Shown: positions 1 through 64,000, numbered from the stretch's first letter. The stretch: 64,000 nucleotides of DNA from Candidatus Methanosuratincola mesotaenarum (GCA_038801705.1 JAULTC010000002.1:3072-67071); one strand, 5' to 3'. Translations and numbers: made by a program. The notes: generated by a model not told the origin, from the letters alone.

Positions 1-294
1 TCTATGTTACGCTTTAGCAGCGTACCCATGGGCCCGAAGTCCAGAAAGCCTGCGACCCCGCCGTAAATCTCGGATGAAGGCCAGAAGAAGCCCCGCCTCC
101 TTCCAAGCTCCACTATTTTATCGTATTTATCCATTGGAATGCCCTCGCAAGCCAGTCAGAATGATTAGTTACAGGGATATATGTATATTCATATCCACCT
201 GATCGTGTGGGGCAGGATCCCTTTTTAGTTGGGTATATATACGACCCCTGTAAGGCATAGGGTAGCTGCCATTTGGAAATTGAGAGTGGTAAAA

Positions 295-1185
295 ATGCCT
301 AATGCACCATTCTATCTTGACTCCCAGCTCGCTTATTTCGGAGGGTTCAAGAGGGAGTATGCAGACGCCGAATTTGCACTCTTTGGGGTTCCCTTCGATT
401 GCACATCAAGCTACAGACCAGGGTCCAGATTCGGCCCAAATGCAATAAGGGAGGCCTCTTCGAATATCGAAACTTGGTCTTGGAGAACGGGAATTGATTT
501 CGAGGACGTGAAGGTTCACGATCTAGGCAACCTCGCTGTGGTTTACGGCGACGCTGCCGAGACCATAAGGAGGGTCGCAGATACGGTCGAGGACATAAAC
601 TCGACAAGGAAAGTGCCTGTGATGATGGGAGGGGAACACCTCGTGACGCTGGGTTCAGCAAAGGCCCTAAAGGACTGCACTTTCATATCTTTCGATGCCC
701 ACTTCGATCTTAGAGACGAGTACCTCTCGAATAAGCTCTCCCATGCTTGCGTGATGAAGCGCATCATAGAGGAGGAGGGTAAGGACAGGGTAATCCCATG
801 CGGAGTTAGGGCTACCTTTGGAGAGGAGGTGAGATGGGTCAAGGAAAACGGCATAAGGTACTTGACCTCGAGGGATCTGCTGAGGGAGGGCGTAAACTCT
901 TCCTCTTTGTGGCTGAAGGAGCAGATCAAGGACGCTGGAAAAATTTACATCAGTATCGACATGGATGTGATTGACCCGGCGTATGCCTCAGGCGTTGGTA
1001 ACCCAGAACCTGAGGGGATCACCCCAAGTCTGCTACTCGATATTCTGGCAGACCTCATAGACGACAGGGTCGTAGGGTTCGATTTGGTCGAGGTGGCACC
1101 ACCATACGACAATGGAAACACTGCGATCTTGGCTGCTAAGATGATATCTGAGGTCTGTATGATGATAAAACAGGCGTGGCGCTGA
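295..1185 (+). CDS. speB: agmatinase / arginase-family ureohydrolase
   Basis: Arginase-fold metal-binding motifs GGEHLVTLG, DAHFDLRD and SIDMDVIDPAYASGVGNPEPEGI. The ORF opens at 229, but the conserved N-terminus begins at MPNAPFYLD (ATG 295). Confidence 0.8.
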   Translation: MPNAPFYLDSQLAYFGGFKREYADAEFALFGVPFDCTSSYRPGSRFGPNAIREASSNIETWSWRTGIDFEDVKVHDLGNLAVVYGDAAETIRRVADTVEDINSTRKVPVMMGGEHLVTLGSAKALKDCTFISFDAHFDLRDEYLSNKLSHACVMKRIIEEEGKDRVIPCGVRATFGEEVRWVKENGIRYLTSRDLLREGVNSSSLWLKEQIKDAGKIYISIDMDVIDPAYASGVGNPEPEGITPSLLLDILADLIDDRVVGFDLVEVAPPYDNGNTAILAAKMISEVCMMIKQAWR

Positions 1186-1191
1186 ATCAGA

Positions 1192-1338
1192 TCAGCGTGC
1201 ATTTGTCTCTCTTATGATGGGAGATCTCGACTTGTAAAGAATCCTGTGGCCGCATACGGGGCACCTGATTCCTGGCAGACCCATGAGTTCGTTGCTGTCT
1301 ATGGTCTTTCCGCATTTCTCACAGAGGTAGGTTGCCAT
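1192..1338 (-). CDS. rpoP: DNA-directed RNA polymerase subunit P (Rpo12/RpoP)
   Basis: 48-aa zinc ribbon MATYLCEKCGK...IRCPVCGHRILYKSR, the typical archaeal RpoP length and CxxC...CxxC pattern. The longer ORF extends to 1401, but the internal ATG gives the canonical size. Confidence 0.7.
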   Translation of the reverse strand: MATYLCEKCGKTIDSNELMGLPGIRCPVCGHRILYKSRSPIIRETNAR

Positions 1339-1552
1339 GTTCAACATCCGAACAATAGAGAATGTTCCCTGTTTAAAAGCATTGCGAAAGCAATCGATCA
1401 AACAGTAGCAGTCAAATATCTGGGGGCGAGGTTGTGATCCGCCTCCCCTTTCTTTTTAGAAAGGACTGGGCTTCAGAAGTGGATAACTCTGCCCGATCCG
1501 ATTGGGGGCGGTTAAAAATAAAAAAGATGGCTGCAAATAGGTCAATACCATT

Positions 1553-3202
1553 ATGGGGGCGATGCTGATCATAACAATGAATTTCGCTTATTTAAGATTC
1601 AAGGATAGCGCAAGCAGGGCGCTTTCTCCAGATCAGTGTGATGTGGTAGCGATACTCAAGGCCTCGAACTTATTTGGGAAGAGGTGGAGGAGCGTACTCA
1701 AGCTCTTCAAGGAGGAGAAGAGGATAGATTCCATTTTCAGGGTTTATTACCCCATCTATCTGGTCAGGATTCAAGGCAAGATAATAGCGGTCGATGGCAT
1801 TGGGATTCAGGAGACACGCTTCAATGAGGACGGGCTTTTTGAAGGGGCAATACTCAACACGAGAACAGTTTTCCAGCCTGTCTTCGGCACCGATCTCTGC
1901 AACTGGCTCGGCGAGTGGCACGAGACCTCATCCGAAGCGGAGGAGATACGGAACGGGTTCGCGATCTCACCGGTACTCTCGAAGGATGAAGCCACGAATG
2001 CTGCAACCGAAGTCATGATGATCCATGACTCAGATTTGCAAGTGATTGAGAAGATTGAGAAGGAAATTTCAGCATTGAACGATCAATACAACCGAGCCCA
2101 GCTGGAGCTGACGGAGCGACAGAAGGCGTTGCTTGACGAATTTGACAGAAAAATCTCGCTTAAAGGCACCGAGATAGAGGGGCTGGAGACATACAGTGAG
2201 ATGAAAACGATAGAAGAGTTGAAGGCGAACTTCGGCAAAAAGCTTGAGTCGATAAGGAGTCGGAAGATGGAGATAGAGAGGAGGAGGAAAGAGATCACGG
2301 GCAGGATCTCGGAGCTGGAGAAGGAGAAGGAGAAACTGCTCTCAAGAAAAGAGGCACTGTCCAGAAGGGCATCTGCTCTGAATCGAAGGCTAGAGAGCCT
2401 GCTGGGTGAGCGGGAGAAGCTGAACGCAGGTGGAGCGGGTCCGAAAATGATCAATGAGAACATAACCAACGCCGAAAAGATCAGCCGGGAGGTCGACAAG
2501 CTCCAGAGAGAGATCGAGGGCTGTGTATCGAGATTCAACAAGGTCGTTGCAGAGATTGGGATTCTGACGGAAAGTTTTAAAGAGCTCGAGAGGGAGCTGG
2601 CAACCCTAAATGAAAAAGAGCGCCTTCTCCCCTCTAAGGAGGAGGAAGAGGTCGACAAAGTTCACAGGTGCTTTTCAGGCAGGCGCGAGATCCTTGTGAA
2701 AGAGCTGATGGAGCTGACCGAAGAGAAGGAGCGGGGCATGATGGAACTCAGAGCCGAGGAGAAACAAGAGAGGATAAGGTACAGCGATAAGCTCCGGAGG
2801 CTGCAGTTCCTGCTGGCTAAGGCTAAAGAAGATTATCAAGCCGCAAGATCAATAATGATCCAGGACGAGGATGGGGAAGAGTGGGAGACGGAGATGATCC
2901 AGATACCCTTCTATGTTTACATCTCCGATGGTGAATTCAGAACCATTGAACCCCAGATTATCATAGGAGAGCATGGCAAGGTAGTGAAGTCCGGCGGTAC
3001 CTGCCTAGTGCAGGGAGGAGGCGAGTACCTGCAAGCAAACTGGGATGCACTCGCGGTGCTCCTCTTCAAAGCCAGGGACAGTTTCAATCTTCTATCCCTC
3101 GAAAACCGGAGGAGGATAATCGCGGCTGCAGAGTCGCTCAGGTCGATGGGGGTCATAAATAACTTCCAGCTGTCGTACATCATGGCGGTTGAGACAAAAT
3201 GA
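1553..3202 (+). CDS. hypothetical protein with long central coiled coil (no recognisable catalytic motif)
   Basis: 549-aa ORF. Residues ~160-430 are E/K/R/L-rich heptad-like, flanked by globular N- and C-terminal domains. The stop overlaps the start of the downstream glycosyltransferase (ATGA). Confidence 0.5.
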   Translation: MGAMLIITMNFAYLRFKDSASRALSPDQCDVVAILKASNLFGKRWRSVLKLFKEEKRIDSIFRVYYPIYLVRIQGKIIAVDGIGIQETRFNEDGLFEGAILNTRTVFQPVFGTDLCNWLGEWHETSSEAEEIRNGFAISPVLSKDEATNAATEVMMIHDSDLQVIEKIEKEISALNDQYNRAQLELTERQKALLDEFDRKISLKGTEIEGLETYSEMKTIEELKANFGKKLESIRSRKMEIERRRKEITGRISELEKEKEKLLSRKEALSRRASALNRRLESLLGEREKLNAGGAGPKMINENITNAEKISREVDKLQREIEGCVSRFNKVVAEIGILTESFKELERELATLNEKERLLPSKEEEEVDKVHRCFSGRREILVKELMELTEEKERGMMELRAEEKQERIRYSDKLRRLQFLLAKAKEDYQAARSIMIQDEDGEEWETEMIQIPFYVYISDGEFRTIEPQIIIGEHGKVVKSGGTCLVQGGGEYLQANWDALAVLLFKARDSFNLLSLENRRRIIAAAESLRSMGVINNFQLSYIMAVETK

Positions 3203-4455
3203 AGGTCCTATATGCAAGTCAGTCTTTCCTGCCTAGCACAGGCGGGGTTTCGTACTATCTCATGTGGCTGGGGAGGAGGCTAAAGGAAGCTGGGCACGAG
3301 GTCGTGTTCGTTAATATGAAGCCGCCGAAGGGCTCGTCGAAGGAAGAAATAGCAGGGTTCAAGGTGTTCAGGGTCCCTGACGAAGGCGAGTTTGACCATG
3401 ACATGCTCAATGGCTACTCGAAGTTCAAGGAGCTCATACTGAAGGTCTTCCACAACAGGCAGGTCCCAGTCGACATGTTTTACAATAAGCACCTCTACGG
3501 CTACAACGAGTATGCGAAGGTTAACGACGCTTTTCAGAGGGTGATATGCGAGGCCGCAGACGCTGAGGGGCCGGACATCATCCACATCCACGATTTCCAG
3601 CTCCTCCCTTGCCTGACATCCCTCAAGGACAAGCCCTGGCCATTGGTATTCACGTGGCATGTCCCGTTCACCGAGGAGGTTCATCAGGCATGGAGGGAGG
3701 CGATAGTAGAATACATGAGAAATGCTTCAAGCGCGATATTTTCAACGAAGGGATACACAAGTGCAGCAATAAAGTCCGGCCTCCCGTTCAACAGGGTGAG
3801 CACGATTCCGCCGTTCATAGACGTTGAACAGCCAAGGGCGAGGTTCAGGGAAAAGTTTGGAATAGGGGACGGCGTGAAGGTCATAATATGTGTCGCCAGG
3901 ATGGACCGGTTCAAGGGTCAAAGCGTCCTCCTCGAAGCAGCGGCGAAACTTGGCACTGACTATAGGCTCGTTTTCATCGGCAACGGCTCATTCAGCAAGG
4001 ATGTCCTGAAGGTGAAGGATAAGGAAAGCTACGGGAACGAGCTAAAGGAGAAGGCTAAAAGCGACGTTTACTCGGGCAGGGTGATCTTCACCGGGGCGGT
4101 TGACCGGGACCTCCTGATGGCAGCCTACAATGAGTGCGATCTCGTCGTGTTGCCATCTGTGCACGAAGGGTTTGGCCTTGCGATAACTGAGGGCATGGCG
4201 TATGGGAAGCCGGTTATTGGAGCTGCAGTCGGAGGGATACCGTCACAGATCTGGCCAGGCGTAAACGGCTACCTGGTCAGACCCAACGATCCGGAGTCCC
4301 TAGCCGATGCAATTCTCCACATCCTGAGAAATGACGACCTTGCAGAGGAGATGGGAAAGAACAGCAAGGCGATCTATGAAAAGTATTTCTCCTCAAAGCG
4401 CGGTGCACAGGACCACTTGCAGCTCTACAATAGAATACTCAAATTCGGGGTTTGA
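3199..4455 (+). CDS. glycosyltransferase family 4 (GT-B, group 1)
   Basis: C-terminal GT4 signature EGFGLAITEGMAYGKPVIGAAVGGIPSQI...GYLV. 418 aa. Confidence 0.8.
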   Translation: MKVLYASQSFLPSTGGVSYYLMWLGRRLKEAGHEVVFVNMKPPKGSSKEEIAGFKVFRVPDEGEFDHDMLNGYSKFKELILKVFHNRQVPVDMFYNKHLYGYNEYAKVNDAFQRVICEAADAEGPDIIHIHDFQLLPCLTSLKDKPWPLVFTWHVPFTEEVHQAWREAIVEYMRNASSAIFSTKGYTSAAIKSGLPFNRVSTIPPFIDVEQPRARFREKFGIGDGVKVIICVARMDRFKGQSVLLEAAAKLGTDYRLVFIGNGSFSKDVLKVKDKESYGNELKEKAKSDVYSGRVIFTGAVDRDLLMAAYNECDLVVLPSVHEGFGLAITEGMAYGKPVIGAAVGGIPSQIWPGVNGYLVRPNDPESLADAILHILRNDDLAEEMGKNSKAIYEKYFSSKRGAQDHLQLYNRILKFGV

Positions 4456-4468
4456 GGGGGAAGTTCCA

Positions 4469-5731
4469 ATGAAAGGCGGCGGCATATTAAGCGGATTCTA
4501 TAGGAAGGGGGTCGACGAGAGGATAGAGATACTAAAGGAAATCTCGGGGCTTGGAGAAGAGGACATCCGTAGGCTCAAGGAAGGGCTAACCATCGAGACT
4601 GCGAATGTTATGGTTGAGAACGTCGTGGGGATGTTCCAGCTCCCGCTTGGGATCGCTACAAACCTGAAGGTGAACGACAGGGACTACCTTGTCCCGATGG
4701 CAACAGAGGAGGCCTCTGTGGTTGCAGCCGCGAGCCACGCAGCCAAGCTGGCTCTGCCAGAGGGGTTCAAGGCATCCAGCACGAGGCCTGTAGTGCGCGG
4801 GCAGGTCCAAGTGATCGGGCTCGATGATCTGGAAGCATCTTCCCTGAGGATCCTGGCCGCTAGGGAGGGGCTGATAAGGGAGGCGAACCAATTTGCAGGA
4901 TCGCTCCCTAATATGGGTGGAGGGGTAATTGACCTAAAAGTCAAGACGTTTGAGAGACCAAGGAGGATGCTCGTGGCCGAGTTTTATATCGACTGCAGGG
5001 ACGCGATGGGGGCAAACGCGGTTAATACAGTTGTGGAGGGGATCGCCCCGAGGATCGAGGATCTCACAGGGGGCAGGAGCCTGCTGAGGATCCTGTCTAA
5101 CCTCACCACCGAAAGGATGGCCCGATCCAGCGTGGTCTACAGGCGAGATGCCATAGGGGACGAAATTATCGAGGGGATCATCGCGGCATACGACTTCGCT
5201 ATTGCGGACCCGTACCGTGCAGCGACTCACAACAAGGGGATTATGAACGGGATAACGGCGGCGACGATAGCCACAGGAAACGACTCTAGGGCAGTGGAGG
5301 CAGGGGCCCATGCTTATGCCGCACTCTCTGGGAGGTACCTCCCGCTGTCCAAGTGGCGGAGGGACAATAAAGAGAATCTTGTAGGAGAACTTGAGCTCCC
5401 CTTGGCGCTTGGAACGGTCGGTGGCGCCACAAGGGTCCACCCTGTCGCCCAGACCGCGCTGAAGATACTCGGCGTGAGTGGTGCTGGCGAGCTTGCAGAG
5501 GTAGTATGCTCGGTCGGGCTCGCACAGAACTTTGCGGCATTGAGGGCGCTTGTGAGCGAAGGGATCCAGAAGGGGCATATGAGGCTCCATTCCAAGAATG
5601 TGGCGATCATGGCAGGGGCTGTGGGGGGCGAGATCGACAGGGTCGCCCGAATTATGGTTGCTGAAGGCAATGTGAGGGCCTCCAGGGCAAAGGAGATTTT
5701 GGATGAGATCAGGGGGAGCCCCTCAGGCTAG
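4469..5731 (+). CDS. hmgA: 3-hydroxy-3-methylglutaryl-CoA reductase
   Basis: ENVVGMFQLPLGIA, DAMGANAVNT and GTVGGAT motifs. The ATG at 4469 is preceded by GGGGGAAG. The ORF opens further upstream (4331). Confidence 0.85.
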   Translation: MKGGGILSGFYRKGVDERIEILKEISGLGEEDIRRLKEGLTIETANVMVENVVGMFQLPLGIATNLKVNDRDYLVPMATEEASVVAAASHAAKLALPEGFKASSTRPVVRGQVQVIGLDDLEASSLRILAAREGLIREANQFAGSLPNMGGGVIDLKVKTFERPRRMLVAEFYIDCRDAMGANAVNTVVEGIAPRIEDLTGGRSLLRILSNLTTERMARSSVVYRRDAIGDEIIEGIIAAYDFAIADPYRAATHNKGIMNGITAATIATGNDSRAVEAGAHAYAALSGRYLPLSKWRRDNKENLVGELELPLALGTVGGATRVHPVAQTALKILGVSGAGELAEVVCSVGLAQNFAALRALVSEGIQKGHMRLHSKNVAIMAGAVGGEIDRVARIMVAEGNVRASRAKEILDEIRGSPSG

Positions 5732-6019
5732 AGACATGGCTCCCACTGAACATTAGGAGACTACACACTTGGGATCGCATCCCCAATTTCATTGACTATG
5801 GGACTTGCATTCCTTCGGGCGCATGTGCTAAAACCCAGGACGGAACACGGCGCAGTTGCCGCACGCTACGATTATTATCAACAATCAGCACTCTCTTCAA
5901 GTAAGATATGCACCACTGATGGGGAGGCATACTGGTTATATAGAATTCTTGTCTAGTGATCGTTTGTGGTCAGGTTGGGTTTCGAGAAGCTTGCTGGAAT
6001 CGCTGCGGTGCTCAGGAAT

Positions 6020-6541
6020 ATGCCAAGGACGGGCTGGCTCCAAAGGGGCGTGCCTAGGAGTGTGGCAGAAACGGTTGCGGAGCACACATTCATGGTTGCA
6101 TTGATCCTTAGCTACATCTCATCCAGTTGCAGATCAAGGCAGTTGGATCGAGAGAGCATGATCCTCATGGGGATAATGCACGACATTGGAGAGGCGGTCA
6201 CGGGGGACATCCCAAGGAGCCTCACTGAAAAAATGGGGAAGGGGACCAAAGAGGGGATCGAATCTGAAATAATCAAAGGGATCTTTGATGATCCTGACGG
6301 CGGCAGACTCGCAGAGCTGTTCTTGGAGTATTTGGAAAGGAAGACCACAGAGGCCAAGATTGTAAAGTTCGCAGATCTGGTAGCCACGCTCAGACAGGCG
6401 GAGACCTATTTCGAAAGAGGATTCCCTATGGGCGATATAATCAACTCTTGTAGGGAGGAGGCACGGGCAATCGTCGAGGAGATTGACGAGGAGGATCTTA
6501 AGACTCTTTTGACGAGGGCTCTTGGGGCGAAAGACAGATAA
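6020..6541 (+). CDS. HD-domain phosphohydrolase (YfbR-like 5'-nucleotidase family)
   Basis: H..HD metal motif (AEHTFMVAL ... GIMHDIGEAVTGD). The ATG at 6020 gives the usual N-terminus; the ORF opens with GTG at 5966. Confidence 0.7.
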   Translation: MPRTGWLQRGVPRSVAETVAEHTFMVALILSYISSSCRSRQLDRESMILMGIMHDIGEAVTGDIPRSLTEKMGKGTKEGIESEIIKGIFDDPDGGRLAELFLEYLERKTTEAKIVKFADLVATLRQAETYFERGFPMGDIINSCREEARAIVEEIDEEDLKTLLTRALGAKDR

Positions 6542-6564
6542 ATCGATCGGAGTATCCGGTAAGT

Positions 6565-6846
6565 ATGGCAAAAGAAGATGAAAATCGGTGCGAGAAGGTG
6601 TCCGAAGAAGGCGAAGAAAGGCAATACTACATGCCTATCCCGGCAGGGACTCCCTACTCAGTGATTGCTGAGGCAGCGAACAGATTCGGGGTCGAGCTGA
6701 CGGAGAAAGAGGTTATCGTTCCAGGGATAGGGGAGAACGAGGCTGCGCCGCTTGCATGGGTGCTCGTCGGAAGCAGGGAAAACCTCGAGAAGGCCCATGA
6801 GTTCATAGTAAAAAAAATGACCGAGATGTTAGAGAAGTTCAGGTAG
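6565..6846 (+). CDS. hypothetical small protein
   Basis: 93-aa ORF convergent with the mcrDC operon. No recognisable motif. Confidence 0.35.
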   Translation: MAKEDENRCEKVSEEGEERQYYMPIPAGTPYSVIAEAANRFGVELTEKEVIVPGIGENEAAPLAWVLVGSRENLEKAHEFIVKKMTEMLEKFR

Positions 6847-7345
6847 GAGCAGTACCACCCATATGGGCGCTTAGCCGCCTGTCCTCTTCCTGCAGCTCGC
6901 TCTGCAGATTCTTTACAATCTTCGAGACCGAGGCGAGGAAGATCTGCTCGACTGCCCTTCCGAGTGAGGCGCCAAGCGCCTCGCAGAGGTCCGAGAACTT
7001 CTCAGAATTCTTGTCCAGGAAAGAGTAGAAAGACTCCGCCATCGCCTGATAAAGATCCTCAGCCAGTTCGGAGTTGATGTGTTCTCCAGAGATCTCCATC
7101 GAGAATTCGAGCGCGTATAGGTCAGGACCGTTTCCTGTCCCAGGGATCCGCCTAACCAGTTCTGAACCTACCAGATTTTCCAGCCGGTCTGCAGCATCCT
7201 TGTCACTGATCATCAGGATATCGGAGAGCTGATCACGCGTCAGGGGACCTCTCCGAAGGGAGAGCAAGACCTCGCGGGATTTTTCGTCCAGCAGGGCACC
7301 ACAGACTTCTGCAAGTTTTTCATCAGGAACTACTAGACACACCAT
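6839..7345 (-). CDS. winged-helix transcriptional regulator (last gene of mcrD-mcrC operon)
   Basis: wHTH-like segment REVLLSLRRGPLTRDQLSDILMISDKDAADRLENLVGSELVRRI. Overlaps the 3' end of the upstream gene, consistent with co-transcription. Confidence 0.5.
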   Translation of the reverse strand: MVCLVVPDEKLAEVCGALLDEKSREVLLSLRRGPLTRDQLSDILMISDKDAADRLENLVGSELVRRIPGTGNGPDLYALEFSMEISGEHINSELAEDLYQAMAESFYSFLDKNSEKFSDLCEALGASLGRAVEQIFLASVSKIVKNLQSELQEEDRRLSAHMGGTAPT

Positions 7346-7793
7346 TCTTATCACCAAGAGACTTCAGGAATGATCTTATCTTCGAAACCATTATCTTTGC
7401 ATCGTCTTCCGTGCGCGGGTACGGAACGGTAACCACAGGGATATTCCTTCGCTTTAATAGGTATCGGATGAATTCGTTGGTCCTACCACAGCTGGCACAA
7501 CCGAAGAGGGCATCGGACTCCTCCACCACGATTGCGGCATCGGCTTCCTCTATCAGCGGACCTATTAGGGCGATCCGACCCCTCACTCCGGACGGGACCT
7601 CAATCGCAGCGTACTTCAGCCCCTTCCTAGGAAATTCTGGGGTGATGTTCATCGGAGGAGAGTCAATCTCTGGTTTCGAGAGGTTCTTTGCGACTTCCTC
7701 GCCGAGGCCCAGGGGCGTGTGTCCCTCGCGCGTTACGAGATCGTAAAGGATCAGGCTGTTGGGTGGGAATATGAAAACTTTAGCCAACATCAT
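7323..7793 (-). CDS. conserved hypothetical protein co-transcribed with mcrC (possible methanogenesis-marker family, unassigned)
   Basis: 156 aa with a GCASCGRTNEF motif. The start overlaps the mcrC stop by 14 nt. Confidence 0.45.
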   Translation of the reverse strand: MMLAKVFIFPPNSLILYDLVTREGHTPLGLGEEVAKNLSKPEIDSPPMNITPEFPRKGLKYAAIEVPSGVRGRIALIGPLIEEADAAIVVEESDALFGCASCGRTNEFIRYLLKRRNIPVVTVPYPRTEDDAKIMVSKIRSFLKSLGDKNGVSSSS

Positions 7794-8448
7794 TCCTCCC
7801 GAGCATCACTTCTTTACTGTCTATCTTGCTTAACCAAAACTTCACTTTTATCACTATCTCGTTCAGCTTTTCCCTCGGGCAGCTGACGCCACGGACGACG
7901 CCAGTAACGACATCCAAAATCACCCCAGCGCACTCGACCTTGCCAGGCGGGGGTCTCACTAGCCTGGTGATTATTCCGACCTTTGCAAAGTCCTCGTAAT
8001 CCACAGGAGCTTCGCAGACCACTATCGCAGGGATGTCAACATACCGGAGGAATGACTTTGCCTTGTGAACCACATGACCGCTGATCCCGCCAAGATGGAT
8101 GAGGGCCAGCTTGAAGCGCTTGATCTGGAAGACTTCCTTCTCGTTTATGCCAGCCATCGATCCTCCAGGGGCCCCCCCATATGGGGAGTCGGGAGGCACG
8201 CCGGAGCCTGACTCGAGTACCAGAACGCTGGTCCGTATCTTCTGCTCCCTGAGCCCGTATGTGATCTCGCAGATGGGCTTGGTTATATGCCGCTTGGAAG
8301 GGGACATCGCAATTGCAACTACCTCAAAGCTCTCAGACTCGGAGATTGTCCCCCGCTGGGCTAGACCACCCCCTTCGCCAATGCCCATCGATTCTCTGCA
8401 GTCGACGATCTGCACATCCCTGCCCATCGAGTCCTGCAATTGGTTCAC
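7780..8448 (-). CDS. mcrC: methyl-coenzyme M reductase operon protein C
   Basis: Strong similarity to remembered McrC sequences: VDCRESMGIGEGGGLAQRGT, HITKPICEITYGLR, TSVLVLESGSGVP, IVVCEAPVDYED, VVTGVVRG. Overlaps mcrD by 4 nt. Confidence 0.8.
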   Translation of the reverse strand: MNQLQDSMGRDVQIVDCRESMGIGEGGGLAQRGTISESESFEVVAIAMSPSKRHITKPICEITYGLREQKIRTSVLVLESGSGVPPDSPYGGAPGGSMAGINEKEVFQIKRFKLALIHLGGISGHVVHKAKSFLRYVDIPAIVVCEAPVDYEDFAKVGIITRLVRPPPGKVECAGVILDVVTGVVRGVSCPREKLNEIVIKVKFWLSKIDSKEVMLGRNDVG

Positions 8449-8771
8449 CTTTCGAGTCCACGTATGTAGTCCTTGACTGTCGGCTTCGGCTTAGTGAATT
8501 GCCCTATACGCATGTCGTAACCATAAGGCATTGTCTGGTCACAGACCGGCCTCAGCTTTGCTATGATCTCTTCGGGAGAGAAACCGGCTTTCACGACAAT
8601 GATGAACCTGCCCGTGAGAGACCCTCCGCCGGAGTACCTGGGACCTTGGGTCAGAACCTCCTCAACCCCCTCGGTATCACGCATTATTGCAGCCAAGTCC
8701 TTTGCCTTCTTGTCGCTCATTAGCCTCCTGGGCATGACCTCGATTTCCCTGAACTCAGCTTGCTGAAACAT
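8445..8771 (-). CDS. mcrD: methyl-coenzyme M reductase operon protein D
   Basis: EIEVMPRRL N-terminus and C-terminal GRFIIVVKAGF...YGYDMRIGQFTKPKPTVKDYIRG, matching the remembered McrD (GRFWILLG...GKFTKTKPTVTDYIKYG). Confidence 0.75.
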   Translation of the reverse strand: MFQQAEFREIEVMPRRLMSDKKAKDLAAIMRDTEGVEEVLTQGPRYSGGGSLTGRFIIVVKAGFSPEEIIAKLRPVCDQTMPYGYDMRIGQFTKPKPTVKDYIRGLER

Positions 8772-8840
8772 TCCGGATCACTAACCTATAAATTAATCAG
8801 GGATTTAATAATCTAGTGCTACCGCTGGAGTGGGATCCCA
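8772..8840. promoter_or_regulatory. divergent promoter region between mcrD and mmp3-like operon
   Basis: 69-bp AT-rich spacer containing TATAAATTAAT and TTTAATAAT elements between oppositely oriented start codons. Confidence 0.4.
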
Positions 8841-10376
8841 TTGAAGGTCACTGTGAATGGAAAGGAGGTCGAGGCTGAAGGAGGGGAAAGCCTAAAATCG
8901 ATGCTGGAGAGGTCTGGTGCGAATGTGAGAAAGGGATGTATCATCGCAGTCAAGAAGATGGTAAAGGATGAGAGCATCGAAACGAACCTCTTTGAGATCA
9001 ATACCACTAAGGGCAGAATGGTGCTCAGGGTGGAGTGCGGAGGGATCCTCGAGAAGTGGAGGAATGCCTGCCACGGCTTTGAGGGGACGGGCGCGAGGTG
9101 GGCAACGAAGGACGCAGTGGTCTTTGGACCGACCATATTCGACGCCCAGCCCTCGATGGATCCAGTCACACTCGGAAGGTACGAAGTGACGCTGAGCCTC
9201 TCAGGGCTCAGCAAGGAGAATACTCACCTAGTCTTCTCAAGGCGGCCGCACTCGGCTTCCTACTATGCGCCCAAGGGTTGTTCTCTCTTGGGGAGAGTGG
9301 TCTACGGCAGGCACCTGATCGGGCTGCTCAGGATGGGAGACAGGATCCTGTCCGTGAAGCCCATAATCGAGTTCAGGGAGCTGGCAAAGTCGTTGATCAG
9401 GGGAGAGATGGGGTCTAGAGTCGAAGAGGGGGACAGAATCTACACCGAGGTCGGGATAGAGCTCGACTACGACTCCCCGGTCTGTGGAGAGCAGGCATAC
9501 AATGTACTGGAGGAAGGCATCCTCAATGTTTCATCAGAGACAGGGAGCTATGTCTGCAATGACGAGCATAGGGTGACCGCGCTCCCAGTAGAGAAGATCG
9601 GGGTTAGGAAGAGAGGAACCTTCACGATAAGGAATTCTGGAGAGAGAGTGGGCGCGGCATACATCTACAAGAAGGATGCGCCGCTAGTCCAGTCGCATAC
9701 GATCGTAGGCAGGATCTTCGACGGGAACGAGCTTGTGGATCTGGCAAAGGAGGGGGATCGCCTGGCGGTAACTGTCAGGCCGCCTAGAATCGATCTGCTT
9801 GGGAAGAGGCTCTCCGAGGCGAGGAGAATCCTTGAGGCATTGGGTGTAAAGCTGGAGGTAGATGGGGAGGGGAGGGATTCGGATGAGGAAGTGATCGTCG
9901 AGAATGAACCGCAGAACTCCCTCGAGATTTACAAGACGGGATCGGTCAGGTGCAAGGTGATTAACCCCCAGAGCATCCTGAAGATCAGGCTATACGAGAA
10001 GGCAGCCCCGAACTCCACCAAGTACTTCAAGGCAGCCACAGGGCTCGAGCGGAAGAAGTTCGGAAAGCTGAGGGTCTATTTCGCAACGCCGAGGATGGAG
10101 ATGGTCCTCTTCAAGGGGATAGACGAGATCGCAAAGGGTCTCAGGCCAGAGAACATGCCCTCTGGGAAGGTGGCTGCAGGCATGATAGGGATCACCAACA
10201 CGGCGAAGAAGTTTGCGGGGATGATTGGCATCAGGATCACTGAAAGCGATAAGTTTGGCCCCACGGCAGAGAGCTTCGACGGGACGAACCTTGTCGGGGA
10301 GGTGGTTGGGGAAATCAACCTCCTCAGGAGGCTTAAGGAGGGGGACGAGATCTACGTCCAGGAGTTGAGAGAATGA
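8841..10376 (+). CDS. methanogenesis marker protein 3-like (UPF0288 family)
   Basis: 511 aa with N-terminal MKVTVNGKEVEAEGGESL (beta-grasp-like start), the size expected for Mmp3. It is the first gene of an operon ending in atwA. Assignment is from memory of the family, not from alignment. Confidence 0.55.
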   Translation: MKVTVNGKEVEAEGGESLKSMLERSGANVRKGCIIAVKKMVKDESIETNLFEINTTKGRMVLRVECGGILEKWRNACHGFEGTGARWATKDAVVFGPTIFDAQPSMDPVTLGRYEVTLSLSGLSKENTHLVFSRRPHSASYYAPKGCSLLGRVVYGRHLIGLLRMGDRILSVKPIIEFRELAKSLIRGEMGSRVEEGDRIYTEVGIELDYDSPVCGEQAYNVLEEGILNVSSETGSYVCNDEHRVTALPVEKIGVRKRGTFTIRNSGERVGAAYIYKKDAPLVQSHTIVGRIFDGNELVDLAKEGDRLAVTVRPPRIDLLGKRLSEARRILEALGVKLEVDGEGRDSDEEVIVENEPQNSLEIYKTGSVRCKVINPQSILKIRLYEKAAPNSTKYFKAATGLERKKFGKLRVYFATPRMEMVLFKGIDEIAKGLRPENMPSGKVAAGMIGITNTAKKFAGMIGIRITESDKFGPTAESFDGTNLVGEVVGEINLLRRLKEGDEIYVQELRE

Positions 10377-10789
10377 TCAAGACCTTTTTAGTGATCCTAT
10401 CTCCGGACTCCAGCTTGACGCCTTCGATGCTTGTCGAGAAGGCTGCCGAGACTGGTGGAATAGACTACAAGGAGACCTGCTACGGCCTGCTCGTGGAGGG
10501 GGAAGAAGAGAAGGTCAGACCTATCCTTGAGGAGATGAGGGCGCTTGACCCAAAGAAGGTCTTCTACAAGCAGAGGGGGTACAGGATCGGCGATGACAGG
10601 ATCTGCAGGGCAAAGAAGGGTGGGGGGCCTAGACCAGGCTACCATATGCTCAGCTCGGAGCGCGAGGTACTGAAGAATGTATCCAGGGCGCTCGAGTTTG
10701 AGGGCGAGGCGCCTCCTGAAAAAGAGAAGACCAGTCTAGAAGTGGAAAAGCTGAAGAGAATAATCGAGGCGGAGAGTGGGAGAGATTAA
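10373..10789 (+). CDS. small methanogenesis-marker-like protein (Mmp6-like size)
   Basis: 138 aa. Start overlaps the upstream stop (ATGA). Position and size are consistent with mmp6. Confidence 0.4.
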   Translation: MIKTFLVILSPDSSLTPSMLVEKAAETGGIDYKETCYGLLVEGEEEKVRPILEEMRALDPKKVFYKQRGYRIGDDRICRAKKGGGPRPGYHMLSSEREVLKNVSRALEFEGEAPPEKEKTSLEVEKLKRIIEAESGRD

Positions 10790-11342
10790 GATATTCGTCG
10801 ACTCCTCTGATGAGTTCGGCGGCCAGCAGTACAAGTACATCGCTGAGAAGAGCGTAGAAGACTTGGGGCTGGGAGGAAGCATCGAATCGATTGGCATGGT
10901 CATAAGGATCGAGGAGCCAGTCTTCATCATAGCAATAAGGTACAAGGAGGTAACAGGCAAGAACACGCTCGGGGAGGCGGCCTACATCGACTCGAGGAAG
11001 AATGGCATCAGGGTAACGCTCAGCAGTGAGATCTTCCTTGGGGACGCACTCAAAGCCCTCTGGTCAAAGTACGGCAGGGACAGGGTCGAGCAGATAGGCA
11101 GGCTCGAGATATTTGTCTCAGGCGGCGATCCGGAAGAAGTAAAGGGGATAAGGCTCAGCGAAAAAGGTTATGACCTGGAGTCTAGGATAAGCGAGCTTGC
11201 AGCAAGGATCATCCCAGAGGGGTTTAGGGTGAGGGGCTCGACAAAAAAGAAAGGGATGCTAACAATAATCGCCTCAGAAGATCCGATAACGGAGGGATGG
11301 AGAAAGCTAGCCGCAAAACTGGAGGAAGAAACCCGTGCTTAA
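10776..11342 (+). CDS. small methanogenesis-marker-like protein (Mmp5-like size)
   Basis: 188 aa. Overlaps its neighbours, so it is operonic. Confidence 0.4.
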   Translation: MGEIKIFVDSSDEFGGQQYKYIAEKSVEDLGLGGSIESIGMVIRIEEPVFIIAIRYKEVTGKNTLGEAAYIDSRKNGIRVTLSSEIFLGDALKALWSKYGRDRVEQIGRLEIFVSGGDPEEVKGIRLSEKGYDLESRISELAARIIPEGFRVRGSTKKKGMLTIIASEDPITEGWRKLAAKLEEETRA

Positions 11343-12237
11343 GTACATGCTCTTCGAAGGCGGCCTGTATAAGCACGAGAGGATACTCGAGTTCCTCGAG
11401 GACGTGGGCGGATTTTTGGTGCAGAAGACGGTTGCTGGCCTGGATCTGATAATGAACTTGGCCCTCCCAGAGGAGGAACTGGAGGGGCTCTCAAAGATAG
11501 TCTCTGATCTGAAGGGCAAGCTTACGTATGCGCCCCTGGTCGGGACAGAGATAGGCGTAGTTGCTCCGACGCTCTCCAGGCACCACCTGCCACACCCTGC
11601 GTGTGATATTGCAGAAAATCTTAGGAGGCACGGGGCGAAGACGAATATAATCGGGCTCTCTAGGGGGGTCGGACAGAAGATAGTCCACACAACGACGAAG
11701 GAAAAGGAGCTGATCGAGGAGCACGACATCGCGGTATTCACCCTAGGTAACTTCGAGACCTGCCTGTTGAAGAAGACCAGGCTTTTCAATGAGATCGAGG
11801 TGCCGGTGATTGTGACAGGGGGCCCCTTGATGAAGGTCATCCAAGGTGCTGAAGCTTACGTCGGCGGTATAGGCAGGTACCCCGAGAGGGCAAGGACAGG
11901 GGAGACGATCGACAGGCTGAGGGAGGTCTCGAGGGTCGCTGGCGAGCTCGTTGAGGAGAGGAGGAGGGAGATGGATCTTGATCCACTAGTCGTCGACCCG
12001 ATCATTGTGAAAGGGGAGATCGAGAGACAAGTACCGGAGTCCACCGAGGCGCTATCCCCAAACCCCGTCACGCTCAAGATAGACGGGGTGAGGGTGAAGC
12101 TCCTATATGACGAATACAAAGATAGGATAGGTGGCGTCGACATCGAGGGCAGAAAGCTCTCCGAGTTCGCTACAATAAAGAGGTCGCTGATGAGGAACTA
12201 CATCCTGGTGAAGGTGCTTCCTAAGTCAATGTTTTGA
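11335..12237 (+). CDS. methanogenesis-marker-like protein (Mmp7- or Mmp17-like, unresolved)
   Basis: 300-aa ORF between the small marker genes and atwA. No catalytic motif recognised. Confidence 0.35.
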   Translation: MLKYMLFEGGLYKHERILEFLEDVGGFLVQKTVAGLDLIMNLALPEEELEGLSKIVSDLKGKLTYAPLVGTEIGVVAPTLSRHHLPHPACDIAENLRRHGAKTNIIGLSRGVGQKIVHTTTKEKELIEEHDIAVFTLGNFETCLLKKTRLFNEIEVPVIVTGGPLMKVIQGAEAYVGGIGRYPERARTGETIDRLREVSRVAGELVEERRREMDLDPLVVDPIIVKGEIERQVPESTEALSPNPVTLKIDGVRVKLLYDEYKDRIGGVDIEGRKLSEFATIKRSLMRNYILVKVLPKSMF

Positions 12238-12249
12238 GGGGGATCCGCT

Positions 12250-13929
12250 TTGTTGTTACAAGTCGTCGGACTCACGAAAAAATATCCTGAGAGCGGCATC
12301 ATTGCCCTCGATGGCATCTCATTCTCAGTGGGAGAGGGAGAGGTGGTAGGCATTGCGGGCAGGAGCGGCGCAGGAAAGAGCACGCTACTGAGGATACTGA
12401 GGGGCGTCGAGGGCTTCGACCAAGGGTTGGTAACCTTCGACGGGCTCAGGATCACGCCATCCTCCCCAAAGGCAGATCTTCTTGAGCTGCAGCGCAAGAC
12501 TGCAATCCAGCTCCAGAGAAGCTTTGGGCTTTGGCCCGACAGCGCAGTCGACAACTTGATAAGGGCACTGAGGTATTCGGACGGGTTCGATGAGACGGTC
12601 CCCGAGGCAGAGGGGGAATACAAGGAGTACTACGATAGGGCGATGGAGATACTCAGGGTAGTCGGGCTGGACAAGAGGGCAGGGCTCTGGTCAGAGGTGC
12701 TCAGCGGAGGCGAGAAGCAGAGGTTAATCATAGCCAGGCAGATAGCAAGGAGACCTAAACTGCTGCTGCTGGATGAGCCGGGCACAATGACTTGCCCTGC
12801 GACAAGAGAAGCATTGCTGGACGCGCTTAAGAGGGTTAACAGGGAGCTCGGCATCGCGATCCTCTTCGCCTCGCACAACCCCCAGACACACAGGTCGCTC
12901 TCGGAAAGGACGATGCTTATTGACAGAGGCAAGGTTTTGTTGGACGGGAGGACAGAGGCTGTACTGGACAGGTTCCTCTCCGGAATCGAGGATCCCATCG
13001 AAAAGACAAGGATCGACGGTCCTGTGGTCCTGAAGATCGAGGGGGCAAGCAAGACCTATAAGCTCATACCTTATGGCACGGTCTTCGAGATGGCCGAGAC
13101 AAGTCTCGAGTTCAGGAGGGGAGAGATCGCAGGGATCATCGGCCCTTCTGGTGCTGGTAAGACAGTCATCCTCAGGATGCTCTCTGGGCTCGAGCTACCG
13201 GACAGGGGGGAGGTGAGGATAACGTACAAGGGGGAGTGGGTGGTCCTAGGCAAGTTTGGCAGGAAGAATATGCTTGCGAGGCGGCGCATCGGGGTCCTCC
13301 ATCAGGAATTTGACCTGCCTCACTTCGCTAGGGTTCTGGATCTCTTTGCCGCAAAGCTCGGACTCAAGGACTATAGCTCACTCGAGGCTGCGCTGAAGAG
13401 GGGGAAAAGGGAAGGGCTCTCAGATGAGGCGATAGACGCACTCAGCAGGGTCTATGAACTCCCAGAAGGCGAGATGAAGGCAAAGCTGACTGAGATGGGG
13501 ATAAGCCAGGACCTGTTAAAGGAGCTGTTCAGATCGAAGGATCCCGAGAAGGCGAGGGACGTGGCGCTTACCGTACTGGAGGCGGTGGGGTTGTCCCCTG
13601 GGATCCTCGACCGGAACGTCTACGAACTCAGCGGGGGTGAGAAGATAAGGGTCGCCTTGGCGCTGTCGCTGATCGCCAGCCCGAAGGTGCTCATTCTCGA
13701 CGAGCCCTTCGGCGACTTGGACCCCATTACGCTGAGGATGGTTGCAAATTCACTGAAGATGGTAAAGAAAAAGCTGAAACCTGCGATCGTGCTAGTTAGC
13801 CACCAGCTCGACCTCCTCGAGGAGGTCTCTGACCGGGCGATACTGATTGTGGACGGCAAGGTTGTGATGGACGGCGACCCGTCTTCGGTGGTAAAAAAGT
13901 TTTTGGAGGAGAGAGAACTTGGAGTTTGA
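12250..13929 (+). CDS. atwA: Mcr component A2, double ABC-ATPase
   Basis: Two complete ABC cassettes: GRSGAGKST / LSGGEKQRLIIARQ / LLLDEPGT and GPSGAGKT / LSGGEKIRVALALS / LILDEPFGDLD. About 560 aa with no transmembrane domain, inside the mmp cluster. TTG start. Confidence 0.75.
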   Translation: MLLQVVGLTKKYPESGIIALDGISFSVGEGEVVGIAGRSGAGKSTLLRILRGVEGFDQGLVTFDGLRITPSSPKADLLELQRKTAIQLQRSFGLWPDSAVDNLIRALRYSDGFDETVPEAEGEYKEYYDRAMEILRVVGLDKRAGLWSEVLSGGEKQRLIIARQIARRPKLLLLDEPGTMTCPATREALLDALKRVNRELGIAILFASHNPQTHRSLSERTMLIDRGKVLLDGRTEAVLDRFLSGIEDPIEKTRIDGPVVLKIEGASKTYKLIPYGTVFEMAETSLEFRRGEIAGIIGPSGAGKTVILRMLSGLELPDRGEVRITYKGEWVVLGKFGRKNMLARRRIGVLHQEFDLPHFARVLDLFAAKLGLKDYSSLEAALKRGKREGLSDEAIDALSRVYELPEGEMKAKLTEMGISQDLLKELFRSKDPEKARDVALTVLEAVGLSPGILDRNVYELSGGEKIRVALALSLIASPKVLILDEPFGDLDPITLRMVANSLKMVKKKLKPAIVLVSHQLDLLEEVSDRAILIVDGKVVMDGDPSSVVKKFLEERELGV

Positions 13930-15817
13930 AGTAATATTCCTTCCAGAAGGGAAGAGGAGCAGGGTACCTGCAAACGCCACGCTTATGTCGGCGGCGCTAA
14001 AGGGGGAAGTGGATCTTGCGGCAATATGCGGAGGCAAGGGTTACTGCGGGAAGTGCATGGTAGAGGTCATCGACGGGAAGGTCTCTCCGCTGACGGACCA
14101 TGAGAGGAAGAGGATCCCAAAGGAGAAGCTTGATAAGAACTACAGGCTTGCCTGCCAGGCGCATGTGGAGGGCAATGTCACAATAAGAGTACCAGACCAG
14201 AGCAGGGTTGGAAAGCAGCGGCTCGTCATCATGGGGAAGGAACCGCCCATACAGATCAGGAGCAATGTCGAGAAGGTCTATCTGGAGCTGGTGCCGCCCT
14301 CGCTCGAGGATCCTACAGCGGACGACGAGAGACTCCTAACCGAGCTCGCGGTGAAAGGCTACCCGAACCTCGTGATCGACTCGCCAACAGCAAGGGATCT
14401 GCCAAGGGTGCTGAGGGATGCGGGTTGGAAGATTACGGCAGTGATCCTGGGAAGGAAGGAAGTCATCGCCATTGAAAAGGGGGACACGAGAGCGAGAAAG
14501 TACGGCCTGGCGGTGGACATAGGCACCACTAAGCTGGCAGTTTTCATAGTTGACCTGAATGATGGCACAATAGTTTACGCAGACGGCACGATGAACCCTC
14601 AGATAAAGTTCGGGGAGGACGTGATCTCCAGGATCAACTATGCGTCGCAAGGCAAGGCGCATCTTGAAGAGATACGGGGCACCATAGTTGAGGGGATAAA
14701 CAGCCTATTGAAATCAGGCGTCTCGGAGGTAGAGATAGGCATGGAGGAGGTTTACGAGGCGGTACTTGTAGGCAACACTGCGATGCACCACCTCTTCGCA
14801 GGGATAGACGTAAAGAGCCTCGGGCTGGCGCCGTATGCCGCAGGGGTTGGCAGGTCCTGCGACAACAAGGCAAGGGATATGGGCCTTGAAATTAACTCCT
14901 CAGGTAATGTGCACCTCCTCCCGAATGTAGCAGGGTTCGTGGGCGCAGACGCAATAGCGGACATGCTCGCATCTAGGCTTCATGAGAAGGAGAGGCTTAC
15001 GCTGCTCATGGACGTGGGGACGAATACAGAGGTCATGCTCGGAGACAAAAACTGCATTTGGGCTTGTTCAACCGCATCAGGCCCGGCCTTCGAGGGAGCG
15101 CACATAAAGTGTGGCATGAGGGCTGCGAGCGGTGCGATCGAGAAGGTTTGGATAGGCAACGACTTGAGCGTATCCTATAAGACCATTGACGACAAGAGGG
15201 CGCGCGGGATATGCGGTTCTGGCATGATTGATGCGGTAGCGGAGATGCTGAAGGCAGGCGTGATAGATACCTCGGGAAGGATACAGCAAGTAGGGGGCAG
15301 CATCAGGGACGGGGAGGGTGGAAGAGAGTTTGTGCTTGTCCCAAAGGAGGAGACTGAGACAGGCAAGGAGGACATAGTAATCACCCAAGATGACGTCAGG
15401 GAGCTCCAGAAGGCCAAAGCGGCAATCTACGCTGGATTCATGACGCTGGTGAGGAAGGGGGGGCTGGACAGAGGATCCCTGTCTGAGATAATAATCGCCG
15501 GCGCATTCGGGAACTACATCGACCCGAAGAACGCAAGGATAATAGGGATGATACCCGAGCTCCCGCTAGAGAGGATCTCATTTACGGGCAACACGGCTGG
15601 CTCAGGCGCGAGGCTTTGCCTGAAGTCGCTTGACGTGAGGCTTGAAGCCCAGACCGTTGCCTCAAGGATAAAATATATAGAACTTGCAGCACAGCCTATC
15701 TTTGAGGAAGAGTACATTAATGCGATGTACATGCCGAACAGCCGGTTAGAAGACTTCCCGGAAACCATGAGGGAAGTGAAGGCGCCGAGGGTAGTGAGGC
15801 GTTATGTCAGAAGATGA
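13919..15817 (+). CDS. RACo-type ATP-dependent reductive activase homologue (2Fe-2S ferredoxin + ASKHA ATPase)
   Basis: N-terminal plant-type ferredoxin: VIFLPEG...AICGGKGYCGKCMV...RLACQ. C-terminal ASKHA/actin-fold segments: GLAVDIGTTK, DVGTNTE, IAGAFG. 632 aa. The TTG start overlaps the atwA stop. Confidence 0.65.
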   Translation: MEFEVIFLPEGKRSRVPANATLMSAALKGEVDLAAICGGKGYCGKCMVEVIDGKVSPLTDHERKRIPKEKLDKNYRLACQAHVEGNVTIRVPDQSRVGKQRLVIMGKEPPIQIRSNVEKVYLELVPPSLEDPTADDERLLTELAVKGYPNLVIDSPTARDLPRVLRDAGWKITAVILGRKEVIAIEKGDTRARKYGLAVDIGTTKLAVFIVDLNDGTIVYADGTMNPQIKFGEDVISRINYASQGKAHLEEIRGTIVEGINSLLKSGVSEVEIGMEEVYEAVLVGNTAMHHLFAGIDVKSLGLAPYAAGVGRSCDNKARDMGLEINSSGNVHLLPNVAGFVGADAIADMLASRLHEKERLTLLMDVGTNTEVMLGDKNCIWACSTASGPAFEGAHIKCGMRAASGAIEKVWIGNDLSVSYKTIDDKRARGICGSGMIDAVAEMLKAGVIDTSGRIQQVGGSIRDGEGGREFVLVPKEETETGKEDIVITQDDVRELQKAKAAIYAGFMTLVRKGGLDRGSLSEIIIAGAFGNYIDPKNARIIGMIPELPLERISFTGNTAGSGARLCLKSLDVRLEAQTVASRIKYIELAAQPIFEEEYINAMYMPNSRLEDFPETMREVKAPRVVRRYVRR

Positions 15818-16349
15818 GTTCGTGAAGGCGCTGAAAGGGATCGAAGGTATAATCTCCGTAAAGGAATTGACTGAGGAGGAGAAGAGTGAAGTCCTGAAGC
15901 TCGAGGAGCAGGCTGAAAAAAGCGTCCTAATGGGCCTGTGCAGGGGAGTAAACATAGGGGTCAGGGAGACCCTAAACAAGGGAAGGGTCTTCGCTTGCGC
16001 TACCGACCGGTGCTTCAAGTGGCCACAGTCCTCCTACATAAAGATCGTATGTGGTGAGGAAGTGATAGGCGAGGATGTGAATGAGCAGCCGAGGCTCGAG
16101 AGGCTGAAGTCGGAAGGGAACATCGTAGCAGGCACACTGGTCTTTTATAGGGAAAAGATGCGGCTCTTGAAGGACAGGAGGGGCGACACAATGGTGCACA
16201 TACTGCCGCTAGAGATCGGGGAGATCATGGGGAAGAAGGCCATTGCCGGGAGCCCATCTCCGCCCGCAGACATGTACCTGAAAAGCAGGATGGGCATAGA
16301 CACAGGGAACAGTGCACTTGGGACGGTTTTGATTGGGATTGACGCGTGA
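15804..16349 (+). CDS. hypothetical protein (last gene of the activation operon)
   Basis: 181 aa. Start overlaps the RACo-like stop by 14 nt. Contains CRGVNIGV...CATDRCFKW. No known motif. Confidence 0.45.
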   Translation: MSEDEFVKALKGIEGIISVKELTEEEKSEVLKLEEQAEKSVLMGLCRGVNIGVRETLNKGRVFACATDRCFKWPQSSYIKIVCGEEVIGEDVNEQPRLERLKSEGNIVAGTLVFYREKMRLLKDRRGDTMVHILPLEIGEIMGKKAIAGSPSPPADMYLKSRMGIDTGNSALGTVLIGIDA

Positions 16350-16620
16350 AATACCCGACTGAACAAGGGCGAAATTTCCTGAGGGCTGGGCAAATGGCTC
16401 GAGCTGGATAATTTGATTGAATCGAGTTGGGACTTGCCACGGCAAGGGAAACACAGATCCTGGCGCCAAGCTGGTTGCAGAAAGAAAGCAAGCGAACAAG
16501 CAAGAAAGAAAACGAACATTCTGCACCCCCATACATGCCAAACAATCGGCAGGCGCTAATAGTGGTCGGTATTGCGAACATCTAAACCAATATAAGCATT
16601 CATGATCACAAACATACATA

Positions 16621-17133
16621 GTGGTTTTGTTGTGGAAGGAGATCACGAAGTTCTTTGAGGGCGCGCCTTCAAAACTGAAAGTCGCGAAACTGATGGTCGA
16701 GTTGGGCTTCAGTGTGAATGAAGCGGGCAGGATCGTCTGTGGTAATGTGGAGATCTCTGACGCGGACCTAGCAAGGGCTGCGGGCACGGATAGGAGGGTT
16801 GTAAGGCAAACTGTCGAGGAAATCATGAAGGATCCTCTGATGAAGAGGATCTTCACTGGGATAAAGCCAGCAGGCAGCTTCCTGAAAGAGATAGCCCCTG
16901 CGCTGGGGTACGGGGTGGTGGAAATCAGGGCGAAACCGGATGCGGTCGGCGTGATATCCCACGCCACTAAGCACATCTCGGAGGCTGGCATATCCATCAG
17001 GCAGATACTCGCTGAGGATCCGGAGCTCAACCCGGACCCGAAGCTGTTGATAATCACTGACAGGAAGGTTCCGGGAGAGGTGATATCAAAACTGCTCACG
17101 ATCCCGACCGTCACGAAAGTTAGCCTAAGCTGA
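16621..17133 (+). CDS. ACT-domain regulatory protein (COG2150-like)
   Basis: 170 aa with an N-terminal helix-turn-helix-like segment and a C-terminal ACT-like fold. Flanked by unusually long non-coding spacers. Confidence 0.5.
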   Translation: MVLLWKEITKFFEGAPSKLKVAKLMVELGFSVNEAGRIVCGNVEISDADLARAAGTDRRVVRQTVEEIMKDPLMKRIFTGIKPAGSFLKEIAPALGYGVVEIRAKPDAVGVISHATKHISEAGISIRQILAEDPELNPDPKLLIITDRKVPGEVISKLLTIPTVTKVSLS

Positions 17134-17288
17134 AAAAAGGCGCCCGAGTTCTGGCTGACAGGAATAATGATGGATGGGCAGATGGACAGCCAGACAGGTT
17201 GATGGCATAAGACCTTAGAAGGGCGGGCGGATAGCAAACCAGTTGCTTTCGGAAGCGCGGTTCATGCAAAAAAGGTTAAGAGAAAAGA

Positions 17289-18641
17289 TCAGGATATCTT
17301 CATAGGAATGTCATCGTAGTTGATGGACACAGCATCGCAGTTGATTACCTTTCCACTAAGGTATTCAGCGTAGCCGCCTAGGTCTAAGAGGCCATGACCA
17401 CTCAAGTTGAACAAGATTACCTTGTTCTCCTTGCATGCCTTTGCGATCTTTATTGCCGAGAGGACTGCATGCGCACTCTCAGGGGCAGGCACTATGCCCT
17501 CACACCTGGAAAAGAGTTTTCCTGCCTCGAAGACCTCGCGCTGCTTGACGGCGACTGCCTTTATGATCGAATTCTTCACGAGGGTGCTCAACGAGTACGC
17601 CGAGCCGTGATATCTCAGCCCGCCTGCATGGATGGGGGGCGTGACGAAATTGTGCCCCACGGTGTACATCGGGAAGAGGGGCGTCATCCCGGCGGTGTCC
17701 CCATAGTCATAAGCGTATACCCCGCGCGTGAAGGATGGGACAGCCTCGGGCTCGACTGCAATGAACTCCGCGTCTAGCTTGCCTGAAAGCTTCTCCTTTA
17801 CAAACGGGTACGCTAGCCCAGAGTAGTTGCTGCCGCCGCCGACGCAGCCGATTATGTAGTCAGGCTTGCGGTCGATGAGTTCCATCTGCTTCATGGCTTC
17901 CTGGCCGATGATCGTCTGGTGGAGGAGGACGAAGTTTGTGACTGACCCCAATGAGTACTTGGACTTCGGATCGTTCTTGACCGTCTCGATTGCCTCACTG
18001 ATCGCGATACCAAGGCTGCCAGGGTGGTTTGGCGTCTCCGAGAGGATCTTGCGCCCGAACTCTGTCACACTGCTCGGCGAGGCATGGACTTCTGAGCCGT
18101 AGAGCTCCATAAGCACCCTCCGATAGGGCTTCTGGTCGTGCGAAGCCCGAGTCATGAAGACTGTGCACCGCATGTCGAACATTGCACAGGCGAGGGATAG
18201 CGCCGAGCCCCACTGCCCGGCCCCTGTCTCGGTTACGAGCCGCTCAACGCCGTCCTTCTTGTTGTAGTACGCCTGGGCAATAGCCGTGTTGCCCTTATGG
18301 CTGCCCACAGGCGAGATCCCCTCGTATTTGTAGTATATCTCAGCAGGCGTCCCGAGGTACTCCTCCAGGCGCTTCGCCCTTATTATCGGCGTTGGCCTTG
18401 CCATCTTGACATATTTCTCCCTGACCTCGTTGGGTATGGCAATGTAGCGCTCCTGAGAGATCTCCTGCTCGATTAGGCTCCTCGGGAAGAACCACAGCGA
18501 GTCCAAGCCTGCTGGCTTCTTCGTCCTTGGATCGAGCGGAGGAGGGCATGGCTCTGGGAGATCCGGAACGATATTGTACCAGGACTTCGGTATTTCATCG
18601 ACAGGAAGGTCTATCCTCAGATCCTTACCAAAAACAGTCAC
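17289..18641 (-). CDS. trpB2: tryptophan synthase beta-like protein (TrpB2, PLP-dependent)
   Basis: PLP-lysine motif [12 protein letters not shown], glycine loop [13 protein letters not shown], and the ~450-aa length typical of TrpB2. Confidence 0.85.
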
Positions 18642-18767
18642 CCATTTTTTCCACCAATGATTTAGTTTGGAAATAGATAGCCATATTTAAGCTTTTATGC
18701 ATTATTTTATGCATAATGATTAGTGAGAGGTTATATCCAGATAGCCCAAGAATTAGAATGAAGGCCC

Positions 18768-19097
18768 ATGCAGCAGAATGCTCCTCTCAAGCGGCTCATA
18801 TACTGGCTCGTAGCGGGGACTAGGGGAGGAGGATCCCGGGGGCGCATAATCGAATCATTGAAGGAGATGCCAAAGAACGCAAACATGCTTGCGGATTCAT
18901 TAGGGATGGAATACAAGAATGTGAGGCACCACCTAGATGTGCTGTTAAAGAACGGGCTCTTGACTACAGTCGGCGAAGGTTACGGAATGACGTATTTCCT
19001 GAGCTCGGAGCTGGAAAGCAATTACCAGGTTTTTGAGGAGATCTGGGAGAAAATTGGGAAAATGAATAAAAAAAGAGACTGGAGGAAGAAGTATTGA
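18768..19097 (+). CDS. ArsR-family winged-helix regulator
   Basis: IIESLKEMPKNANMLADSLGMEYKNVRHHLDVLLKNGLL HTH segment. Confidence 0.6.
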   Translation: MQQNAPLKRLIYWLVAGTRGGGSRGRIIESLKEMPKNANMLADSLGMEYKNVRHHLDVLLKNGLLTTVGEGYGMTYFLSSELESNYQVFEEIWEKIGKMNKKRDWRKKY

Positions 19098-19534
19098 TTA
19101 TGAGGGTAAGAAGAGTCCACTTATTGGCAGTCATATCGATGATGTTGAGTATTGGCATAATAGTACAGCCGTCACTCTCTGGCACAGGAAACTCTATGGC
19201 AAGCGATGGGCAAGGATGGGGGATGAACATGCGCCACGAAGGCAGAGACATGGAGGTCTACTATTCGATTCAGACGGTGCTCTCATTCGTCAATATGTTC
19301 CTCTCGGTTCTGCTGTTTGGGGTCTACCTTGATACATATAGGAGGATCAGGTCCGGGTTTTCTCTTTCGCTGGCAATAGTTTCCCTAGTGCTATTCTCTC
19401 ATGCCCTCACCTCCAACCCGCTGCTCCACAGCGCTCTCGGCTTTGGTGGTTTCGGGCTTGGGCCGTTCGCGATGCTCCCAGAGGTCTTCAGCTGCGTGGC
19501 GCTCCTGATACTGGTTTACATCAGCCTGAAGTGA
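19094..19534 (+). CDS. integral membrane protein, hypothetical
   Basis: 146 aa with about four hydrophobic segments. Start overlaps the regulator stop. Confidence 0.5.
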   Translation: MIMRVRRVHLLAVISMMLSIGIIVQPSLSGTGNSMASDGQGWGMNMRHEGRDMEVYYSIQTVLSFVNMFLSVLLFGVYLDTYRRIRSGFSLSLAIVSLVLFSHALTSNPLLHSALGFGGFGLGPFAMLPEVFSCVALLILVYISLK

Positions 19535-19614
19535 TCCGAGGTTTGGGGTCAATTTGGGATTTACTTGGTTAAGATCCTGGAAAATCAATAAGAATCGATC
19601 AAGGCAATGATCGA

Positions 19615-19989
19615 TTGGCGATTAAAATGAAGGAGAGAACGACCATATTATTGCTGGCGGCACTGCTGATTGTGGCTATACCGATATCCTCAACACTTGC
19701 AGCGACAAATGCACAGATCACGGAGAGCCGGGCAAACTACAACTGCGATGTCACGCAGGAAAGAGAAAGGGAGCAGCAGAGAGAGTGGGAATGTGTGCAG
19801 GAGAGATGCGCTGACTGCGACAAAATCATGATTCAGGAGAGGGCACAGCTGAGAGACCTGGAACGAAATACGCTCTGCTTTCAGGCGGGCACTGCCGGCA
19901 ACTCCAGCGTTGATTGCGAGGGCTTTGCACTCCAGTTGATGGAGATGCACCAGGCTAAAAACCAACAGGGCATTGCGTCTGGAAGATGA
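19615..19989 (+). CDS. secreted cysteine-rich small protein, hypothetical
   Basis: Signal peptide MAIKMKERTTILLLAALLIVAIPISSTLA followed by a 6-Cys domain. Confidence 0.45.
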   Translation: MAIKMKERTTILLLAALLIVAIPISSTLAATNAQITESRANYNCDVTQEREREQQREWECVQERCADCDKIMIQERAQLRDLERNTLCFQAGTAGNSSVDCEGFALQLMEMHQAKNQQGIASGR

Positions 19990-20005
19990 TGGTAGGAGGG
20001 GGAAA

Positions 20006-20036
20006 CCCTTTTTTCCTTTCTTTTTTTTGTTTTTAT
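20006..20036 (+). terminator. oligo-T archaeal terminator
   Basis: CCCTTTTTTCCTTTCTTTTTTTTGTTTTTATGG directly after the stop at 19989. Confidence 0.4.
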
Positions 20037-20063
20037 GGCTTCAGCCTTTGGCTGGCTCTGGGT

Positions 20064-20762
20064 TCAGTCTGGAATGGAATGCTCCGCAAGATCCATCAGG
20101 GCCTTCTTTGGCTCAGGCACTTTAACTATCCCGGAGGCGACCAACACCCCCTCGGCACCCAGCTTTATGGCAGCAGAAACATCTTTGCCAGAGGTTATCC
20201 CGGCGCCGCAGAGCACGTGCATACCGCCCGAGACTCCCTTTATTAGGTGCACGGCATCCATAACCACCTCTGGCCTGGCCTTGGAGACAGAGATGCCGCT
20301 CCCGATCAGCTCTGGGGGTTCGACTGCGACCACATCTGGGTTGAAGCTTGCAACAGCACGACCAGCCAACGGTGTGTTTGCGCAGACGCATGTCAGCAAG
20401 CCCAAGGAGGAACAGCGCCTTACAGCCACCTCGATCAGATCCACTCTCAGCCTCCGCTCGGAGTGGTTCAATATCGCCCCCGAAACACCCGCTTCCTTCA
20501 GCGACTCGGGGGTTATGCTCCCCGTGTGGGCACCAGGCTCCTCCGGGTCCACGTGCTGCGAGAAGACCGGGATGGCCACACTGCTAGCGACCCTGAAGAG
20601 GTCGGCCGCCTGCGGAGCAACCGCTATACAAATGCCAGTTTCACCGGAAACTTCCTCTGCCGACTTGGCAATTCTCAGACCGTTCTCGCCCAAGGACTCC
20701 TTGTATGTCTTGAAGTTCACGAGGATCAGCGGAAAAGTGACGTTCAGTGCGCAAACCCCCAA
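20064..20762 (-). CDS. tpiA: triosephosphate isomerase (archaeal type)
   Basis: Near-collinear with remembered archaeal TIM: LILVNFKTYKES, NHSERR, AVEPPELIGSGISVSKA, VLCGAGI, GVLVASG. The start codon is uncertain (TTG). Confidence 0.85.
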   Translation of the reverse strand: MGVCALNVTFPLILVNFKTYKESLGENGLRIAKSAEEVSGETGICIAVAPQAADLFRVASSVAIPVFSQHVDPEEPGAHTGSITPESLKEAGVSGAILNHSERRLRVDLIEVAVRRCSSLGLLTCVCANTPLAGRAVASFNPDVVAVEPPELIGSGISVSKARPEVVMDAVHLIKGVSGGMHVLCGAGITSGKDVSAAIKLGAEGVLVASGIVKVPEPKKALMDLAEHSIPD

Positions 20763-20799
20763 AGGTTATCAAAACTAAAAATAGAAAAAGCTGGTTTTG

Positions 20800-21087
20800 T
20801 CAGCTGCCTTCCTTCTTTTCGTCGGTCGGTTTGGCAGCGGCAGGCTCAGTCTTCCCGGCGGCATCTGAGATTTCAGGTATCTCCTCGAGAGGCTTCGGAG
20901 GGGGGGTTGTTGCCATGGTATACCCAATCCACCCCGCAATACCGAGTACGGCAAGAACCGCCACAAGGACTGGGATGACTATGGCCCACCAAGACCACGG
21001 TGTAAAGAAGAGCCACCACACGTAAACGACTATCAGAATTACCGATGCAGTAAGTATGCCTGCGCCTATTGCCTGATCTTTTGACAT
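20800..21087 (-). CDS. small membrane protein, hypothetical
   Basis: Two transmembrane helices and a Pro/Ala/Lys-rich tail. ATG at MSKDQ. Confidence 0.4.
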   Translation of the reverse strand: MSKDQAIGAGILTASVILIVVYVWWLFFTPWSWWAIVIPVLVAVLAVLGIAGWIGYTMATTPPPKPLEEIPEISDAAGKTEPAAAKPTDEKKEGS

Positions 21088-21177
21088 GACCACGCGCCTC
21101 TTTGTTTCATTAAAGGGAGCTTGCCTCAATTTAAGCTTTTATATTTGGTAATGGATTATGCCTTGGAATGGTAGATT

Positions 21178-22017
21178 ATGCCTGTAAGCCCACTCATTGA
21201 TTTTGATACCGAGTATGTGGCTTCCAAGATATGCGAATTCATAAGAACCAAGGTAAGGGACAGGGGCGCGGTCATAGGGCTGAGCGGGGGGATCGACTCG
21301 TCGGTGGCGGTAACCCTCTCAGTCAGGGCACTTGGCAAGGAAAAGGTCCTCGCGCTCGTGATGCCGGATTCGAGTGCCACTCCAAGCGAGGACACGGAGG
21401 ACGCTAGAGAACTGGCCATGAGGCTGGGGATCAGGTGCAGGACCATTGACATCACCAAAGTTTCGGAGAACCTCACAGAGATTGCATCTGCAGGATGTGA
21501 GAAAAAGGACAGAATTGCAGAGGGGAACGTGAGGGCGAGGGTGAGGATGACAACCCTTTATTACATAGCGAATTCGGAGTGGGGGATGGTGGTAGGGAGC
21601 GGGGACAGGAGCGAGCTGTTGATCGGATACTTCACTAAGTATGGCGACGGTGGGGTAGACTTGCTCCCGCTCGGATGTCTCTATAAGACCCAGGTCAGGG
21701 AGCTTGCTAGGAATTTGGGGCTCCCGCAAAAGATCATTCAGAAAAAGAGCTCCCCGAGACTGTGGAGGGGGCAGACTGCGGAGGGAGAAATCGGCATCAG
21801 CTACAAGGAGATCGATGCGATCCTTTACAGGATCGTCGACCTCAGGATGAAAAAAGACGAGATTGTGAGGGAACTTGGTCCGGGCTCCGCTGTCAATATA
21901 GAAAAGATTACTGATATGATCAGGGATAGCGCCCACAAGAGAAGGGGACCCCAGATACCCAAGTTGTCGGAGATCATGGCTTCGAAAAAACCATCGGTTA
22001 AAGGCGGGTCGGATTAA
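21178..22017 (+). CDS. nadE: NH3-dependent NAD+ synthetase
   Basis: PP-loop GLSGGIDSSV and the size and pattern of single-domain NadE. Confidence 0.85.
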   Translation: MPVSPLIDFDTEYVASKICEFIRTKVRDRGAVIGLSGGIDSSVAVTLSVRALGKEKVLALVMPDSSATPSEDTEDARELAMRLGIRCRTIDITKVSENLTEIASAGCEKKDRIAEGNVRARVRMTTLYYIANSEWGMVVGSGDRSELLIGYFTKYGDGGVDLLPLGCLYKTQVRELARNLGLPQKIIQKKSSPRLWRGQTAEGEIGISYKEIDAILYRIVDLRMKKDEIVRELGPGSAVNIEKITDMIRDSAHKRRGPQIPKLSEIMASKKPSVKGGSD

Positions 22018-22547
22018 TGGGATTGCTGGACGCTATCCGCGAGAGTATGGAAAGGGGCGCCCCGTTGGAGGAGCTTGTTAAAGACCTATGCTGGAAGGAC
22101 TTTGAGGGTTTTGCTTCGGACATATTCTCGGAGAACGGCTTCATTGTGCACAGGAATGTCAGGTTCGCCTCTGGATCTGGAAGGAGGAGGTATGAGATCG
22201 ACGTCGCTGCTTTCCAGAGGCCCCGAGTCGTGCTCGTCGACTGTAAGCACTGGGGGGTGAGGACAGGCAAGTCGAGCGGTATAAGAGGCGCGGCAGCAAA
22301 ACAGGGAATCAGGGCGCATCAATTCGAGGGTAAGTTGCCCGAGGTCTTCCCTGAGGCGACCGCGTGGGAAAGGACATTGGTCATACCGGTGATCGTTACG
22401 CTCCACCAGGAGGGAGTTATCGAGCACAATGGTGTCTTTGTCGCCCCCATCTTCAAGCTGAACCGGTTCATCGAGGAACTCAGGTGCGGACTCTTCGACG
22501 GCAGGGAGATCAAGGTCACCAGCCTTAGGCAGTTCCTAGGTGTCTGA
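22017..22547 (+). CDS. restriction-endonuclease-like (Mrr-cat / PD-(D/E)xK) domain protein
   Basis: D...EIDVAA...VVLVDCKHW core. The ATG overlaps the nadE stop (TAATG). Confidence 0.55.
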   Translation: MGLLDAIRESMERGAPLEELVKDLCWKDFEGFASDIFSENGFIVHRNVRFASGSGRRRYEIDVAAFQRPRVVLVDCKHWGVRTGKSSGIRGAAAKQGIRAHQFEGKLPEVFPEATAWERTLVIPVIVTLHQEGVIEHNGVFVAPIFKLNRFIEELRCGLFDGREIKVTSLRQFLGV

Positions 22548-23910
22548 TCTCTGCAAGCCTTCTCGCAATGCGGATCGCCCTCATTGCCACCTCGACCGCA
22601 TCTTTCCCGAATACCAGCATCATAGGCTCCTTCCCCCAGCCGCCCGTGTGATAGACGACATCTGGCACTCTACCGAACGATCTGACAGCTTCGCCTATGC
22701 CCCAAGGGATTGAGGCGCCTTCAGCTGACTTCACATCCTCAGGCTCCTTGGTCCGGTCGTAGGAGGAGCACGAATATCCGAGATCTTTCAGGGTCTGCAG
22801 CATCTCATCAGAGTAGCGTATATTCATTGCTGACCGTGCCTCAGGATCGTATTTCATAGCCGAGAGGATCGCCCGTGCCACATGCCACGAACCTCCAAAA
22901 GCAGGGCAGGAAGCGGCCTTGAGATGCCCGCCTACATTCGAGATCCTGCCAGGGACGCCGCATACGGATTCCACGCCAGTGGCGTATCTCAGGGGCAGGG
23001 ACATTGCCAGGTTTATCTGGCATTCCGGGGAGAGGAGGGGCACATACTCCGAGGACTCGAGCATGAAGATGCCCTCGCCCACAGAGGTGGAGACCCGGAA
23101 CCTCTCGGCATCGATCTCCAGATTAGAGACAGGGTTCACAGGACCTACACCCCTCCCAACCTCAAGGCCGAAGAGTATTGCGTTCGAGACGAACAGCTTT
23201 GCCATCCTGACCGCTTCCTCGACAGGGCGCCCTAGCGCCAAGTAGGAAACGACTGCGGCTGAGAATGTGCAACCTGTTCCGTGTGTGCTCCTGGACGGTA
23301 TGCGCGTCCCCCTGTAAAACACCGGATTCATGCCTTTGGAGAAGAGGGTGTCGACGGGGTCTCCGGGCAGGTGACCGCCCTTGACGACGACGTGTCGCGC
23401 CCCCATGTCCAGCAACGCCTTCCCGGCCCTCAGGACATCATCAAGGGATTTGATTGGGATCTGCGTGAGGACCGATGCCTCATCAATGTTCGGGGTGAGC
23501 ACATAGGCTGAGGGTATGAGCAGATCCTTCATGGATGAGACGGCTTCCACTTTTAGCAGGGGTGCGCCAGACTTTGCAACCATCACAGGATCCACCACAG
23601 TTACCAATCCGTGTTCCATTACGGATCTGGAGACCTCGCAGATTATTGGGGAGCTCGAGAGCATCCCAGTCTTGACAAACTTTACATTCATGTCCCGAAC
23701 AATCGCGTCTATCTGAGCCCTCACCATCCCAGGTGGGATCTCATGGACGGATGAGACTCCGGTTGTGTTCTGGGCAGTTACGGCTGTGACGGCTACAGTA
23801 CCGTGCAATCCGAGTGCCGCGAAGGTCTTAAGGTCTGCCTGAATCCCCGCTCCTCCTCCAGAGTCGGATCCGGCTATTGTCATGGCAACAGGGGGGGCAT
23901 TAATTTTTGT
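22525..23910 (-). CDS. thiDN: bifunctional HMP/HMP-P kinase fused to ThiN-type thiamine-phosphate synthase
   Basis: N-terminal ThiD motifs: GSDSGGGAGIQADLKT, VKTGML, HGTGCTFSAA. A ~180-aa ThiN-like extension at the C-terminus. Confidence 0.8.
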   Translation of the reverse strand, partial: TKINAPPVAMTIAGSDSGGGAGIQADLKTFAALGLHGTVAVTAVTAQNTTGVSSVHEIPPGMVRAQIDAIVRDMNVKFVKTGMLSSSPIICEVSRSVMEHGLVTVVDPVMVAKSGAPLLKVEAVSSMKDLLIPSAYVLTPNIDEASVLTQIPIKSLDDVLRAGKALLDMGARHVVVKGGHLPGDPVDTLFSKGMNPVFYRGTRIPSRSTHGTGCTFSAAVVSYLALGRPVEEAVRMAKLFVSNAILFGLEVGRGVGPVNPVSNLEIDAERFRVSTSVGEGIFMLESSEYVPLLSPECQINLAMSLPLRYATGVESVCGVPGRISNVGGHLKAASCPAFGGSWHVARAILSAMKYDPEARSAMNIRYSDEMLQTLKDLGYSCSSYDRTKEPEDVKSAEGASIPWGIGEAVRSFGRVPDVVYHTGGWGKEPMMLVFGKDAVEVAMRAIRIARRLAEIRHLGTA

Positions 23911-23982
23911 CATATTAACCCTCAATAATTTTATATGATGGGGTTTATAAGGAATTCATATAATTCATGAATAAACCTCTTT

Positions 23983-24957
23983 ATGGTGTGCAATTTGAAC
24001 CCGCCATGTGAGCTTACAGTGAAAGAGCTGCTTCCGCTTCTGAGAACGCTAATCGCGAAGGAGCTAGCCGAGAGCCACGGCTACACCCAGACTAGGATCG
24101 CGAAGAGGCTCGGGGTGACGCAGGCCGCAGTGAGCGGATACTTGACTCAGCAACTGACTGATGCAGAGATCGAGCCCTTCTCGAGCAAGGAGCTGAGGGA
24201 GATAGCCAAGAACATGGCATCCGAGATCACGATGAAACGGTTCTCAAATGCGGACATGATAAACAACATCTGCGAGATCTGCCTTAACCTAAGGCGTGGG
24301 GGATCTATATGCCATGCCCACAAGGAGAGGATCCCTGAGCTCGAGGATGAGAAATGCAACATATGCATGCAGTTGCACATGAGCCTTACAGACCTCTCGG
24401 ACATGCGGAGGGCGACATTGAGCGACCTGACCGTTGCGGTCTCGATGATTGAGAACACCCCCGAGTTCGCTGAGCTGGAGCCGCAGGTGCTCTCCAACAT
24501 AGTCATGGCGCTGAAGAACGCTAAGGGCGTTGCCGATGTTGCAGGAATCCCGGGAAGGCTGGTCAAGATAAGGGGCAAGGTCGTGTCCTTGATGGATCCA
24601 GAGTTCGGCGTCTCGAGCCACTTGGCCAAGCTCCTCCTGAGGGCGATGGGAGTCAACCCCGAAGTGAGATCTGTGATAAACATAGCCTACAACGACTGTG
24701 TCGAGGATATCATAAAGAGGATGGGATTCTCCTGCGCGATATTCGAGAGGAGGCCCTCGCAGAGGGGCGAGGAAGAACTCTTCGACTTCGTGGAGGATGC
24801 ATTCAAGGAGAGAAAAGGCTGGGTTGACATAGTTGTTGATTCTGGAGGGGTTGGGATAGAGCCGAACGCCTATTTCTTCGAAAAGAACGCCCTCAGGCTG
24901 GCGGACAGGATCGTGAGAGTCGCAAGGCTGGTCGCCGCTAAGAAGGCGCAGAAGTGA
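23983..24957 (+). CDS. ThiR-like regulator: HTH + Cys-rich insert + ThiN-like domain
   Basis: HTH RIAKRLGVTQAAVSGYL. Cys/His cluster CEICLN...CHAH...CNIC. C-terminal ThiN-like VVDSGGVGIEPNAYFF. Divergent from thiDN. Confidence 0.6.
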   Translation: MVCNLNPPCELTVKELLPLLRTLIAKELAESHGYTQTRIAKRLGVTQAAVSGYLTQQLTDAEIEPFSSKELREIAKNMASEITMKRFSNADMINNICEICLNLRRGGSICHAHKERIPELEDEKCNICMQLHMSLTDLSDMRRATLSDLTVAVSMIENTPEFAELEPQVLSNIVMALKNAKGVADVAGIPGRLVKIRGKVVSLMDPEFGVSSHLAKLLLRAMGVNPEVRSVINIAYNDCVEDIIKRMGFSCAIFERRPSQRGEEELFDFVEDAFKERKGWVDIVVDSGGVGIEPNAYFFEKNALRLADRIVRVARLVAAKKAQK

Positions 24958-25010
24958 GGTATACATTTATTATTCCCAGAGAGGTAGAATCTTGGGAAAC
25001 GGTGTAGTGC

Positions 25011-26162
25011 TTGCCCGCAAACCTACCTCCCCAGGCAAGGGCCGCAGAGAGGAGATACATCGAGGCAAAAACGCTACCCGAGAAGATAAAGTATCTCCAA
25101 GAATTCATATCATCGATCCCTGAGCACAAAGGCAACGAAAAGATGAGGAGGTACCTCAGGAGGCGCCTCGCCGAGCTCAAGGAGGAGCTCGAAGAGCAGA
25201 AGAAGAGAAAGTCGGGCGGCGGGGGCGGCGGTTTCTCTGTAAAAAAGGAAGGAGCTGCTCAGGTGGCACTGGTCGGGCTGACCGGATCTGGGAAGAGCAG
25301 CATACTCGACTCCACGACAAACGCAAAGGTTGAGGTGGGGGCCCATCCGTTCACCACCAAGGAGCCTGTCCCAGGTATGCTTGAATTTGAGGACCTCCAG
25401 TTCCAGCTTGTTGACACGCCAGCAATATTCGAAGGAGCAAGCTACGGGCTCTCGTGGGGATCTCAGCTAATGAGCGTGATAAGGAATGCAGATGGGTTAA
25501 TGATTGTGTTGGACGGATACGACCCTGTTGGTCAGTACGGGACGATAATTAAAGAGCTTGGCATGGCAGGAATAACGACCGACATGAGTTCGAGGAAGAT
25601 AGAGATCGAAAGGACCACTGGTGGAGGCATACAGATCGCATGCACCGGCAGGATCACATGCAGGATGGAGGAGGTCGATAGTATCCTGAAGGAGGCGGGG
25701 GTCAGGAATGCGATCGTTAGGATACGGGGGGACGCAGGGAAGGAGGACATCCTTGGTGCGCTGGAGCAGACCAAGACCTACAAGCCGTCGCTTATCCTGA
25801 TAAACAAGATCGACGCATATCCTGAGGCGCCAAAAGAATTTTCGAAGCTGACCGGGAAGGAGGCATACGGGGTCTCTGCAAAGACAGGATTGGGGCTGGT
25901 CAACCTTGGCAGGGAGATATTCAGGATGCTTGGGATAATCAGGGTCTATACCAAGGAGGTGGGAGGGGGGCCTGCAGCGAAACCAATCATAATGAGGCGG
26001 GGCGCGAAGGTCATCGACGTTGCGAAGGTGGTCCACTCACACCTCTACAAGAACTTCAAGATAGCCAGGATCTGGGGCCCTTCAGCCAAATATGACGCCG
26101 AGAAGGTGGGGGCAGACCACGAGCTTGCGGACGGGGATGTTGTCGAGATAAGGATAAAGTAA
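25011..26162 (+). CDS. DRG/Obg-family GTPase with C-terminal TGS domain
   Basis: Gly-rich linker SGGGGGGFSV, G1 GLTGSGKSS, G3 DTPAI, NKID, and a C-terminal segment collinear with remembered archaeal DRG. TTG start. Confidence 0.8.
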   Translation: MPANLPPQARAAERRYIEAKTLPEKIKYLQEFISSIPEHKGNEKMRRYLRRRLAELKEELEEQKKRKSGGGGGGFSVKKEGAAQVALVGLTGSGKSSILDSTTNAKVEVGAHPFTTKEPVPGMLEFEDLQFQLVDTPAIFEGASYGLSWGSQLMSVIRNADGLMIVLDGYDPVGQYGTIIKELGMAGITTDMSSRKIEIERTTGGGIQIACTGRITCRMEEVDSILKEAGVRNAIVRIRGDAGKEDILGALEQTKTYKPSLILINKIDAYPEAPKEFSKLTGKEAYGVSAKTGLGLVNLGREIFRMLGIIRVYTKEVGGGPAAKPIIMRRGAKVIDVAKVVHSHLYKNFKIARIWGPSAKYDAEKVGADHELADGDVVEIRIK

Positions 26163-26273
26163 AATAAAGAAAGAAAGCAAAACAGTAACCAGTTTTTATC
26201 CGGGCAGAAAGAATTATTTTATGCAAAGAACACGGTATATCGAATGGCGTTCCTTAGGGATTGGTGAAGGAAG

Positions 26274-27515
26274 ATGGTCAGGATAGCGCAGATATCATGC
26301 GGATCAGAGTATAGCGGGATTCAGGCTGAGATCGAGAAGGCAGCGAAGATTGTTGGCGGACAGATATTCGTGCCAGAGGTCGATGTCTCGGAGATCAGGA
26401 CTATCGAGGACGAGCTCGGTTTCCATGTGGCTAGTCCGGGCCTGAGAGTGATGATGGCGAGGGCAAAGGCGATAGTAGAAGGAATAGTAGACGCGGACGG
26501 AGTGTTCATTGCGACCTGCTTCAGGTGCGCCGAGGGTGCGCTTGTGAGGAGTATCGTCAGGAGGTACATCCAGAGCCAGACGAAGATCCCAGTCGTGACC
26601 TACTCGTTCACAGAGAGGACCAAGGCAGGCGCCCTCCTGCTGCGTATGGAGGCACTGGTGAACATAATAGACAAGAAGCCGCTCTTTGCCAGGACGAAGC
26701 AGGAGGGAATAACTGCTGGGATCGACTCGGGCTCGACCACGACAAAGGCCGTTGTGATGAAGGATAACGAGATCATAGGCCAAGGGTGGCTCCCAACCAC
26801 CGGCGTCCTTGAGTCGGGCATGACTGCACTCAACCAGGCGCTCAAGGAAGCAGGCATTGAGGAGTCGCGGCTCGAGGGGATAGGCGTCACAGGCTACGGC
26901 AGGACGATACTGAAAGAGAAGTACAAGGCACAGCTGGCAATGGAAGAGGTCTCAACCTGCTCGAAGGGAGCACTCTTCATGACTGACAAGCAGAGGGGGG
27001 ACGCGACCGTGATAGACATCGGAGGGATGGACAACAAGGCGGTGACGCTTTATGACAGCATCCCTGACAGCTTCACGGTCGGGGGGGTCTGCGCAGGCGC
27101 CTCCGGGAGGTTCCTCGAGACGACGGCAAAAAGGCTCGGCGTACCGATAGAGCAGTTCGGCGATCTTGCGATGAAAGGGAACTGGAAGGATGCGCCGATG
27201 AATGCCTACTGCATCGTTTTCGGGCTGCAGGACCTCGTTGCAGCTCTTGCCGGGGGTGCCAAGCCGGAGGACGCTGCCGCTGCCGCATGTCACAGCGTAG
27301 CCGAGCAGGTCTTCGAGCAGCAGCTTCAGGAGATAGACATAAGGTACCCGATAATCCAAGTTGGTTCAACCGCACTTGTCAAGGGGCTGGTGAAAGCACT
27401 CTCCGAGATACTGAGCGTGGAGATGATAGTTCCAAAAAAGCCTAACCTGATCGGGTGTGTCGGTGCAGCGGTAATGGTATCTGGGATGAAGGAATTGGAG
27501 GAGGCTGGGAAATAA
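26274..27515 (+). CDS. BadF/BadG/BcrA/BcrD-type ASKHA ATPase (methanogenesis marker 15-like)
   Basis: [14 protein letters not shown] phosphate-1 motif, IDIGGMDNK and GGVCAG. About 410 aa. Sits immediately upstream of ycaO-tfuA. Confidence 0.6.
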
Positions 27516-27530
27516 GCGATCGAGGATGCG

Positions 27531-28763
27531 ATGCACATGAACCTGAGGCCAGTCCCTAAGGGATATACAGCGGGCACGCACAGGGAGATCCCGCCGGCTA
27601 AGACGCTGGAACTGATCAACAGGATCAAGGAGAAGGCAGGGATCACCAGGGTTGCGGAGATAACAGGGCTGGACCGTATCGGGATACCAATATTCACCTC
27701 CATAAGACCGATGGCATCGCAGGGGGCAGTCACGGTGTACACTGGAAAGGGCTATTCCCCAGAGGAAGCAGAGGTATCGGCAATAATGGAGGGAATAGAG
27801 AGGTTTTCGGCGGAGCCGCGGGGCTTGGGACTTGTGAGGGGAGCGTACAGGGATCTCAGCGGGCATAGGGATGTGTTGGACCCAAACAGGCTGATCTTGC
27901 CGCGTAGGTATCTGACTTCCGAGGAGATAGAATGGGCTGAAGGGTATTCGCTCACGCGTAGATCGGGCGTGCTCGTACCAGCGGAGGCTGTGTTCCACCC
28001 CTACAGCAGGCATAACCAGCTTTTCCGCACCAACACCAACGGTCTCGCGGTCGGCAATGCGCTGGAGGAAGCAATAGTACACGGGCTGATGGAGGTGATC
28101 GAGAGGGACGCATGGTCCCTCTTCGAGGCTGGGAGGGTAAGAGGTAGGGATCTCGAGCTCACGGAATGCGAGAGCCCGATGGTGAGGATGATTTTGGAAA
28201 AGCTCGATAATGCAGGGATCGAAGTCTATGCAAAGGACATCACCTCGGACGTGGGGATACCAACGGTGGCGGTTGCCATCGACGACGAGCTGACGAGGGA
28301 TCCCGCACTGCTCTCGCTCGGGGTGGGGACCCACCTGGTGGCAGAGATCGCTGCCGTGAGGGCGCTGACCGAAGCAGTCCAAAGCAGGCTGACCACCATC
28401 CACGGAACCAGGGAGGACACCGTGAAGGCCGAGTTCGCCAGGAGGATAGGATACGAGAGGATGAAGAAGATAAACAGGCGATGGTTTTCATCCAGCCCAG
28501 AAAGGGTCAACCTAGGCGAGCTGAGATCCTTTTCGGGGAAGGACTTCCTTGAGGACATCAGATACACCCTCAATAGGCTGGACCGCGCAGGGCTGCAGGA
28601 GGCGATAGTCATCGACCTCACGCGGGTGGAGACAGGCATACCGGCGGTCCGGGTGATAGTCCCAGGGCTCGAGGTCTATGCGCTAGACAAGGAGAGGGCC
28701 GGGAGGAGGCTCTCTGCGCATCTAGGGGCAACGAACCCCAGCGGCGAGTCTTCCCAGTACTAG
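27531..28763 (+). CDS. ycaO: YcaO-domain protein (McrA glycine thioamidation)
   Basis: YcaO ATP-binding core: SAIMEGIERFSA, NGLAVGNALEEAIVHGLMEVIERDAW. About 410 aa, followed by tfuA. Confidence 0.8.
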   Translation: MHMNLRPVPKGYTAGTHREIPPAKTLELINRIKEKAGITRVAEITGLDRIGIPIFTSIRPMASQGAVTVYTGKGYSPEEAEVSAIMEGIERFSAEPRGLGLVRGAYRDLSGHRDVLDPNRLILPRRYLTSEEIEWAEGYSLTRRSGVLVPAEAVFHPYSRHNQLFRTNTNGLAVGNALEEAIVHGLMEVIERDAWSLFEAGRVRGRDLELTECESPMVRMILEKLDNAGIEVYAKDITSDVGIPTVAVAIDDELTRDPALLSLGVGTHLVAEIAAVRALTEAVQSRLTTIHGTREDTVKAEFARRIGYERMKKINRRWFSSSPERVNLGELRSFSGKDFLEDIRYTLNRLDRAGLQEAIVIDLTRVETGIPAVRVIVPGLEVYALDKERAGRRLSAHLGATNPSGESSQY

Positions 28764-28781
28764 CAACCTGCGGTGCATGAG

Positions 28782-29444
28782 ATGAAGGTTGTCATTTTTC
28801 TCGGACCGAGCCTGCCGCATGAGGAGGCACAGAGGATCCTCAGCGACGCAGAATACCGCCCGCCAGCAGCTAGGGGAGATATCATGAGGGCTGCAGCTGG
28901 GGAGGCGGAGGTGATAGCCCTGATCGATGGTGTGTTCTACCAGCAGGCAGCGGTCTCTCACCGCGAGATCCTCCATGCGATAGGCAAGAGGATAAAGGTC
29001 TTTGGCGGTTCGAGCATGGGCGCACTCAGGGCATCTGAGCTGGATGTCTACGGGATGATCGGCATCGGCACGGTTTACGAATGGTACAAAGCAGGCAAGA
29101 TAAGGTCTGACGATGAAGTTGCACTGGCATTCCATCCGGGGGACTTCAGACCGCTCTCAGAACCCCTCGTGAACATCAGAGCCACGCTGGAGCAGGCACT
29201 GGCTTCTGGCGGCATAACCCAGCAGGAACATGACGCAGTCCTCACTGCAGCGAAGGATGTCCCATTCCAACTGAGGAATTACCCCAGGATACTCCAGAGG
29301 GCTGTCCACGGAGGGATCAGTGGCACGAGGGCAGGGGAGATACTAGACCTCATCAAACGGATGCGGGTAGACCTGAAGAGAGAAGACGCAACCAAAGTTC
29401 TAGAGAGGATCAAGGAAATCCAGAACCATTCTAATGTACAATAA
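28782..29444 (+). CDS. tfuA: TfuA-like protein
   Basis: MKVVIFLGPSL...ARGDI...IALIDGVF...GGSSMGALRA TfuA pattern. The ORF opens with GTG at 28773. Confidence 0.8.
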   Translation: MKVVIFLGPSLPHEEAQRILSDAEYRPPAARGDIMRAAAGEAEVIALIDGVFYQQAAVSHREILHAIGKRIKVFGGSSMGALRASELDVYGMIGIGTVYEWYKAGKIRSDDEVALAFHPGDFRPLSEPLVNIRATLEQALASGGITQQEHDAVLTAAKDVPFQLRNYPRILQRAVHGGISGTRAGEILDLIKRMRVDLKREDATKVLERIKEIQNHSNVQ

Positions 29445-29573
29445 ATAAGGCAAGTAACGAATAACTCGATCAGCAAAAAGTGAGAAAATGCTTCGTGAGT
29501 CGTTACTGCGTAATAGCTACAAAGTTAAATACATCGGCTTTCAAAATAAGTTGTCTTTAGGGTGTAGGGCACA

Positions 29574-31199
29574 ATGGACGTTCCTTTCATCGAGATTAGT
29601 GGTGTGTCGAAATCTTTCAACGGTAACAAAGTCCTGGAAGACATCTCGCTCACAATAGAAGAAGGGGAGCGGGTAGGCATCATTGGGAAGAGCGGATCCG
29701 GAAAGACTGTGCTGCTGTCAATGCTGAAGGGCATAAAGGAGTACAGACCTGATTCCGGTCGGATAGTCTACAATGTGGCGATATGCGAGCACTGCCAGAC
29801 TATTGAGGGTCCCAGCTGGGCAAACAAGAAATGCCCTACCTGCTGTCCGCACTGCGAGAAAGAGATGGAGATGGCAGAGGTCGACATATACGGCGAAGAC
29901 CCAAAGACCAGATGGCTGAAGCGGCGTATAGCCATAATGTTCCAGAGGACCTTCGCGCTTTATGGCAGCCTTACTGTCTATGAGAACCTTGTCGAAGCCC
30001 TCAACAAGGTATCCTCCGAGGATGCCAGTAAGAAGGCGCTCGAGATAGCCAAGGACATTGGGCTGGCAAACAGGCTCCTCCATGCGGCGAGGGATCTGAG
30101 CGGCGGCGAGAAGCAGAGAGTAGTTCTTGGTAGGCAGCTAGCAATAAAGCCGATACTGCTACTTGCAGACGAGCCAACAGGGACACTGGATCCGCTCAAT
30201 GCCGGCATGGTCCAAAAGATAATCAAGAGGGAAACCGGACCGGGCAAAAGCACACTTCTAGTGACTTCGCACCTCCCCGGAGCAATAGAAGAACTCTGCA
30301 ATAGGGCGATACTGCTCGAAGGAGGCAAGATCAGCGCGATGGGCGATCCGAAAGAGGTCACAGCCAAGTTCCTCTCAAGGCTTGCCCCAGAGGAGATCCC
30401 GAAGCCGCCACAGCTTGGGGGTGTCATCCTGAGGGTCAAGGATCTGAAGAAGTACTACTTCTCAATTGACAAGGGAGTGGTCAAGGCACTGGACGGGGTG
30501 AGCTTCGAGGTCAAGGAGAGGCAGATCTTCGGAATAATAGGGCTCAGCGGCGCCGGCAAGACGACGCTCTCGAGGGCGATAGTGGGAGTGACCCAGCCCA
30601 CGTCTGGCATAATCGAGCTCAAGATCGGGGATGAGTGGGTCAATATGCTTGAGCCTGGTCCGATGGGCAGGGGCAGGGCAACTCCATTCATAGGGCTCCT
30701 GCACCAAGAGTATGCACTTTACCCTCATAGGACAGTGCAGGAGAACCTGACCGATGCTATAGGACTTGAGCTTCCGGACGAGTTTGCCAAGTTTAAGGCA
30801 CAGAGCGTGCTTATGGCTGCAGGGTTTGACGAATCCAATATTGAGAGGACGCTCTCGAAGTACCCTGAAGAGCTTAGCGAGGGTGAGAGGCACAGGGTGG
30901 CTCTCGCGCAGGTGCTGATAAAGGAGCCGATCATAGTGCTCCTAGACGAGCCCTCGGGTACGATGGACATTATAACCCAACAGGACGTCGCAAAGTCGAT
31001 AAAGAATGCCAGGACTGAACTCGGTCAGACATTCATAATTATATCGCATGACATGGAGTTCGTTGATAACACATGCGAGGAGGCGATACTGATGAGAAAT
31101 GGCAAAGTGGTCAGCAGTGGAAAGCCTTCAGAGCTGGCTAAAGAGCTGACACAAGAGGAGAAGGACGAGTTAATGAACTCCAAAAACAGACTCCCTTGA
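29574..31199 (+). CDS. second component-A2-like double ABC-ATPase with inserted Cys4 zinc ribbon
   Basis: Two ABC cassettes: GKSGSGKT / LSGGEKQRVVLGRQ / LLADEPTG and GLSGAGKT / LSEGERHRVALAQ / VLLDEPSG. No transmembrane domain. A CEHC...CPTCCPHC insertion lies after Walker A of cassette 1. Confidence 0.7.
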   Translation: MDVPFIEISGVSKSFNGNKVLEDISLTIEEGERVGIIGKSGSGKTVLLSMLKGIKEYRPDSGRIVYNVAICEHCQTIEGPSWANKKCPTCCPHCEKEMEMAEVDIYGEDPKTRWLKRRIAIMFQRTFALYGSLTVYENLVEALNKVSSEDASKKALEIAKDIGLANRLLHAARDLSGGEKQRVVLGRQLAIKPILLLADEPTGTLDPLNAGMVQKIIKRETGPGKSTLLVTSHLPGAIEELCNRAILLEGGKISAMGDPKEVTAKFLSRLAPEEIPKPPQLGGVILRVKDLKKYYFSIDKGVVKALDGVSFEVKERQIFGIIGLSGAGKTTLSRAIVGVTQPTSGIIELKIGDEWVNMLEPGPMGRGRATPFIGLLHQEYALYPHRTVQENLTDAIGLELPDEFAKFKAQSVLMAAGFDESNIERTLSKYPEELSEGERHRVALAQVLIKEPIIVLLDEPSGTMDIITQQDVAKSIKNARTELGQTFIIISHDMEFVDNTCEEAILMRNGKVVSSGKPSELAKELTQEEKDELMNSKNRLP

Positions 31200-32099
31200 G
31201 AGATCCATGAAGATCCTGCGATCGCCGCCCAGTCCCACGCTTATCTTTTTTGTATCATTGAACTTCCCCACGACGCATGCGGAGAAGCCTGCCTCGCGTA
31301 GCCTCGGCACCAAGGATTCATCGTCAGACGCAAATATGAACCCCATTGCAGGATATGATATGAACCACTCCGAAATCGCGTTCCCATCAGGCCTGGGTAT
31401 CTTTCCGGCGTCGACCTCGGCCCCGACTGAGCTGGCTTCGCAGAGCATTGCCAAGCTCCCAAGAATGCCAGGGGCGCTTATGTCCCTTGAGGCCTTGACC
31501 AGGCCCAGCTCTACGGCGGAGATTATCGAGTCGAGCATTTTACCGAGCTCAGAGCTGCCCTTTTTCAAGGTGCTGTCGAAGCACTTCACCCACCCTTTGA
31601 CGCCGAAGGACCCATCAAGGTCGACCGCCATCACAACATCATCACCAGGACGGGCAGTGTTGCCTTTGGCTACCCTCTTGGCAATCCCTACAACGGCTGC
31701 ATCGATAGCCTCGTAAGAAGAGTCCGGATGGGTGTGCCCCTTTAGGAGCTTGAGGCCGTACTTGTCCAGCCCTGCCTTTATGCCCTGGGCCATCTTCAGC
31801 CTGCTCTCCCTGCTTCCAGACATGACGTTCACGTAGCCCATAGGCCTTGCCCCTTTAACAACTACGTCATTCACGTTTACGAGCACAGAGTAGTATCCGG
31901 CGAACCATGGATCCGACTTGACCAAGTCTTCGGTTATCCCGTCTGTGGAAACGACAATGTTGATCCCGCCCATATCAATAAATCCAGCGTCGTCGTACTC
32001 GTGCTCACCCAGAATTGCGGTGATCTCACCTATCTCGATCTTCCTCTTCAGGCCCTTGAAATTCTTCGCAATCTCGATAATGTGCGAGAGGCTCTCCAA
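31170..32099 (-). CDS. PurM/AIR-synthase-related protein (methanogenesis marker 2-like / HypE-like)
   Basis: PurM-fold motifs: VSTDGITE, DVVVKGARP, and a C-terminal ATP-grasp-like half. 309 aa. Confidence 0.55.
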   Translation of the reverse strand: MESLSHIIEIAKNFKGLKRKIEIGEITAILGEHEYDDAGFIDMGGINIVVSTDGITEDLVKSDPWFAGYYSVLVNVNDVVVKGARPMGYVNVMSGSRESRLKMAQGIKAGLDKYGLKLLKGHTHPDSSYEAIDAAVVGIAKRVAKGNTARPGDDVVMAVDLDGSFGVKGWVKCFDSTLKKGSSELGKMLDSIISAVELGLVKASRDISAPGILGSLAMLCEASSVGAEVDAGKIPRPDGNAISEWFISYPAMGFIFASDDESLVPRLREAGFSACVVGKFNDTKKISVGLGGDRRIFMDLSRESVFGVH

Positions 32100-32161
32100 T
32101 ACGATCCCTCAGGTTAATATGAAAGAGGAGAGATCATTATATAATAAAGTTTTGTGGGGGA

Positions 32162-32458
32162 GTGTTTTTGAGGTTCAAGGAAGGGGACGCCGTAGTTTAC
32201 GAGAAGACGGGGACCCAAGGCCACATCACTAAAATCATCGAGATGGATGGCAAGACTTGGGCGGAGTTAGACGCGACAGGTCTCCTCTATGACGAAAATG
32301 TCCTAGAACCGACCGAAACAAGAGCAGATGTAGAGCCACTGAAAAAGAAGGAAGGAAAAGCCTCGGCAAAAGAGGAAGAGGTAGAGATCATGGAGGAAGC
32401 ACTTAAGGAAGGAGATTTGACGGTAGACACCAGTGGCAGCTGCAGCGGAGCTGGGTGA
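32162..32458 (+). CDS. hypothetical small acidic protein
   Basis: 98-aa ORF with a GTG start. No motif recognised. Confidence 0.3.
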   Translation: MFLRFKEGDAVVYEKTGTQGHITKIIEMDGKTWAELDATGLLYDENVLEPTETRADVEPLKKKEGKASAKEEEVEIMEEALKEGDLTVDTSGSCSGAG

Positions 32459-32467
32459 TTTCTGTAA

Positions 32468-33253
32468 TTGAGAAAGGCGGTCGTTCTTGATAAATCTGGG
32501 ACCATAATAGAACCATGTAGAGTAGTCTACAATATTGAAGGGAAGATGTGGTTTTATCATATAAGCACATTGAATTACATAGTCGAGAAGGGAGGAGCCC
32601 TGGTAAATCTGAAAGGCAGGATCCGAGAAATAATCGCAGGTAATGTCAATAGAGTCGGGCTAAAAGTGAGCTGCTGTGCATTGAAGAGCCCCCCCAAAAT
32701 TGACAAGTCCAAGCTCCTTGATCCTGAGGTCTTGGACGGGATACGCGAGGCATACAAGAAGGCCCTGAGCCACTGCTCCTCTGAACTCGGGGCATGTGTG
32801 GCAGTAGTCTTTAACCAAGAAGGAAAGATTACAGACGTTGTTGGGCTCGGCGGGAAACTTTACCCGGACGTCAAGGAATCTGTGAAGGCGATGCAGGAAG
32901 AGGGCGTCGACGTCTACCTTGCCACTGGGAACTGCAAGGAGATGACTTTCAAATGTACAGATCTTCTGAATATACCGAGACACGCAGGGATTTTTGATGC
33001 CTCTCCGGAGGAGAAGAGGGAGCTTGTAAGGAGGCTCCGTGGTTTCTATGGGGCTGTAGTAATGGTAGGGAACGACATAAACGATCTGATCGCGATGCGG
33101 GAGGCGGACCTTTCAGTGCTCGTCAGGCGCAGGGGAGAATTCCAGGAAGCGCTCTGCTCAGAAGTCGATTACTTCGTCGACTCCATGGCCGAGGTTGTAA
33201 GGATAGTCTCTGAGATCAGACCGATAGATCAGACCGATCTGACCTCAAAGTAG
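32468..33253 (+). CDS. HAD-superfamily hydrolase resembling soluble P-type ATPase domain
   Basis: DKSGT at the N-terminus (P-type DKTGT-like) and GNDINDLIAM (GDGxND-like). TTG start. Confidence 0.6.
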   Translation: MRKAVVLDKSGTIIEPCRVVYNIEGKMWFYHISTLNYIVEKGGALVNLKGRIREIIAGNVNRVGLKVSCCALKSPPKIDKSKLLDPEVLDGIREAYKKALSHCSSELGACVAVVFNQEGKITDVVGLGGKLYPDVKESVKAMQEEGVDVYLATGNCKEMTFKCTDLLNIPRHAGIFDASPEEKRELVRRLRGFYGAVVMVGNDINDLIAMREADLSVLVRRRGEFQEALCSEVDYFVDSMAEVVRIVSEIRPIDQTDLTSK

Positions 33254-33828
33254 TGTTCGCGGTACTCAGGATGGAAGTGAGGCAGTTCGGACGCTATTGC
33301 CCTCTCTAGTGCCCTAATAGCAACGATCTGATCTGGCTCAATAAATGAGAGCAGCCCCCGATCTTGAGCCTCTCCGCAGAATAGGCTGCACGGTATGAAG
33401 CCTGCCGTTGCTACAAACGCTTTCATCCCAGAGGCCCTGAGCTCGCGCATGTGATCCTCGTCTATGCTGTACCTCACCCTTTCTGAGAAGGACCGTATGC
33501 AGCACTCAGGGTATTCAAGGAAATGGCCTATCTCATAGTCGTCGAAGGTCTTGGAGAAGATGCCGATCTGGGTTGATGTGTAAGGGTCAAGTGCGGGCCT
33601 CACCGGCGGCGAGAACTTGGCTACAATCCGGAGCTGGACTTCGATCCTAGGCAGGATGTCGAACAGCCGGTCTTCCTGGAAGAGGCGCGCAACATGCATC
33701 GCGAATCTTGGGGACTTGGGGAACCGCGTTCCGGCATCCTCTGGGGGGAGCGCGGAGAGCTCTCTTATCCGGCTTATCAGCTCTGAAAATGAAGCAGTGC
33801 CCTTTGATACGTTGTACATGTGGATCAC
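33229..33828 (-). CDS. conserved archaeal hypothetical protein (DUF483-like), directly downstream of mcrA
   Basis: 199 aa containing an EYPECCIRSF...CSLFCGEAQ Cys motif. Separated from the mcrA stop by a T-tract. Confidence 0.45.
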   Translation of the reverse strand: MIHMYNVSKGTASFSELISRIRELSALPPEDAGTRFPKSPRFAMHVARLFQEDRLFDILPRIEVQLRIVAKFSPPVRPALDPYTSTQIGIFSKTFDDYEIGHFLEYPECCIRSFSERVRYSIDEDHMRELRASGMKAFVATAGFIPCSLFCGEAQDRGLLSFIEPDQIVAIRALERAIASELPHFHPEYREHYFEVRSV

Positions 33829-33840
33829 AGAAAGTGCTTG

Positions 33841-33863
33841 AAAAATAAAAAAAGAAAAAAGGG
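33841..33863 (-). terminator. oligo-T tract after mcrA
   Basis: On the minus strand reads CCCTTTTTTCTTTTTTTATTTTT, starting 14 nt after the mcrA TAA. Confidence 0.45.
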
Positions 33864-33876
33864 TTGCTTGGATTCT

Positions 33877-35547
33877 TTAGCGGCTCGGTATGATGAGGGA
33901 CCTCTCGCCCGCAGGCATGAACTCTCTCAGTGCGCCCTTGCCGAAGCAGAGCCTCGGGTGCGTGAAGTCGAACTTCAGGTCCTTGTCGGCGAAGGCGATC
34001 TTTATCAGCGGGTTGGTCGTCCACGCATCGCTCCTTCCGCTGTGTGCCGCCTGTACAATGCCTGTATATGCCGACTGGTGGCCTACGTTCAGGGCGTAGT
34101 TCGGATAGTTCACACCCCTCAGGTTGAAGGGCAGACCCTCGTCGCTCCTGTATGAGAAGCTGTTCGCCGAACCGCACTGGTCCTGCTGGTCGTAGCCGTA
34201 GAATCCGAGCCTGCCCATCTCCTCCTTATGGAGAAGCTGGCTCAGGTACCATCCGTTGATGCCTGCTGTGCAGTTGCCAGTAGCAAGCGAGACCGCAACA
34301 CCTGCGCCTGCGGCCACGACAGCGGCCCTCTGCGAACCACCGAAGTGCGTCTCCATCAGTGCAGGGTAGCGCTCGTACTGCTCGAGACCGTAGAGTGTAA
34401 CCTCGGTCGCAACATCCTTTATGAGATCCCAGCTTGGCTTCGCCTTTCCGAATCCGCCGTACTTCTTCTTGACATAGTCCGCGCCGTAGTAGCAGTAGTC
34501 GTCCAGGACATTGTCGGTGTAGGTGCAGGTCGCGTACTGCGTAAAGCCCACACCTCCGGACATGTAGCTGCCGAACCAGAACTGGTCGTACAGCACTGCG
34601 CCCATCGAGATGGCCTCTAGCGCAACCCATGTTGGGTCCTCTGGCTTAACCCTCGACGCCTGGCACATGTCTGCAATGTATCCGAGCGGCACACCGCCTG
34701 GTTCATTCGGGCCTCTTGCGCGCCTCCATGGCATCAGAGTGCCCATCTCAATGACCTCGGCATGTTTCGCAGCGAATGCGAACTCGCCGATTGCGGCCTC
34801 TCCAGCCATCAGCTTGTAGGCATTGACCATCGCCATCGAGATCTGCATCGCAGACCACCTCGACATCGTTCCTCCGTCGCAGGTCATTGCGACTATGGTC
34901 GGCATGCGGAGGACCTGGTAGATTTTCTTGCCTACGGCAGCCTTCAGCTGTGCGGCCTGGTCAGCCGGGAACTCCTTGTTTATGTTAATTAGGAAGCGCT
35001 TGTCTATCTCGTCCGCCAGCTCATCGTCGCCGGTGAATACCTTAACGTATGAGTCGGCGACTAGACCAGGATGGGTCTCGACCATATGCTCTTGGACAAC
35101 GGCAGCGCCTGGCAACGCGTGGTTCAGCACCTCGAGGTAGTGGTTGACTGTCTCTGGGGTAACCTCCTTCCCGAGCCGCTTCTGTATGACCATGTGGGCG
35201 GCATCGAGACCAACGATCACGGTCCGCCTGATGTCATGCCACATCTGCTGCATTGCAGCATTGTTGATGAAGTGTAGGTCGTCGCCCTCGCAGTAGATAT
35301 CAGTCTGCGAAAGACGGTACGGCATCAGAACCCTCTGTCCGAGGGGGATGCCGCCAAGGTGCATGTCCGGGTTGTAGAACGGGATGCCCCGCTCCTTCGC
35401 CAGCTTCGTACCCCACTCGACGAACTCCTGCTTCCTCTTGGACTGCTTCCAGCCGCCATATATGTAGAACTGGGTATACTTCTCTTCTGGAGACTCCTTG
35501 AATTTCTTCCGGAGTGCTTCCAAGAACATCTTCTTTTCAGTTGCCAT
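33877..35547 (-). CDS. mcrA: methyl-coenzyme M reductase alpha subunit
   Basis: 556 aa, collinear with canonical McrA: [79 protein letters not shown]. Confidence 0.95.
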
Positions 35548-35560
35548 CTATATCTCCTCC

Positions 35561-36337
35561 TTAGATTCCCTTCACCTTATTTGGATCGAATCCAGCCTCC
35601 GTCCTCAGCATATGCAGGCGCTGTATGAACTCGATCATCTCCTTGTCTTCCCTGAACGGGACGCCGTCGACTCTGTACTCACTTGTCATCTCCCTGAGCT
35701 CCTCCTCTTTGAGGGGCTTGCCTACGGAGATCGGCTTGTCCAGTGGTACACCAATCTGGTCCTTCACGTAGACGACTTCGCCAGTCTTCTTGTCGAAGAC
35801 GAACCTCCTGAGCGCGTCGAACATCATTCCGTTCTCGTCGAGCCTCAGTGCATGACCGTGGACAGTTGCGCCTCTGATCCCGCACCTCGCGGGGTCAAAG
35901 ATCTCGGTTTCTACGAGATCCTTCGCAACCTTCTCCAGGTCACGCTCCCTTGCCTCTAGCGGAACCCTGCCTGAGAGGACGCCAATGTCGACCCCTCTGT
36001 ATCTATTGTGCCCCATCCATGCCCTCATGTATGGGGTCAGCGGCGTGAAGTACACAGAGTCAGTGAACTGGATGTACCTGATCCTGTCGCCTGCCTTAGC
36101 GCCTGGTGTTGGCTCCACGAGTTCCCTGATCGGGCATGCTGGCTCACCCATCTCCTCAAGGGGCGGGTGTACTGACTTGTATGCCTCTCCTGGGACTCTA
36201 TGACCCATCAGTTTGACTAGGTCGTCGTCGCTGATCGTTCTCAGCTTCTTAAGCTTGTAGGACGGATCCATGTACTTCTTCCTGTTCTTAGCTATCTTAG
36301 TGCTTCCTGGATAGTATTGTGGCTTGTAAGTTGCCAT
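35561..36337 (-). CDS. mcrG: methyl-coenzyme M reductase gamma subunit
   Basis: [12 protein letters not shown]-terminus. 258 aa from the ATG at 36337, matching the McrG length and conserved blocks [22 protein letters not shown]. Confidence 0.9.
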
Positions 36338-36338
36338 T

Positions 36339-37673
36339 TTATATACCTCCATGGATCGATACTGCTGCCTCATTCACATACCTTAGCGGCTCTCTCAACT
36401 CAGGCACCTCGCTCAGCGTCTCGCCTACTGTGCCGCTGATCTTCTCAGGCGTGTAGATGACTGTGCCTGCATCCAGCGCGACTGCAGCAGCCACGCATGG
36501 GATAGTAAAGCCCTTGCTATGCCTCGTCACAATGTGGTTGCCGTTGAATACTGCGGGATTGCCTCCTCCATAGATCGAGTGGCTGAAGAATGCCATCTCA
36601 ACCCCGGTGCCTGCAACTCTGCCAAAGTCAACTCCTGGCAGACCAGTCTCCCTCTCAAGGAGATCGTTGAAGTATATGAATACGGATGGGCAGTGCTGCA
36701 TCGACCTAGCTGAACCGCAGGTTATCATTGTACCCGCAAGAAGGCCTGCTGCTGCATAAGCATTCCACTTGTTGAGGTCTTCGGTTGTGTACGCGGTGTA
36801 GCCAGATGCCTTCTTCTCGAGTGGCTTGATGATGCCGTCTGCGATCGCCCTCTTGACTGTGGATACGACCACATCGCCGAGGGTTCCTGTCTTTGCATTC
36901 TCTTTCACTATATCGTATACCAAGTTGTTGGCATTTAGTCCCTGGTAGGCGAGCCCTAGCAGGTGCATCCTCTCGAAGTTGCCGATCGCGTCGCCCATCT
37001 CGAACATGGCAGCCTGCTCTAGTATCGATGAAAGGGCTGCGGCATTCATTGCATTCTTCTTTGTGATAAGGGCAATATGTGCACACGGAACATTCCTCAG
37101 AGCGTATCCCATACCTTCATTCTGTTGCGGAACCGACAATAGTGACGACACGTTTCCGCCGAGTGGATCCATCGTCTGCGGGTACCTGCCCCAGACAGCT
37201 GCATGGACCATGTCAGCATCCCATATGTTGACCTTGAAGTTTTCGACAATTGTGCAGCAGAGTGCAGCGGCGGTAGCTGTGAAGCCTGTGGTGTACTCAA
37301 CACCGGCATTCAGCCTCTTGGCTGGGACTTGCACAAGTAGGTGCTTTCCTCCCTTGAGGACCTTGACGTCGGTGTCGTCGTCCTTTGTCACCTGCAGGCA
37401 ATTCTTGAGGCTGTCGGCAATGCTCTCTGCATTCTTGACAAGGTCCAGCTTGAGGGACCTGCCCCTGATTATGCACCATTTGCCACCAACTTCTCCGGTC
37501 GCCAGGGCCTTCTCGATGCCCTCAAGGTTCACTGAAACGCACTGCTTTACATAGGAGATTATCTTCTGTATTGCGGGATTGCGCAGCGGGCTCAGAGCTT
37601 CGACGGGAACCTTTGAGGCGAAAACGCGGCCACGGTCGTCGTATAGATCTATCTTATCCGGATATTTCGCCAT
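36339..37673 (-). CDS. mcrB: methyl-coenzyme M reductase beta subunit
   Basis: 444 aa: [34 protein letters not shown], canonical McrB blocks. Preceded by RBS GAGAGGAG. Confidence 0.9.
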
Positions 37674-37689
37674 AGAACTCCTCTCTTTC

Positions 37690-37760
37690 AGTTTTGTTGC
37701 GAGTATTTTAAAGATGTATGCAATATTAAAGCATTGCCTAAACAGAGTAATAATCTAACT
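37690..37760 (-). promoter_or_regulatory. putative mcrBGA promoter region
   Basis: AT-rich elements CTTTAAAATA and CTTTAATATT upstream of the mcrB RBS. Position of the TSS is not determinable. Confidence 0.3.
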
Positions 37761-37792
37761 TAATAGCACTATAAAAGCAGGTTATATGCAGA

Positions 37793-38368
37793 TCATCTGT
37801 GAAGCCCAGATTCTTCAGCAGACAGTATCTTGTCTATGAGTATGTTTATGGATTCAATTATGTTTGACTCCTCGATCTTGATAGTGACTATGGGCACCCT
37901 CACGAACTTTTCCACGGTGGCAGCCACAATGGACGCACAGATCAGGCCCTGCACTCTTTCGCGCTCGGCCCTTATGGCACTGATGATCGCATCCTCCAGG
38001 TTGTTTGCAGAGTATTCATTCACGATAACTTTCTTCCCCTTGACATAAAGCTGGCGCTTTGAGAACGCGTTGAGAGAGGGGCGGGCCGCGATCACCCCAA
38101 CAGTTATGTCTCCCTCGCCCTCCACGGTTTTCGACACAAGGTACCTTATTACCTCCCGAAAGGTAGACAGCCGGATGTCTCTCTCTTCAGAGAGCATCTT
38201 ATTTATTGTACTGACCGGGACGCCCGAGCCTATACTGAGATCCCTGATCGTAATACCTTTCCTTTTCATGATTGCCTTGAGCGTCTCTGCAAATTTCTCA
38301 TTCGATTCCATTGCCGCGGACATAAGAGCGTCGTAGAGATCGGATCCTTCCGTTTCCATGCTTAGCAC
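37793..38368 (-). CDS. XRE-type HTH regulator with uncharacterised C-terminal domain
   Basis: HTH ETLKAIMKRKGITIRDLSIGSGVPVSTINKML. Sits between the ABC transporter and mcrB on the same strand. Confidence 0.55.
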   Translation of the reverse strand: MLSMETEGSDLYDALMSAAMESNEKFAETLKAIMKRKGITIRDLSIGSGVPVSTINKMLSEERDIRLSTFREVIRYLVSKTVEGEGDITVGVIAARPSLNAFSKRQLYVKGKKVIVNEYSANNLEDAIISAIRAERERVQGLICASIVAATVEKFVRVPIVTIKIEESNIIESINILIDKILSAEESGLHR

Positions 38369-38369
38369 C

Positions 38370-39137
38370 CTAGAGTGCAGTTATCTCCTCTTGAAGGTAG
38401 TTGAGGATCTTCTCTCTGTACGATATAAAGGGTGGGCTGAGCCTTGCCCTAGGGTATTCGAGATTAACGTTTATCAAGGCCTTAACCCTAGCAGGGCGCT
38501 TTGTGAGGACTACGATGTCCTGCCCCAAGAATACAGCCTCGTCCACGTTGTGTGTTATGAATATTACTGTCTTATTCAGTTTTGACCAGACGCCCAGCAG
38601 CTCCTTCTGAAGGATCTGCATGGTCTGCGCATCAAGGTCTGCGAATGGCTCGTCCATGAGTATGATCTCAGGGTCTACTGCCATTGCCCTAGCGATCGCG
38701 ACGCGCTTCTTCATCCCGCCCGAGATCTGGTGGGGATAATAGTCCTCGAACCCCCTGAGGCCGACCATGGCGATGAACTCTTTAGCCCTAGAATCTACGT
38801 CCCCATTGTTGCGGGTTATTTCCAAGCCGAATTTCACGTTCTCGAGCACGCTCTTCCACGGCAGCAGCGAGTCCTCTTGGAAGATCACGCCGAAGCGATT
38901 CTTCTTTGGATCTGGGGGTTTGCCCTTGACGAGTACCCTGCCGCTCGTCGGATGGAGGAGCCCGCACATCAGCCGCAGCAGGGTCGTCTTTCCGCACCCC
39001 GACGGACCGACCACGCAAATGAACCTTCCTTCATCTATGCTGAGGGTTATGTCTTTGATGACCTCTATCTTTTCCTTCCCTGACTCGAAGAATTTCCCGA
39101 CCGAATCAAGCTCAATAGCGGCTACCAATGCCACCAC
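38370..39137 (-). CDS. ABC transporter ATP-binding protein, NitT/TauT (nitrate/sulfonate/taurine) family
   Basis: GPSGCGKTT, LSGGMKKRVAIARA, ILMDEPFADLD. 255 aa, SsuB/TauB-like size. GTG start abuts the permease stop. Confidence 0.85.
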   Translation of the reverse strand: MVALVAAIELDSVGKFFESGKEKIEVIKDITLSIDEGRFICVVGPSGCGKTTLLRLMCGLLHPTSGRVLVKGKPPDPKKNRFGVIFQEDSLLPWKSVLENVKFGLEITRNNGDVDSRAKEFIAMVGLRGFEDYYPHQISGGMKKRVAIARAMAVDPEIILMDEPFADLDAQTMQILQKELLGVWSKLNKTVIFITHNVDEAVFLGQDIVVLTKRPARVKALINVNLEYPRARLSPPFISYREKILNYLQEEITAL

Positions 39138-39929
39138 CTATGCCTCAACTTCGACTCTCCACCTGAACAGGCGCTTCTCAGCGATCAGGATACCGTAGTT
39201 CAGGAGAAGTCCAATTATCCCGATAGTTATCATCCCAACTATCACCACATCTATCTGCAGGAGGTTCCCGTACTTTATTATTAGCCTTCCCAGACCGACA
39301 GGGTCTCCGCCCATCATCTCTGCTGCTACTATACACATCCATCCTACGCCAAGACCCACCCTGAGGCCACTCATCACCTCGGGAAGCGCGCTGGGGAGGA
39401 CTATCCTAGACGTGATCGTACGGCTGTCTGCACCAAATGTCTTTGCCATGTCCACGAGGACCGGGGATGTGCGCTTGACACCTGCGATTGTGTTGAGGAG
39501 TATTGGGAAGAAAGCACCTATCCAGATCAGGAAGATATACCTCCACAAGCCGCTGAGGAGGATTATGGACAGGGGGATCCATGCGATGGGCGGTATGAAC
39601 CTTATTGGCTCGACGATCGGAGCAGATATGCTGTTGACAGAGGGCTTCAGGCCCATGAAGACTCCAAGCGGGATCGCCGTCACCGCAGCGAAGACAAAGC
39701 CCAACAGCACCCTGTAGATGCTCATAAGCGAGTGGGAGTAGAGGGTGTACCCATCGATATCTCCTGCCATGGAGATCCTACCAAATGCCTGCAGTACTTC
39801 ATAAGGTCCCGGAAGGAACGGAGAACTGAGAGACCAGGCAACCAGCTGCCAGATGAAAAAGAAGACTGCCAGGGAGAGAACCCCCAGCAGTAGCCCCTTG
39901 ACACGATCGTGGCGCTCCATCAAAATCAC
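39138..39929 (-). CDS. ABC transporter permease, NitT/TauT family
   Basis: Six hydrophobic segments and an EAA-like loop (AKTFGADSRTITSRIVLPSALP). Confidence 0.8.
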   Translation of the reverse strand: MILMERHDRVKGLLLGVLSLAVFFFIWQLVAWSLSSPFLPGPYEVLQAFGRISMAGDIDGYTLYSHSLMSIYRVLLGFVFAAVTAIPLGVFMGLKPSVNSISAPIVEPIRFIPPIAWIPLSIILLSGLWRYIFLIWIGAFFPILLNTIAGVKRTSPVLVDMAKTFGADSRTITSRIVLPSALPEVMSGLRVGLGVGWMCIVAAEMMGGDPVGLGRLIIKYGNLLQIDVVIVGMITIGIIGLLLNYGILIAEKRLFRWRVEVEA

Positions 39930-39935
39930 TCGTTA

Positions 39936-40904
39936 TTAGATGAAGCGCGTGTCTATAAATGCGTTTATGAATGAGACGACCTCATCGTGCGTGAGTGTGG
40001 TGACAACGCCTAGGTCGATCATCGAGTGCAGAAAGTGCGTCATGCTCTCGGGATCAGGGGTCGAATCATAGACTATGTGAGAGAGGGCGAGATCTATGAT
40101 TTCGGATGAATAACCAGTCTTGCCCATTGCAATCTGCTTGGCGAACTCGGGGTTGTCGTTTATGTACTGGTTCGCCATTTTGTGGACATCAACGAACTTC
40201 TGGACAATGTCCGGGTGTGCATCGAGATACTTGTTCGAGACCACGAGCACGCAGCACTGGTGGTTAGGGAATAGCTCGTGCGATGTGAGCAGCACTTGAG
40301 CGCCTGATTGGACGGCAGCTATGGAGGGCGCAGGCTCCCAGCCTATGAAGCCGTCGATCGTCCCCTTGCTGAATTCGAGGGGCAGGTAGGAGATTGTCGT
40401 CGGGTTTTTTGTAAGGTTTATGTTGTGATTCGTGAGGAAAATACTGAGCATTATATCCTGTATTGTGCCAGTCCCCGGGGTGCCGATCACCTTGCCGTTG
40501 AGATCTTCAGGAGTCTTTATGTCTGCATCAACGACCAGGGCAGAACCCTCGAGGTTCGCTGATGCGATGACTACGGGCAGGTGGTACGTCGGATCAGAGA
40601 GAGCATTTGCCCTGGCAGACATCGCGGGAGGGGCACCGACATACGCAAAGTCGAGCTCGCCAGCCAAGAACTCTTGCATCAGAGTCGGACCGTTCGCATA
40701 CTCCTTCGGCTCTATCTTCATACCGTATTCTTCAAAGTAGCTCTGATTTATCGCGACGAAGAGCGGGAGGTGGTGAAGATCCCCAGTCAGGTAACCGACC
40801 CTTATGGTCTCGACCTCGGACGGGAAGATTATGCCAGAAGCGTACAGACCCCCAACAACCACAATAAGGGCAATTATAGATATAATAAGGATTTTATTCG
40901 GCAT
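39936..40904 (-). CDS. periplasmic-type substrate-binding protein, NMT1/THI5 (SsuA/TauA/ThiY-like)
   Basis: N-terminal transmembrane/lipobox-like anchor, then the SsuA/ThiY-like fold pattern (RVGYLTGDLHHLPLFVA...GWEP). Confidence 0.7.
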   Translation of the reverse strand: MPNKILIISIIALIVVVGGLYASGIIFPSEVETIRVGYLTGDLHHLPLFVAINQSYFEEYGMKIEPKEYANGPTLMQEFLAGELDFAYVGAPPAMSARANALSDPTYHLPVVIASANLEGSALVVDADIKTPEDLNGKVIGTPGTGTIQDIMLSIFLTNHNINLTKNPTTISYLPLEFSKGTIDGFIGWEPAPSIAAVQSGAQVLLTSHELFPNHQCCVLVVSNKYLDAHPDIVQKFVDVHKMANQYINDNPEFAKQIAMGKTGYSSEIIDLALSHIVYDSTPDPESMTHFLHSMIDLGVVTTLTHDEVVSFINAFIDTRFI

Positions 40905-40977
40905 ATTATGCTCCCAAAACAACCTATTTTAAGTCTAATATATGCTTTTTGTGTACAATTGGACAATAAATAAAACT

Positions 40978-41610
40978 TCATTGTATACCCTTGAGGTACA
41001 GGAAGACAGCAAGGGCGCTCGTTTCGGCCGAAGCGAAGTCAGGGGCGAAAGCAGCGACCACGTGATCCTCGTCTTCGAGCCTGAACCTGTTCACCAGTTC
41101 GTAATAGGTCAAGGGGCTGGTCTGCGAGAGGTCGTCTGTTATGGATGGCACAACGATCCTTCTGCCGGAGGCGCTGAAGACGATCGCACCCTCGGCGCCC
41201 CATCTTATCGCAACATCCCTGAGCTTCAGTATCGAGGGCTTCACATCAAGCCTGACCTGGACTGCGAATGCGGGATATGCGATGCCCATCCCGCTGAGAT
41301 CCATCTGACCAGATGCGATCATCCCCTTCTTTATCTGGCTGAGTACATTCCTGCCCTCTTGAGTGAGCGCACAGCCACCAATGCTGTCAACGCTTATGAG
41401 AGATTGCTGCTGGAGACGCTTAATTATCGTCCTGACTGATCCCTCACCTATCCCCAGAGTCCTCGACAGCATCACCCTGCCGACCGATTTTGAGGATTCA
41501 ATGACCAGCAATGCCTTGATCACGTGGACAGGGGTGTATGCGGCAGAGGGACCCTTGGGCTGCGAAGGCTTGGACAGCGACCGGACAAATGCGTTGTAGG
41601 TGTCGGACAT
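40978..41610 (-). CDS. putative HTH regulator, hypothetical
   Basis: Segment SVRTIIKRLQQQSLISV resembles a wHTH. First gene upstream of the transporter. Confidence 0.4.
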   Translation of the reverse strand: MSDTYNAFVRSLSKPSQPKGPSAAYTPVHVIKALLVIESSKSVGRVMLSRTLGIGEGSVRTIIKRLQQQSLISVDSIGGCALTQEGRNVLSQIKKGMIASGQMDLSGMGIAYPAFAVQVRLDVKPSILKLRDVAIRWGAEGAIVFSASGRRIVVPSITDDLSQTSPLTYYELVNRFRLEDEDHVVAAFAPDFASAETSALAVFLYLKGIQ

Positions 41611-41709
41611 GATAAATAATATCAATATTATACAATAATACTATTTCGGTTTCTGCAATCCATCCGGACAGGTATGTTCGATAAACGGTAGAAGAGATGC
41701 CTCCCTCAG

Positions 41710-42258
41710 ATGGCAGAAGAACCATTTATGATTTATATGACTTTGAGACCAGTATTCTTAAGGAGATTTTGGGGTGTTTTTTTATTGAGTGGGAAGTTTG
41801 AGGCCAAGGGTCTCTCAGGTCTCAGCAGGTGCTTCCGCGCTGCAGTCGAGGGCATCGGCAAAGATGGCAATGTCCTGTTCGTGGGTTCGCCCTTCACTTG
41901 TCTGCCCTTTGCAGAGTTCTTATGTTACAGCATAAGGGATTTTCCGATAACGCCGTATTTTATGCCTCTGTCCGAGACCGACAGGGTCAGGGAGATTGTG
42001 AAGGATGAAGGATACGGCTACCAGCTCGGGGAGTTCAAGAGCGGCGGAGGGTACAACATAGTTGTCCTCTTAGGCGGGATTGCGATGCCAAAGTATGGCG
42101 TTGCACCACAGATCATGAAAGCGGCATTCGACAGGCTGCCTGGTGCAAAGAACACGATCGCAGTGTGCTTCCAAGGATCGCTCAGAAGCCCAGACTGGAC
42201 AGGGACTTTCTCCTTCAGGTATTTGATAGACACCGACCTTGTGGTGACGATGGAGTAG
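41710..42258 (+). CDS. hypothetical protein (archaeal DUF)
   Basis: 182-aa ORF. Its stop immediately precedes the start of the gamma-CA-like gene. Confidence 0.4.
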   Translation: MAEEPFMIYMTLRPVFLRRFWGVFLLSGKFEAKGLSGLSRCFRAAVEGIGKDGNVLFVGSPFTCLPFAEFLCYSIRDFPITPYFMPLSETDRVREIVKDEGYGYQLGEFKSGGGYNIVVLLGGIAMPKYGVAPQIMKAAFDRLPGAKNTIAVCFQGSLRSPDWTGTFSFRYLIDTDLVVTME

Positions 42259-42777
42259 ATGGGCATGATAAGAGAGCTCAATGGCATCAGGCCGCAAATC
42301 TACCCCAAGGCATTTGTCCACGAGGACGCTGTTGTGACTGGGGACGTCATAATCGAGGATGAGGCAAACATATGGCCATGCGCTGTTCTTCGAGGCGACA
42401 TAGAGCGCATCATAGTAAAGAACGGCGCAAGCATACAAGACGGCACGGTTATACACACGGACAAGGGGTACCCAACTAATGTCGGAAAGGGGACAGTGAT
42501 CGGGCATGGCTGCATCATACACGGCTGCAGGATCGGAAACAACACGCTCGTTGGGATGGGGGCGATCATACTGACTGGCGCGGAGATAGGCGACGACTGC
42601 GTGATAGGGGCAGGGGCTCTAATCCCCGAAGGGAAGACCGTCCCTTCATGCAGCGTCATGATGGGGCTGCCTGCCAAGAATGTGAGGAGCACGGAGGAGA
42701 GGGACAAGGAGAGAATCAGAGAGACGGCCGCAGCGTACCATGAGTTAGTCAAGAAACACAGGGTCGGCGCGCCCTAG
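42259..42777 (+). CDS. gamma-class carbonic anhydrase-like hexapeptide-repeat protein
   Basis: Left-handed beta-helix hexapeptide repeats with the conserved His pattern (VIHTD...IGHGCIIHGCRIG). Confidence 0.8.
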   Translation: MGMIRELNGIRPQIYPKAFVHEDAVVTGDVIIEDEANIWPCAVLRGDIERIIVKNGASIQDGTVIHTDKGYPTNVGKGTVIGHGCIIHGCRIGNNTLVGMGAIILTGAEIGDDCVIGAGALIPEGKTVPSCSVMMGLPAKNVRSTEERDKERIRETAAAYHELVKKHRVGAP

Positions 42778-42782
42778 CGGCG

Positions 42783-42898
42783 TATGTTTTAGGCACTACT
42801 TTCTCGCTGCCCCTCTCCCTTTCGCTTCTTGTGGCGCTCTTTCGGACTGCTTGGTGTATGTTTTAGGCACTACTTTCTCGCTGCCCCTCTCCCTTTCC
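42783..42898. repeat. 42-bp direct repeat x2 separated by 32 bp
   Basis: GTATGTTTTAGGCACTACTTTCTCGCTGCCCCTCTCCCTTTC occurs identically at 42783..42824 and 42857..42898. Confidence 0.8.
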
Positions 42899-43071
42899 GT
42901 GAAGAGTATCACAGCAACTCCGATGCAAAATATCATGATGCTCAGGATCTGCGGCACTAAGGACTGATAACCTGCGCCGTATCTCAGGAGCAAGGTATAG
43001 GAAAAACCAGGGATGAATGCCAGGATTAGCCCGACGAGGTACAGGATGTTTTGAATTTTCATAGCGATCAT
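42796..43071 (-). CDS. small membrane protein, hypothetical (C-terminus encoded by the tandem repeat)
   Basis: 91 aa with two hydrophobic helices. Its 3' end runs through both repeat copies. Confidence 0.3.
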   Translation of the reverse strand: MIAMKIQNILYLVGLILAFIPGFSYTLLLRYGAGYQSLVPQILSIMIFCIGVAVILFTERERGSEKVVPKTYTKQSERAPQEAKGRGAARK

Positions 43072-43505
43072 CCCTTTGGCGCATAAATCTTGAGGTTCCG
43101 GAAACCAGAAACCAGCTCCTTGATAAGCGAGATCGGGTGGTCATCTAGGCTCCTGAATCCGACGACAGCGCACCTGTCAGGGTAGATGTGTACGTATCGG
43201 TCAAGGTCGAACCTAAATGTCGTCTCCTTGGGCCCGAATGTCACTTTGAATGGAACTTTTTCAGGGACCAAGATGCCGGCAGAATTCATCACGAATTCTT
43301 TCTGGTCAGATGGGATCTTCCTTGCAGGCTTCCCCATTCTGATGCCCTTTTTCTCTTCCTTGGACAGGGATATCTTGACCACCCCCTTAACTTCTGAAAC
43401 GCGCACGCTGCCACCCTCGAACCCGACCTCGAATGGCTTGCCCTGATCCAAGAAGACCCTGATCTCTCCGAGTTTAGAGGCCAAATCCTCGCCCACTGAG
43501 CTCAC
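43068..43505 (-). CDS. hypothetical protein
   Basis: 145-aa ORF divergent from the por operon. No motif recognised. Confidence 0.4.
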   Translation of the reverse strand: MSSVGEDLASKLGEIRVFLDQGKPFEVGFEGGSVRVSEVKGVVKISLSKEEKKGIRMGKPARKIPSDQKEFVMNSAGILVPEKVPFKVTFGPKETTFRFDLDRYVHIYPDRCAVVGFRSLDDHPISLIKELVSGFRNLKIYAPKG

Positions 43506-43650
43506 CGACGTAGGTATCGGATCTGCTGTATTTTAAGGGTATCCTTTACGAAGAGAACCGCAAAAACGGCAGTTATAGATGGAAAAGAAAATACCAAAAC
43601 TGTTAAAAATAATGCTACGGTACTGACTAACTATCCATATTGGGAGTGCT

Positions 43651-44220
43651 TTGAGAATGCTTGAGATCAGGTGGCACGGGAGGGGAGGGCAGGGAGCAGT
43701 CACAGCCGCTGAGATCCTTGCAACCGGCGTGATAAACGAAGGGAAGTATGCGCAGGCATTCGCAGCCTTCGGTCCGGAGAGGAGGGGGGCGCCCGTCCTG
43801 GCGTTCACAAGGATAAGCGACAGCGAGATCCTAACCAGGTGCCAGATCTATGAGCCTGACATCATAGTCATACTCGACAAGAACCTCTGCACAATGGAAG
43901 GAGTGGGAGATGGTCTCAAGAAAGGGGGCACCGTAGTGCTGAACACCAACCAGAAAGCGGAAGACTTCTTGTATATGTTCAAGAACGCGGGGAAGTTTGC
44001 CACAATCGACGCTACTGAGATTGCCTTGAGGGAGCTCGGGACGCCGATAACAAACACGTCGATCCTAGGGGCGCTAGTCAGGGCAACCGGCGTTGTGAGG
44101 CTCGAAACCCTTGAGGAGGTAATGAAGCAGAGGTTCGGGCAGTATGCCGAAAAGAACATCAGTGCAGTGAGGAGCGCATTCAAGGAGACTGCACTTTTTG
44201 AGACGGGGGAGAGAGAATGA
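43651..44220 (+). CDS. porG: pyruvate:ferredoxin oxidoreductase gamma subunit
   Basis: MLEIRWHGRGGQGAVTAAEILA N-terminus. Confidence 0.85.
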   Translation: MRMLEIRWHGRGGQGAVTAAEILATGVINEGKYAQAFAAFGPERRGAPVLAFTRISDSEILTRCQIYEPDIIVILDKNLCTMEGVGDGLKKGGTVVLNTNQKAEDFLYMFKNAGKFATIDATEIALRELGTPITNTSILGALVRATGVVRLETLEEVMKQRFGQYAEKNISAVRSAFKETALFETGERE

Positions 44221-44513
44221 AGTGCGTGAGAACGACGCTCAAAGGATGGAGGGAGATCCCGGAGGGGGGCACGATAACTGAGCCGGGCAGCTCGGTGAAC
44301 TTCGATGTAACAGCCTGGAGGACGTCCAGCCCATTGATAGACCAGAATAAATGCACAAAGTGTGGGCTGTGCTTTCTCTACTGCCCAGACTCTGCCATCG
44401 AGATAGATGTGGATGGGAACTATCATGTAAACCTTTCATACTGCAAAGGATGCGGGATTTGCGCGAAAGAGTGTGCGCCCAAGGCAATAACGATGGTAAA
44501 GGAGGGGCATTGA
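44217..44513 (+). CDS. porD: pyruvate:ferredoxin oxidoreductase delta subunit (2x[4Fe-4S])
   Basis: CTKCGLCFLYCP and CKGCGICAKECP ferredoxin motifs. 98 aa. Confidence 0.85.
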   Translation: MKCVRTTLKGWREIPEGGTITEPGSSVNFDVTAWRTSSPLIDQNKCTKCGLCFLYCPDSAIEIDVDGNYHVNLSYCKGCGICAKECAPKAITMVKEGH

Positions 44514-45679
44514 TGAACAAGAAGGTCGGGATCAGCGGCAACTACGCTGTTGCATATGCCGTCAAGATGGCGGATGTCGACATGATTGCAGCATACCCAA
44601 TCACGCCACAGACTACGATCGTCGAGAAGCTCTCAGAATTCGTTGCTAACGGGGAGCTGGATGCGAGCTATATGAATGTGGAGTCGGAGCACTCCGCAAT
44701 AAGCGCATGCATCGGGGCCTCTTTGACAGGCGCGAGAGTCTTCACTGCGACATCCTCGCAGGGACTTGCGCTCATGCACGAGATACTGTTCATGGCATCG
44801 GCGCTCAGGACACCCATCGTTATGGCGAATGTAAACAGGGCGCTCTCGGCGCCGCTGAATATCTGGAACGACCACTCTGACGCGATGGCGCAGAGGGACT
44901 CGGGCTGGATACAGCTGTGGGCGAGATCCGCGCAAGAATCTTTCGATGATACTATCGAGGCTTTCAAGATCGCCGAGGAGACCCGCCTCCCCGTAATGGT
45001 GAACCTGGACGGCTACATAGTGAGTCATATGTACGAACCGGTCGAGCTGCCAGACGAAGAAGATGTCAGGAAGTTCATACCTTCGAGACCCCTCGAGAAC
45101 AGGGTCTCGATAAAGAATGCCCATGCAGTTGGTGTCGTCGGTCCACCCGAGTACTACTACGAGATGAAGTACCAAGCAATCGATGCGATCGAGAGGAGCA
45201 GGCACAAGGTAAAGGAGATCGAGAACGACTTCAACAGGAGGTTCGGCAAGAACTACAGGGAAATCGAGGCATATGGCATGGAGGATGCCGAGGCTGCACT
45301 GATACTCATGGGATCTATCTTCGGATCAGCCAAGGAGATCGCGAACGATCTCCGCGGCAAGGGGAGGAAGGTCGGCGTTGTCTCACTCAGGGTATTCAGA
45401 CCCTTCCCGGCACAAGAGCTCAGGGAGGCTCTGGACGGCGTCAAGGCGGTAGGCGTCGTGGACAGGGCTACAACCCCAGGGGGATCCGGAAATCCGCTCT
45501 ACACCGAAATAGCCACTGCGCTCTACGGTATGCCAGAGAGGCCGGCCATCCAAGGATTCGTTGCTGGGCTCGGGGGCAGGGACATGAGGGAGGACGACTT
45601 CAGGCTGATGTACAGCGCAACCGAAAAAGCTGCAAGAGAGGGCGCAGGGCGCTGCATCTATGTGGGGTTGAGAGAATGA
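44513..45679 (+). CDS. porA: pyruvate:ferredoxin oxidoreductase alpha subunit
   Basis: MNKKVGISGNYAVAYAVKMADVDMIAAYPITPQT N-terminus and the usual ~390-aa size. The ATG overlaps the porD stop. Confidence 0.85.
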   Translation: MNKKVGISGNYAVAYAVKMADVDMIAAYPITPQTTIVEKLSEFVANGELDASYMNVESEHSAISACIGASLTGARVFTATSSQGLALMHEILFMASALRTPIVMANVNRALSAPLNIWNDHSDAMAQRDSGWIQLWARSAQESFDDTIEAFKIAEETRLPVMVNLDGYIVSHMYEPVELPDEEDVRKFIPSRPLENRVSIKNAHAVGVVGPPEYYYEMKYQAIDAIERSRHKVKEIENDFNRRFGKNYREIEAYGMEDAEAALILMGSIFGSAKEIANDLRGKGRKVGVVSLRVFRPFPAQELREALDGVKAVGVVDRATTPGGSGNPLYTEIATALYGMPERPAIQGFVAGLGGRDMREDDFRLMYSATEKAAREGAGRCIYVGLRE

Positions 45680-46602
45680 GTAAGATATTCAAATCAGTCA
45701 AGAATGTTCCAAAGGAAGAGCTGCTGGCACCAGGGCACAGGCTGTGCGCAGGGTGCGCAGCAGGCACGGCAGTAAGGCAGATACTTAAAGCTTCAGGGAG
45801 TGACGTGGTCGTCGTCACCCCGACGGGCTGCCTCGAGGTCTCGACCACCTATTTCCCTCAGAGCGCCTGGAGAGTCCCATGGGTCCATGTCGCATTCGAG
45901 AATGCCGCAGCCGTGGCCGCAGGGATCTCGAATTCCATGAAGACCCTCCAGAGGAAGGGCAAGACGGACGAGAATGCAGGCGTGATTGTGATAGGAGGCG
46001 ACGGCGGGACGTTCGACATCGGGCTTCAGGCTCTAAGCGGCGCGCTCGAGAGGGGGGATGACATTCTGTACGTATGCTACGACAATGAGGCTTACATGAA
46101 CACAGGGATACAGCGCAGCTCGGCTACCCCGTTCGGGGCGGCGACGACGACTTCGCCTCCAGGAAGGCGGTCTATAGGTCAGAGGACGGACAAGAAAGAT
46201 CTCGTAGGCATCGCTGTTGCGCATGGGATTCCATATGCAGCAACTGCCTGCCCGTCTTACCCGTTTGATCTGATGAACAAGGTCAGGAAGGGGCTGGATG
46301 TCGATGGGCCAGCGCTGATCCACGTGCTCGCGCCGTGTCCTACTGGATGGAAGACAGATACAAGCGACAGTATTGGGCTGGGCAAGCTTGCGGTGCAGAC
46401 AGGCCTTTGGCCGCTCTATGAAGTCTCCAATGGGGAGACAAAACTGACGGTGCAGGTACCCAGGAGGGATCCGGTCACAAGGTACCTCAAGGCACAGGGG
46501 AGGTTCAGGCACCTCGACGAGGAGACCATAAAGAAGATACAGAAGAAGGCAGACATGCTCTCGAAGAAGTTCGGTTTGGGCCCACTAAAAGAGCAGCAGT
46601 GA
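45676..46602 (+). CDS. porB: pyruvate:ferredoxin oxidoreductase beta subunit (TPP-binding)
   Basis: CAGCAAGTAVR and GGDGGTFDIG TPP motif. Confidence 0.85.
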   Translation: MSKIFKSVKNVPKEELLAPGHRLCAGCAAGTAVRQILKASGSDVVVVTPTGCLEVSTTYFPQSAWRVPWVHVAFENAAAVAAGISNSMKTLQRKGKTDENAGVIVIGGDGGTFDIGLQALSGALERGDDILYVCYDNEAYMNTGIQRSSATPFGAATTTSPPGRRSIGQRTDKKDLVGIAVAHGIPYAATACPSYPFDLMNKVRKGLDVDGPALIHVLAPCPTGWKTDTSDSIGLGKLAVQTGLWPLYEVSNGETKLTVQVPRRDPVTRYLKAQGRFRHLDEETIKKIQKKADMLSKKFGLGPLKEQQ

Positions 46603-46607
46603 TCAAG

Positions 46608-47222
46608 ATGGGGTTTAACTACAGGACTGCGCTGATAACCGTCCTTTTATTTATTGTAGCCTTCGTAGGCGCAGTCTACACTGTAAGGACAGTTTCCGGG
46701 ACCAACATCCCAGTCGCGGCAGTCCAGTCAGGCAGCATGGAGCCGAACATCCCTACTGGTTCACTGATCTTTGTGCGGGCAGTGGATCCATCAGAGATCG
46801 TCGCTGGACCGCCCCCCGTCGGCGACATAGTCGTATACATCCAGCAGGGCACGGAGATCACGGACTATTTCATATTCACGACGTACGATCCGCTCCCGAT
46901 CTCTCACAGGGTGATCGACAAGACGCAGGTGGGCGGGACTTACTACTTCCTGACCAAGGGGGATGCGAATTCATACCCAGATCAGAGCCCGTCTAACCCT
47001 CTGAGCTGGGTTCCCGAGGACAGAATCGTGGGCAAGGTCGTCTTCTCGGTTCCATACCTCGGCTACCCGTTCCTGTTCAAGAACACCTGGATAGTCTCGA
47101 TTGTGCTGCTGATAATCATAGTCCTAATAGCCCTGCCCTCAAAGGATAAAGAGCCTGCGAAGCCGGAAGGAACATCTGGAAGCGACCCTTCCACCGGTGA
47201 ACTGCCCTATCCTGAAGGCTGA
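46608..47222 (+). CDS. signal peptidase I (archaeal S26B)
   Basis: N-terminal transmembrane helix, SGSMEPNIPTGSLIF (catalytic Ser box) and HRVID (His box). Confidence 0.75.
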   Translation: MGFNYRTALITVLLFIVAFVGAVYTVRTVSGTNIPVAAVQSGSMEPNIPTGSLIFVRAVDPSEIVAGPPPVGDIVVYIQQGTEITDYFIFTTYDPLPISHRVIDKTQVGGTYYFLTKGDANSYPDQSPSNPLSWVPEDRIVGKVVFSVPYLGYPFLFKNTWIVSIVLLIIIVLIALPSKDKEPAKPEGTSGSDPSTGELPYPEG

Positions 47223-47343
47223 GGGCTTCCCTCGGACAGAGTCAAACCAAGAACCTTCTGCTGTACTTTTTTAGAAATAAAAAAGCTTTATAAACCAGAT
47301 TCAAAAACTTTAAATCTAGTTATTTTGTTTGGTGGGCAAGATA

Positions 47344-47895
47344 ATGGTCAAGCCATCCTTCAGGATAGAGAATGTTGTGGCCTCGGTTACAATGAACCAG
47401 AACATTGACCTAGATGCGATCTCTGGGAACGTACCAGGGGTTGAGTATAACCCAGAGCAGTTTCCCGGGCTTGTTTACAGGATCTCAAAACCAAGGACCG
47501 CTACCTTGATCTTCTCGTCGGGGAAGATGGTGTGCACGGGGGCGAAGTCTGAGAAGGAAGTGCACAACGCAGTAAAGAAGATAATAAAAAATCTGAAGGA
47601 CAGGAACATCGTTATAATAGGAACACCCGAGATACAGATCCAGAACATCGTTGCCTCAGCTAACCTGAATGCGGAAGTGAACCTTGAGAAGGCAGCATTC
47701 CTGCTCGAGAATGTGATGTATGAGCCCGAGCAGTTCCCTGGGCTCATCTACAGGATGGACACCCCAAAGGTCGTTCTCCTGATCTTCTCGTCGGGGAAGA
47801 TGGTGTGCACGGGGGCGAAGCAGGAGGACGAAGTCAGGATCGCGGTAGACAAGATATACCAAAAACTGAAGGACCTAGGCGTGCTCTACGAGTAG
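47344..47895 (+). CDS. tbp: TATA-box binding protein
   Basis: Two direct repeats: IENVVASV...QFPGLVYR...[14 protein letters not shown] and IQNIVASA...QFPGLIYR...[14 protein letters not shown]. Confidence 0.9.
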
Positions 47896-47991
47896 GATTT
47901 GACTGATAGATCCTAAAAAAGTGGTCCTTGCTAAAAAGCTTAAAAAAGGAATAGAAGGAAGGGAAGGGAAACGGAAAAGAGAGATGGTAGA

Positions 47992-48369
47992 TTACTTGGT
48001 CCCGCAGCCTATCTTCTCGAATGATTTGTCCTTCAGCATCTGGAGGGCGTCCTTGCACGCGGTGATTGCAGGCGCGCCACCGGCAACCGCCACCACGCGT
48101 ATTGCCTCAATGATCTCAGCGTCGGTCGCTCCCTTGTTGTGCGCGCCCCTCATCGCTGATACAACGCACTCCTTGCAGTGGCGCTGCGCACCCATCGCCA
48201 TTATGAGAAGCATCTTGAACTTCGAGGGAAGGGCCCCGTCTTCCTGGACTGTAGAATCGCAGAAATCATAGAACTCGGCCATCTTCGGGTCTATCTCAGC
48301 AGCAATGTGCATAATTGCAGGAGTAAAACCCATCTTCTTGTCAAACTTTTCCTTCAGGTTCTTGGTCAT
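47992..48369 (-). CDS. carboxymuconolactone decarboxylase / AhpD-like family protein
   Basis: CMD-fold CxxC-like motif (RHCKECVVSAMRGA) in a 125-aa protein. Confidence 0.6.
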   Translation of the reverse strand: MTKNLKEKFDKKMGFTPAIMHIAAEIDPKMAEFYDFCDSTVQEDGALPSKFKMLLIMAMGAQRHCKECVVSAMRGAHNKGATDAEIIEAIRVVAVAGGAPAITACKDALQMLKDKSFEKIGCGTK

Positions 48370-48518
48370 GTTTCCACCAGTCTATAATATCTCCATGGAT
48401 CTTAAATCCTTACCCATGCTTCTGGAAGATCACTCCATTTGCAGAATGTGGAGCCGCCAGGCTGGAAGATTGTTATGCTTTAAATAAGGGGCAGATCTAA
48501 TCTCTCATGGTGTAGAGT

Positions 48519-50096
48519 TTGGAAGGTGTCTTCGTCAGCGACTTCATCGAGCCCGTTAAGGCAAGATCAAACTTCCCGGAGAGGGTCTATGTCCTTGACA
48601 CCACGCTCAGGGACGGCGAGCAGACGCCAGGGGTTTGCTTCACCCTAGAGGAAAAGATAGAGATTGCAAGGAGGCTGGACGAGCTTGGGGTGGACGTCAT
48701 CGAGGCAGGTTTCCCAGTCAACTCAGAGGAAGAGAGCAACACGGTCAAGACTATCAAGAGGGAGAGGCTGAGAGCCAAGATATGCGGGCTTGCGAGGTGT
48801 GTGACAAAGGACATAGATGCCTGCATACACAGCGAGGTGGATCGGGTCCACATCTTCATAGCCACGTCGGACGTCCACCTCAAGTACAAGCTAAGGATGG
48901 ATGAAGAGAAAGCGCTTGAGCAGGCGCTGGTGGCCACGGACTATATCAAGGCCCACGGTCTCGAGTGCGAGTTCTCCTGCGAGGACGCCACAAGGACACC
49001 CATAGAGAGGCTGATAAGGTTTTACAAATCAGTCGAGGAGCACGGTGCTGATCTGCACAATGTCCCCGACACGGTTGGAGTGATGGAGCCAGAGGCGATG
49101 TTTGAACTCATAAGCAGGCTCAGGGCTGCACTGAAGATGCCAATATCGATGCACTGCCACAACGACTTTGGGCTGGCTACTGCAAACACTCTGGCAGGCG
49201 TGAAAGCCGGCGCGTCCCAGATACACGTCACCGTGAATGGGCTGGGCGAGAGGGCGGGGAACGCGAGTCTCGAGCAGTCGGTCACCGCGCTCCACGCGAT
49301 GTACGGGGTCAGGACAGGGATAAGGCTCAACCTCCTCAAGGAGACGTCCAGGGTAGTCGAGAGGGCAAGCATGATCATCCTGCCACCGAACTTCCCGATC
49401 GTCGGGAATAACGCCTTTGCCCATGAGGCAGGGATCCACGTCCATGGGGTGCTCGCGAAGGCAGAGAGCTACGAGCCGCTCACGCCGGAGATGGTCGGGC
49501 AGAAGAGAAGGATAGTGATGGGCAAGCACACTGGCAAGCATGGTGTGGCCAACTTCGTCAAGGAGAAGTACAGCCTCACTGACGAGCAGATAGCGGCAGT
49601 TGTGGAAAAGGTCAGGGCGCTCGCAATTCACAAGAAGAAGATAATCGAGGATGACGTCAACGCGGTCGTCGACGAGGTCCTCGGGAGCGTCCCAGAGGGC
49701 GAGAGGCACGTAAGGCTCGACGAGATACTCGTCGTCACGGGTAATAAGATAACGCCGACGGCTTCTGTCCAGCTGACACATAACAGCCAGAAGCGCGTTG
49801 CGGCGGGCATAGGCACAGGCCCGGTAGATGCGCTCTCTAAGGCGATACAGTCTGCGCTTGGAGAGGAGATAAGGCTTCTGAACTATAAGCTCGAGGCGAT
49901 CTCAGGGGGAACAGACTCGCTCTGCACTGTCGAAGTGATGACAGAGGACAAGGACGGAAGGACGGCGATGGGACTCGCTGTCGGGGGCGACATCGTCATG
50001 GCATCTGCGAATGCGCTGATGGAGAGCCTGAATAGGATCTACAGCAAGCGGATAAAGGACAACGAACATTCAGGGGCAGCCCCGAGTAGGAACTAG
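48519..50096 (+). CDS. leuA: 2-isopropylmalate synthase / (R)-citramalate synthase family
   Basis: VLDTTLRDGEQTPG, HCHNDFGLATANTLAGV, and a C-terminal LeuA-dimer regulatory domain. TTG start; the LeuA versus CimA assignment is unresolved. Confidence 0.8.
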   Translation: MEGVFVSDFIEPVKARSNFPERVYVLDTTLRDGEQTPGVCFTLEEKIEIARRLDELGVDVIEAGFPVNSEEESNTVKTIKRERLRAKICGLARCVTKDIDACIHSEVDRVHIFIATSDVHLKYKLRMDEEKALEQALVATDYIKAHGLECEFSCEDATRTPIERLIRFYKSVEEHGADLHNVPDTVGVMEPEAMFELISRLRAALKMPISMHCHNDFGLATANTLAGVKAGASQIHVTVNGLGERAGNASLEQSVTALHAMYGVRTGIRLNLLKETSRVVERASMIILPPNFPIVGNNAFAHEAGIHVHGVLAKAESYEPLTPEMVGQKRRIVMGKHTGKHGVANFVKEKYSLTDEQIAAVVEKVRALAIHKKKIIEDDVNAVVDEVLGSVPEGERHVRLDEILVVTGNKITPTASVQLTHNSQKRVAAGIGTGPVDALSKAIQSALGEEIRLLNYKLEAISGGTDSLCTVEVMTEDKDGRTAMGLAVGGDIVMASANALMESLNRIYSKRIKDNEHSGAAPSRN

Positions 50097-50129
50097 GGAA
50101 AGAAAAAAATTGAGGGATCTCTCCCTCCA

Positions 50130-52289
50130 TTAGAGGAACATCTTCCCAGGCATCTTTTTCGAATCCTCGTACTTCATCAGATCCTCCTTGGACACGCTCG
50201 GATGAACTGCCTTGATGGCTGCCTCGAAGTGCTTCATCTGGACTTTCTTGGGCTTCATGTCCTCTCTCAGGGCATTGAGGGCTGCCTCGCGGCATATGGC
50301 GGCGATGTCCGCTCCGGTGTAGCCTTCGGTCCTCTCAGCCAACGCTTTGAGGTCGACTCCCTCGTCCAAGGGCATCCTCTTCGTGTGGACCCTGAAGATC
50401 TCCTCCCTGGCAGCCTTATCTGGTATCGGTATGTAGACAGATCTGTCGAACCGCCCCGGCCTTAGGAGCGCCTGGTCGATCAGCTCTAGCCTGTTCGTCG
50501 CGCCTAAGACCACGACATTCTTCAGCGAGACCAGACCGTCCATCTCTGAGAGGATCTGGTTAACCATCCTCTCGGTCACCCCAGAGTCGGTGTGGCCACC
50601 ACGAATCGGTGCGATCGAGTCTAGCTCGTCGAAGAAGATTATGCACGGCGCAGCCTGTCTAGCCTTCTTGAAGATCTCCCTGATCGCCTTCTCGGACTCG
50701 CCGACCCACTTGCTCAGAACCTCAGGACCCTTGACGCTGATGAAGTTCGCGCCAGACTCGTTCGCGACCGCCTTCGCGAGCAGCGTCTTGCCTGTCCCAG
50801 GCGGTCCGTACATCAGTATGCCCTTTGGCGGCTCTATGCCCATCTGCTCAAAGAGCTCAGGATGTTTGAGTGGCCACTCCACCATCTCCCGGAGCTGCCT
50901 CTTCACATCATCGAGACCGCCCACGTCATCCCAGTGGACCTCGGGGACCTCAACGAAGACCTCGCGGAGCGCCGACGGAGTTATGTCTTTCATCGCATTG
51001 AGAAAGTCATCCTTGGATACCTTTAGGGACTTCAGTATTGAGGTGGGTATGGTCTGCTTCTGAAGGTCGAGCTTGGGCAGGAACCTCCTGAGCGCCCGCA
51101 TCGCAGCCTCGCGTGTGAGTGATGCAAGGTCCGCACCGCTGTAGCCATGGGTCATGCCAGCGATCTCGTCTATCTTGACATCCTCGCTGAGCGGCATGCC
51201 CCTGACATGGACTTGGAGTATGTCCTGCCTCCCCTTTTTGTCAGGCATCGAGATAGCCAGCTCGCGGTCGAACCTGCCGGGCCTCCTCAGGGCAGGGTCT
51301 ATCGCGTCAGGCCGGTTGGTTGCAGCTATGACCACCACCTGGCCCCTGCTCTTCAGACCGTCCATCAGTGCCAGCAGCTGGGCGACGACCCGCCTCTCGA
51401 CTTCGCCGGTCACCTCCTCCCTCTTTGGAGCGATTGAGTCGAGCTCGTCTATGAATATGATGCTCGGGGCATTCTTTTCGGCCTCCTCGAAGATCTCCCT
51501 GAGCTTCTGCTCCGACTCGCCGTAGAACTTGCTCATGATCTCTGGGCCGTTTATCGCGATGAAGTTCGCGCCAGACTCGTTCGCGACCGCCTTCGCGAGC
51601 AGCGTCTTGCCTGTCCCAGGCGGTCCGTACATCAGTATGCCCTTTGGCGGCTCTATGCCCAGGTGCTTGAAGAGCTCTGGATGGCGCATAGGCAGCTCGA
51701 TCATCTCCCTTATTTTCTCCTTCGCGTCCTCGAGCCCCCCGATATCCTCATAAGAGACTTTCGGTCTGGAGGTGTCCATCTCCTTCACAGGCTCCTCCTT
51801 CACTGCTACCTCCGAGTCTTCGGTGACGTACCCGGACTGGTCTGGCTGGATCGATGTGATGATGAGCCTAAGTGCCTCGCCCAAGATCGGTATCATTACT
51901 GTGTCGCCCTTGCTCAGCGGCTTGTCCTCAAGGATCTGCCTGACGTAGACGCCAAAGTCCGAGCTGAACCTTATCGGCTCGGTCGGCGCGAGGACCAGCT
52001 TGGAGATCGGCTTCAGATCGACCTTCGAGATCCTGACGGTCTCGCCTATCGATGTTCCTGCGTTGTGCCGGATTACCCCGTCTATCCTGATTATGTCGTG
52101 ATCCTCGTCCTCAGTGTACGCGGGCCACGCGATGGCGACGGTCCGCCGCTTCCCTTCAACCTCGATAAAGTCGCCAGGCCTTAGGCCGAGCCTGCTCATC
52201 GTCTGGCGGTTCAGCCTAGCCAAAGCGCGACCTACGTCTCTAGTCCGCGCCTCGGCAACCTCTAGTTCTAGCGATTCTTTTTCAGTCAT
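50130..52289 (-). CDS. cdc48: CDC48/VCP-like AAA+ ATPase (two AAA domains)
   Basis: Double Walker [16 protein letters not shown] x2, DELDSIAP x2, N-domain. Confidence 0.9.
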
Positions 52290-52370
52290 CTTGATACACC
52301 TGCCACATATCTATATTACAGAAAGATATATATTTTACTGCGATATATTACTATTCCGAGGTGGTGGAGG

Positions 52371-52814
52371 ATGTCTTACGGGATCGACATATTTGATGAT
52401 TTCCGGAGGATGATGCGGGAAATGGAAAAGCTCATGGGCAACATGACTGAGGAGATGTATAAAAGGCTGCCAGTAGTTAGGGAGCCTGGCTTCAGAGAGC
52501 CGTTCGTTGACATCAATGAGACGGCGGACGAGGTGATCGTTACCGCGGAGCTCCCCGGTGTATCGAAGGAGAACATTGAGCTCAACCTGGCAGACAATAG
52601 TCTGGAAATAAAGACCACCCAAAAGGAAGAGGTCGCCGTTGAGAAGGAGGGGTTCAGGAAGAGGGAGAGGAGGTCAATGAACTTCTACAGGCTCATTGAA
52701 CTGCCCTGCGGAGTCGACAGCTCAAAGGCGAAGGCCAACTTCAACAACGGCGTCCTCGAGGTCAGGATGCCCAAGCTGGAGAAGGTCAAGAAGCAGTCGA
52801 TTAAGATCGAGTGA
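52371..52814 (+). CDS. hsp20: small heat-shock protein, Hsp20/alpha-crystallin family
   Basis: Alpha-crystallin domain VDINETADEVIVTAELPGV...GVLEVRMPK. Confidence 0.85.
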   Translation: MSYGIDIFDDFRRMMREMEKLMGNMTEEMYKRLPVVREPGFREPFVDINETADEVIVTAELPGVSKENIELNLADNSLEIKTTQKEEVAVEKEGFRKRERRSMNFYRLIELPCGVDSSKAKANFNNGVLEVRMPKLEKVKKQSIKIE

Positions 52815-52829
52815 GCCCCGCATCATCCT

Positions 52830-52900
52830 TTTTCCTTTTGTTTTTTCATTCCTTTTCCTTTTTCTGCGCCCCTCTTTTTCAGTCCTCTTCTTTCATTTAT
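52830..52900 (+). terminator. T-rich terminator region after hsp20
   Basis: Runs of CCTTTTTCCTTTTGTTTTTTCATTCCTTTTCCTTTTTCTG. Confidence 0.35.
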
Positions 52901-53096
52901 CTTCTGTCGCCTCATTAAACATATTCTATTCCAATTTTCATTTCGAACTTTATTGCTTTGATTTGGGCTAAATTTTCATCGCCAAGTAGCCACGCCAAGC
53001 CGATAATTTGCGTCTCAGCTGGGAGGCGTTGAGTCTTCCCTCAAAGATCAGTATTTTTATTACACCCAAAAGGGTATTATTCGGAAGTGAGCAGGA

Positions 53097-53393
53097 ATGG
53101 AGAGCATAAAGACCGTCTCGAAGGAAAGGACGGAGAGGCTAGCGTGGCTCTCGAAGATCGCGCTGAGACCTGAAGAGATCGAGAAGTTCACGGACCAGTT
53201 GAACAGGATACTCGAGTTCGCGAACGCGCTCGACAATCCGGAGGTGAACGCAGCCGAGCCAACTTTCCATGTCCTAGACCTTGCGAATGCCTTCAGGAAA
53301 GACCAAGAGGAGGAATGCCTGAAGAGAGAGGAAGCACTCTCAACGGCGGCAAAGGTCAAGGATGGTTTCATAGTTGCTCCCAAGATAGTCTAG
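53097..53393 (+). CDS. gatC: Asp/Glu-tRNA amidotransferase subunit C
   Basis: 98 aa. Position is 5' of gatA; has a LNRILEFANALD helix. Confidence 0.7.
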   Translation: MESIKTVSKERTERLAWLSKIALRPEEIEKFTDQLNRILEFANALDNPEVNAAEPTFHVLDLANAFRKDQEEECLKREEALSTAAKVKDGFIVAPKIV

Positions 53394-53397
53394 GCGA

Positions 53398-54840
53398 GTG
53401 CCAAGAATGACAAGATTGCTGGATATGACGCTCTTCGAGGCAGTAGGCGCAATCAAGAGCGGGGAGGTCGAGAAAGAGGGGCTCTTCGAGGCCTACCTTG
53501 ACAGGATAAGGAGGCTGAACCCCGAGTACGGAGCCTACATCACTGTGAGCCAGGGGACGGGGGGCAGTGGCAGAGTCGAAGATGGCGGGGTCCTAGAAGG
53601 GGCCCCTATCGCAATCAAGGATTGCATATGCACAAAGGGGATCAGGACGACATGCGCTTCGAAGATCCTCAGGGAGTACCTGCCGCCCTACGACGCGACG
53701 GTGGTCTCTAGGATAAAGAAAGAGGGGGGGGAGATCGCAGGTAAGACGAACATGGACGAATTCGCAATGGGTTCGTCGACCGAGAACTCTGGTTTCTTCA
53801 TATGCCGCAACCCATGGGACAAGTCCAGGGTGCCTGGAGGGTCGTCAGGCGGGTCCGCGGTCGCGGTCTCGGCGAGGCTCGCTTTGGCAGCACTCGGGTC
53901 AGACACAGGGGGATCAGTGAGGTGCCCTGCGAGCTTCTGCGGGATAGTAGCCATGAAGGCTACGTATGGGCTGGTGAGCAGGTACGGGCTGGTGGCGTAC
54001 GCAAACAGCCTAGAGCAGATCGGTCCGATGGCGAGGGACGTCAGGGACTGCGCAATGATGCTCAGCGTGATAAGCGGGCAAGACCCGAAGGACTGCACCA
54101 CGATTCCAAGGCGTGGGAAGGACTACCTCCCATACCTTGACAAGGATGTCAAGGGACTAAGGATAGGGGTACCTAGAGAGTTCTTCGGAGAGGGTACAAA
54201 CAGCATGGTCGAGAGGGGAGTCTGGAACGGGATACATGCCCTTGAGGAGTGGGGGGCTCATTGGGAGGAAGCGTCGCTGCCGTCACTCAAGTACGCACTC
54301 CCCGCATACTATATAATAGCCATGTCAGAGGCAAGCTCGAACCTTGCACGCTTCGATGGGATAAGGTATGGAACCAGGGAGGAGGACGAAGGGCTGAACT
54401 GGGAGGAGTCGTTCTCGAGGACTAGGGGGGCGAACTTTGGCAGTGAGGTGAAGAGGAGGATAATACTGGGAACCTTCGCACTCTCCTCTGGATACTATGA
54501 GGAGTACTACCTGAAAGCGCTAAAGGCAAGGACACTGATAAGGAGGGGCTTTGAGCGCCTTTTCAAGGACTATGATCTGCTGGTCGGCCCGACGATGCCA
54601 ACTCCTGCCTTCAGAATAGGCGAGAAGCTCGAGGATCCGCTCGAGATGTACATGAGTGACATCGACACCGTCTCAGCGAACCTTGCAGGAATACCCGCCA
54701 TATCGGTCCCGTGTGGCTTCGCCGGTGGGCTCCCAATCGGGCTCCAAATAATGGGCCCGCCTCTGGGAGAGGGGATGGTAATTACTGCCGCGAGGAGGAT
54801 CGAGGAGGCACTTGGGCTTGACCTCAGACCCCCGGTTTGA
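53398..54840 (+). CDS. gatA: Asp/Glu-tRNA amidotransferase subunit A (amidase signature)
   Basis: Amidase signature GGSSGGSAVAVSARLA...GSDTGGSVRCPASFCG. Confidence 0.9.
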   Translation: MPRMTRLLDMTLFEAVGAIKSGEVEKEGLFEAYLDRIRRLNPEYGAYITVSQGTGGSGRVEDGGVLEGAPIAIKDCICTKGIRTTCASKILREYLPPYDATVVSRIKKEGGEIAGKTNMDEFAMGSSTENSGFFICRNPWDKSRVPGGSSGGSAVAVSARLALAALGSDTGGSVRCPASFCGIVAMKATYGLVSRYGLVAYANSLEQIGPMARDVRDCAMMLSVISGQDPKDCTTIPRRGKDYLPYLDKDVKGLRIGVPREFFGEGTNSMVERGVWNGIHALEEWGAHWEEASLPSLKYALPAYYIIAMSEASSNLARFDGIRYGTREEDEGLNWEESFSRTRGANFGSEVKRRIILGTFALSSGYYEEYYLKALKARTLIRRGFERLFKDYDLLVGPTMPTPAFRIGEKLEDPLEMYMSDIDTVSANLAGIPAISVPCGFAGGLPIGLQIMGPPLGEGMVITAARRIEEALGLDLRPPV

Positions 54841-54858
54841 ATTGATAGGTGAGAAGAG

Positions 54859-56307
54859 ATGTCTGGAGACGGAGTTGTGATAGGAATCGAGGTCCACTGC
54901 CAGCTGAACAGGCTCAAGACCAAGCTCTTCTGCGGCTGTAGCACTGACTACAGGGGGAAAGCACCTAATACGAATGCATGCGAGGTCTGCCTTGGCCACC
55001 CGGGGGCGCTTCCGAGGCCGAATGAAAAGGCGGTCGAGCTCGCAGTAATGACCGGGCTTGCCCTGAACAGCACGGTAAGCGAGAAGACCTCATTCTACAG
55101 GAAGAACTACTACTACGTGGATATGGGCAAGAACTTCCAGATCTCAATGTACGAGACGAAGGGTTCAAAGACCATCTGCAAGGGGGGCTTTATAGACATC
55201 AATATCGGCAGCGGAAGGAAGCGGGTAAGGATCACAAGGATACAGCTCGAGGAGGATCCGGCCAAGCTCGTCCACATCGGGCCGATCGACCTCTCGCCAT
55301 ATACGCTCGTGGACTACAACAGGGCGGGTATGGCACTACTGGAAATCGTGACAGAGCCAGACATGTCCTCCCCAAGGGAGGCGAGGCTCTTCCTACAGAA
55401 GCTCAGGTCGATCCTGGAGCATATCGGGGCATTCGACGGTAGCCTGGAGGGGGCGATGAGGTGTGACGCGAACGTCTCGATTAGGGGCGGCACGAGGGTG
55501 GAGATAAAGAACATCTCCTCCTTTAAGGAGGTCGAGAGGGCGCTTAACTTCGAGCTCTCGAGGCAGAGGAGCCTGCTGCAGAAGGGCGAGAGGGTCAGGC
55601 GGGAGACCAGGCACTGGGACGAGATCAGGAAGGTTACAATCTCGCTGAGGGAGAAGGAGGAGGAGCATGACTATAGGTACTTCCCCGAGCCGGACATACC
55701 ACCGATACAGCTGAATGAAGGGTATGTTGATACCATCCGGGCTAGGATGCCTGAGCTGCCGGACGCCCGCGCGGAGAGGTTTGCGAGAGGGTACGGGCTT
55801 CCCCAGTACGACGCACAGGTACTCACTGCGGAGAAGAGGCTTGCCGACTTCTTCGAGGAGGCGGCCAGGCTTCACGGCGAACCGAAGACGGTCAGCAACT
55901 GGATCATGAGCGACCTTCTCGGCGTCCTCCACGACAAGGGGCTAGAGATAGACGAGGCAAAGATTACGCCGGCCGCGTTTGCGGGGATGCTCAGAATGAT
56001 CAGGGATGGGGCGATAAGCGGGAAGATCGGGAAGATCATACTCCCGACGCTAGTCACAACAGGCAGGGCTGCGGAGGAGGTCGTGAGGGAGAATGATCTG
56101 CTCAAGATCGCAGACAGGGAGGCGATCGAGAGGGTCGTGGAAGAGGTGTTTGCAGAAAACCCCAAGGCAGTCTCCGACGCGGTCAACGACGAGAAGGCAG
56201 CACACTTCCTTGTGGGCCAGGTGATGCGCAAGACTAGAGGGAAAGGCGACCCAGAGCTGGTCAATCTCTCGATAAGAGAGAGACTGGAAAGCATGAGGAA
56301 AAGGTAA
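54859..56307 (+). CDS. gatB: Asp/Glu-tRNA amidotransferase subunit B
   Basis: VIGIEVHCQL, CGCSTDY, EVCLGHPGALP, and a C-terminal YqeY-like domain. Confidence 0.9.
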   Translation: MSGDGVVIGIEVHCQLNRLKTKLFCGCSTDYRGKAPNTNACEVCLGHPGALPRPNEKAVELAVMTGLALNSTVSEKTSFYRKNYYYVDMGKNFQISMYETKGSKTICKGGFIDINIGSGRKRVRITRIQLEEDPAKLVHIGPIDLSPYTLVDYNRAGMALLEIVTEPDMSSPREARLFLQKLRSILEHIGAFDGSLEGAMRCDANVSIRGGTRVEIKNISSFKEVERALNFELSRQRSLLQKGERVRRETRHWDEIRKVTISLREKEEEHDYRYFPEPDIPPIQLNEGYVDTIRARMPELPDARAERFARGYGLPQYDAQVLTAEKRLADFFEEAARLHGEPKTVSNWIMSDLLGVLHDKGLEIDEAKITPAAFAGMLRMIRDGAISGKIGKIILPTLVTTGRAAEEVVRENDLLKIADREAIERVVEEVFAENPKAVSDAVNDEKAAHFLVGQVMRKTRGKGDPELVNLSIRERLESMRKR

Positions 56308-56381
56308 ACTGGAAAAGATACTCCTGGAAGACCAAGAAGAATAAGAAAGTGCGGTACAATGGAGGGCTAAGCGACTGGTTG

Positions 56382-59300
56382 TCAAGGCAAGGCATAATCC
56401 GGTCGAGACAACAAGAACTTCGTTTCCCCTGTAGTATATGCATTTTTACCCTTATGCCTGTAGATGTACAAGACTGCTATAACGCAGGATATGAGAAGGA
56501 CCCCGTATACCACAGTGTTCCCGACAAAGAAGACGCCCTCTTCCACAGCCACGGTATCGAAATATGGGACTCCCACACTTGTGCTCACAACTGAGTAGGG
56601 CACCAGAGTGCTTACGGCAGCCGCATACTTCCCCCCTCCAATTTCAACCGCACGCTGACCGTTTATATCCACAACCGCACCGAGAACTGGAGAGCCGTCG
56701 TACTGGAAAGACAAGGCTGCCTCGACCCTGCACTCCCCTGGAAGGCGCGTATCGTATGTCTTATTTACTACTATATTGTCGAAGACAACCGAGGCGGGCT
56801 GCGAGTACTGAACGAACTCCGTAAGCCCGTTGAGCTCGTCGGTGATGTCCGCAACTGAGTAGTAGTACCTCCCAATCGAATCCTTTTTATTGGTATCATT
56901 TAGGACGAAGCCCCCAACCCATCTCTGAGAGTCGTATTCATAGATGCCGGACGCGTTCAGGAGAACAGATTTGCCGACGCCGACCCTAATCTCATGGGGG
57001 GTGATTTCGGTGATTATGACCCGGTCAAAGACGATGGAGGCTGGCGCAGCATTCCAGCAGACAGTAGTAATTGGGTCGTCATAGTCCTGGATTGAGGATA
57101 TCCTGAAAGTGTATTCGCCCGATATGAGTTCCGAGACCTGCAACTCCCACCTCTGGTTAGCATCGTTCCAGATTGCCTCCGTTCCGTTGATGTGTGCAGT
57201 CCCGTTCATTCCAGTGAACGGAGAGCCGTCGTACTGGTATACGATTTTGAACCAGACGGACTGTGAGGAGCCGATGTCAGCTCTTGAGAGACTGAACCCG
57301 CTCTCGTTCACGAGGAAGGAATCTGCGATCAGGTATCTCGTCTCAGACCACTCACCCATGTTTCCAGCTCTGTCAATCGCCCTGACACGCCAGTACCACA
57401 GACCTGGAGCTAGAGCACCCTTGCAAGAAACTTCCTGCGACTCCATGAGCTGAAGATCATTGGATCGGAAGTCAGGTGATCCACATATTTCGATTAGGTA
57501 CTTTGCTACGCCGCTCCCCGCATCAACTGCAGGGTACCATGAGAAGATTGCCTCCGCATCGGTGCGAAGAGCTGACCTTGGGCTTCTAATGGCTGGAATG
57601 CAGGGCGGCGCGTTATCCAAGTTTATGGTGGAGGGGAGATAGCTTTGCGGGCTGTAGTCATAACCATCAAAGGCAACTGCGCATATCTGGACATCAGAGA
57701 TGGTCAATGGAGAAGTATTCCATGAAAACCTCCAGAGGGCAGTGGCTGATCCGCTGCTATTGCTCCCGATGAAATATGACTGGTCATCAACGCAGTAGAA
57801 AAAGTCAACTTTTCTTATGCCATCGTCAAGGTCAGATGCATTCGCTACCAGCTCCAGTACTCCGCTGTAATACCCCCCGCCGATTGTCGAAAGGATTTCA
57901 ACGGAGGGGATGCGGTTCTGTACAGTTATCGTCTGCGACCTTGTGAATGAAAGACCATTGTTGTCTGTTACCGTCAGAGATACTATGAACTCGCCATGTA
58001 AGGAGTAGGAGTGCACGGGACTCCTCAAACCAGATTGCACCCCGTCGCCGAAAGACCAGTACCAGCTGACGATTGTACCGCCTTTTGAGGAGGAGTTATC
58101 GGTGAACTGCACGGGCTCGAATGTGAGTGGCGCATAGGGAGACCAGCTGAAAAGCACAGACGGCCTGTCGCTTATGGCAACGGTGGCAGGAGTCCAGGCG
58201 GGCACCTCGTCGGACGAATAAGTCTCTATTGGAGGATCAGAATAGGCGGAGTAGATTTCAATGCTGAAAGATGTAATCATAGCGGCTGAAGAACCGCGCC
58301 CCATAGCCAAGAAGAATTCGTCCGCGCCGGCATCGATGTGACCCTTGAACTCGGTCAGGTCTATACACATGAAGTTCGGTATCTTAGAGTGTTTGCCTGC
58401 ACTCCAGTACTCCGATGGGCGCGTGGTGGCGAGGGGTGATTCAGGACTGCCAATCCCGACGGTTACCTCAGCGCCATCGAGGGTGCCTACAGGGTCAAGG
58501 GTCCAAGTTCCAAGCACCAGGGGCTCGTATGGGCGTCCATAATCCCTCGGGAGGTAGTAGTTTGCAACTGGCGAGTTACTTCTTATCTTGCTCATTGTGT
58601 CGTACGTGATCCAGTAGAACCCCCCGTCTTTGAAGCCCGCACCCCACGAGTTTGCCACGCGGAATGCACTAGAGTCGCCCGCGTCAGTGTCAGTAATGCT
58701 GTCGTCGTAGCCCACAATCACGTTTGCGTGACATGGGGCGGCTCCGTTATATTCATCATATGAAAGTATCAAATCAGAGGAAGAGTACCAGGCGCAGGAA
58801 GAGTCAATATAGAACGTGACCAAGTAGCCGTCGTTGAGCAGTGATTTTATCACCTCAATGTTGTCGGGACTTACCGACCCTACGCCCCCAGCCCTGTAGA
58901 GCGGAGCCTCACGCCAGGCTTCTCCCCCTCCCCAACTTAAGTAGTCTTACTGGTTGTAGGGCATCGCATGCATGCTTGCAGAGCCAATCTCAGAAAACAG
59001 CAGCATGTTCTTGTAACACCAAGACCCACCGTCTAAACCGCCGTTGACCTTATTGTATGCCCAGGCCGGGCTCATCACATGGGCAGGGTTTGCCTTGACG
59101 TCGGTCCACCCATGCACTCTTGCCTGCAAGTAGGTGTTCGCGTAATAAACGCTCGCCCAAGCCGTGCATGATCCTTGGATGCCCTGATCCCCGACTGCAG
59201 GGAAGTAGGGATCGAGTTCACACCTCCTCGAAGATGCCATCGGAGTGCTTACTGAAACGGAGTCCATCATCACCGAGCCGACAAGTACAGCCCACCATTC

Positions 59301-59597
59301 TTCGTCAGGAGGGGAGACGCCTGTGCCGTGTCCGCACATGATTATGTTATAGTCGTTGTCGGGGTCTTTGGTGCCGAGGATCTGTCTCATTGACTGAACC
59401 TCTTCCAAGGTAACATTGTGGTAAAAATAAACTGCTCCACTTTCAGCTGCAAAACTGCCAATGGTTCCGGAGGGATTGGTACAGATAGGCTGAGATGCGA
59501 CGATTTGTGCGGGATACATGGGTGCGGAACTCGAAATTTCAAGAAAGGAAAAGAGCAGGATGATGACCAAAAAGATTTTTCTGATCAATACGACCAC
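56382..59597 (-). pseudogene. papain-like (C1) peptidase / PKD-domain surface protein interrupted by in-frame TAA
   Basis: Upstream ORF (58947..59597): signal peptide plus the QGIQGSCTAW catalytic-Cys region. The TAA stop is at 58947..58949. The same frame continues: DYLSWGGG...CHANVIVGYDD...NSWGAGFKDGGFYWITYD (His/Asn region), then ~600 aa of beta-rich PKD/Ig-like repeats and a C-terminal transmembrane anchor. Confidence 0.6.
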
Positions 59598-59629
59598 AGC
59601 TGAAATTATTGCATTTGTGCTAAAAGACG

Positions 59630-60244
59630 TTACGTCCTGGGGTTCATATAAGACTCGCCTATTTTGAGGCCGCTTTCGAACGCAACCATGTTCTCTTCGA
59701 TTGACCTAGGTATGTATTCCCTGACGGCTTCCCTGAGATAGTCAGCGCTGAACGGCAAGATCCCGGTTCCCGCAATGACCCCTAGCATCACCACGTTGGC
59801 TGCCATTGGAATGCCTGCGCTTTGGGCTACCTCGGTCGCATCGAGTGTGATTATCCTAGACGTTGCCACCCTTATCGCCTCCAGGATCGCTTCCATCTTA
59901 GGGTAGGCTGCCTTCCCCGTGTTCACCTCAACAGGGTAGATTGGCCTTGTGCTCATCGCAACGGTGCCACCAGGTTTGAGAAAAGCAGACACTGCCCTGA
60001 GAGCCTCCATGGGCTCAAGCCCCACCACCACGTCCGCAGAGTGGGCACTCACCATTGTCCCGTAGACCTCGCCTATGCGGACATGGCTCAGTACCGGACC
60101 TCCTCTTTGGGCGATCCCGAAGACATCAGAAACCCTTACCATGAAGCCAGCCTTCACGGCTGCAGCCCCCAGCATCTGGGCACCCCTGACGTTCCCTTGC
60201 CCCCCAACTCCGGAGATCACTATCTCCAAAGACTTGATTCCCAT
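59630..60244 (-). CDS. iorB: indolepyruvate:ferredoxin oxidoreductase beta subunit
   Basis: MGIKSLEIVISGVGGQG N-terminus, ~200 aa. The ATG overlaps the iorA stop (TAATG). Confidence 0.8.
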   Translation of the reverse strand: MGIKSLEIVISGVGGQGNVRGAQMLGAAAVKAGFMVRVSDVFGIAQRGGPVLSHVRIGEVYGTMVSAHSADVVVGLEPMEALRAVSAFLKPGGTVAMSTRPIYPVEVNTGKAAYPKMEAILEAIRVATSRIITLDATEVAQSAGIPMAANVVMLGVIAGTGILPFSADYLREAVREYIPRSIEENMVAFESGLKIGESYMNPRT

Positions 60245-62172
60245 TAAGACCCCTCCTCCAGTACAAAAGCACCCTGCGGGCAGACCGCTGTGCAGACGCC
60301 ACAGCCCGCGCAGTCGAGGGTCACCACGAACGATTTCTTCTTCTCCCGATCGAAACCGATCGCGGGGCACCCGAATGCAGCGACACAGGTCCTGCATCCG
60401 ATGCACTTCTCCGGGTCGACCCTGTACTTAGAGATCCGGATGCCCTGCCTCCTCGCCTTCCTCAGGTACTCCTGGGCGCAGAGTCGCCGGAATATCACCA
60501 CAGCAGGACCGTTAAATTTTATAGCATCTTCCATCGCCTTGACGCTGGAATTGAAGTCGTAAGGGTCGACTATCCTGACGAAGTCGATCCCGCAGGCACC
60601 GCACAGGTTCTCTATCATCACCTTCTTGGTTGGCTTCAATGTCGCGGTCTGGCCGCAGCCAGGGTGGGGCTGGTACCCGGTCATTGCGGTGACCTCGTTG
60701 TCCAAGACCATCACCTTTACATTTGCCTGGTTGAATGTCGCATTGATCAGCGCAGGGATCCCAGCATGATAGAAGGTGGAGTCCCCTATCGTTGCTATCA
60801 CAGGATCTGCGATCCCCGCCTTTGCGATCCCGTTGGCTATCCCTATGGAGCTGCCCATGCAGAAGACATCCTGCATGAAACGAAGTGGCGGGTACATACC
60901 CAGCGTGTAGCAACCTATGTCCCCTATGGCGATGTACCTGGCATTTGCAACATTCCTTGTTGCCTTCTTTGCAGCGTAGTATGCCGCCCTGTGGGGGCAG
61001 CCTGCGCACATCGTAAGCGTCCTCGGGGTGAGAAGAGCCGAGGCGGCTTCTGTGAGCCTCAGCTTCTCGGCAGGGGGCGAGCGCCTCTCGAGCCCCAGCA
61101 GCACAGCCAAGGCATCGTCTACGAGGGAGAAGTTCAGTTCACCCTCCCGCGGCAGGTGAGAGGAAAGCTTCCCGAAGATCTTGAGTGCAGGGTTGACACG
61201 CTTTACCAACGCGTCCAGGTGGCGTTCTATGAATGGCTCTCCCTCCTCGACGACTAGGATTTTATCGAAGCCCGAGATGAAGTCCGAGACAGTCTCTTCC
61301 GGGAATGGGTTCGATAAACCAAGTTTGAGGAAGCCCACCTTATCCCTTATCCCCCTGCCAGTAAGGGAATCCAGGACGTACCCGACGGGGGCTGAGGATG
61401 CGATCACCCCTAGGTCACCGATCGGGCGCTCCGGCTTCTCGGAATTGAAGAGGCCCAGCCTAGCTGCAACACCCTCGACCCGCTTCAGCTTCTCGTGCTG
61501 TGTCCTGTGCATCTTCGGAATGACCTTGGGGCCGACGATCCCTTCCCCGAGGACAAAGTCCCTATAGTAGTCATCCGAGAATTTGGGCTGCCTCTTCTCG
61601 CGGTGAATCTCACCAAAAATGCAATCTCCCCTCGAGTGGCAGATCCTAGTCACGAGCCTCAGCATGACGGGGAGACGGATCTCCTCAGAGACCGTAAGGG
61701 CGTGACCGACATAGTCCTTGGCCTCCTGGAAGTCGGATGGCTCGATCGCAGGGATCTCTGCCAGCAGTGCCATATACCGGTTGTCCTGCTCATTCGCTGA
61801 GCTGTGACCAGACGGGTCGTCCGCAGATATTAAAATCAGCCCGGCATCGAAGCCGTGGTAGACGGCGTGCATCAATGGGTCCATTATCCAGTTCGCCCCG
61901 ATGTGCTTCATCGAGGCTAGGCTCCGCTTGCCGCAGATGGCCCCGCCTATGGCGACCTCAAAGGCTACTTTCTCGTTCGTGGACCACTGGACATGCATAC
62001 CAACATCATCGGCAACCTCTGCCAATGTCTCCACGATCTCCGATGAAGGTGTTCCCGGATAGGCGGCGGCTATCTCAACATTGTGCTCGATTGCCCCCCT
62101 TGCAACTGCCTCGTTGCCGAGGAGGAGGTGCCTCGCCCCAGGCGAATCCTTGGCTACAACATTAGGCATCAT
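60244..62172 (-). CDS. iorA: indolepyruvate:ferredoxin oxidoreductase alpha subunit
   Basis: LLLGNEAVARGAIEH, TPP motif GDSTFYHAG, and a C-terminal 2x[4Fe-4S] (CIGCRTCVAAFGCP...CAGCGVCTAVCP). About 640 aa. Confidence 0.85.
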   Translation of the reverse strand: MMPNVVAKDSPGARHLLLGNEAVARGAIEHNVEIAAAYPGTPSSEIVETLAEVADDVGMHVQWSTNEKVAFEVAIGGAICGKRSLASMKHIGANWIMDPLMHAVYHGFDAGLILISADDPSGHSSANEQDNRYMALLAEIPAIEPSDFQEAKDYVGHALTVSEEIRLPVMLRLVTRICHSRGDCIFGEIHREKRQPKFSDDYYRDFVLGEGIVGPKVIPKMHRTQHEKLKRVEGVAARLGLFNSEKPERPIGDLGVIASSAPVGYVLDSLTGRGIRDKVGFLKLGLSNPFPEETVSDFISGFDKILVVEEGEPFIERHLDALVKRVNPALKIFGKLSSHLPREGELNFSLVDDALAVLLGLERRSPPAEKLRLTEAASALLTPRTLTMCAGCPHRAAYYAAKKATRNVANARYIAIGDIGCYTLGMYPPLRFMQDVFCMGSSIGIANGIAKAGIADPVIATIGDSTFYHAGIPALINATFNQANVKVMVLDNEVTAMTGYQPHPGCGQTATLKPTKKVMIENLCGACGIDFVRIVDPYDFNSSVKAMEDAIKFNGPAVVIFRRLCAQEYLRKARRQGIRISKYRVDPEKCIGCRTCVAAFGCPAIGFDREKKKSFVVTLDCAGCGVCTAVCPQGAFVLEEGS

Positions 62173-62526
62173 CTGCACCTGCGCCACAAAACAATAGGTG
62201 ACATGCGCCCATCCTTAAAAGGTTTGGGCTTCCGGCGGGCGTCTGTTAATAGACCACTTTCAGGCGTCAGCTCTTTCCCCGCCGGCATATCCTGTACTGG
62301 CCGCACTTGCTGCAGTTCGCTCCGGGCCAAGAGCCGAACCTCTTTTTCAAACCTCCTTTATCTCCTCCATCAGCCCAACCTCAGGGAGAGGCAACACCCC
62401 CAGCCAGCGAGAACACCCAAGACCACTGTGTTCGCGGCTATTTCTTCCGCCCTGCGGTTCTTTGAATAAATAAAGTATGGCATGGAGTTCCGGGATAATC
62501 TTTGGGCCCACGATGCCGCCCCCCCA

Positions 62527-62736
62527 TCACGAATTTGCTGTAGTCACCGTAAAACTTGGGTGCATAGGAGAGGCTACGACCTTCACATTGGACTCAGTCC
62601 ATCTAGCAATGGCTTCATTACCAAGAGAAGTGTCGGGAATTTTTGCTATAACGTGGGCCACTGCGGCATCACAACATTTCCCTATAGAAAATATAGAATA
62701 GACAATTGTTGTATGGGTAGCATCAGGAAGGCACAT
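62527..62736 (-). pseudogene. degenerate remnant of a 2-oxoacid:ferredoxin oxidoreductase alpha N-terminus
   Basis: Minus-strand translation IAKIPDTSLGNEAIARWTESNVKVVASPMHPSFTVTTANS parallels the iorA N-terminus VAKDSPGARHLLLGNEAVARGAIEHNVEIAAAYPGTPSSEIVETLAE, then diverges. Lies in a 600-bp region with no other gene. Confidence 0.3.
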
Positions 62737-62797
62737 TGATGCAATGTTCAGTGGGGAGAAGAAGCATTTTTAACGCACCCCTCCTCATCCATAGTTG

Positions 62798-63478
62798 ATG
62801 GTAGCCATGTCCAAGGAAATACTCGCCAGAGGTATGGAGAGAGGGTGGCTCCTTGAGCCGGAGGCGAAAGAGCTTTGCAGGTTATATGGTCTGCCGGTCG
62901 CCGAGTGGAGGGTAGTAAAGACTAGAGATGAGGCGCAGGCAGCCGGAACCGCCCTCGGATATCCAGTTGTTATGAAAATCGTGTCACCGGATGTAATTCA
63001 CAAGTCGGATGTCGGTGGTGTAGCCCTAAACGTCGAAGAGGGTTCCCTGAAAGAGGTGTTTGAGAGGATGGAAAGGGTTGCGGAGGAGAAGGGCTTCAGC
63101 TTCGAGGGCATACTCTTGGAGAAGATGGCGCCGCCAGGCGTGGAGACGATAATAGGTGCAAAGCGCGACCCCCAGTTCGGCCCTGTCCTGATGTTCGGTC
63201 TCGGCGGCATCTTCGTCGAGGTCTTCAAGGACGTCTCTTTCAGGGTCGCCCCAATAGAGAGGCAGGATGCAGAGGAGATGGTCGCTGAGCTGAAAGCATA
63301 CCCGCTTCTGAAGGGAGTCAGGGGAAGGAGACCGTCAGATGTCGGCAGCATTGTAGAAGCGCTCCTCAGAGTGTCCAATATGGTGACTGAGCTTGAGGAG
63401 ATCAGGGAGCTTGACCTGAACCCTGTGGTCGCATACGAGAAGGGGTGCAGGATATTGGATGCAAGGGTCATACTCTGA
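62798..63478 (+). CDS. acdB: acetate--CoA ligase (ADP-forming) beta subunit, ATP-grasp
   Basis: GYPVVMKIVSPDVIHKSDVGGVALNV, and a C-terminal ELDLNPVVA. About 225 aa. Confidence 0.75.
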   Translation: MVAMSKEILARGMERGWLLEPEAKELCRLYGLPVAEWRVVKTRDEAQAAGTALGYPVVMKIVSPDVIHKSDVGGVALNVEEGSLKEVFERMERVAEEKGFSFEGILLEKMAPPGVETIIGAKRDPQFGPVLMFGLGGIFVEVFKDVSFRVAPIERQDAEEMVAELKAYPLLKGVRGRRPSDVGSIVEALLRVSNMVTELEEIRELDLNPVVAYEKGCRILDARVIL

Positions 63479-63698
63479 GATCATCGAGGGGGGCTTCATG
63501 TAAGCTGGGCACACGCCGAGATTGATCGTGTAATTGCTTGTGCAAGCCATGTACATCTTCTTTCAGCGATTCCACAGCGCAGACCCATCATTTCCATATC
63601 ACAATAACATACGGCTCGTGCAAAGGCTGCGGGCCGATAGTGGTTTATGGCCGAAGGGGTTTATAGCCGCTCCGCCGGATACTGTATGGGGTTTTAAA

Positions 63699-64000
63699 TT
63701 GGAAAGGGATGTCATCGCTATAGGGAACATAAACATAGACCTCACTTTTTATACAAGGGAATACCCGGCAAGGGATTCGGAGACAGCGGCAGATGGATTT
63801 ATGGCTTCTCACGGGGGATCTGCTGCCAACTTTGCAGTGGGCATTTCGAGGCTTGGGGTCTCCTGTGGAATCGTCGGTTGTGTAGGCAGAGATGTCTTCG
63901 GCAGGATGGCTGTGGAGGAGTTGAAGCGCAATGGCGTTGGGACAGAGGAGATCCTTGAGTGCGAGATCGGGACAGGTGCGGTCGGCATTATAGTCGAGGG
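63699..64000 (+). CDS. PfkB-family carbohydrate/nucleoside kinase (5' part, runs off window)
   Basis: VIAIGNINIDL...GGSAANFAVGISRLG ribokinase-like N-terminus. The start is uncertain (TTG 63699 or upstream ATG 63549) and the 3' end is truncated by the window edge. Confidence 0.55.
   Translation, partial: MERDVIAIGNINIDLTFYTREYPARDSETAADGFMASHGGSAANFAVGISRLGVSCGIVGCVGRDVFGRMAVEELKRNGVGTEEILECEIGTGAVGIIVE

Follow-up and report, generated by a model that had tools for sequence, protein, structure and literature searches.

The window (the whole stretch of DNA analysed, 64 kb, from Ca. Methanosuratus/Methanosuratincola) carries an operon with the gene order mmp3-mmp6-mmp17-mmp7-A2like-RACo-orf181, in which adjacent genes overlap or lie no more than 12 nt apart. 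The features on which the analysis rests are as follows, with matched family models in brackets.

7323-7793, minus strand: mmp5, divergent from the operon (TIGR03271)
7780-8448, minus strand: mcrC, divergent (TIGR03264)
8445-8771, minus strand: short mcrD-like gene, divergent (PF02505)
8772-8840, no strand: divergent AT-rich intergenic region (TATAAATTAAT), putative promoter region in both directions
8841-10376, plus strand: mmp3 (NCBIfam TIGR03268, above cut-off)
10373-10789, plus strand: mmp6 (NCBIfam TIGR03272, above cut-off)
10776-11342, plus strand: mmp17 (NCBIfam TIGR03291, above cut-off)
11335-12237, plus strand: mmp7 (NCBIfam TIGR03274, above cut-off)
12250-13929, plus strand: A2-like double-ABC ATPase of 559 aa, an A2 paralogue without the zinc-binding motif
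13919-13929, plus strand: 11-nt stop/start overlap of the A2-like and RACo genes, the A2-like TGA ending at 13929
13919-15817, plus strand: gene for a reductive activase of the RACo/RACE type with 632 aa, four Pfam domains and a TTG start
13949-14167, plus strand: N-terminal plant-type [2Fe-2S] ferredoxin domain, aa 11-83 (Fer2, PF00111, E 1.2e-11)
14240-14491, plus strand: RACo linker domain, aa 108-191 (RACo_linker, PF17650, E 1.6e-21)
14501-14989, plus strand: RACo middle domain, aa 195-357, with DIGTTK (Raco_middle, PF17651, E 1.8e-53)
14996-15763, plus strand: RACo C-terminal ASKHA ATPase domain, aa 360-615 (RACo_C_ter, PF14574, E 4.5e-93; 3ZYY alignment)
15804-16349, plus strand: orf181, which closes the operon (14-nt overlap with the end of the RACo gene)
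29574-31199, plus strand: true component A2, atwA (TIGR03269, 718 bits, cut-off 517)

The intergenic region at 8772-8840 is the sole gap longer than 12 nt between positions 7323 and 16349, and it is likely the promoter region for both the mmp3 to orf181 operon and the opposite-strand mcrD-like, mcrC and mmp5 genes. The mmp genes, ycaO-tfuA, A2 and mcrBGA all lie inside the window. The initial annotation spoke of an 'A2 operon', a description that has to be replaced by the gene set from mmp3 to orf181 given above. Its proposal that the RACo-type gene is translationally coupled to the gene upstream was borne out by the 11-nt overlap and by a GGAGG sequence about 10 nt upstream of the TTG; orf181 is, in turn, translationally coupled to RACo.

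The open reading frame at 13919-15817 is a genuine gene, recovered as originally described, with 632 aa and a TTG start. This TTG is the earliest possible start in frame, and it is supported by the alignment of the N-terminal sequence EFEVIFLPEGK with RACo (3ZYY) from residue 3 onward. The protein is 100% identical to a Ca. Methanosuratus protein. The Pfam scan recovered the full RACo architecture at a level far beyond chance, and residues 3-629 of 3ZYY were colinear with the protein (E 5e-122, 37% identity), confirming the family and the domain order, a [2Fe-2S] ferredoxin followed by an ASKHA ATPase, that had been proposed. Every motif quoted in support of that proposal was also present. The [2Fe-2S] motif reads C37-x5-C43-x2-C46...C79 (CGGKGYCGKCMV...ACQ), and Cys37, 43, 46 and 79 align with cysteines of RACo and of all homologues. 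The ASKHA nucleotide motifs D200-IGTTK, D365-VGTNTE and I526-AGAFG (AGAFG, 527-531) align with those of RACo; DVGTNTE, SGPAFEG and IAGAFG fall inside the C-terminal ASKHA domain.

Among NCBIfam models, the top match was AcsV (NF040756), at 496.3 bits against a cut-off of 800, and the RamA model (TIGR04270) reached 154 bits against a cut-off of 500, covering aa 195-603 only. Given that the protein falls below both curated cut-offs, no equivalog assignment is possible. Furthermore, Ser398 of RACo, which ligates Co(II) in the complex of activator and corrinoid protein (PMC4934906), aligns with Ala386, with Ser387 next to it. Alanine at this position is common to all archaeal homologues, with or without Mcr: archaeal proteins read CS[TC]ASGPAFEG in the region and bacterial ones ACSAGPAFEG.

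The gene upstream had been taken for atwA, with its stop codon overlapped by the TTG. The overlap is real, but the identity is not: ORF 12250-13929 was ruled out as component A2 by its TIGR03269 score of 303 bits, in three fragments, against the cut-off of 517. It contains two ABC nucleotide-binding domains (PF00005 twice), is 30% identical to the true A2 of the window, and lacks CxxC-x12-CxxC, the N-terminal zinc-binding motif of component A2 (10.64898/2026.03.18.712670); in the alignment, gaps stand opposite the part of the true A2 that bears the motif (CEHC...CPTCCPHC). The true A2 lies 13.8 kb downstream, after mmp15-ycaO-tfuA and outside the mmp3 to orf181 operon. Homologues of the A2-like protein at 44-50% identity occur in Nezhaarchaeales, Bathyarchaeota, Archaeoglobales and Methanobacteriaceae, and A2 homologues without the zinc motif are found in many archaea (preprint 10.64898/2026.03.18.712670). 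The presence of such a paralogue, and not of A2, in the mmp3-6-17-7 operon makes one ask which ATPase works with the activation complex in these genomes.

The A2like-RACo junction was kept in 21 of 21 Methanomethylicia genome loci that extend upstream of RACo, and was also present in a 'Verstraetearchaeota' lineage whose protein is 54% identical. Among 28 junctions, a set that includes duplicate records of one genome, the overlap was 11 nt in 20 and 8 or 14 nt in four; the remainder comprised one 1-nt gap, one unresolved start and the 50-nt gap of L008/L060. The cultured M. petrocarbonis LWZ-6 has an identical operon layout and a RACo that is 87% identical (L030). Such constancy could be understood if the Methanomethylicia RACo, alone or with the A2-like ATPase, were the electron-input module of Mcr activation, delivering ATP-energised electrons to a surface FeS cluster of the Mmp7/Mmp17/McrC chain for the reduction of Ni(II) to Ni(I) in F430. 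In every Methanomethylicia locus that reaches far enough upstream, RACo is coupled to and co-transcribed with mmp3-mmp6-mmp17-mmp7-A2like; moreover, the activation complex exposes its distal cluster at the surface of Mmp7/Mmp17 and has no assigned physiological electron donor (PMC12176620). However, the entire 20-kb neighbourhood of RACo is syntenic in Methanomethylicia, and RACo was absent beside the A2-like gene in the Nezhaarchaeales, Bathyarchaeota, Archaeoglobales and Methanobacteriaceae A2-like/Mcr islands examined. The linkage of RACo to mmp/mcr genes is thus found in Methanomethylicia (L008/L060 included) and not across the Mcr-encoding lineages. The adjacency put forward in the initial annotation is therefore conserved within Methanomethylicia and missing at the A2-like genes of the other lineages examined: the position of RACo at the end of an Mcr-activation operon is the habit of one archaeal lineage only.

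Phylogeny and the gene contexts of relatives point elsewhere. The Methanomethylicia RACo and three other subgroups form one clade with neighbour-joining bootstrap support of 100/100, and its clade-mates adjoin MtaA/MtbA-type methyltransferases, MtmB and corrinoid proteins. In the P0078-type subgroup (L065, L066, L067 and L123), a methylcobalamin:CoM methyltransferase gene (NF004889, 336 bits) lies 8 nt upstream of RACo in L065; L065, L066 and L067 each have a further URO-D gene immediately downstream, and MtmB with a corrinoid protein is encoded 3-5 kb away in L065, L067 and L123. In the P0071 type (L062), RACo is followed by a convergent MtaA gene (NF040654, 460 bits, cut-off 400) and then by mcrG-mcrA; this second arrangement again brings RACo near Mcr genes, but the intervening MtaA itself uses a corrinoid protein as substrate. 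In the sister clade, a corrinoid protein, MT2 or MtmB-like gene was present in 33 of 73 Bathyarchaeia-type loci, with a corrinoid protein within 3 kb in 27 and MT2 in 25. None of 80 metagenome loci held an A2-like (at least 40% identity), Mmp or Mcr gene, and RACo homologues at 50% identity are common in loci devoid of any Mcr or Mmp gene. Neither the tree nor the alignment revealed a long branch or a clade-specific indel in the Methanomethylicia RACo, and its C-terminal tail KAPxxV+xY recurs in members beside MtaA.

These results count against a role in Mcr activation, as does the only activation complex characterised, that of M. maripaludis with McrC, Mmp7, Mmp17, Mmp3, A2 and DUF2098, which as purified has no RACo-type subunit and activates Mcr without one (PMC12176620). 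An electron-delivery ATPase for Mcr, the first proposal of the initial annotation, is consequently unsupported, and we regard it as very unlikely. In its favour, genes for corrinoid methyltransferases and corrinoid proteins are missing from the 64-kb window and, in all Methanomethylicia loci, from the DNA up to 10 kb away from RACo. Were it true, a corrinoid-type activase would also serve Ni-F430.

The product of orf181 is a member of an undescribed family found consistently alongside RACo and corrinoid methyltransferases in Thermoproteota. In loci of non-methanogen type (L082, L087, L089, L096, L099, L080 and L111), its homologues are neighbours of RACo, URO-D, MttB or B12-binding genes; in L068 and L069 the homologue comes after RACo, and neither Mmp nor A2-like genes stand upstream. 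The family may supply a missing partner, such as a cofactor handler or an electron donor.

Collectively, our findings support the idea, to which we assign a probability of roughly 0.78, that the product is an ordinary reductive activase for corrinoid proteins, of the RACE (RACo-like) type, whose gene in one lineage shares a transcript with genes for Mcr activation. Service to corrinoid methyltransferases, which had been offered as a fallback, is thus the option favoured by the gene contexts of the clade-mates and the sister clade. If the protein works as its homologue RACo does, a cellular donor would pass an electron to the [2Fe-2S] domain at the N-terminus, the ASKHA domain would bind a corrinoid protein in its Co(II) form, and Co(I) would be regenerated by an uphill electron transfer powered by ATP binding and hydrolysis. 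As likely clients we infer MtaC, MtmC and their relatives, the corrinoid proteins of the methyltransferase systems for methanol and methylamines in this H2-dependent methyl-reducing methanogen; such systems would pass methyl groups on to coenzyme M, and through it to Mcr. RACo and orf181 would constitute a small module that resides inside corrinoid methyltransferase clusters in related archaea; in Methanomethylicia it would have moved behind mmp3-mmp6-mmp17-mmp7-A2like and so have come to be co-transcribed with the Mcr activation machinery. This arrangement could co-express two repair systems for the two oxidation-prone super-reduced tetrapyrroles of one pathway, Co(I)-corrinoid and Ni(I)-F430.

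Consistent with a physiological need for a corrinoid activase, LWZ-6 reduces methanol and monomethylamine to methane with H2 (PMC12244365), and this pathway depends on corrinoids. The ordinary branch length, the lack of clade-specific indels and the tail shared with MtaA-side members give no sign of a changed function, and the A2-like gene stands without RACo in four other lineages. Against it, corrinoid genes are missing near RACo in the window and in Methanomethylicia loci, Ala386 aligns with the Co-ligating serine of RACo, and the scores fall below the AcsV and RamA cut-offs; the conserved A2like-RACo stop/start overlap would also fit a physical partnership. If other activases adjoin methyltransferase genes in complete genomes, the copy described here would be free for another client. 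If the corrinoid reading is true, the gene supplies the expected corrinoid activase of the recently cultured methyl-reducing Thermoproteota methanogens, and this activase is of the bacterial RACo (2Fe-2S) type and not of the Methanosarcina RamA type. The sole unusual feature would then be the co-transcription with Mcr activation genes, which suggests a co-regulated repair of oxygen-sensitive Co(I) and Ni(I).

An activase with two clients, corrinoid proteins and Mcr-bound F430 (reached directly or via the Mmp FeS chain), with the operon fusion reflecting a common repair function, could draw on the corrinoid evidence and the operon evidence alike, and the report on Mcr activation itself likens ATP-driven corrinoid activation to that of Mcr (PMC12176620). 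Nevertheless, nothing positive points to the second client, and partner recognition by RACo relies on specific contacts between the proteins and on a Co-Ser ligand (PMC4934906), which argues for client specificity; this possibility is likewise very unlikely. Least probable of all is a B12-dependent radical SAM methylase modifying McrA (Mmp10 or MgmA type) as the client, that is, a non-catabolic activase for an 'Mcr-associated cofactor': RACo does lie in an island of genes for the maturation and activation of Mcr (mmp, ycaO-tfuA, A2, mcrBGA), and the corresponding Nezhaarchaeales island (L063) holds a B12-binding radical SAM gene, but no such gene occurred among the window ORFs scanned, the relatives' neighbours are catabolic methyltransferases and not radical SAM genes, and the corrinoid proteins on which known RACE-type activases act are separate components of methyltransferase systems (PMC7317905).

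Comparison with known systems places both ATPases of the operon. By description, ORF 12250-13929 resembles the MA_3967-type A2 homologue (bioRxiv 10.64898/2026.03.18.712670) in its two nucleotide-binding domains, its lack of CxxC...CxxC and its score under the A2 cut-off; unlike in other occurrences of this type, RACo follows it, in Methanomethylicia only. The operon shares Mmp3, Mmp17 and Mmp7 with the M. maripaludis activation complex, and mcrC is divergent beside it. Like the RACo system, that complex uses ATP to drive the very-low-potential reduction of a metal held in a tetrapyrrole; its ATPase, however, is the ABC-type A2 and not an ASKHA protein, and the ABC gene of the window operon is the paralogue without the zinc motif. 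A close structural counterpart of the RACo-type protein is RACo of Carboxydothermus hydrogenoformans (3ZYY; CoFeSP complex 4C1N), which reductively activates the corrinoid iron-sulfur protein, with an identical four-domain order (631 versus 632 aa) and the same C-x5-C-x2-C...C [2Fe-2S] and ASKHA motifs. The window protein differs in its limited identity of 37%, in the alignment of Ser398 with Ala, with Ser at +1, in its basic C-terminal tail and in having no CODH/ACS (acs) cluster around its gene. CoFeSP is an unlikely client, since published Methanomethylicia MAGs are without the Wood-Ljungdahl pathway (PMC10033731). AcsV (NF040756), a corrinoid activation/regeneration protein, was matched from end to end (5-614 against 2-632), whereas the score of 496 bits against 800 and the genomic context differ. 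RamA, the Methanosarcina reductive activase of methylamine methyltransferase corrinoid proteins, is homologous in the middle and ASKHA domains (aa 195-603), but the match stops short of the N-terminal part that bears the [2Fe-2S] Fer2 domain. RamA carries C-terminal [4Fe-4S] clusters. Its physiological job, the ATP-dependent reduction of Co(II) to Co(I) for methylotrophic methyltransferases, is probably the one that the RACo-type protein shares.

The product of the RACo gene is the protein that the initial annotation described: the ORF reading, the Pfam matches and the alignment to 3ZYY, the crystallised RACo of Carboxydothermus hydrogenoformans, bore out its extent and domain order. The four Pfam domains were detected with E values of 1.2e-11 to 4.5e-93.

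13919-15817, forward strand: RACo gene, a 632-aa ORF with a TTG start
aa 11-83 of the protein: Fer2 domain (Pfam)
aa 108-191 of the protein: RACo_linker domain (Pfam)
aa 195-357 of the protein: Raco_middle domain (Pfam)
aa 360-615 of the protein: RACo_C_ter domain (Pfam)

The protein is colinear with residues 3-629 of 3ZYY (E 5e-122), and all of the motifs quoted previously were located (C37/C43/C46/C79, DIGTTK, DVGTNTE and IAGAFG). The TTG, at which an 11-nt overlap with the upstream ORF begins (the TGA of that ORF ends at 13929) and which follows a GGAGG by about 10 nt, is the earliest start codon available after the preceding in-frame stop; it is supported by the alignment of query residue 2 with residue 3 of 3ZYY. 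The window holds a single RACo copy. Its product is 100% identical to a Candidatus Methanosuratus sp. protein, and the Methanosuratincola verstraetei and M. petrocarbonis counterparts match it at 85-87% identity. A 438-aa relative on a 29-kb ENA contig (64% identity) carries Raco_middle and RACo_C_ter only, without Fer2 or linker; it could stem from a split gene or a gene-calling artefact, or be a variant that lacks the ferredoxin.

RACo lies near the end of an operon that includes methanogenesis marker genes upstream of it and is transcribed divergently from mmp5, mcrC and a short mcrD-like gene.

6839-7357, reverse strand: 172-aa ORF with a weak ArsR-type HTH (PF01022, E 6e-5), directly downstream of mmp5
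7323-7793, reverse strand: mmp5
7780-8448, reverse strand: mcrC
8445-8771, reverse strand: short mcrD-like gene
8841-10376, forward strand: mmp3
10373-10789, forward strand: mmp6
10776-11342, forward strand: mmp17
11335-12237, forward strand: mmp7
12250-13929, forward strand: A2-like gene, encoding a double-ABC ATPase
15804-16349, forward strand: orf181, at the end of the operon
26274-27515: mmp15, in a second Mcr-maturation block
27531-28763: ycaO, same block
28773-29444: tfuA, same block
29574-31199: true component A2, following tfuA
31170-32099: mmp2-like AIR-synthase-related gene, convergent with mmp15-ycaO-tfuA-A2 and below the TIGR03267 cut-off
33877-37673, reverse strand: mcrBGA

Five of the six operon junctions overlap by 4-14 nt and the sixth is a 12-nt gap; overlap alone is therefore not specific, and we rejected it as evidence for a complex. 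The divergent region (8772-8840) is the sole AT-rich gap, and composition gave no sign of foreign origin (GC 0.52-0.56 over 7-18 kb). Scanning the window for Rfam families and tRNAs returned no matches, and a sigma-70 promoter and terminator scan, a bacterial model inapplicable to an archaeon, gave the same counts as shuffled sequence. The mcrB-mcrG-mcrA genes are isolated, with mcrC and the mcrD-like gene (7780-8771, reverse strand) 25 kb off and adjoining the mmp operon; the mcrD-like product is truncated, with 108 aa, and aligns with MCR_D over the C-terminal part alone. The 172-aa HTH ORF keeps its position in L001, L003 and L008 and is a possible regulator of the island.

The upstream neighbour of RACo had been called atwA, a name that belongs to the gene at 29574-31199. 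The latter scores 718 bits against TIGR03269 in one piece and carries the zinc motif CEHC...CPTCCPHC, whereas the 559-aa ORF at 12250-13929 reaches 303 bits in three fragments (cut-off 517) and was rejected as component A2. The two proteins share 30% identity, and their alignment has gaps where true A2 carries its zinc motif. In a 2026 preprint (10.64898/2026.03.18.712670), many archaea are reported to encode an A2 homologue that retains both NBDs but lacks the zinc-binding motif, a description that the predicted product of 12250-13929 (forward strand) fits; the mmp3-6-17-7 operon holds a zinc-motif-less A2 paralogue, not A2.

A scan of genome contigs, whose matches were close relatives only, recovered 22 Methanomethylicia loci with RACo (62-87% identity), and the A2-like gene precedes RACo in all 21 that extend upstream of it. 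Loci extending far enough preserve the complete divergent order, mmp5-mcrC-mcrD-like on one side and mmp3-mmp6-mmp17-mmp7-A2-like-RACo on the other, and those found by exact protein look-up have the same arrangement. Among 28 junctions, which include duplicate records of single genomes, 20 overlap by 11 nt and 4 by 8 or 14 nt; at one the genes are 1 nt apart, one has an ambiguous start, and L008 and L060 have a 50-nt gap. These two loci come from a more distant 'Verstraetearchaeota' lineage with the same order (RACo 54% and A2-like 50% identical). Synteny among Methanomethylicia genomes extends over the entire neighbourhood of about 20 kb, trpB, TIM and NAD synthase included, so conservation of the junction tells little about function.

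Outside the lineage, the four groups examined (L009, L010, L014 and L063) carry an A2-like gene (44-50% identical) with no RACo beside it. In Nezhaarchaeales it is divergent from a short mcrD-like gene and followed by a convergent mcrA; in a Bathyarchaeota MAG (L009), mcrD-like is divergent from A2-like-A2-ycaO, beside mtr; in Methanobacteriaceae, flavin reductase, Usp and rubredoxin genes follow it. The Archaeoglobales copy (L014) lies beside DUF2099, DUF2114 and mtr, and that of L009 is likewise near DUF2114 and the mtr operon, a hint of a broader 'marker gene' island surrounding the A2 paralogue. The A2 paralogue looks more tightly tied to Mcr than RACo does. The adjacency proposed for atwA and RACo is kept within the lineage (21/21 loci, L008/L060) and absent from the four groups examined outside it, and the partner is the A2-like gene.

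In an NJ tree, Methanomethylicia RACo forms one clade with three homologue types (P0063, P0071 and P0078; 100/100 bootstrap). The sister group is a large Bathyarchaeia-type clade; bacterial RACo falls outside, and the tree shows no long branch. Several relatives of Methanomethylicia RACo lie beside corrinoid methyltransferase genes. In L065 (P0078 type), a methylcobalamin:CoM methyltransferase (MT2) gene lies 8 nt upstream of RACo (NF004889, 336 bits; cut-off 244), a second URO-D gene lies downstream, and MtmB and corrinoid protein genes are 3-5 kb off. The MT2-RACo-MT2 order recurs in L066 and L067, a single MT2 lies about 1.6 kb upstream of RACo in L123, and MtmB with a corrinoid protein is also present in L067 and L123. 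In L062 (P0071 type), a convergent MtaA gene (NF040654, 460 bits; cut-off 400) comes after RACo, and mcrG-mcrA after that. This locus (10001-15674) belongs to another Mcr-encoding lineage; its RACo is 52% identical, and a BtuF/FecCD-type ABC transporter lies upstream together with an mmp2-like gene. It is an independent case of RACo-mcr proximity, with MtaA in between. Across Bathyarchaeia-type metagenome loci, 33 of 73 encode a corrinoid protein, an MT2 or an MtmB-like protein; within 3 kb, corrinoid protein genes occur in 27 and MT2 in 25. None of 80 metagenome loci has an A2-like (at least 40% identity), Mmp or Mcr gene, and RACo homologues also occur in housekeeping contexts (L012 and L013). 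Neither corrinoid methyltransferases nor corrinoid proteins are encoded in the 64-kb window itself. The clustering of RACo in the tree with enzymes beside corrinoid methyltransferases is the outcome that the initial annotation itself had named as counting against service to Mcr.

We found no features peculiar to RACo copies 3′ of the A2-like gene. Clade-specific features as marks of a new function were rejected: the basic C-terminal tail KAPxxV+xY characterises the whole clade, including members beside MtaA, and the single clade-specific indel is one column. Ser398 of RACo, the Co(II) ligand in the RACo:CoFeSP complex (PMC4934906), aligns with Ala386 of the window protein, with Ser387 next to it. 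Since the shifted serine, within CS[TC]ASGPAFEG, is common to all archaeal homologues whether Mcr is present or absent, this position does not discriminate, and we dropped it as uninformative.

The gene 3′ of RACo, orf181, overlaps the RACo stop by 14 nt and has no Pfam or NCBIfam match. A word-based search returned 11 homologues, in Methanomethylicia only; a profile search of 1.84 billion representatives gave 195 clusters at E<=1e-3, of which 116 reached E<=1e-10, and tblastn found full-length homologues in 11 metagenome loci (31-42% identity, E 1e-18 to 1e-37). A homologue lies directly 3′ of RACo in L068, L069 and L076; in L068 and L069 the pair is preceded by neither Mmp nor A2-like genes, and the L069 genes upstream encode a PAPS-reductase/Fer4 protein and a Lon_C protein. 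In L067 it follows the MT2 gene downstream of RACo, and in seven Bathyarchaeia-type loci (L080, L082, with neighbours identified by Pfam, L087, L089, L096, L099 and L111) its neighbours include URO-D, RACo, MttB or B12-binding genes. The family shares the motifs GSPSPPAD and LMGLxxGxNxGVREAL, and its confident predicted model has a weakly nitroreductase/BluB/CblC-like fold. It is an undescribed family of about 190 aa accompanying RACo and corrinoid methyltransferase genes in Thermoproteota. By this co-occurrence across loci, RACo and orf181 form a module that keeps company with corrinoid methyltransferase genes and is appended to the mmp/A2-like operon in Methanomethylicia only.

Methanol and monomethylamine reduction to methane runs via corrinoid proteins (Mta/Mtm systems). 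M. petrocarbonis LWZ-6 converts both substrates to methane with H2 (PMC12244365); its IJSEM description does not mention activases. From homology and gene context, we consider it probable (roughly 0.78) that the RACo protein is a RACE-type corrinoid reductive activase (class reviewed in PMC7317905) for the methanol/methylamine corrinoid proteins of this methanogen. Corrinoid methyltransferase service, formerly the fallback, is favoured by the clade contexts, whereas delivery of electrons by RACo to the Mcr activation machinery is very unlikely. In the Mcr activation complex the distal cluster is surface-exposed at Mmp7/Mmp17, which leaves room for that role, but the M. maripaludis complex functions without a RACo-type protein (PMC12176620); the sole further point for it is the lineage-restricted gene order next to the mmp/A2-like genes. 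A literature search found no paper connecting RACo, DUF4445 or COG3894 to mmp/A2 genes. For the corrinoid activase, we infer that fusion into the operon most likely brings joint expression of the systems that reactivate Co(I) and Ni(I). The case matters chiefly for the operon context, the A2 paralogue and the orf181 family. In the Mcr-less sister class Culexarchaeia, RamA-like genes reportedly adjoin mtrH-mttB-mttC or CODH genes (10.1101/2022.04.06.487207).
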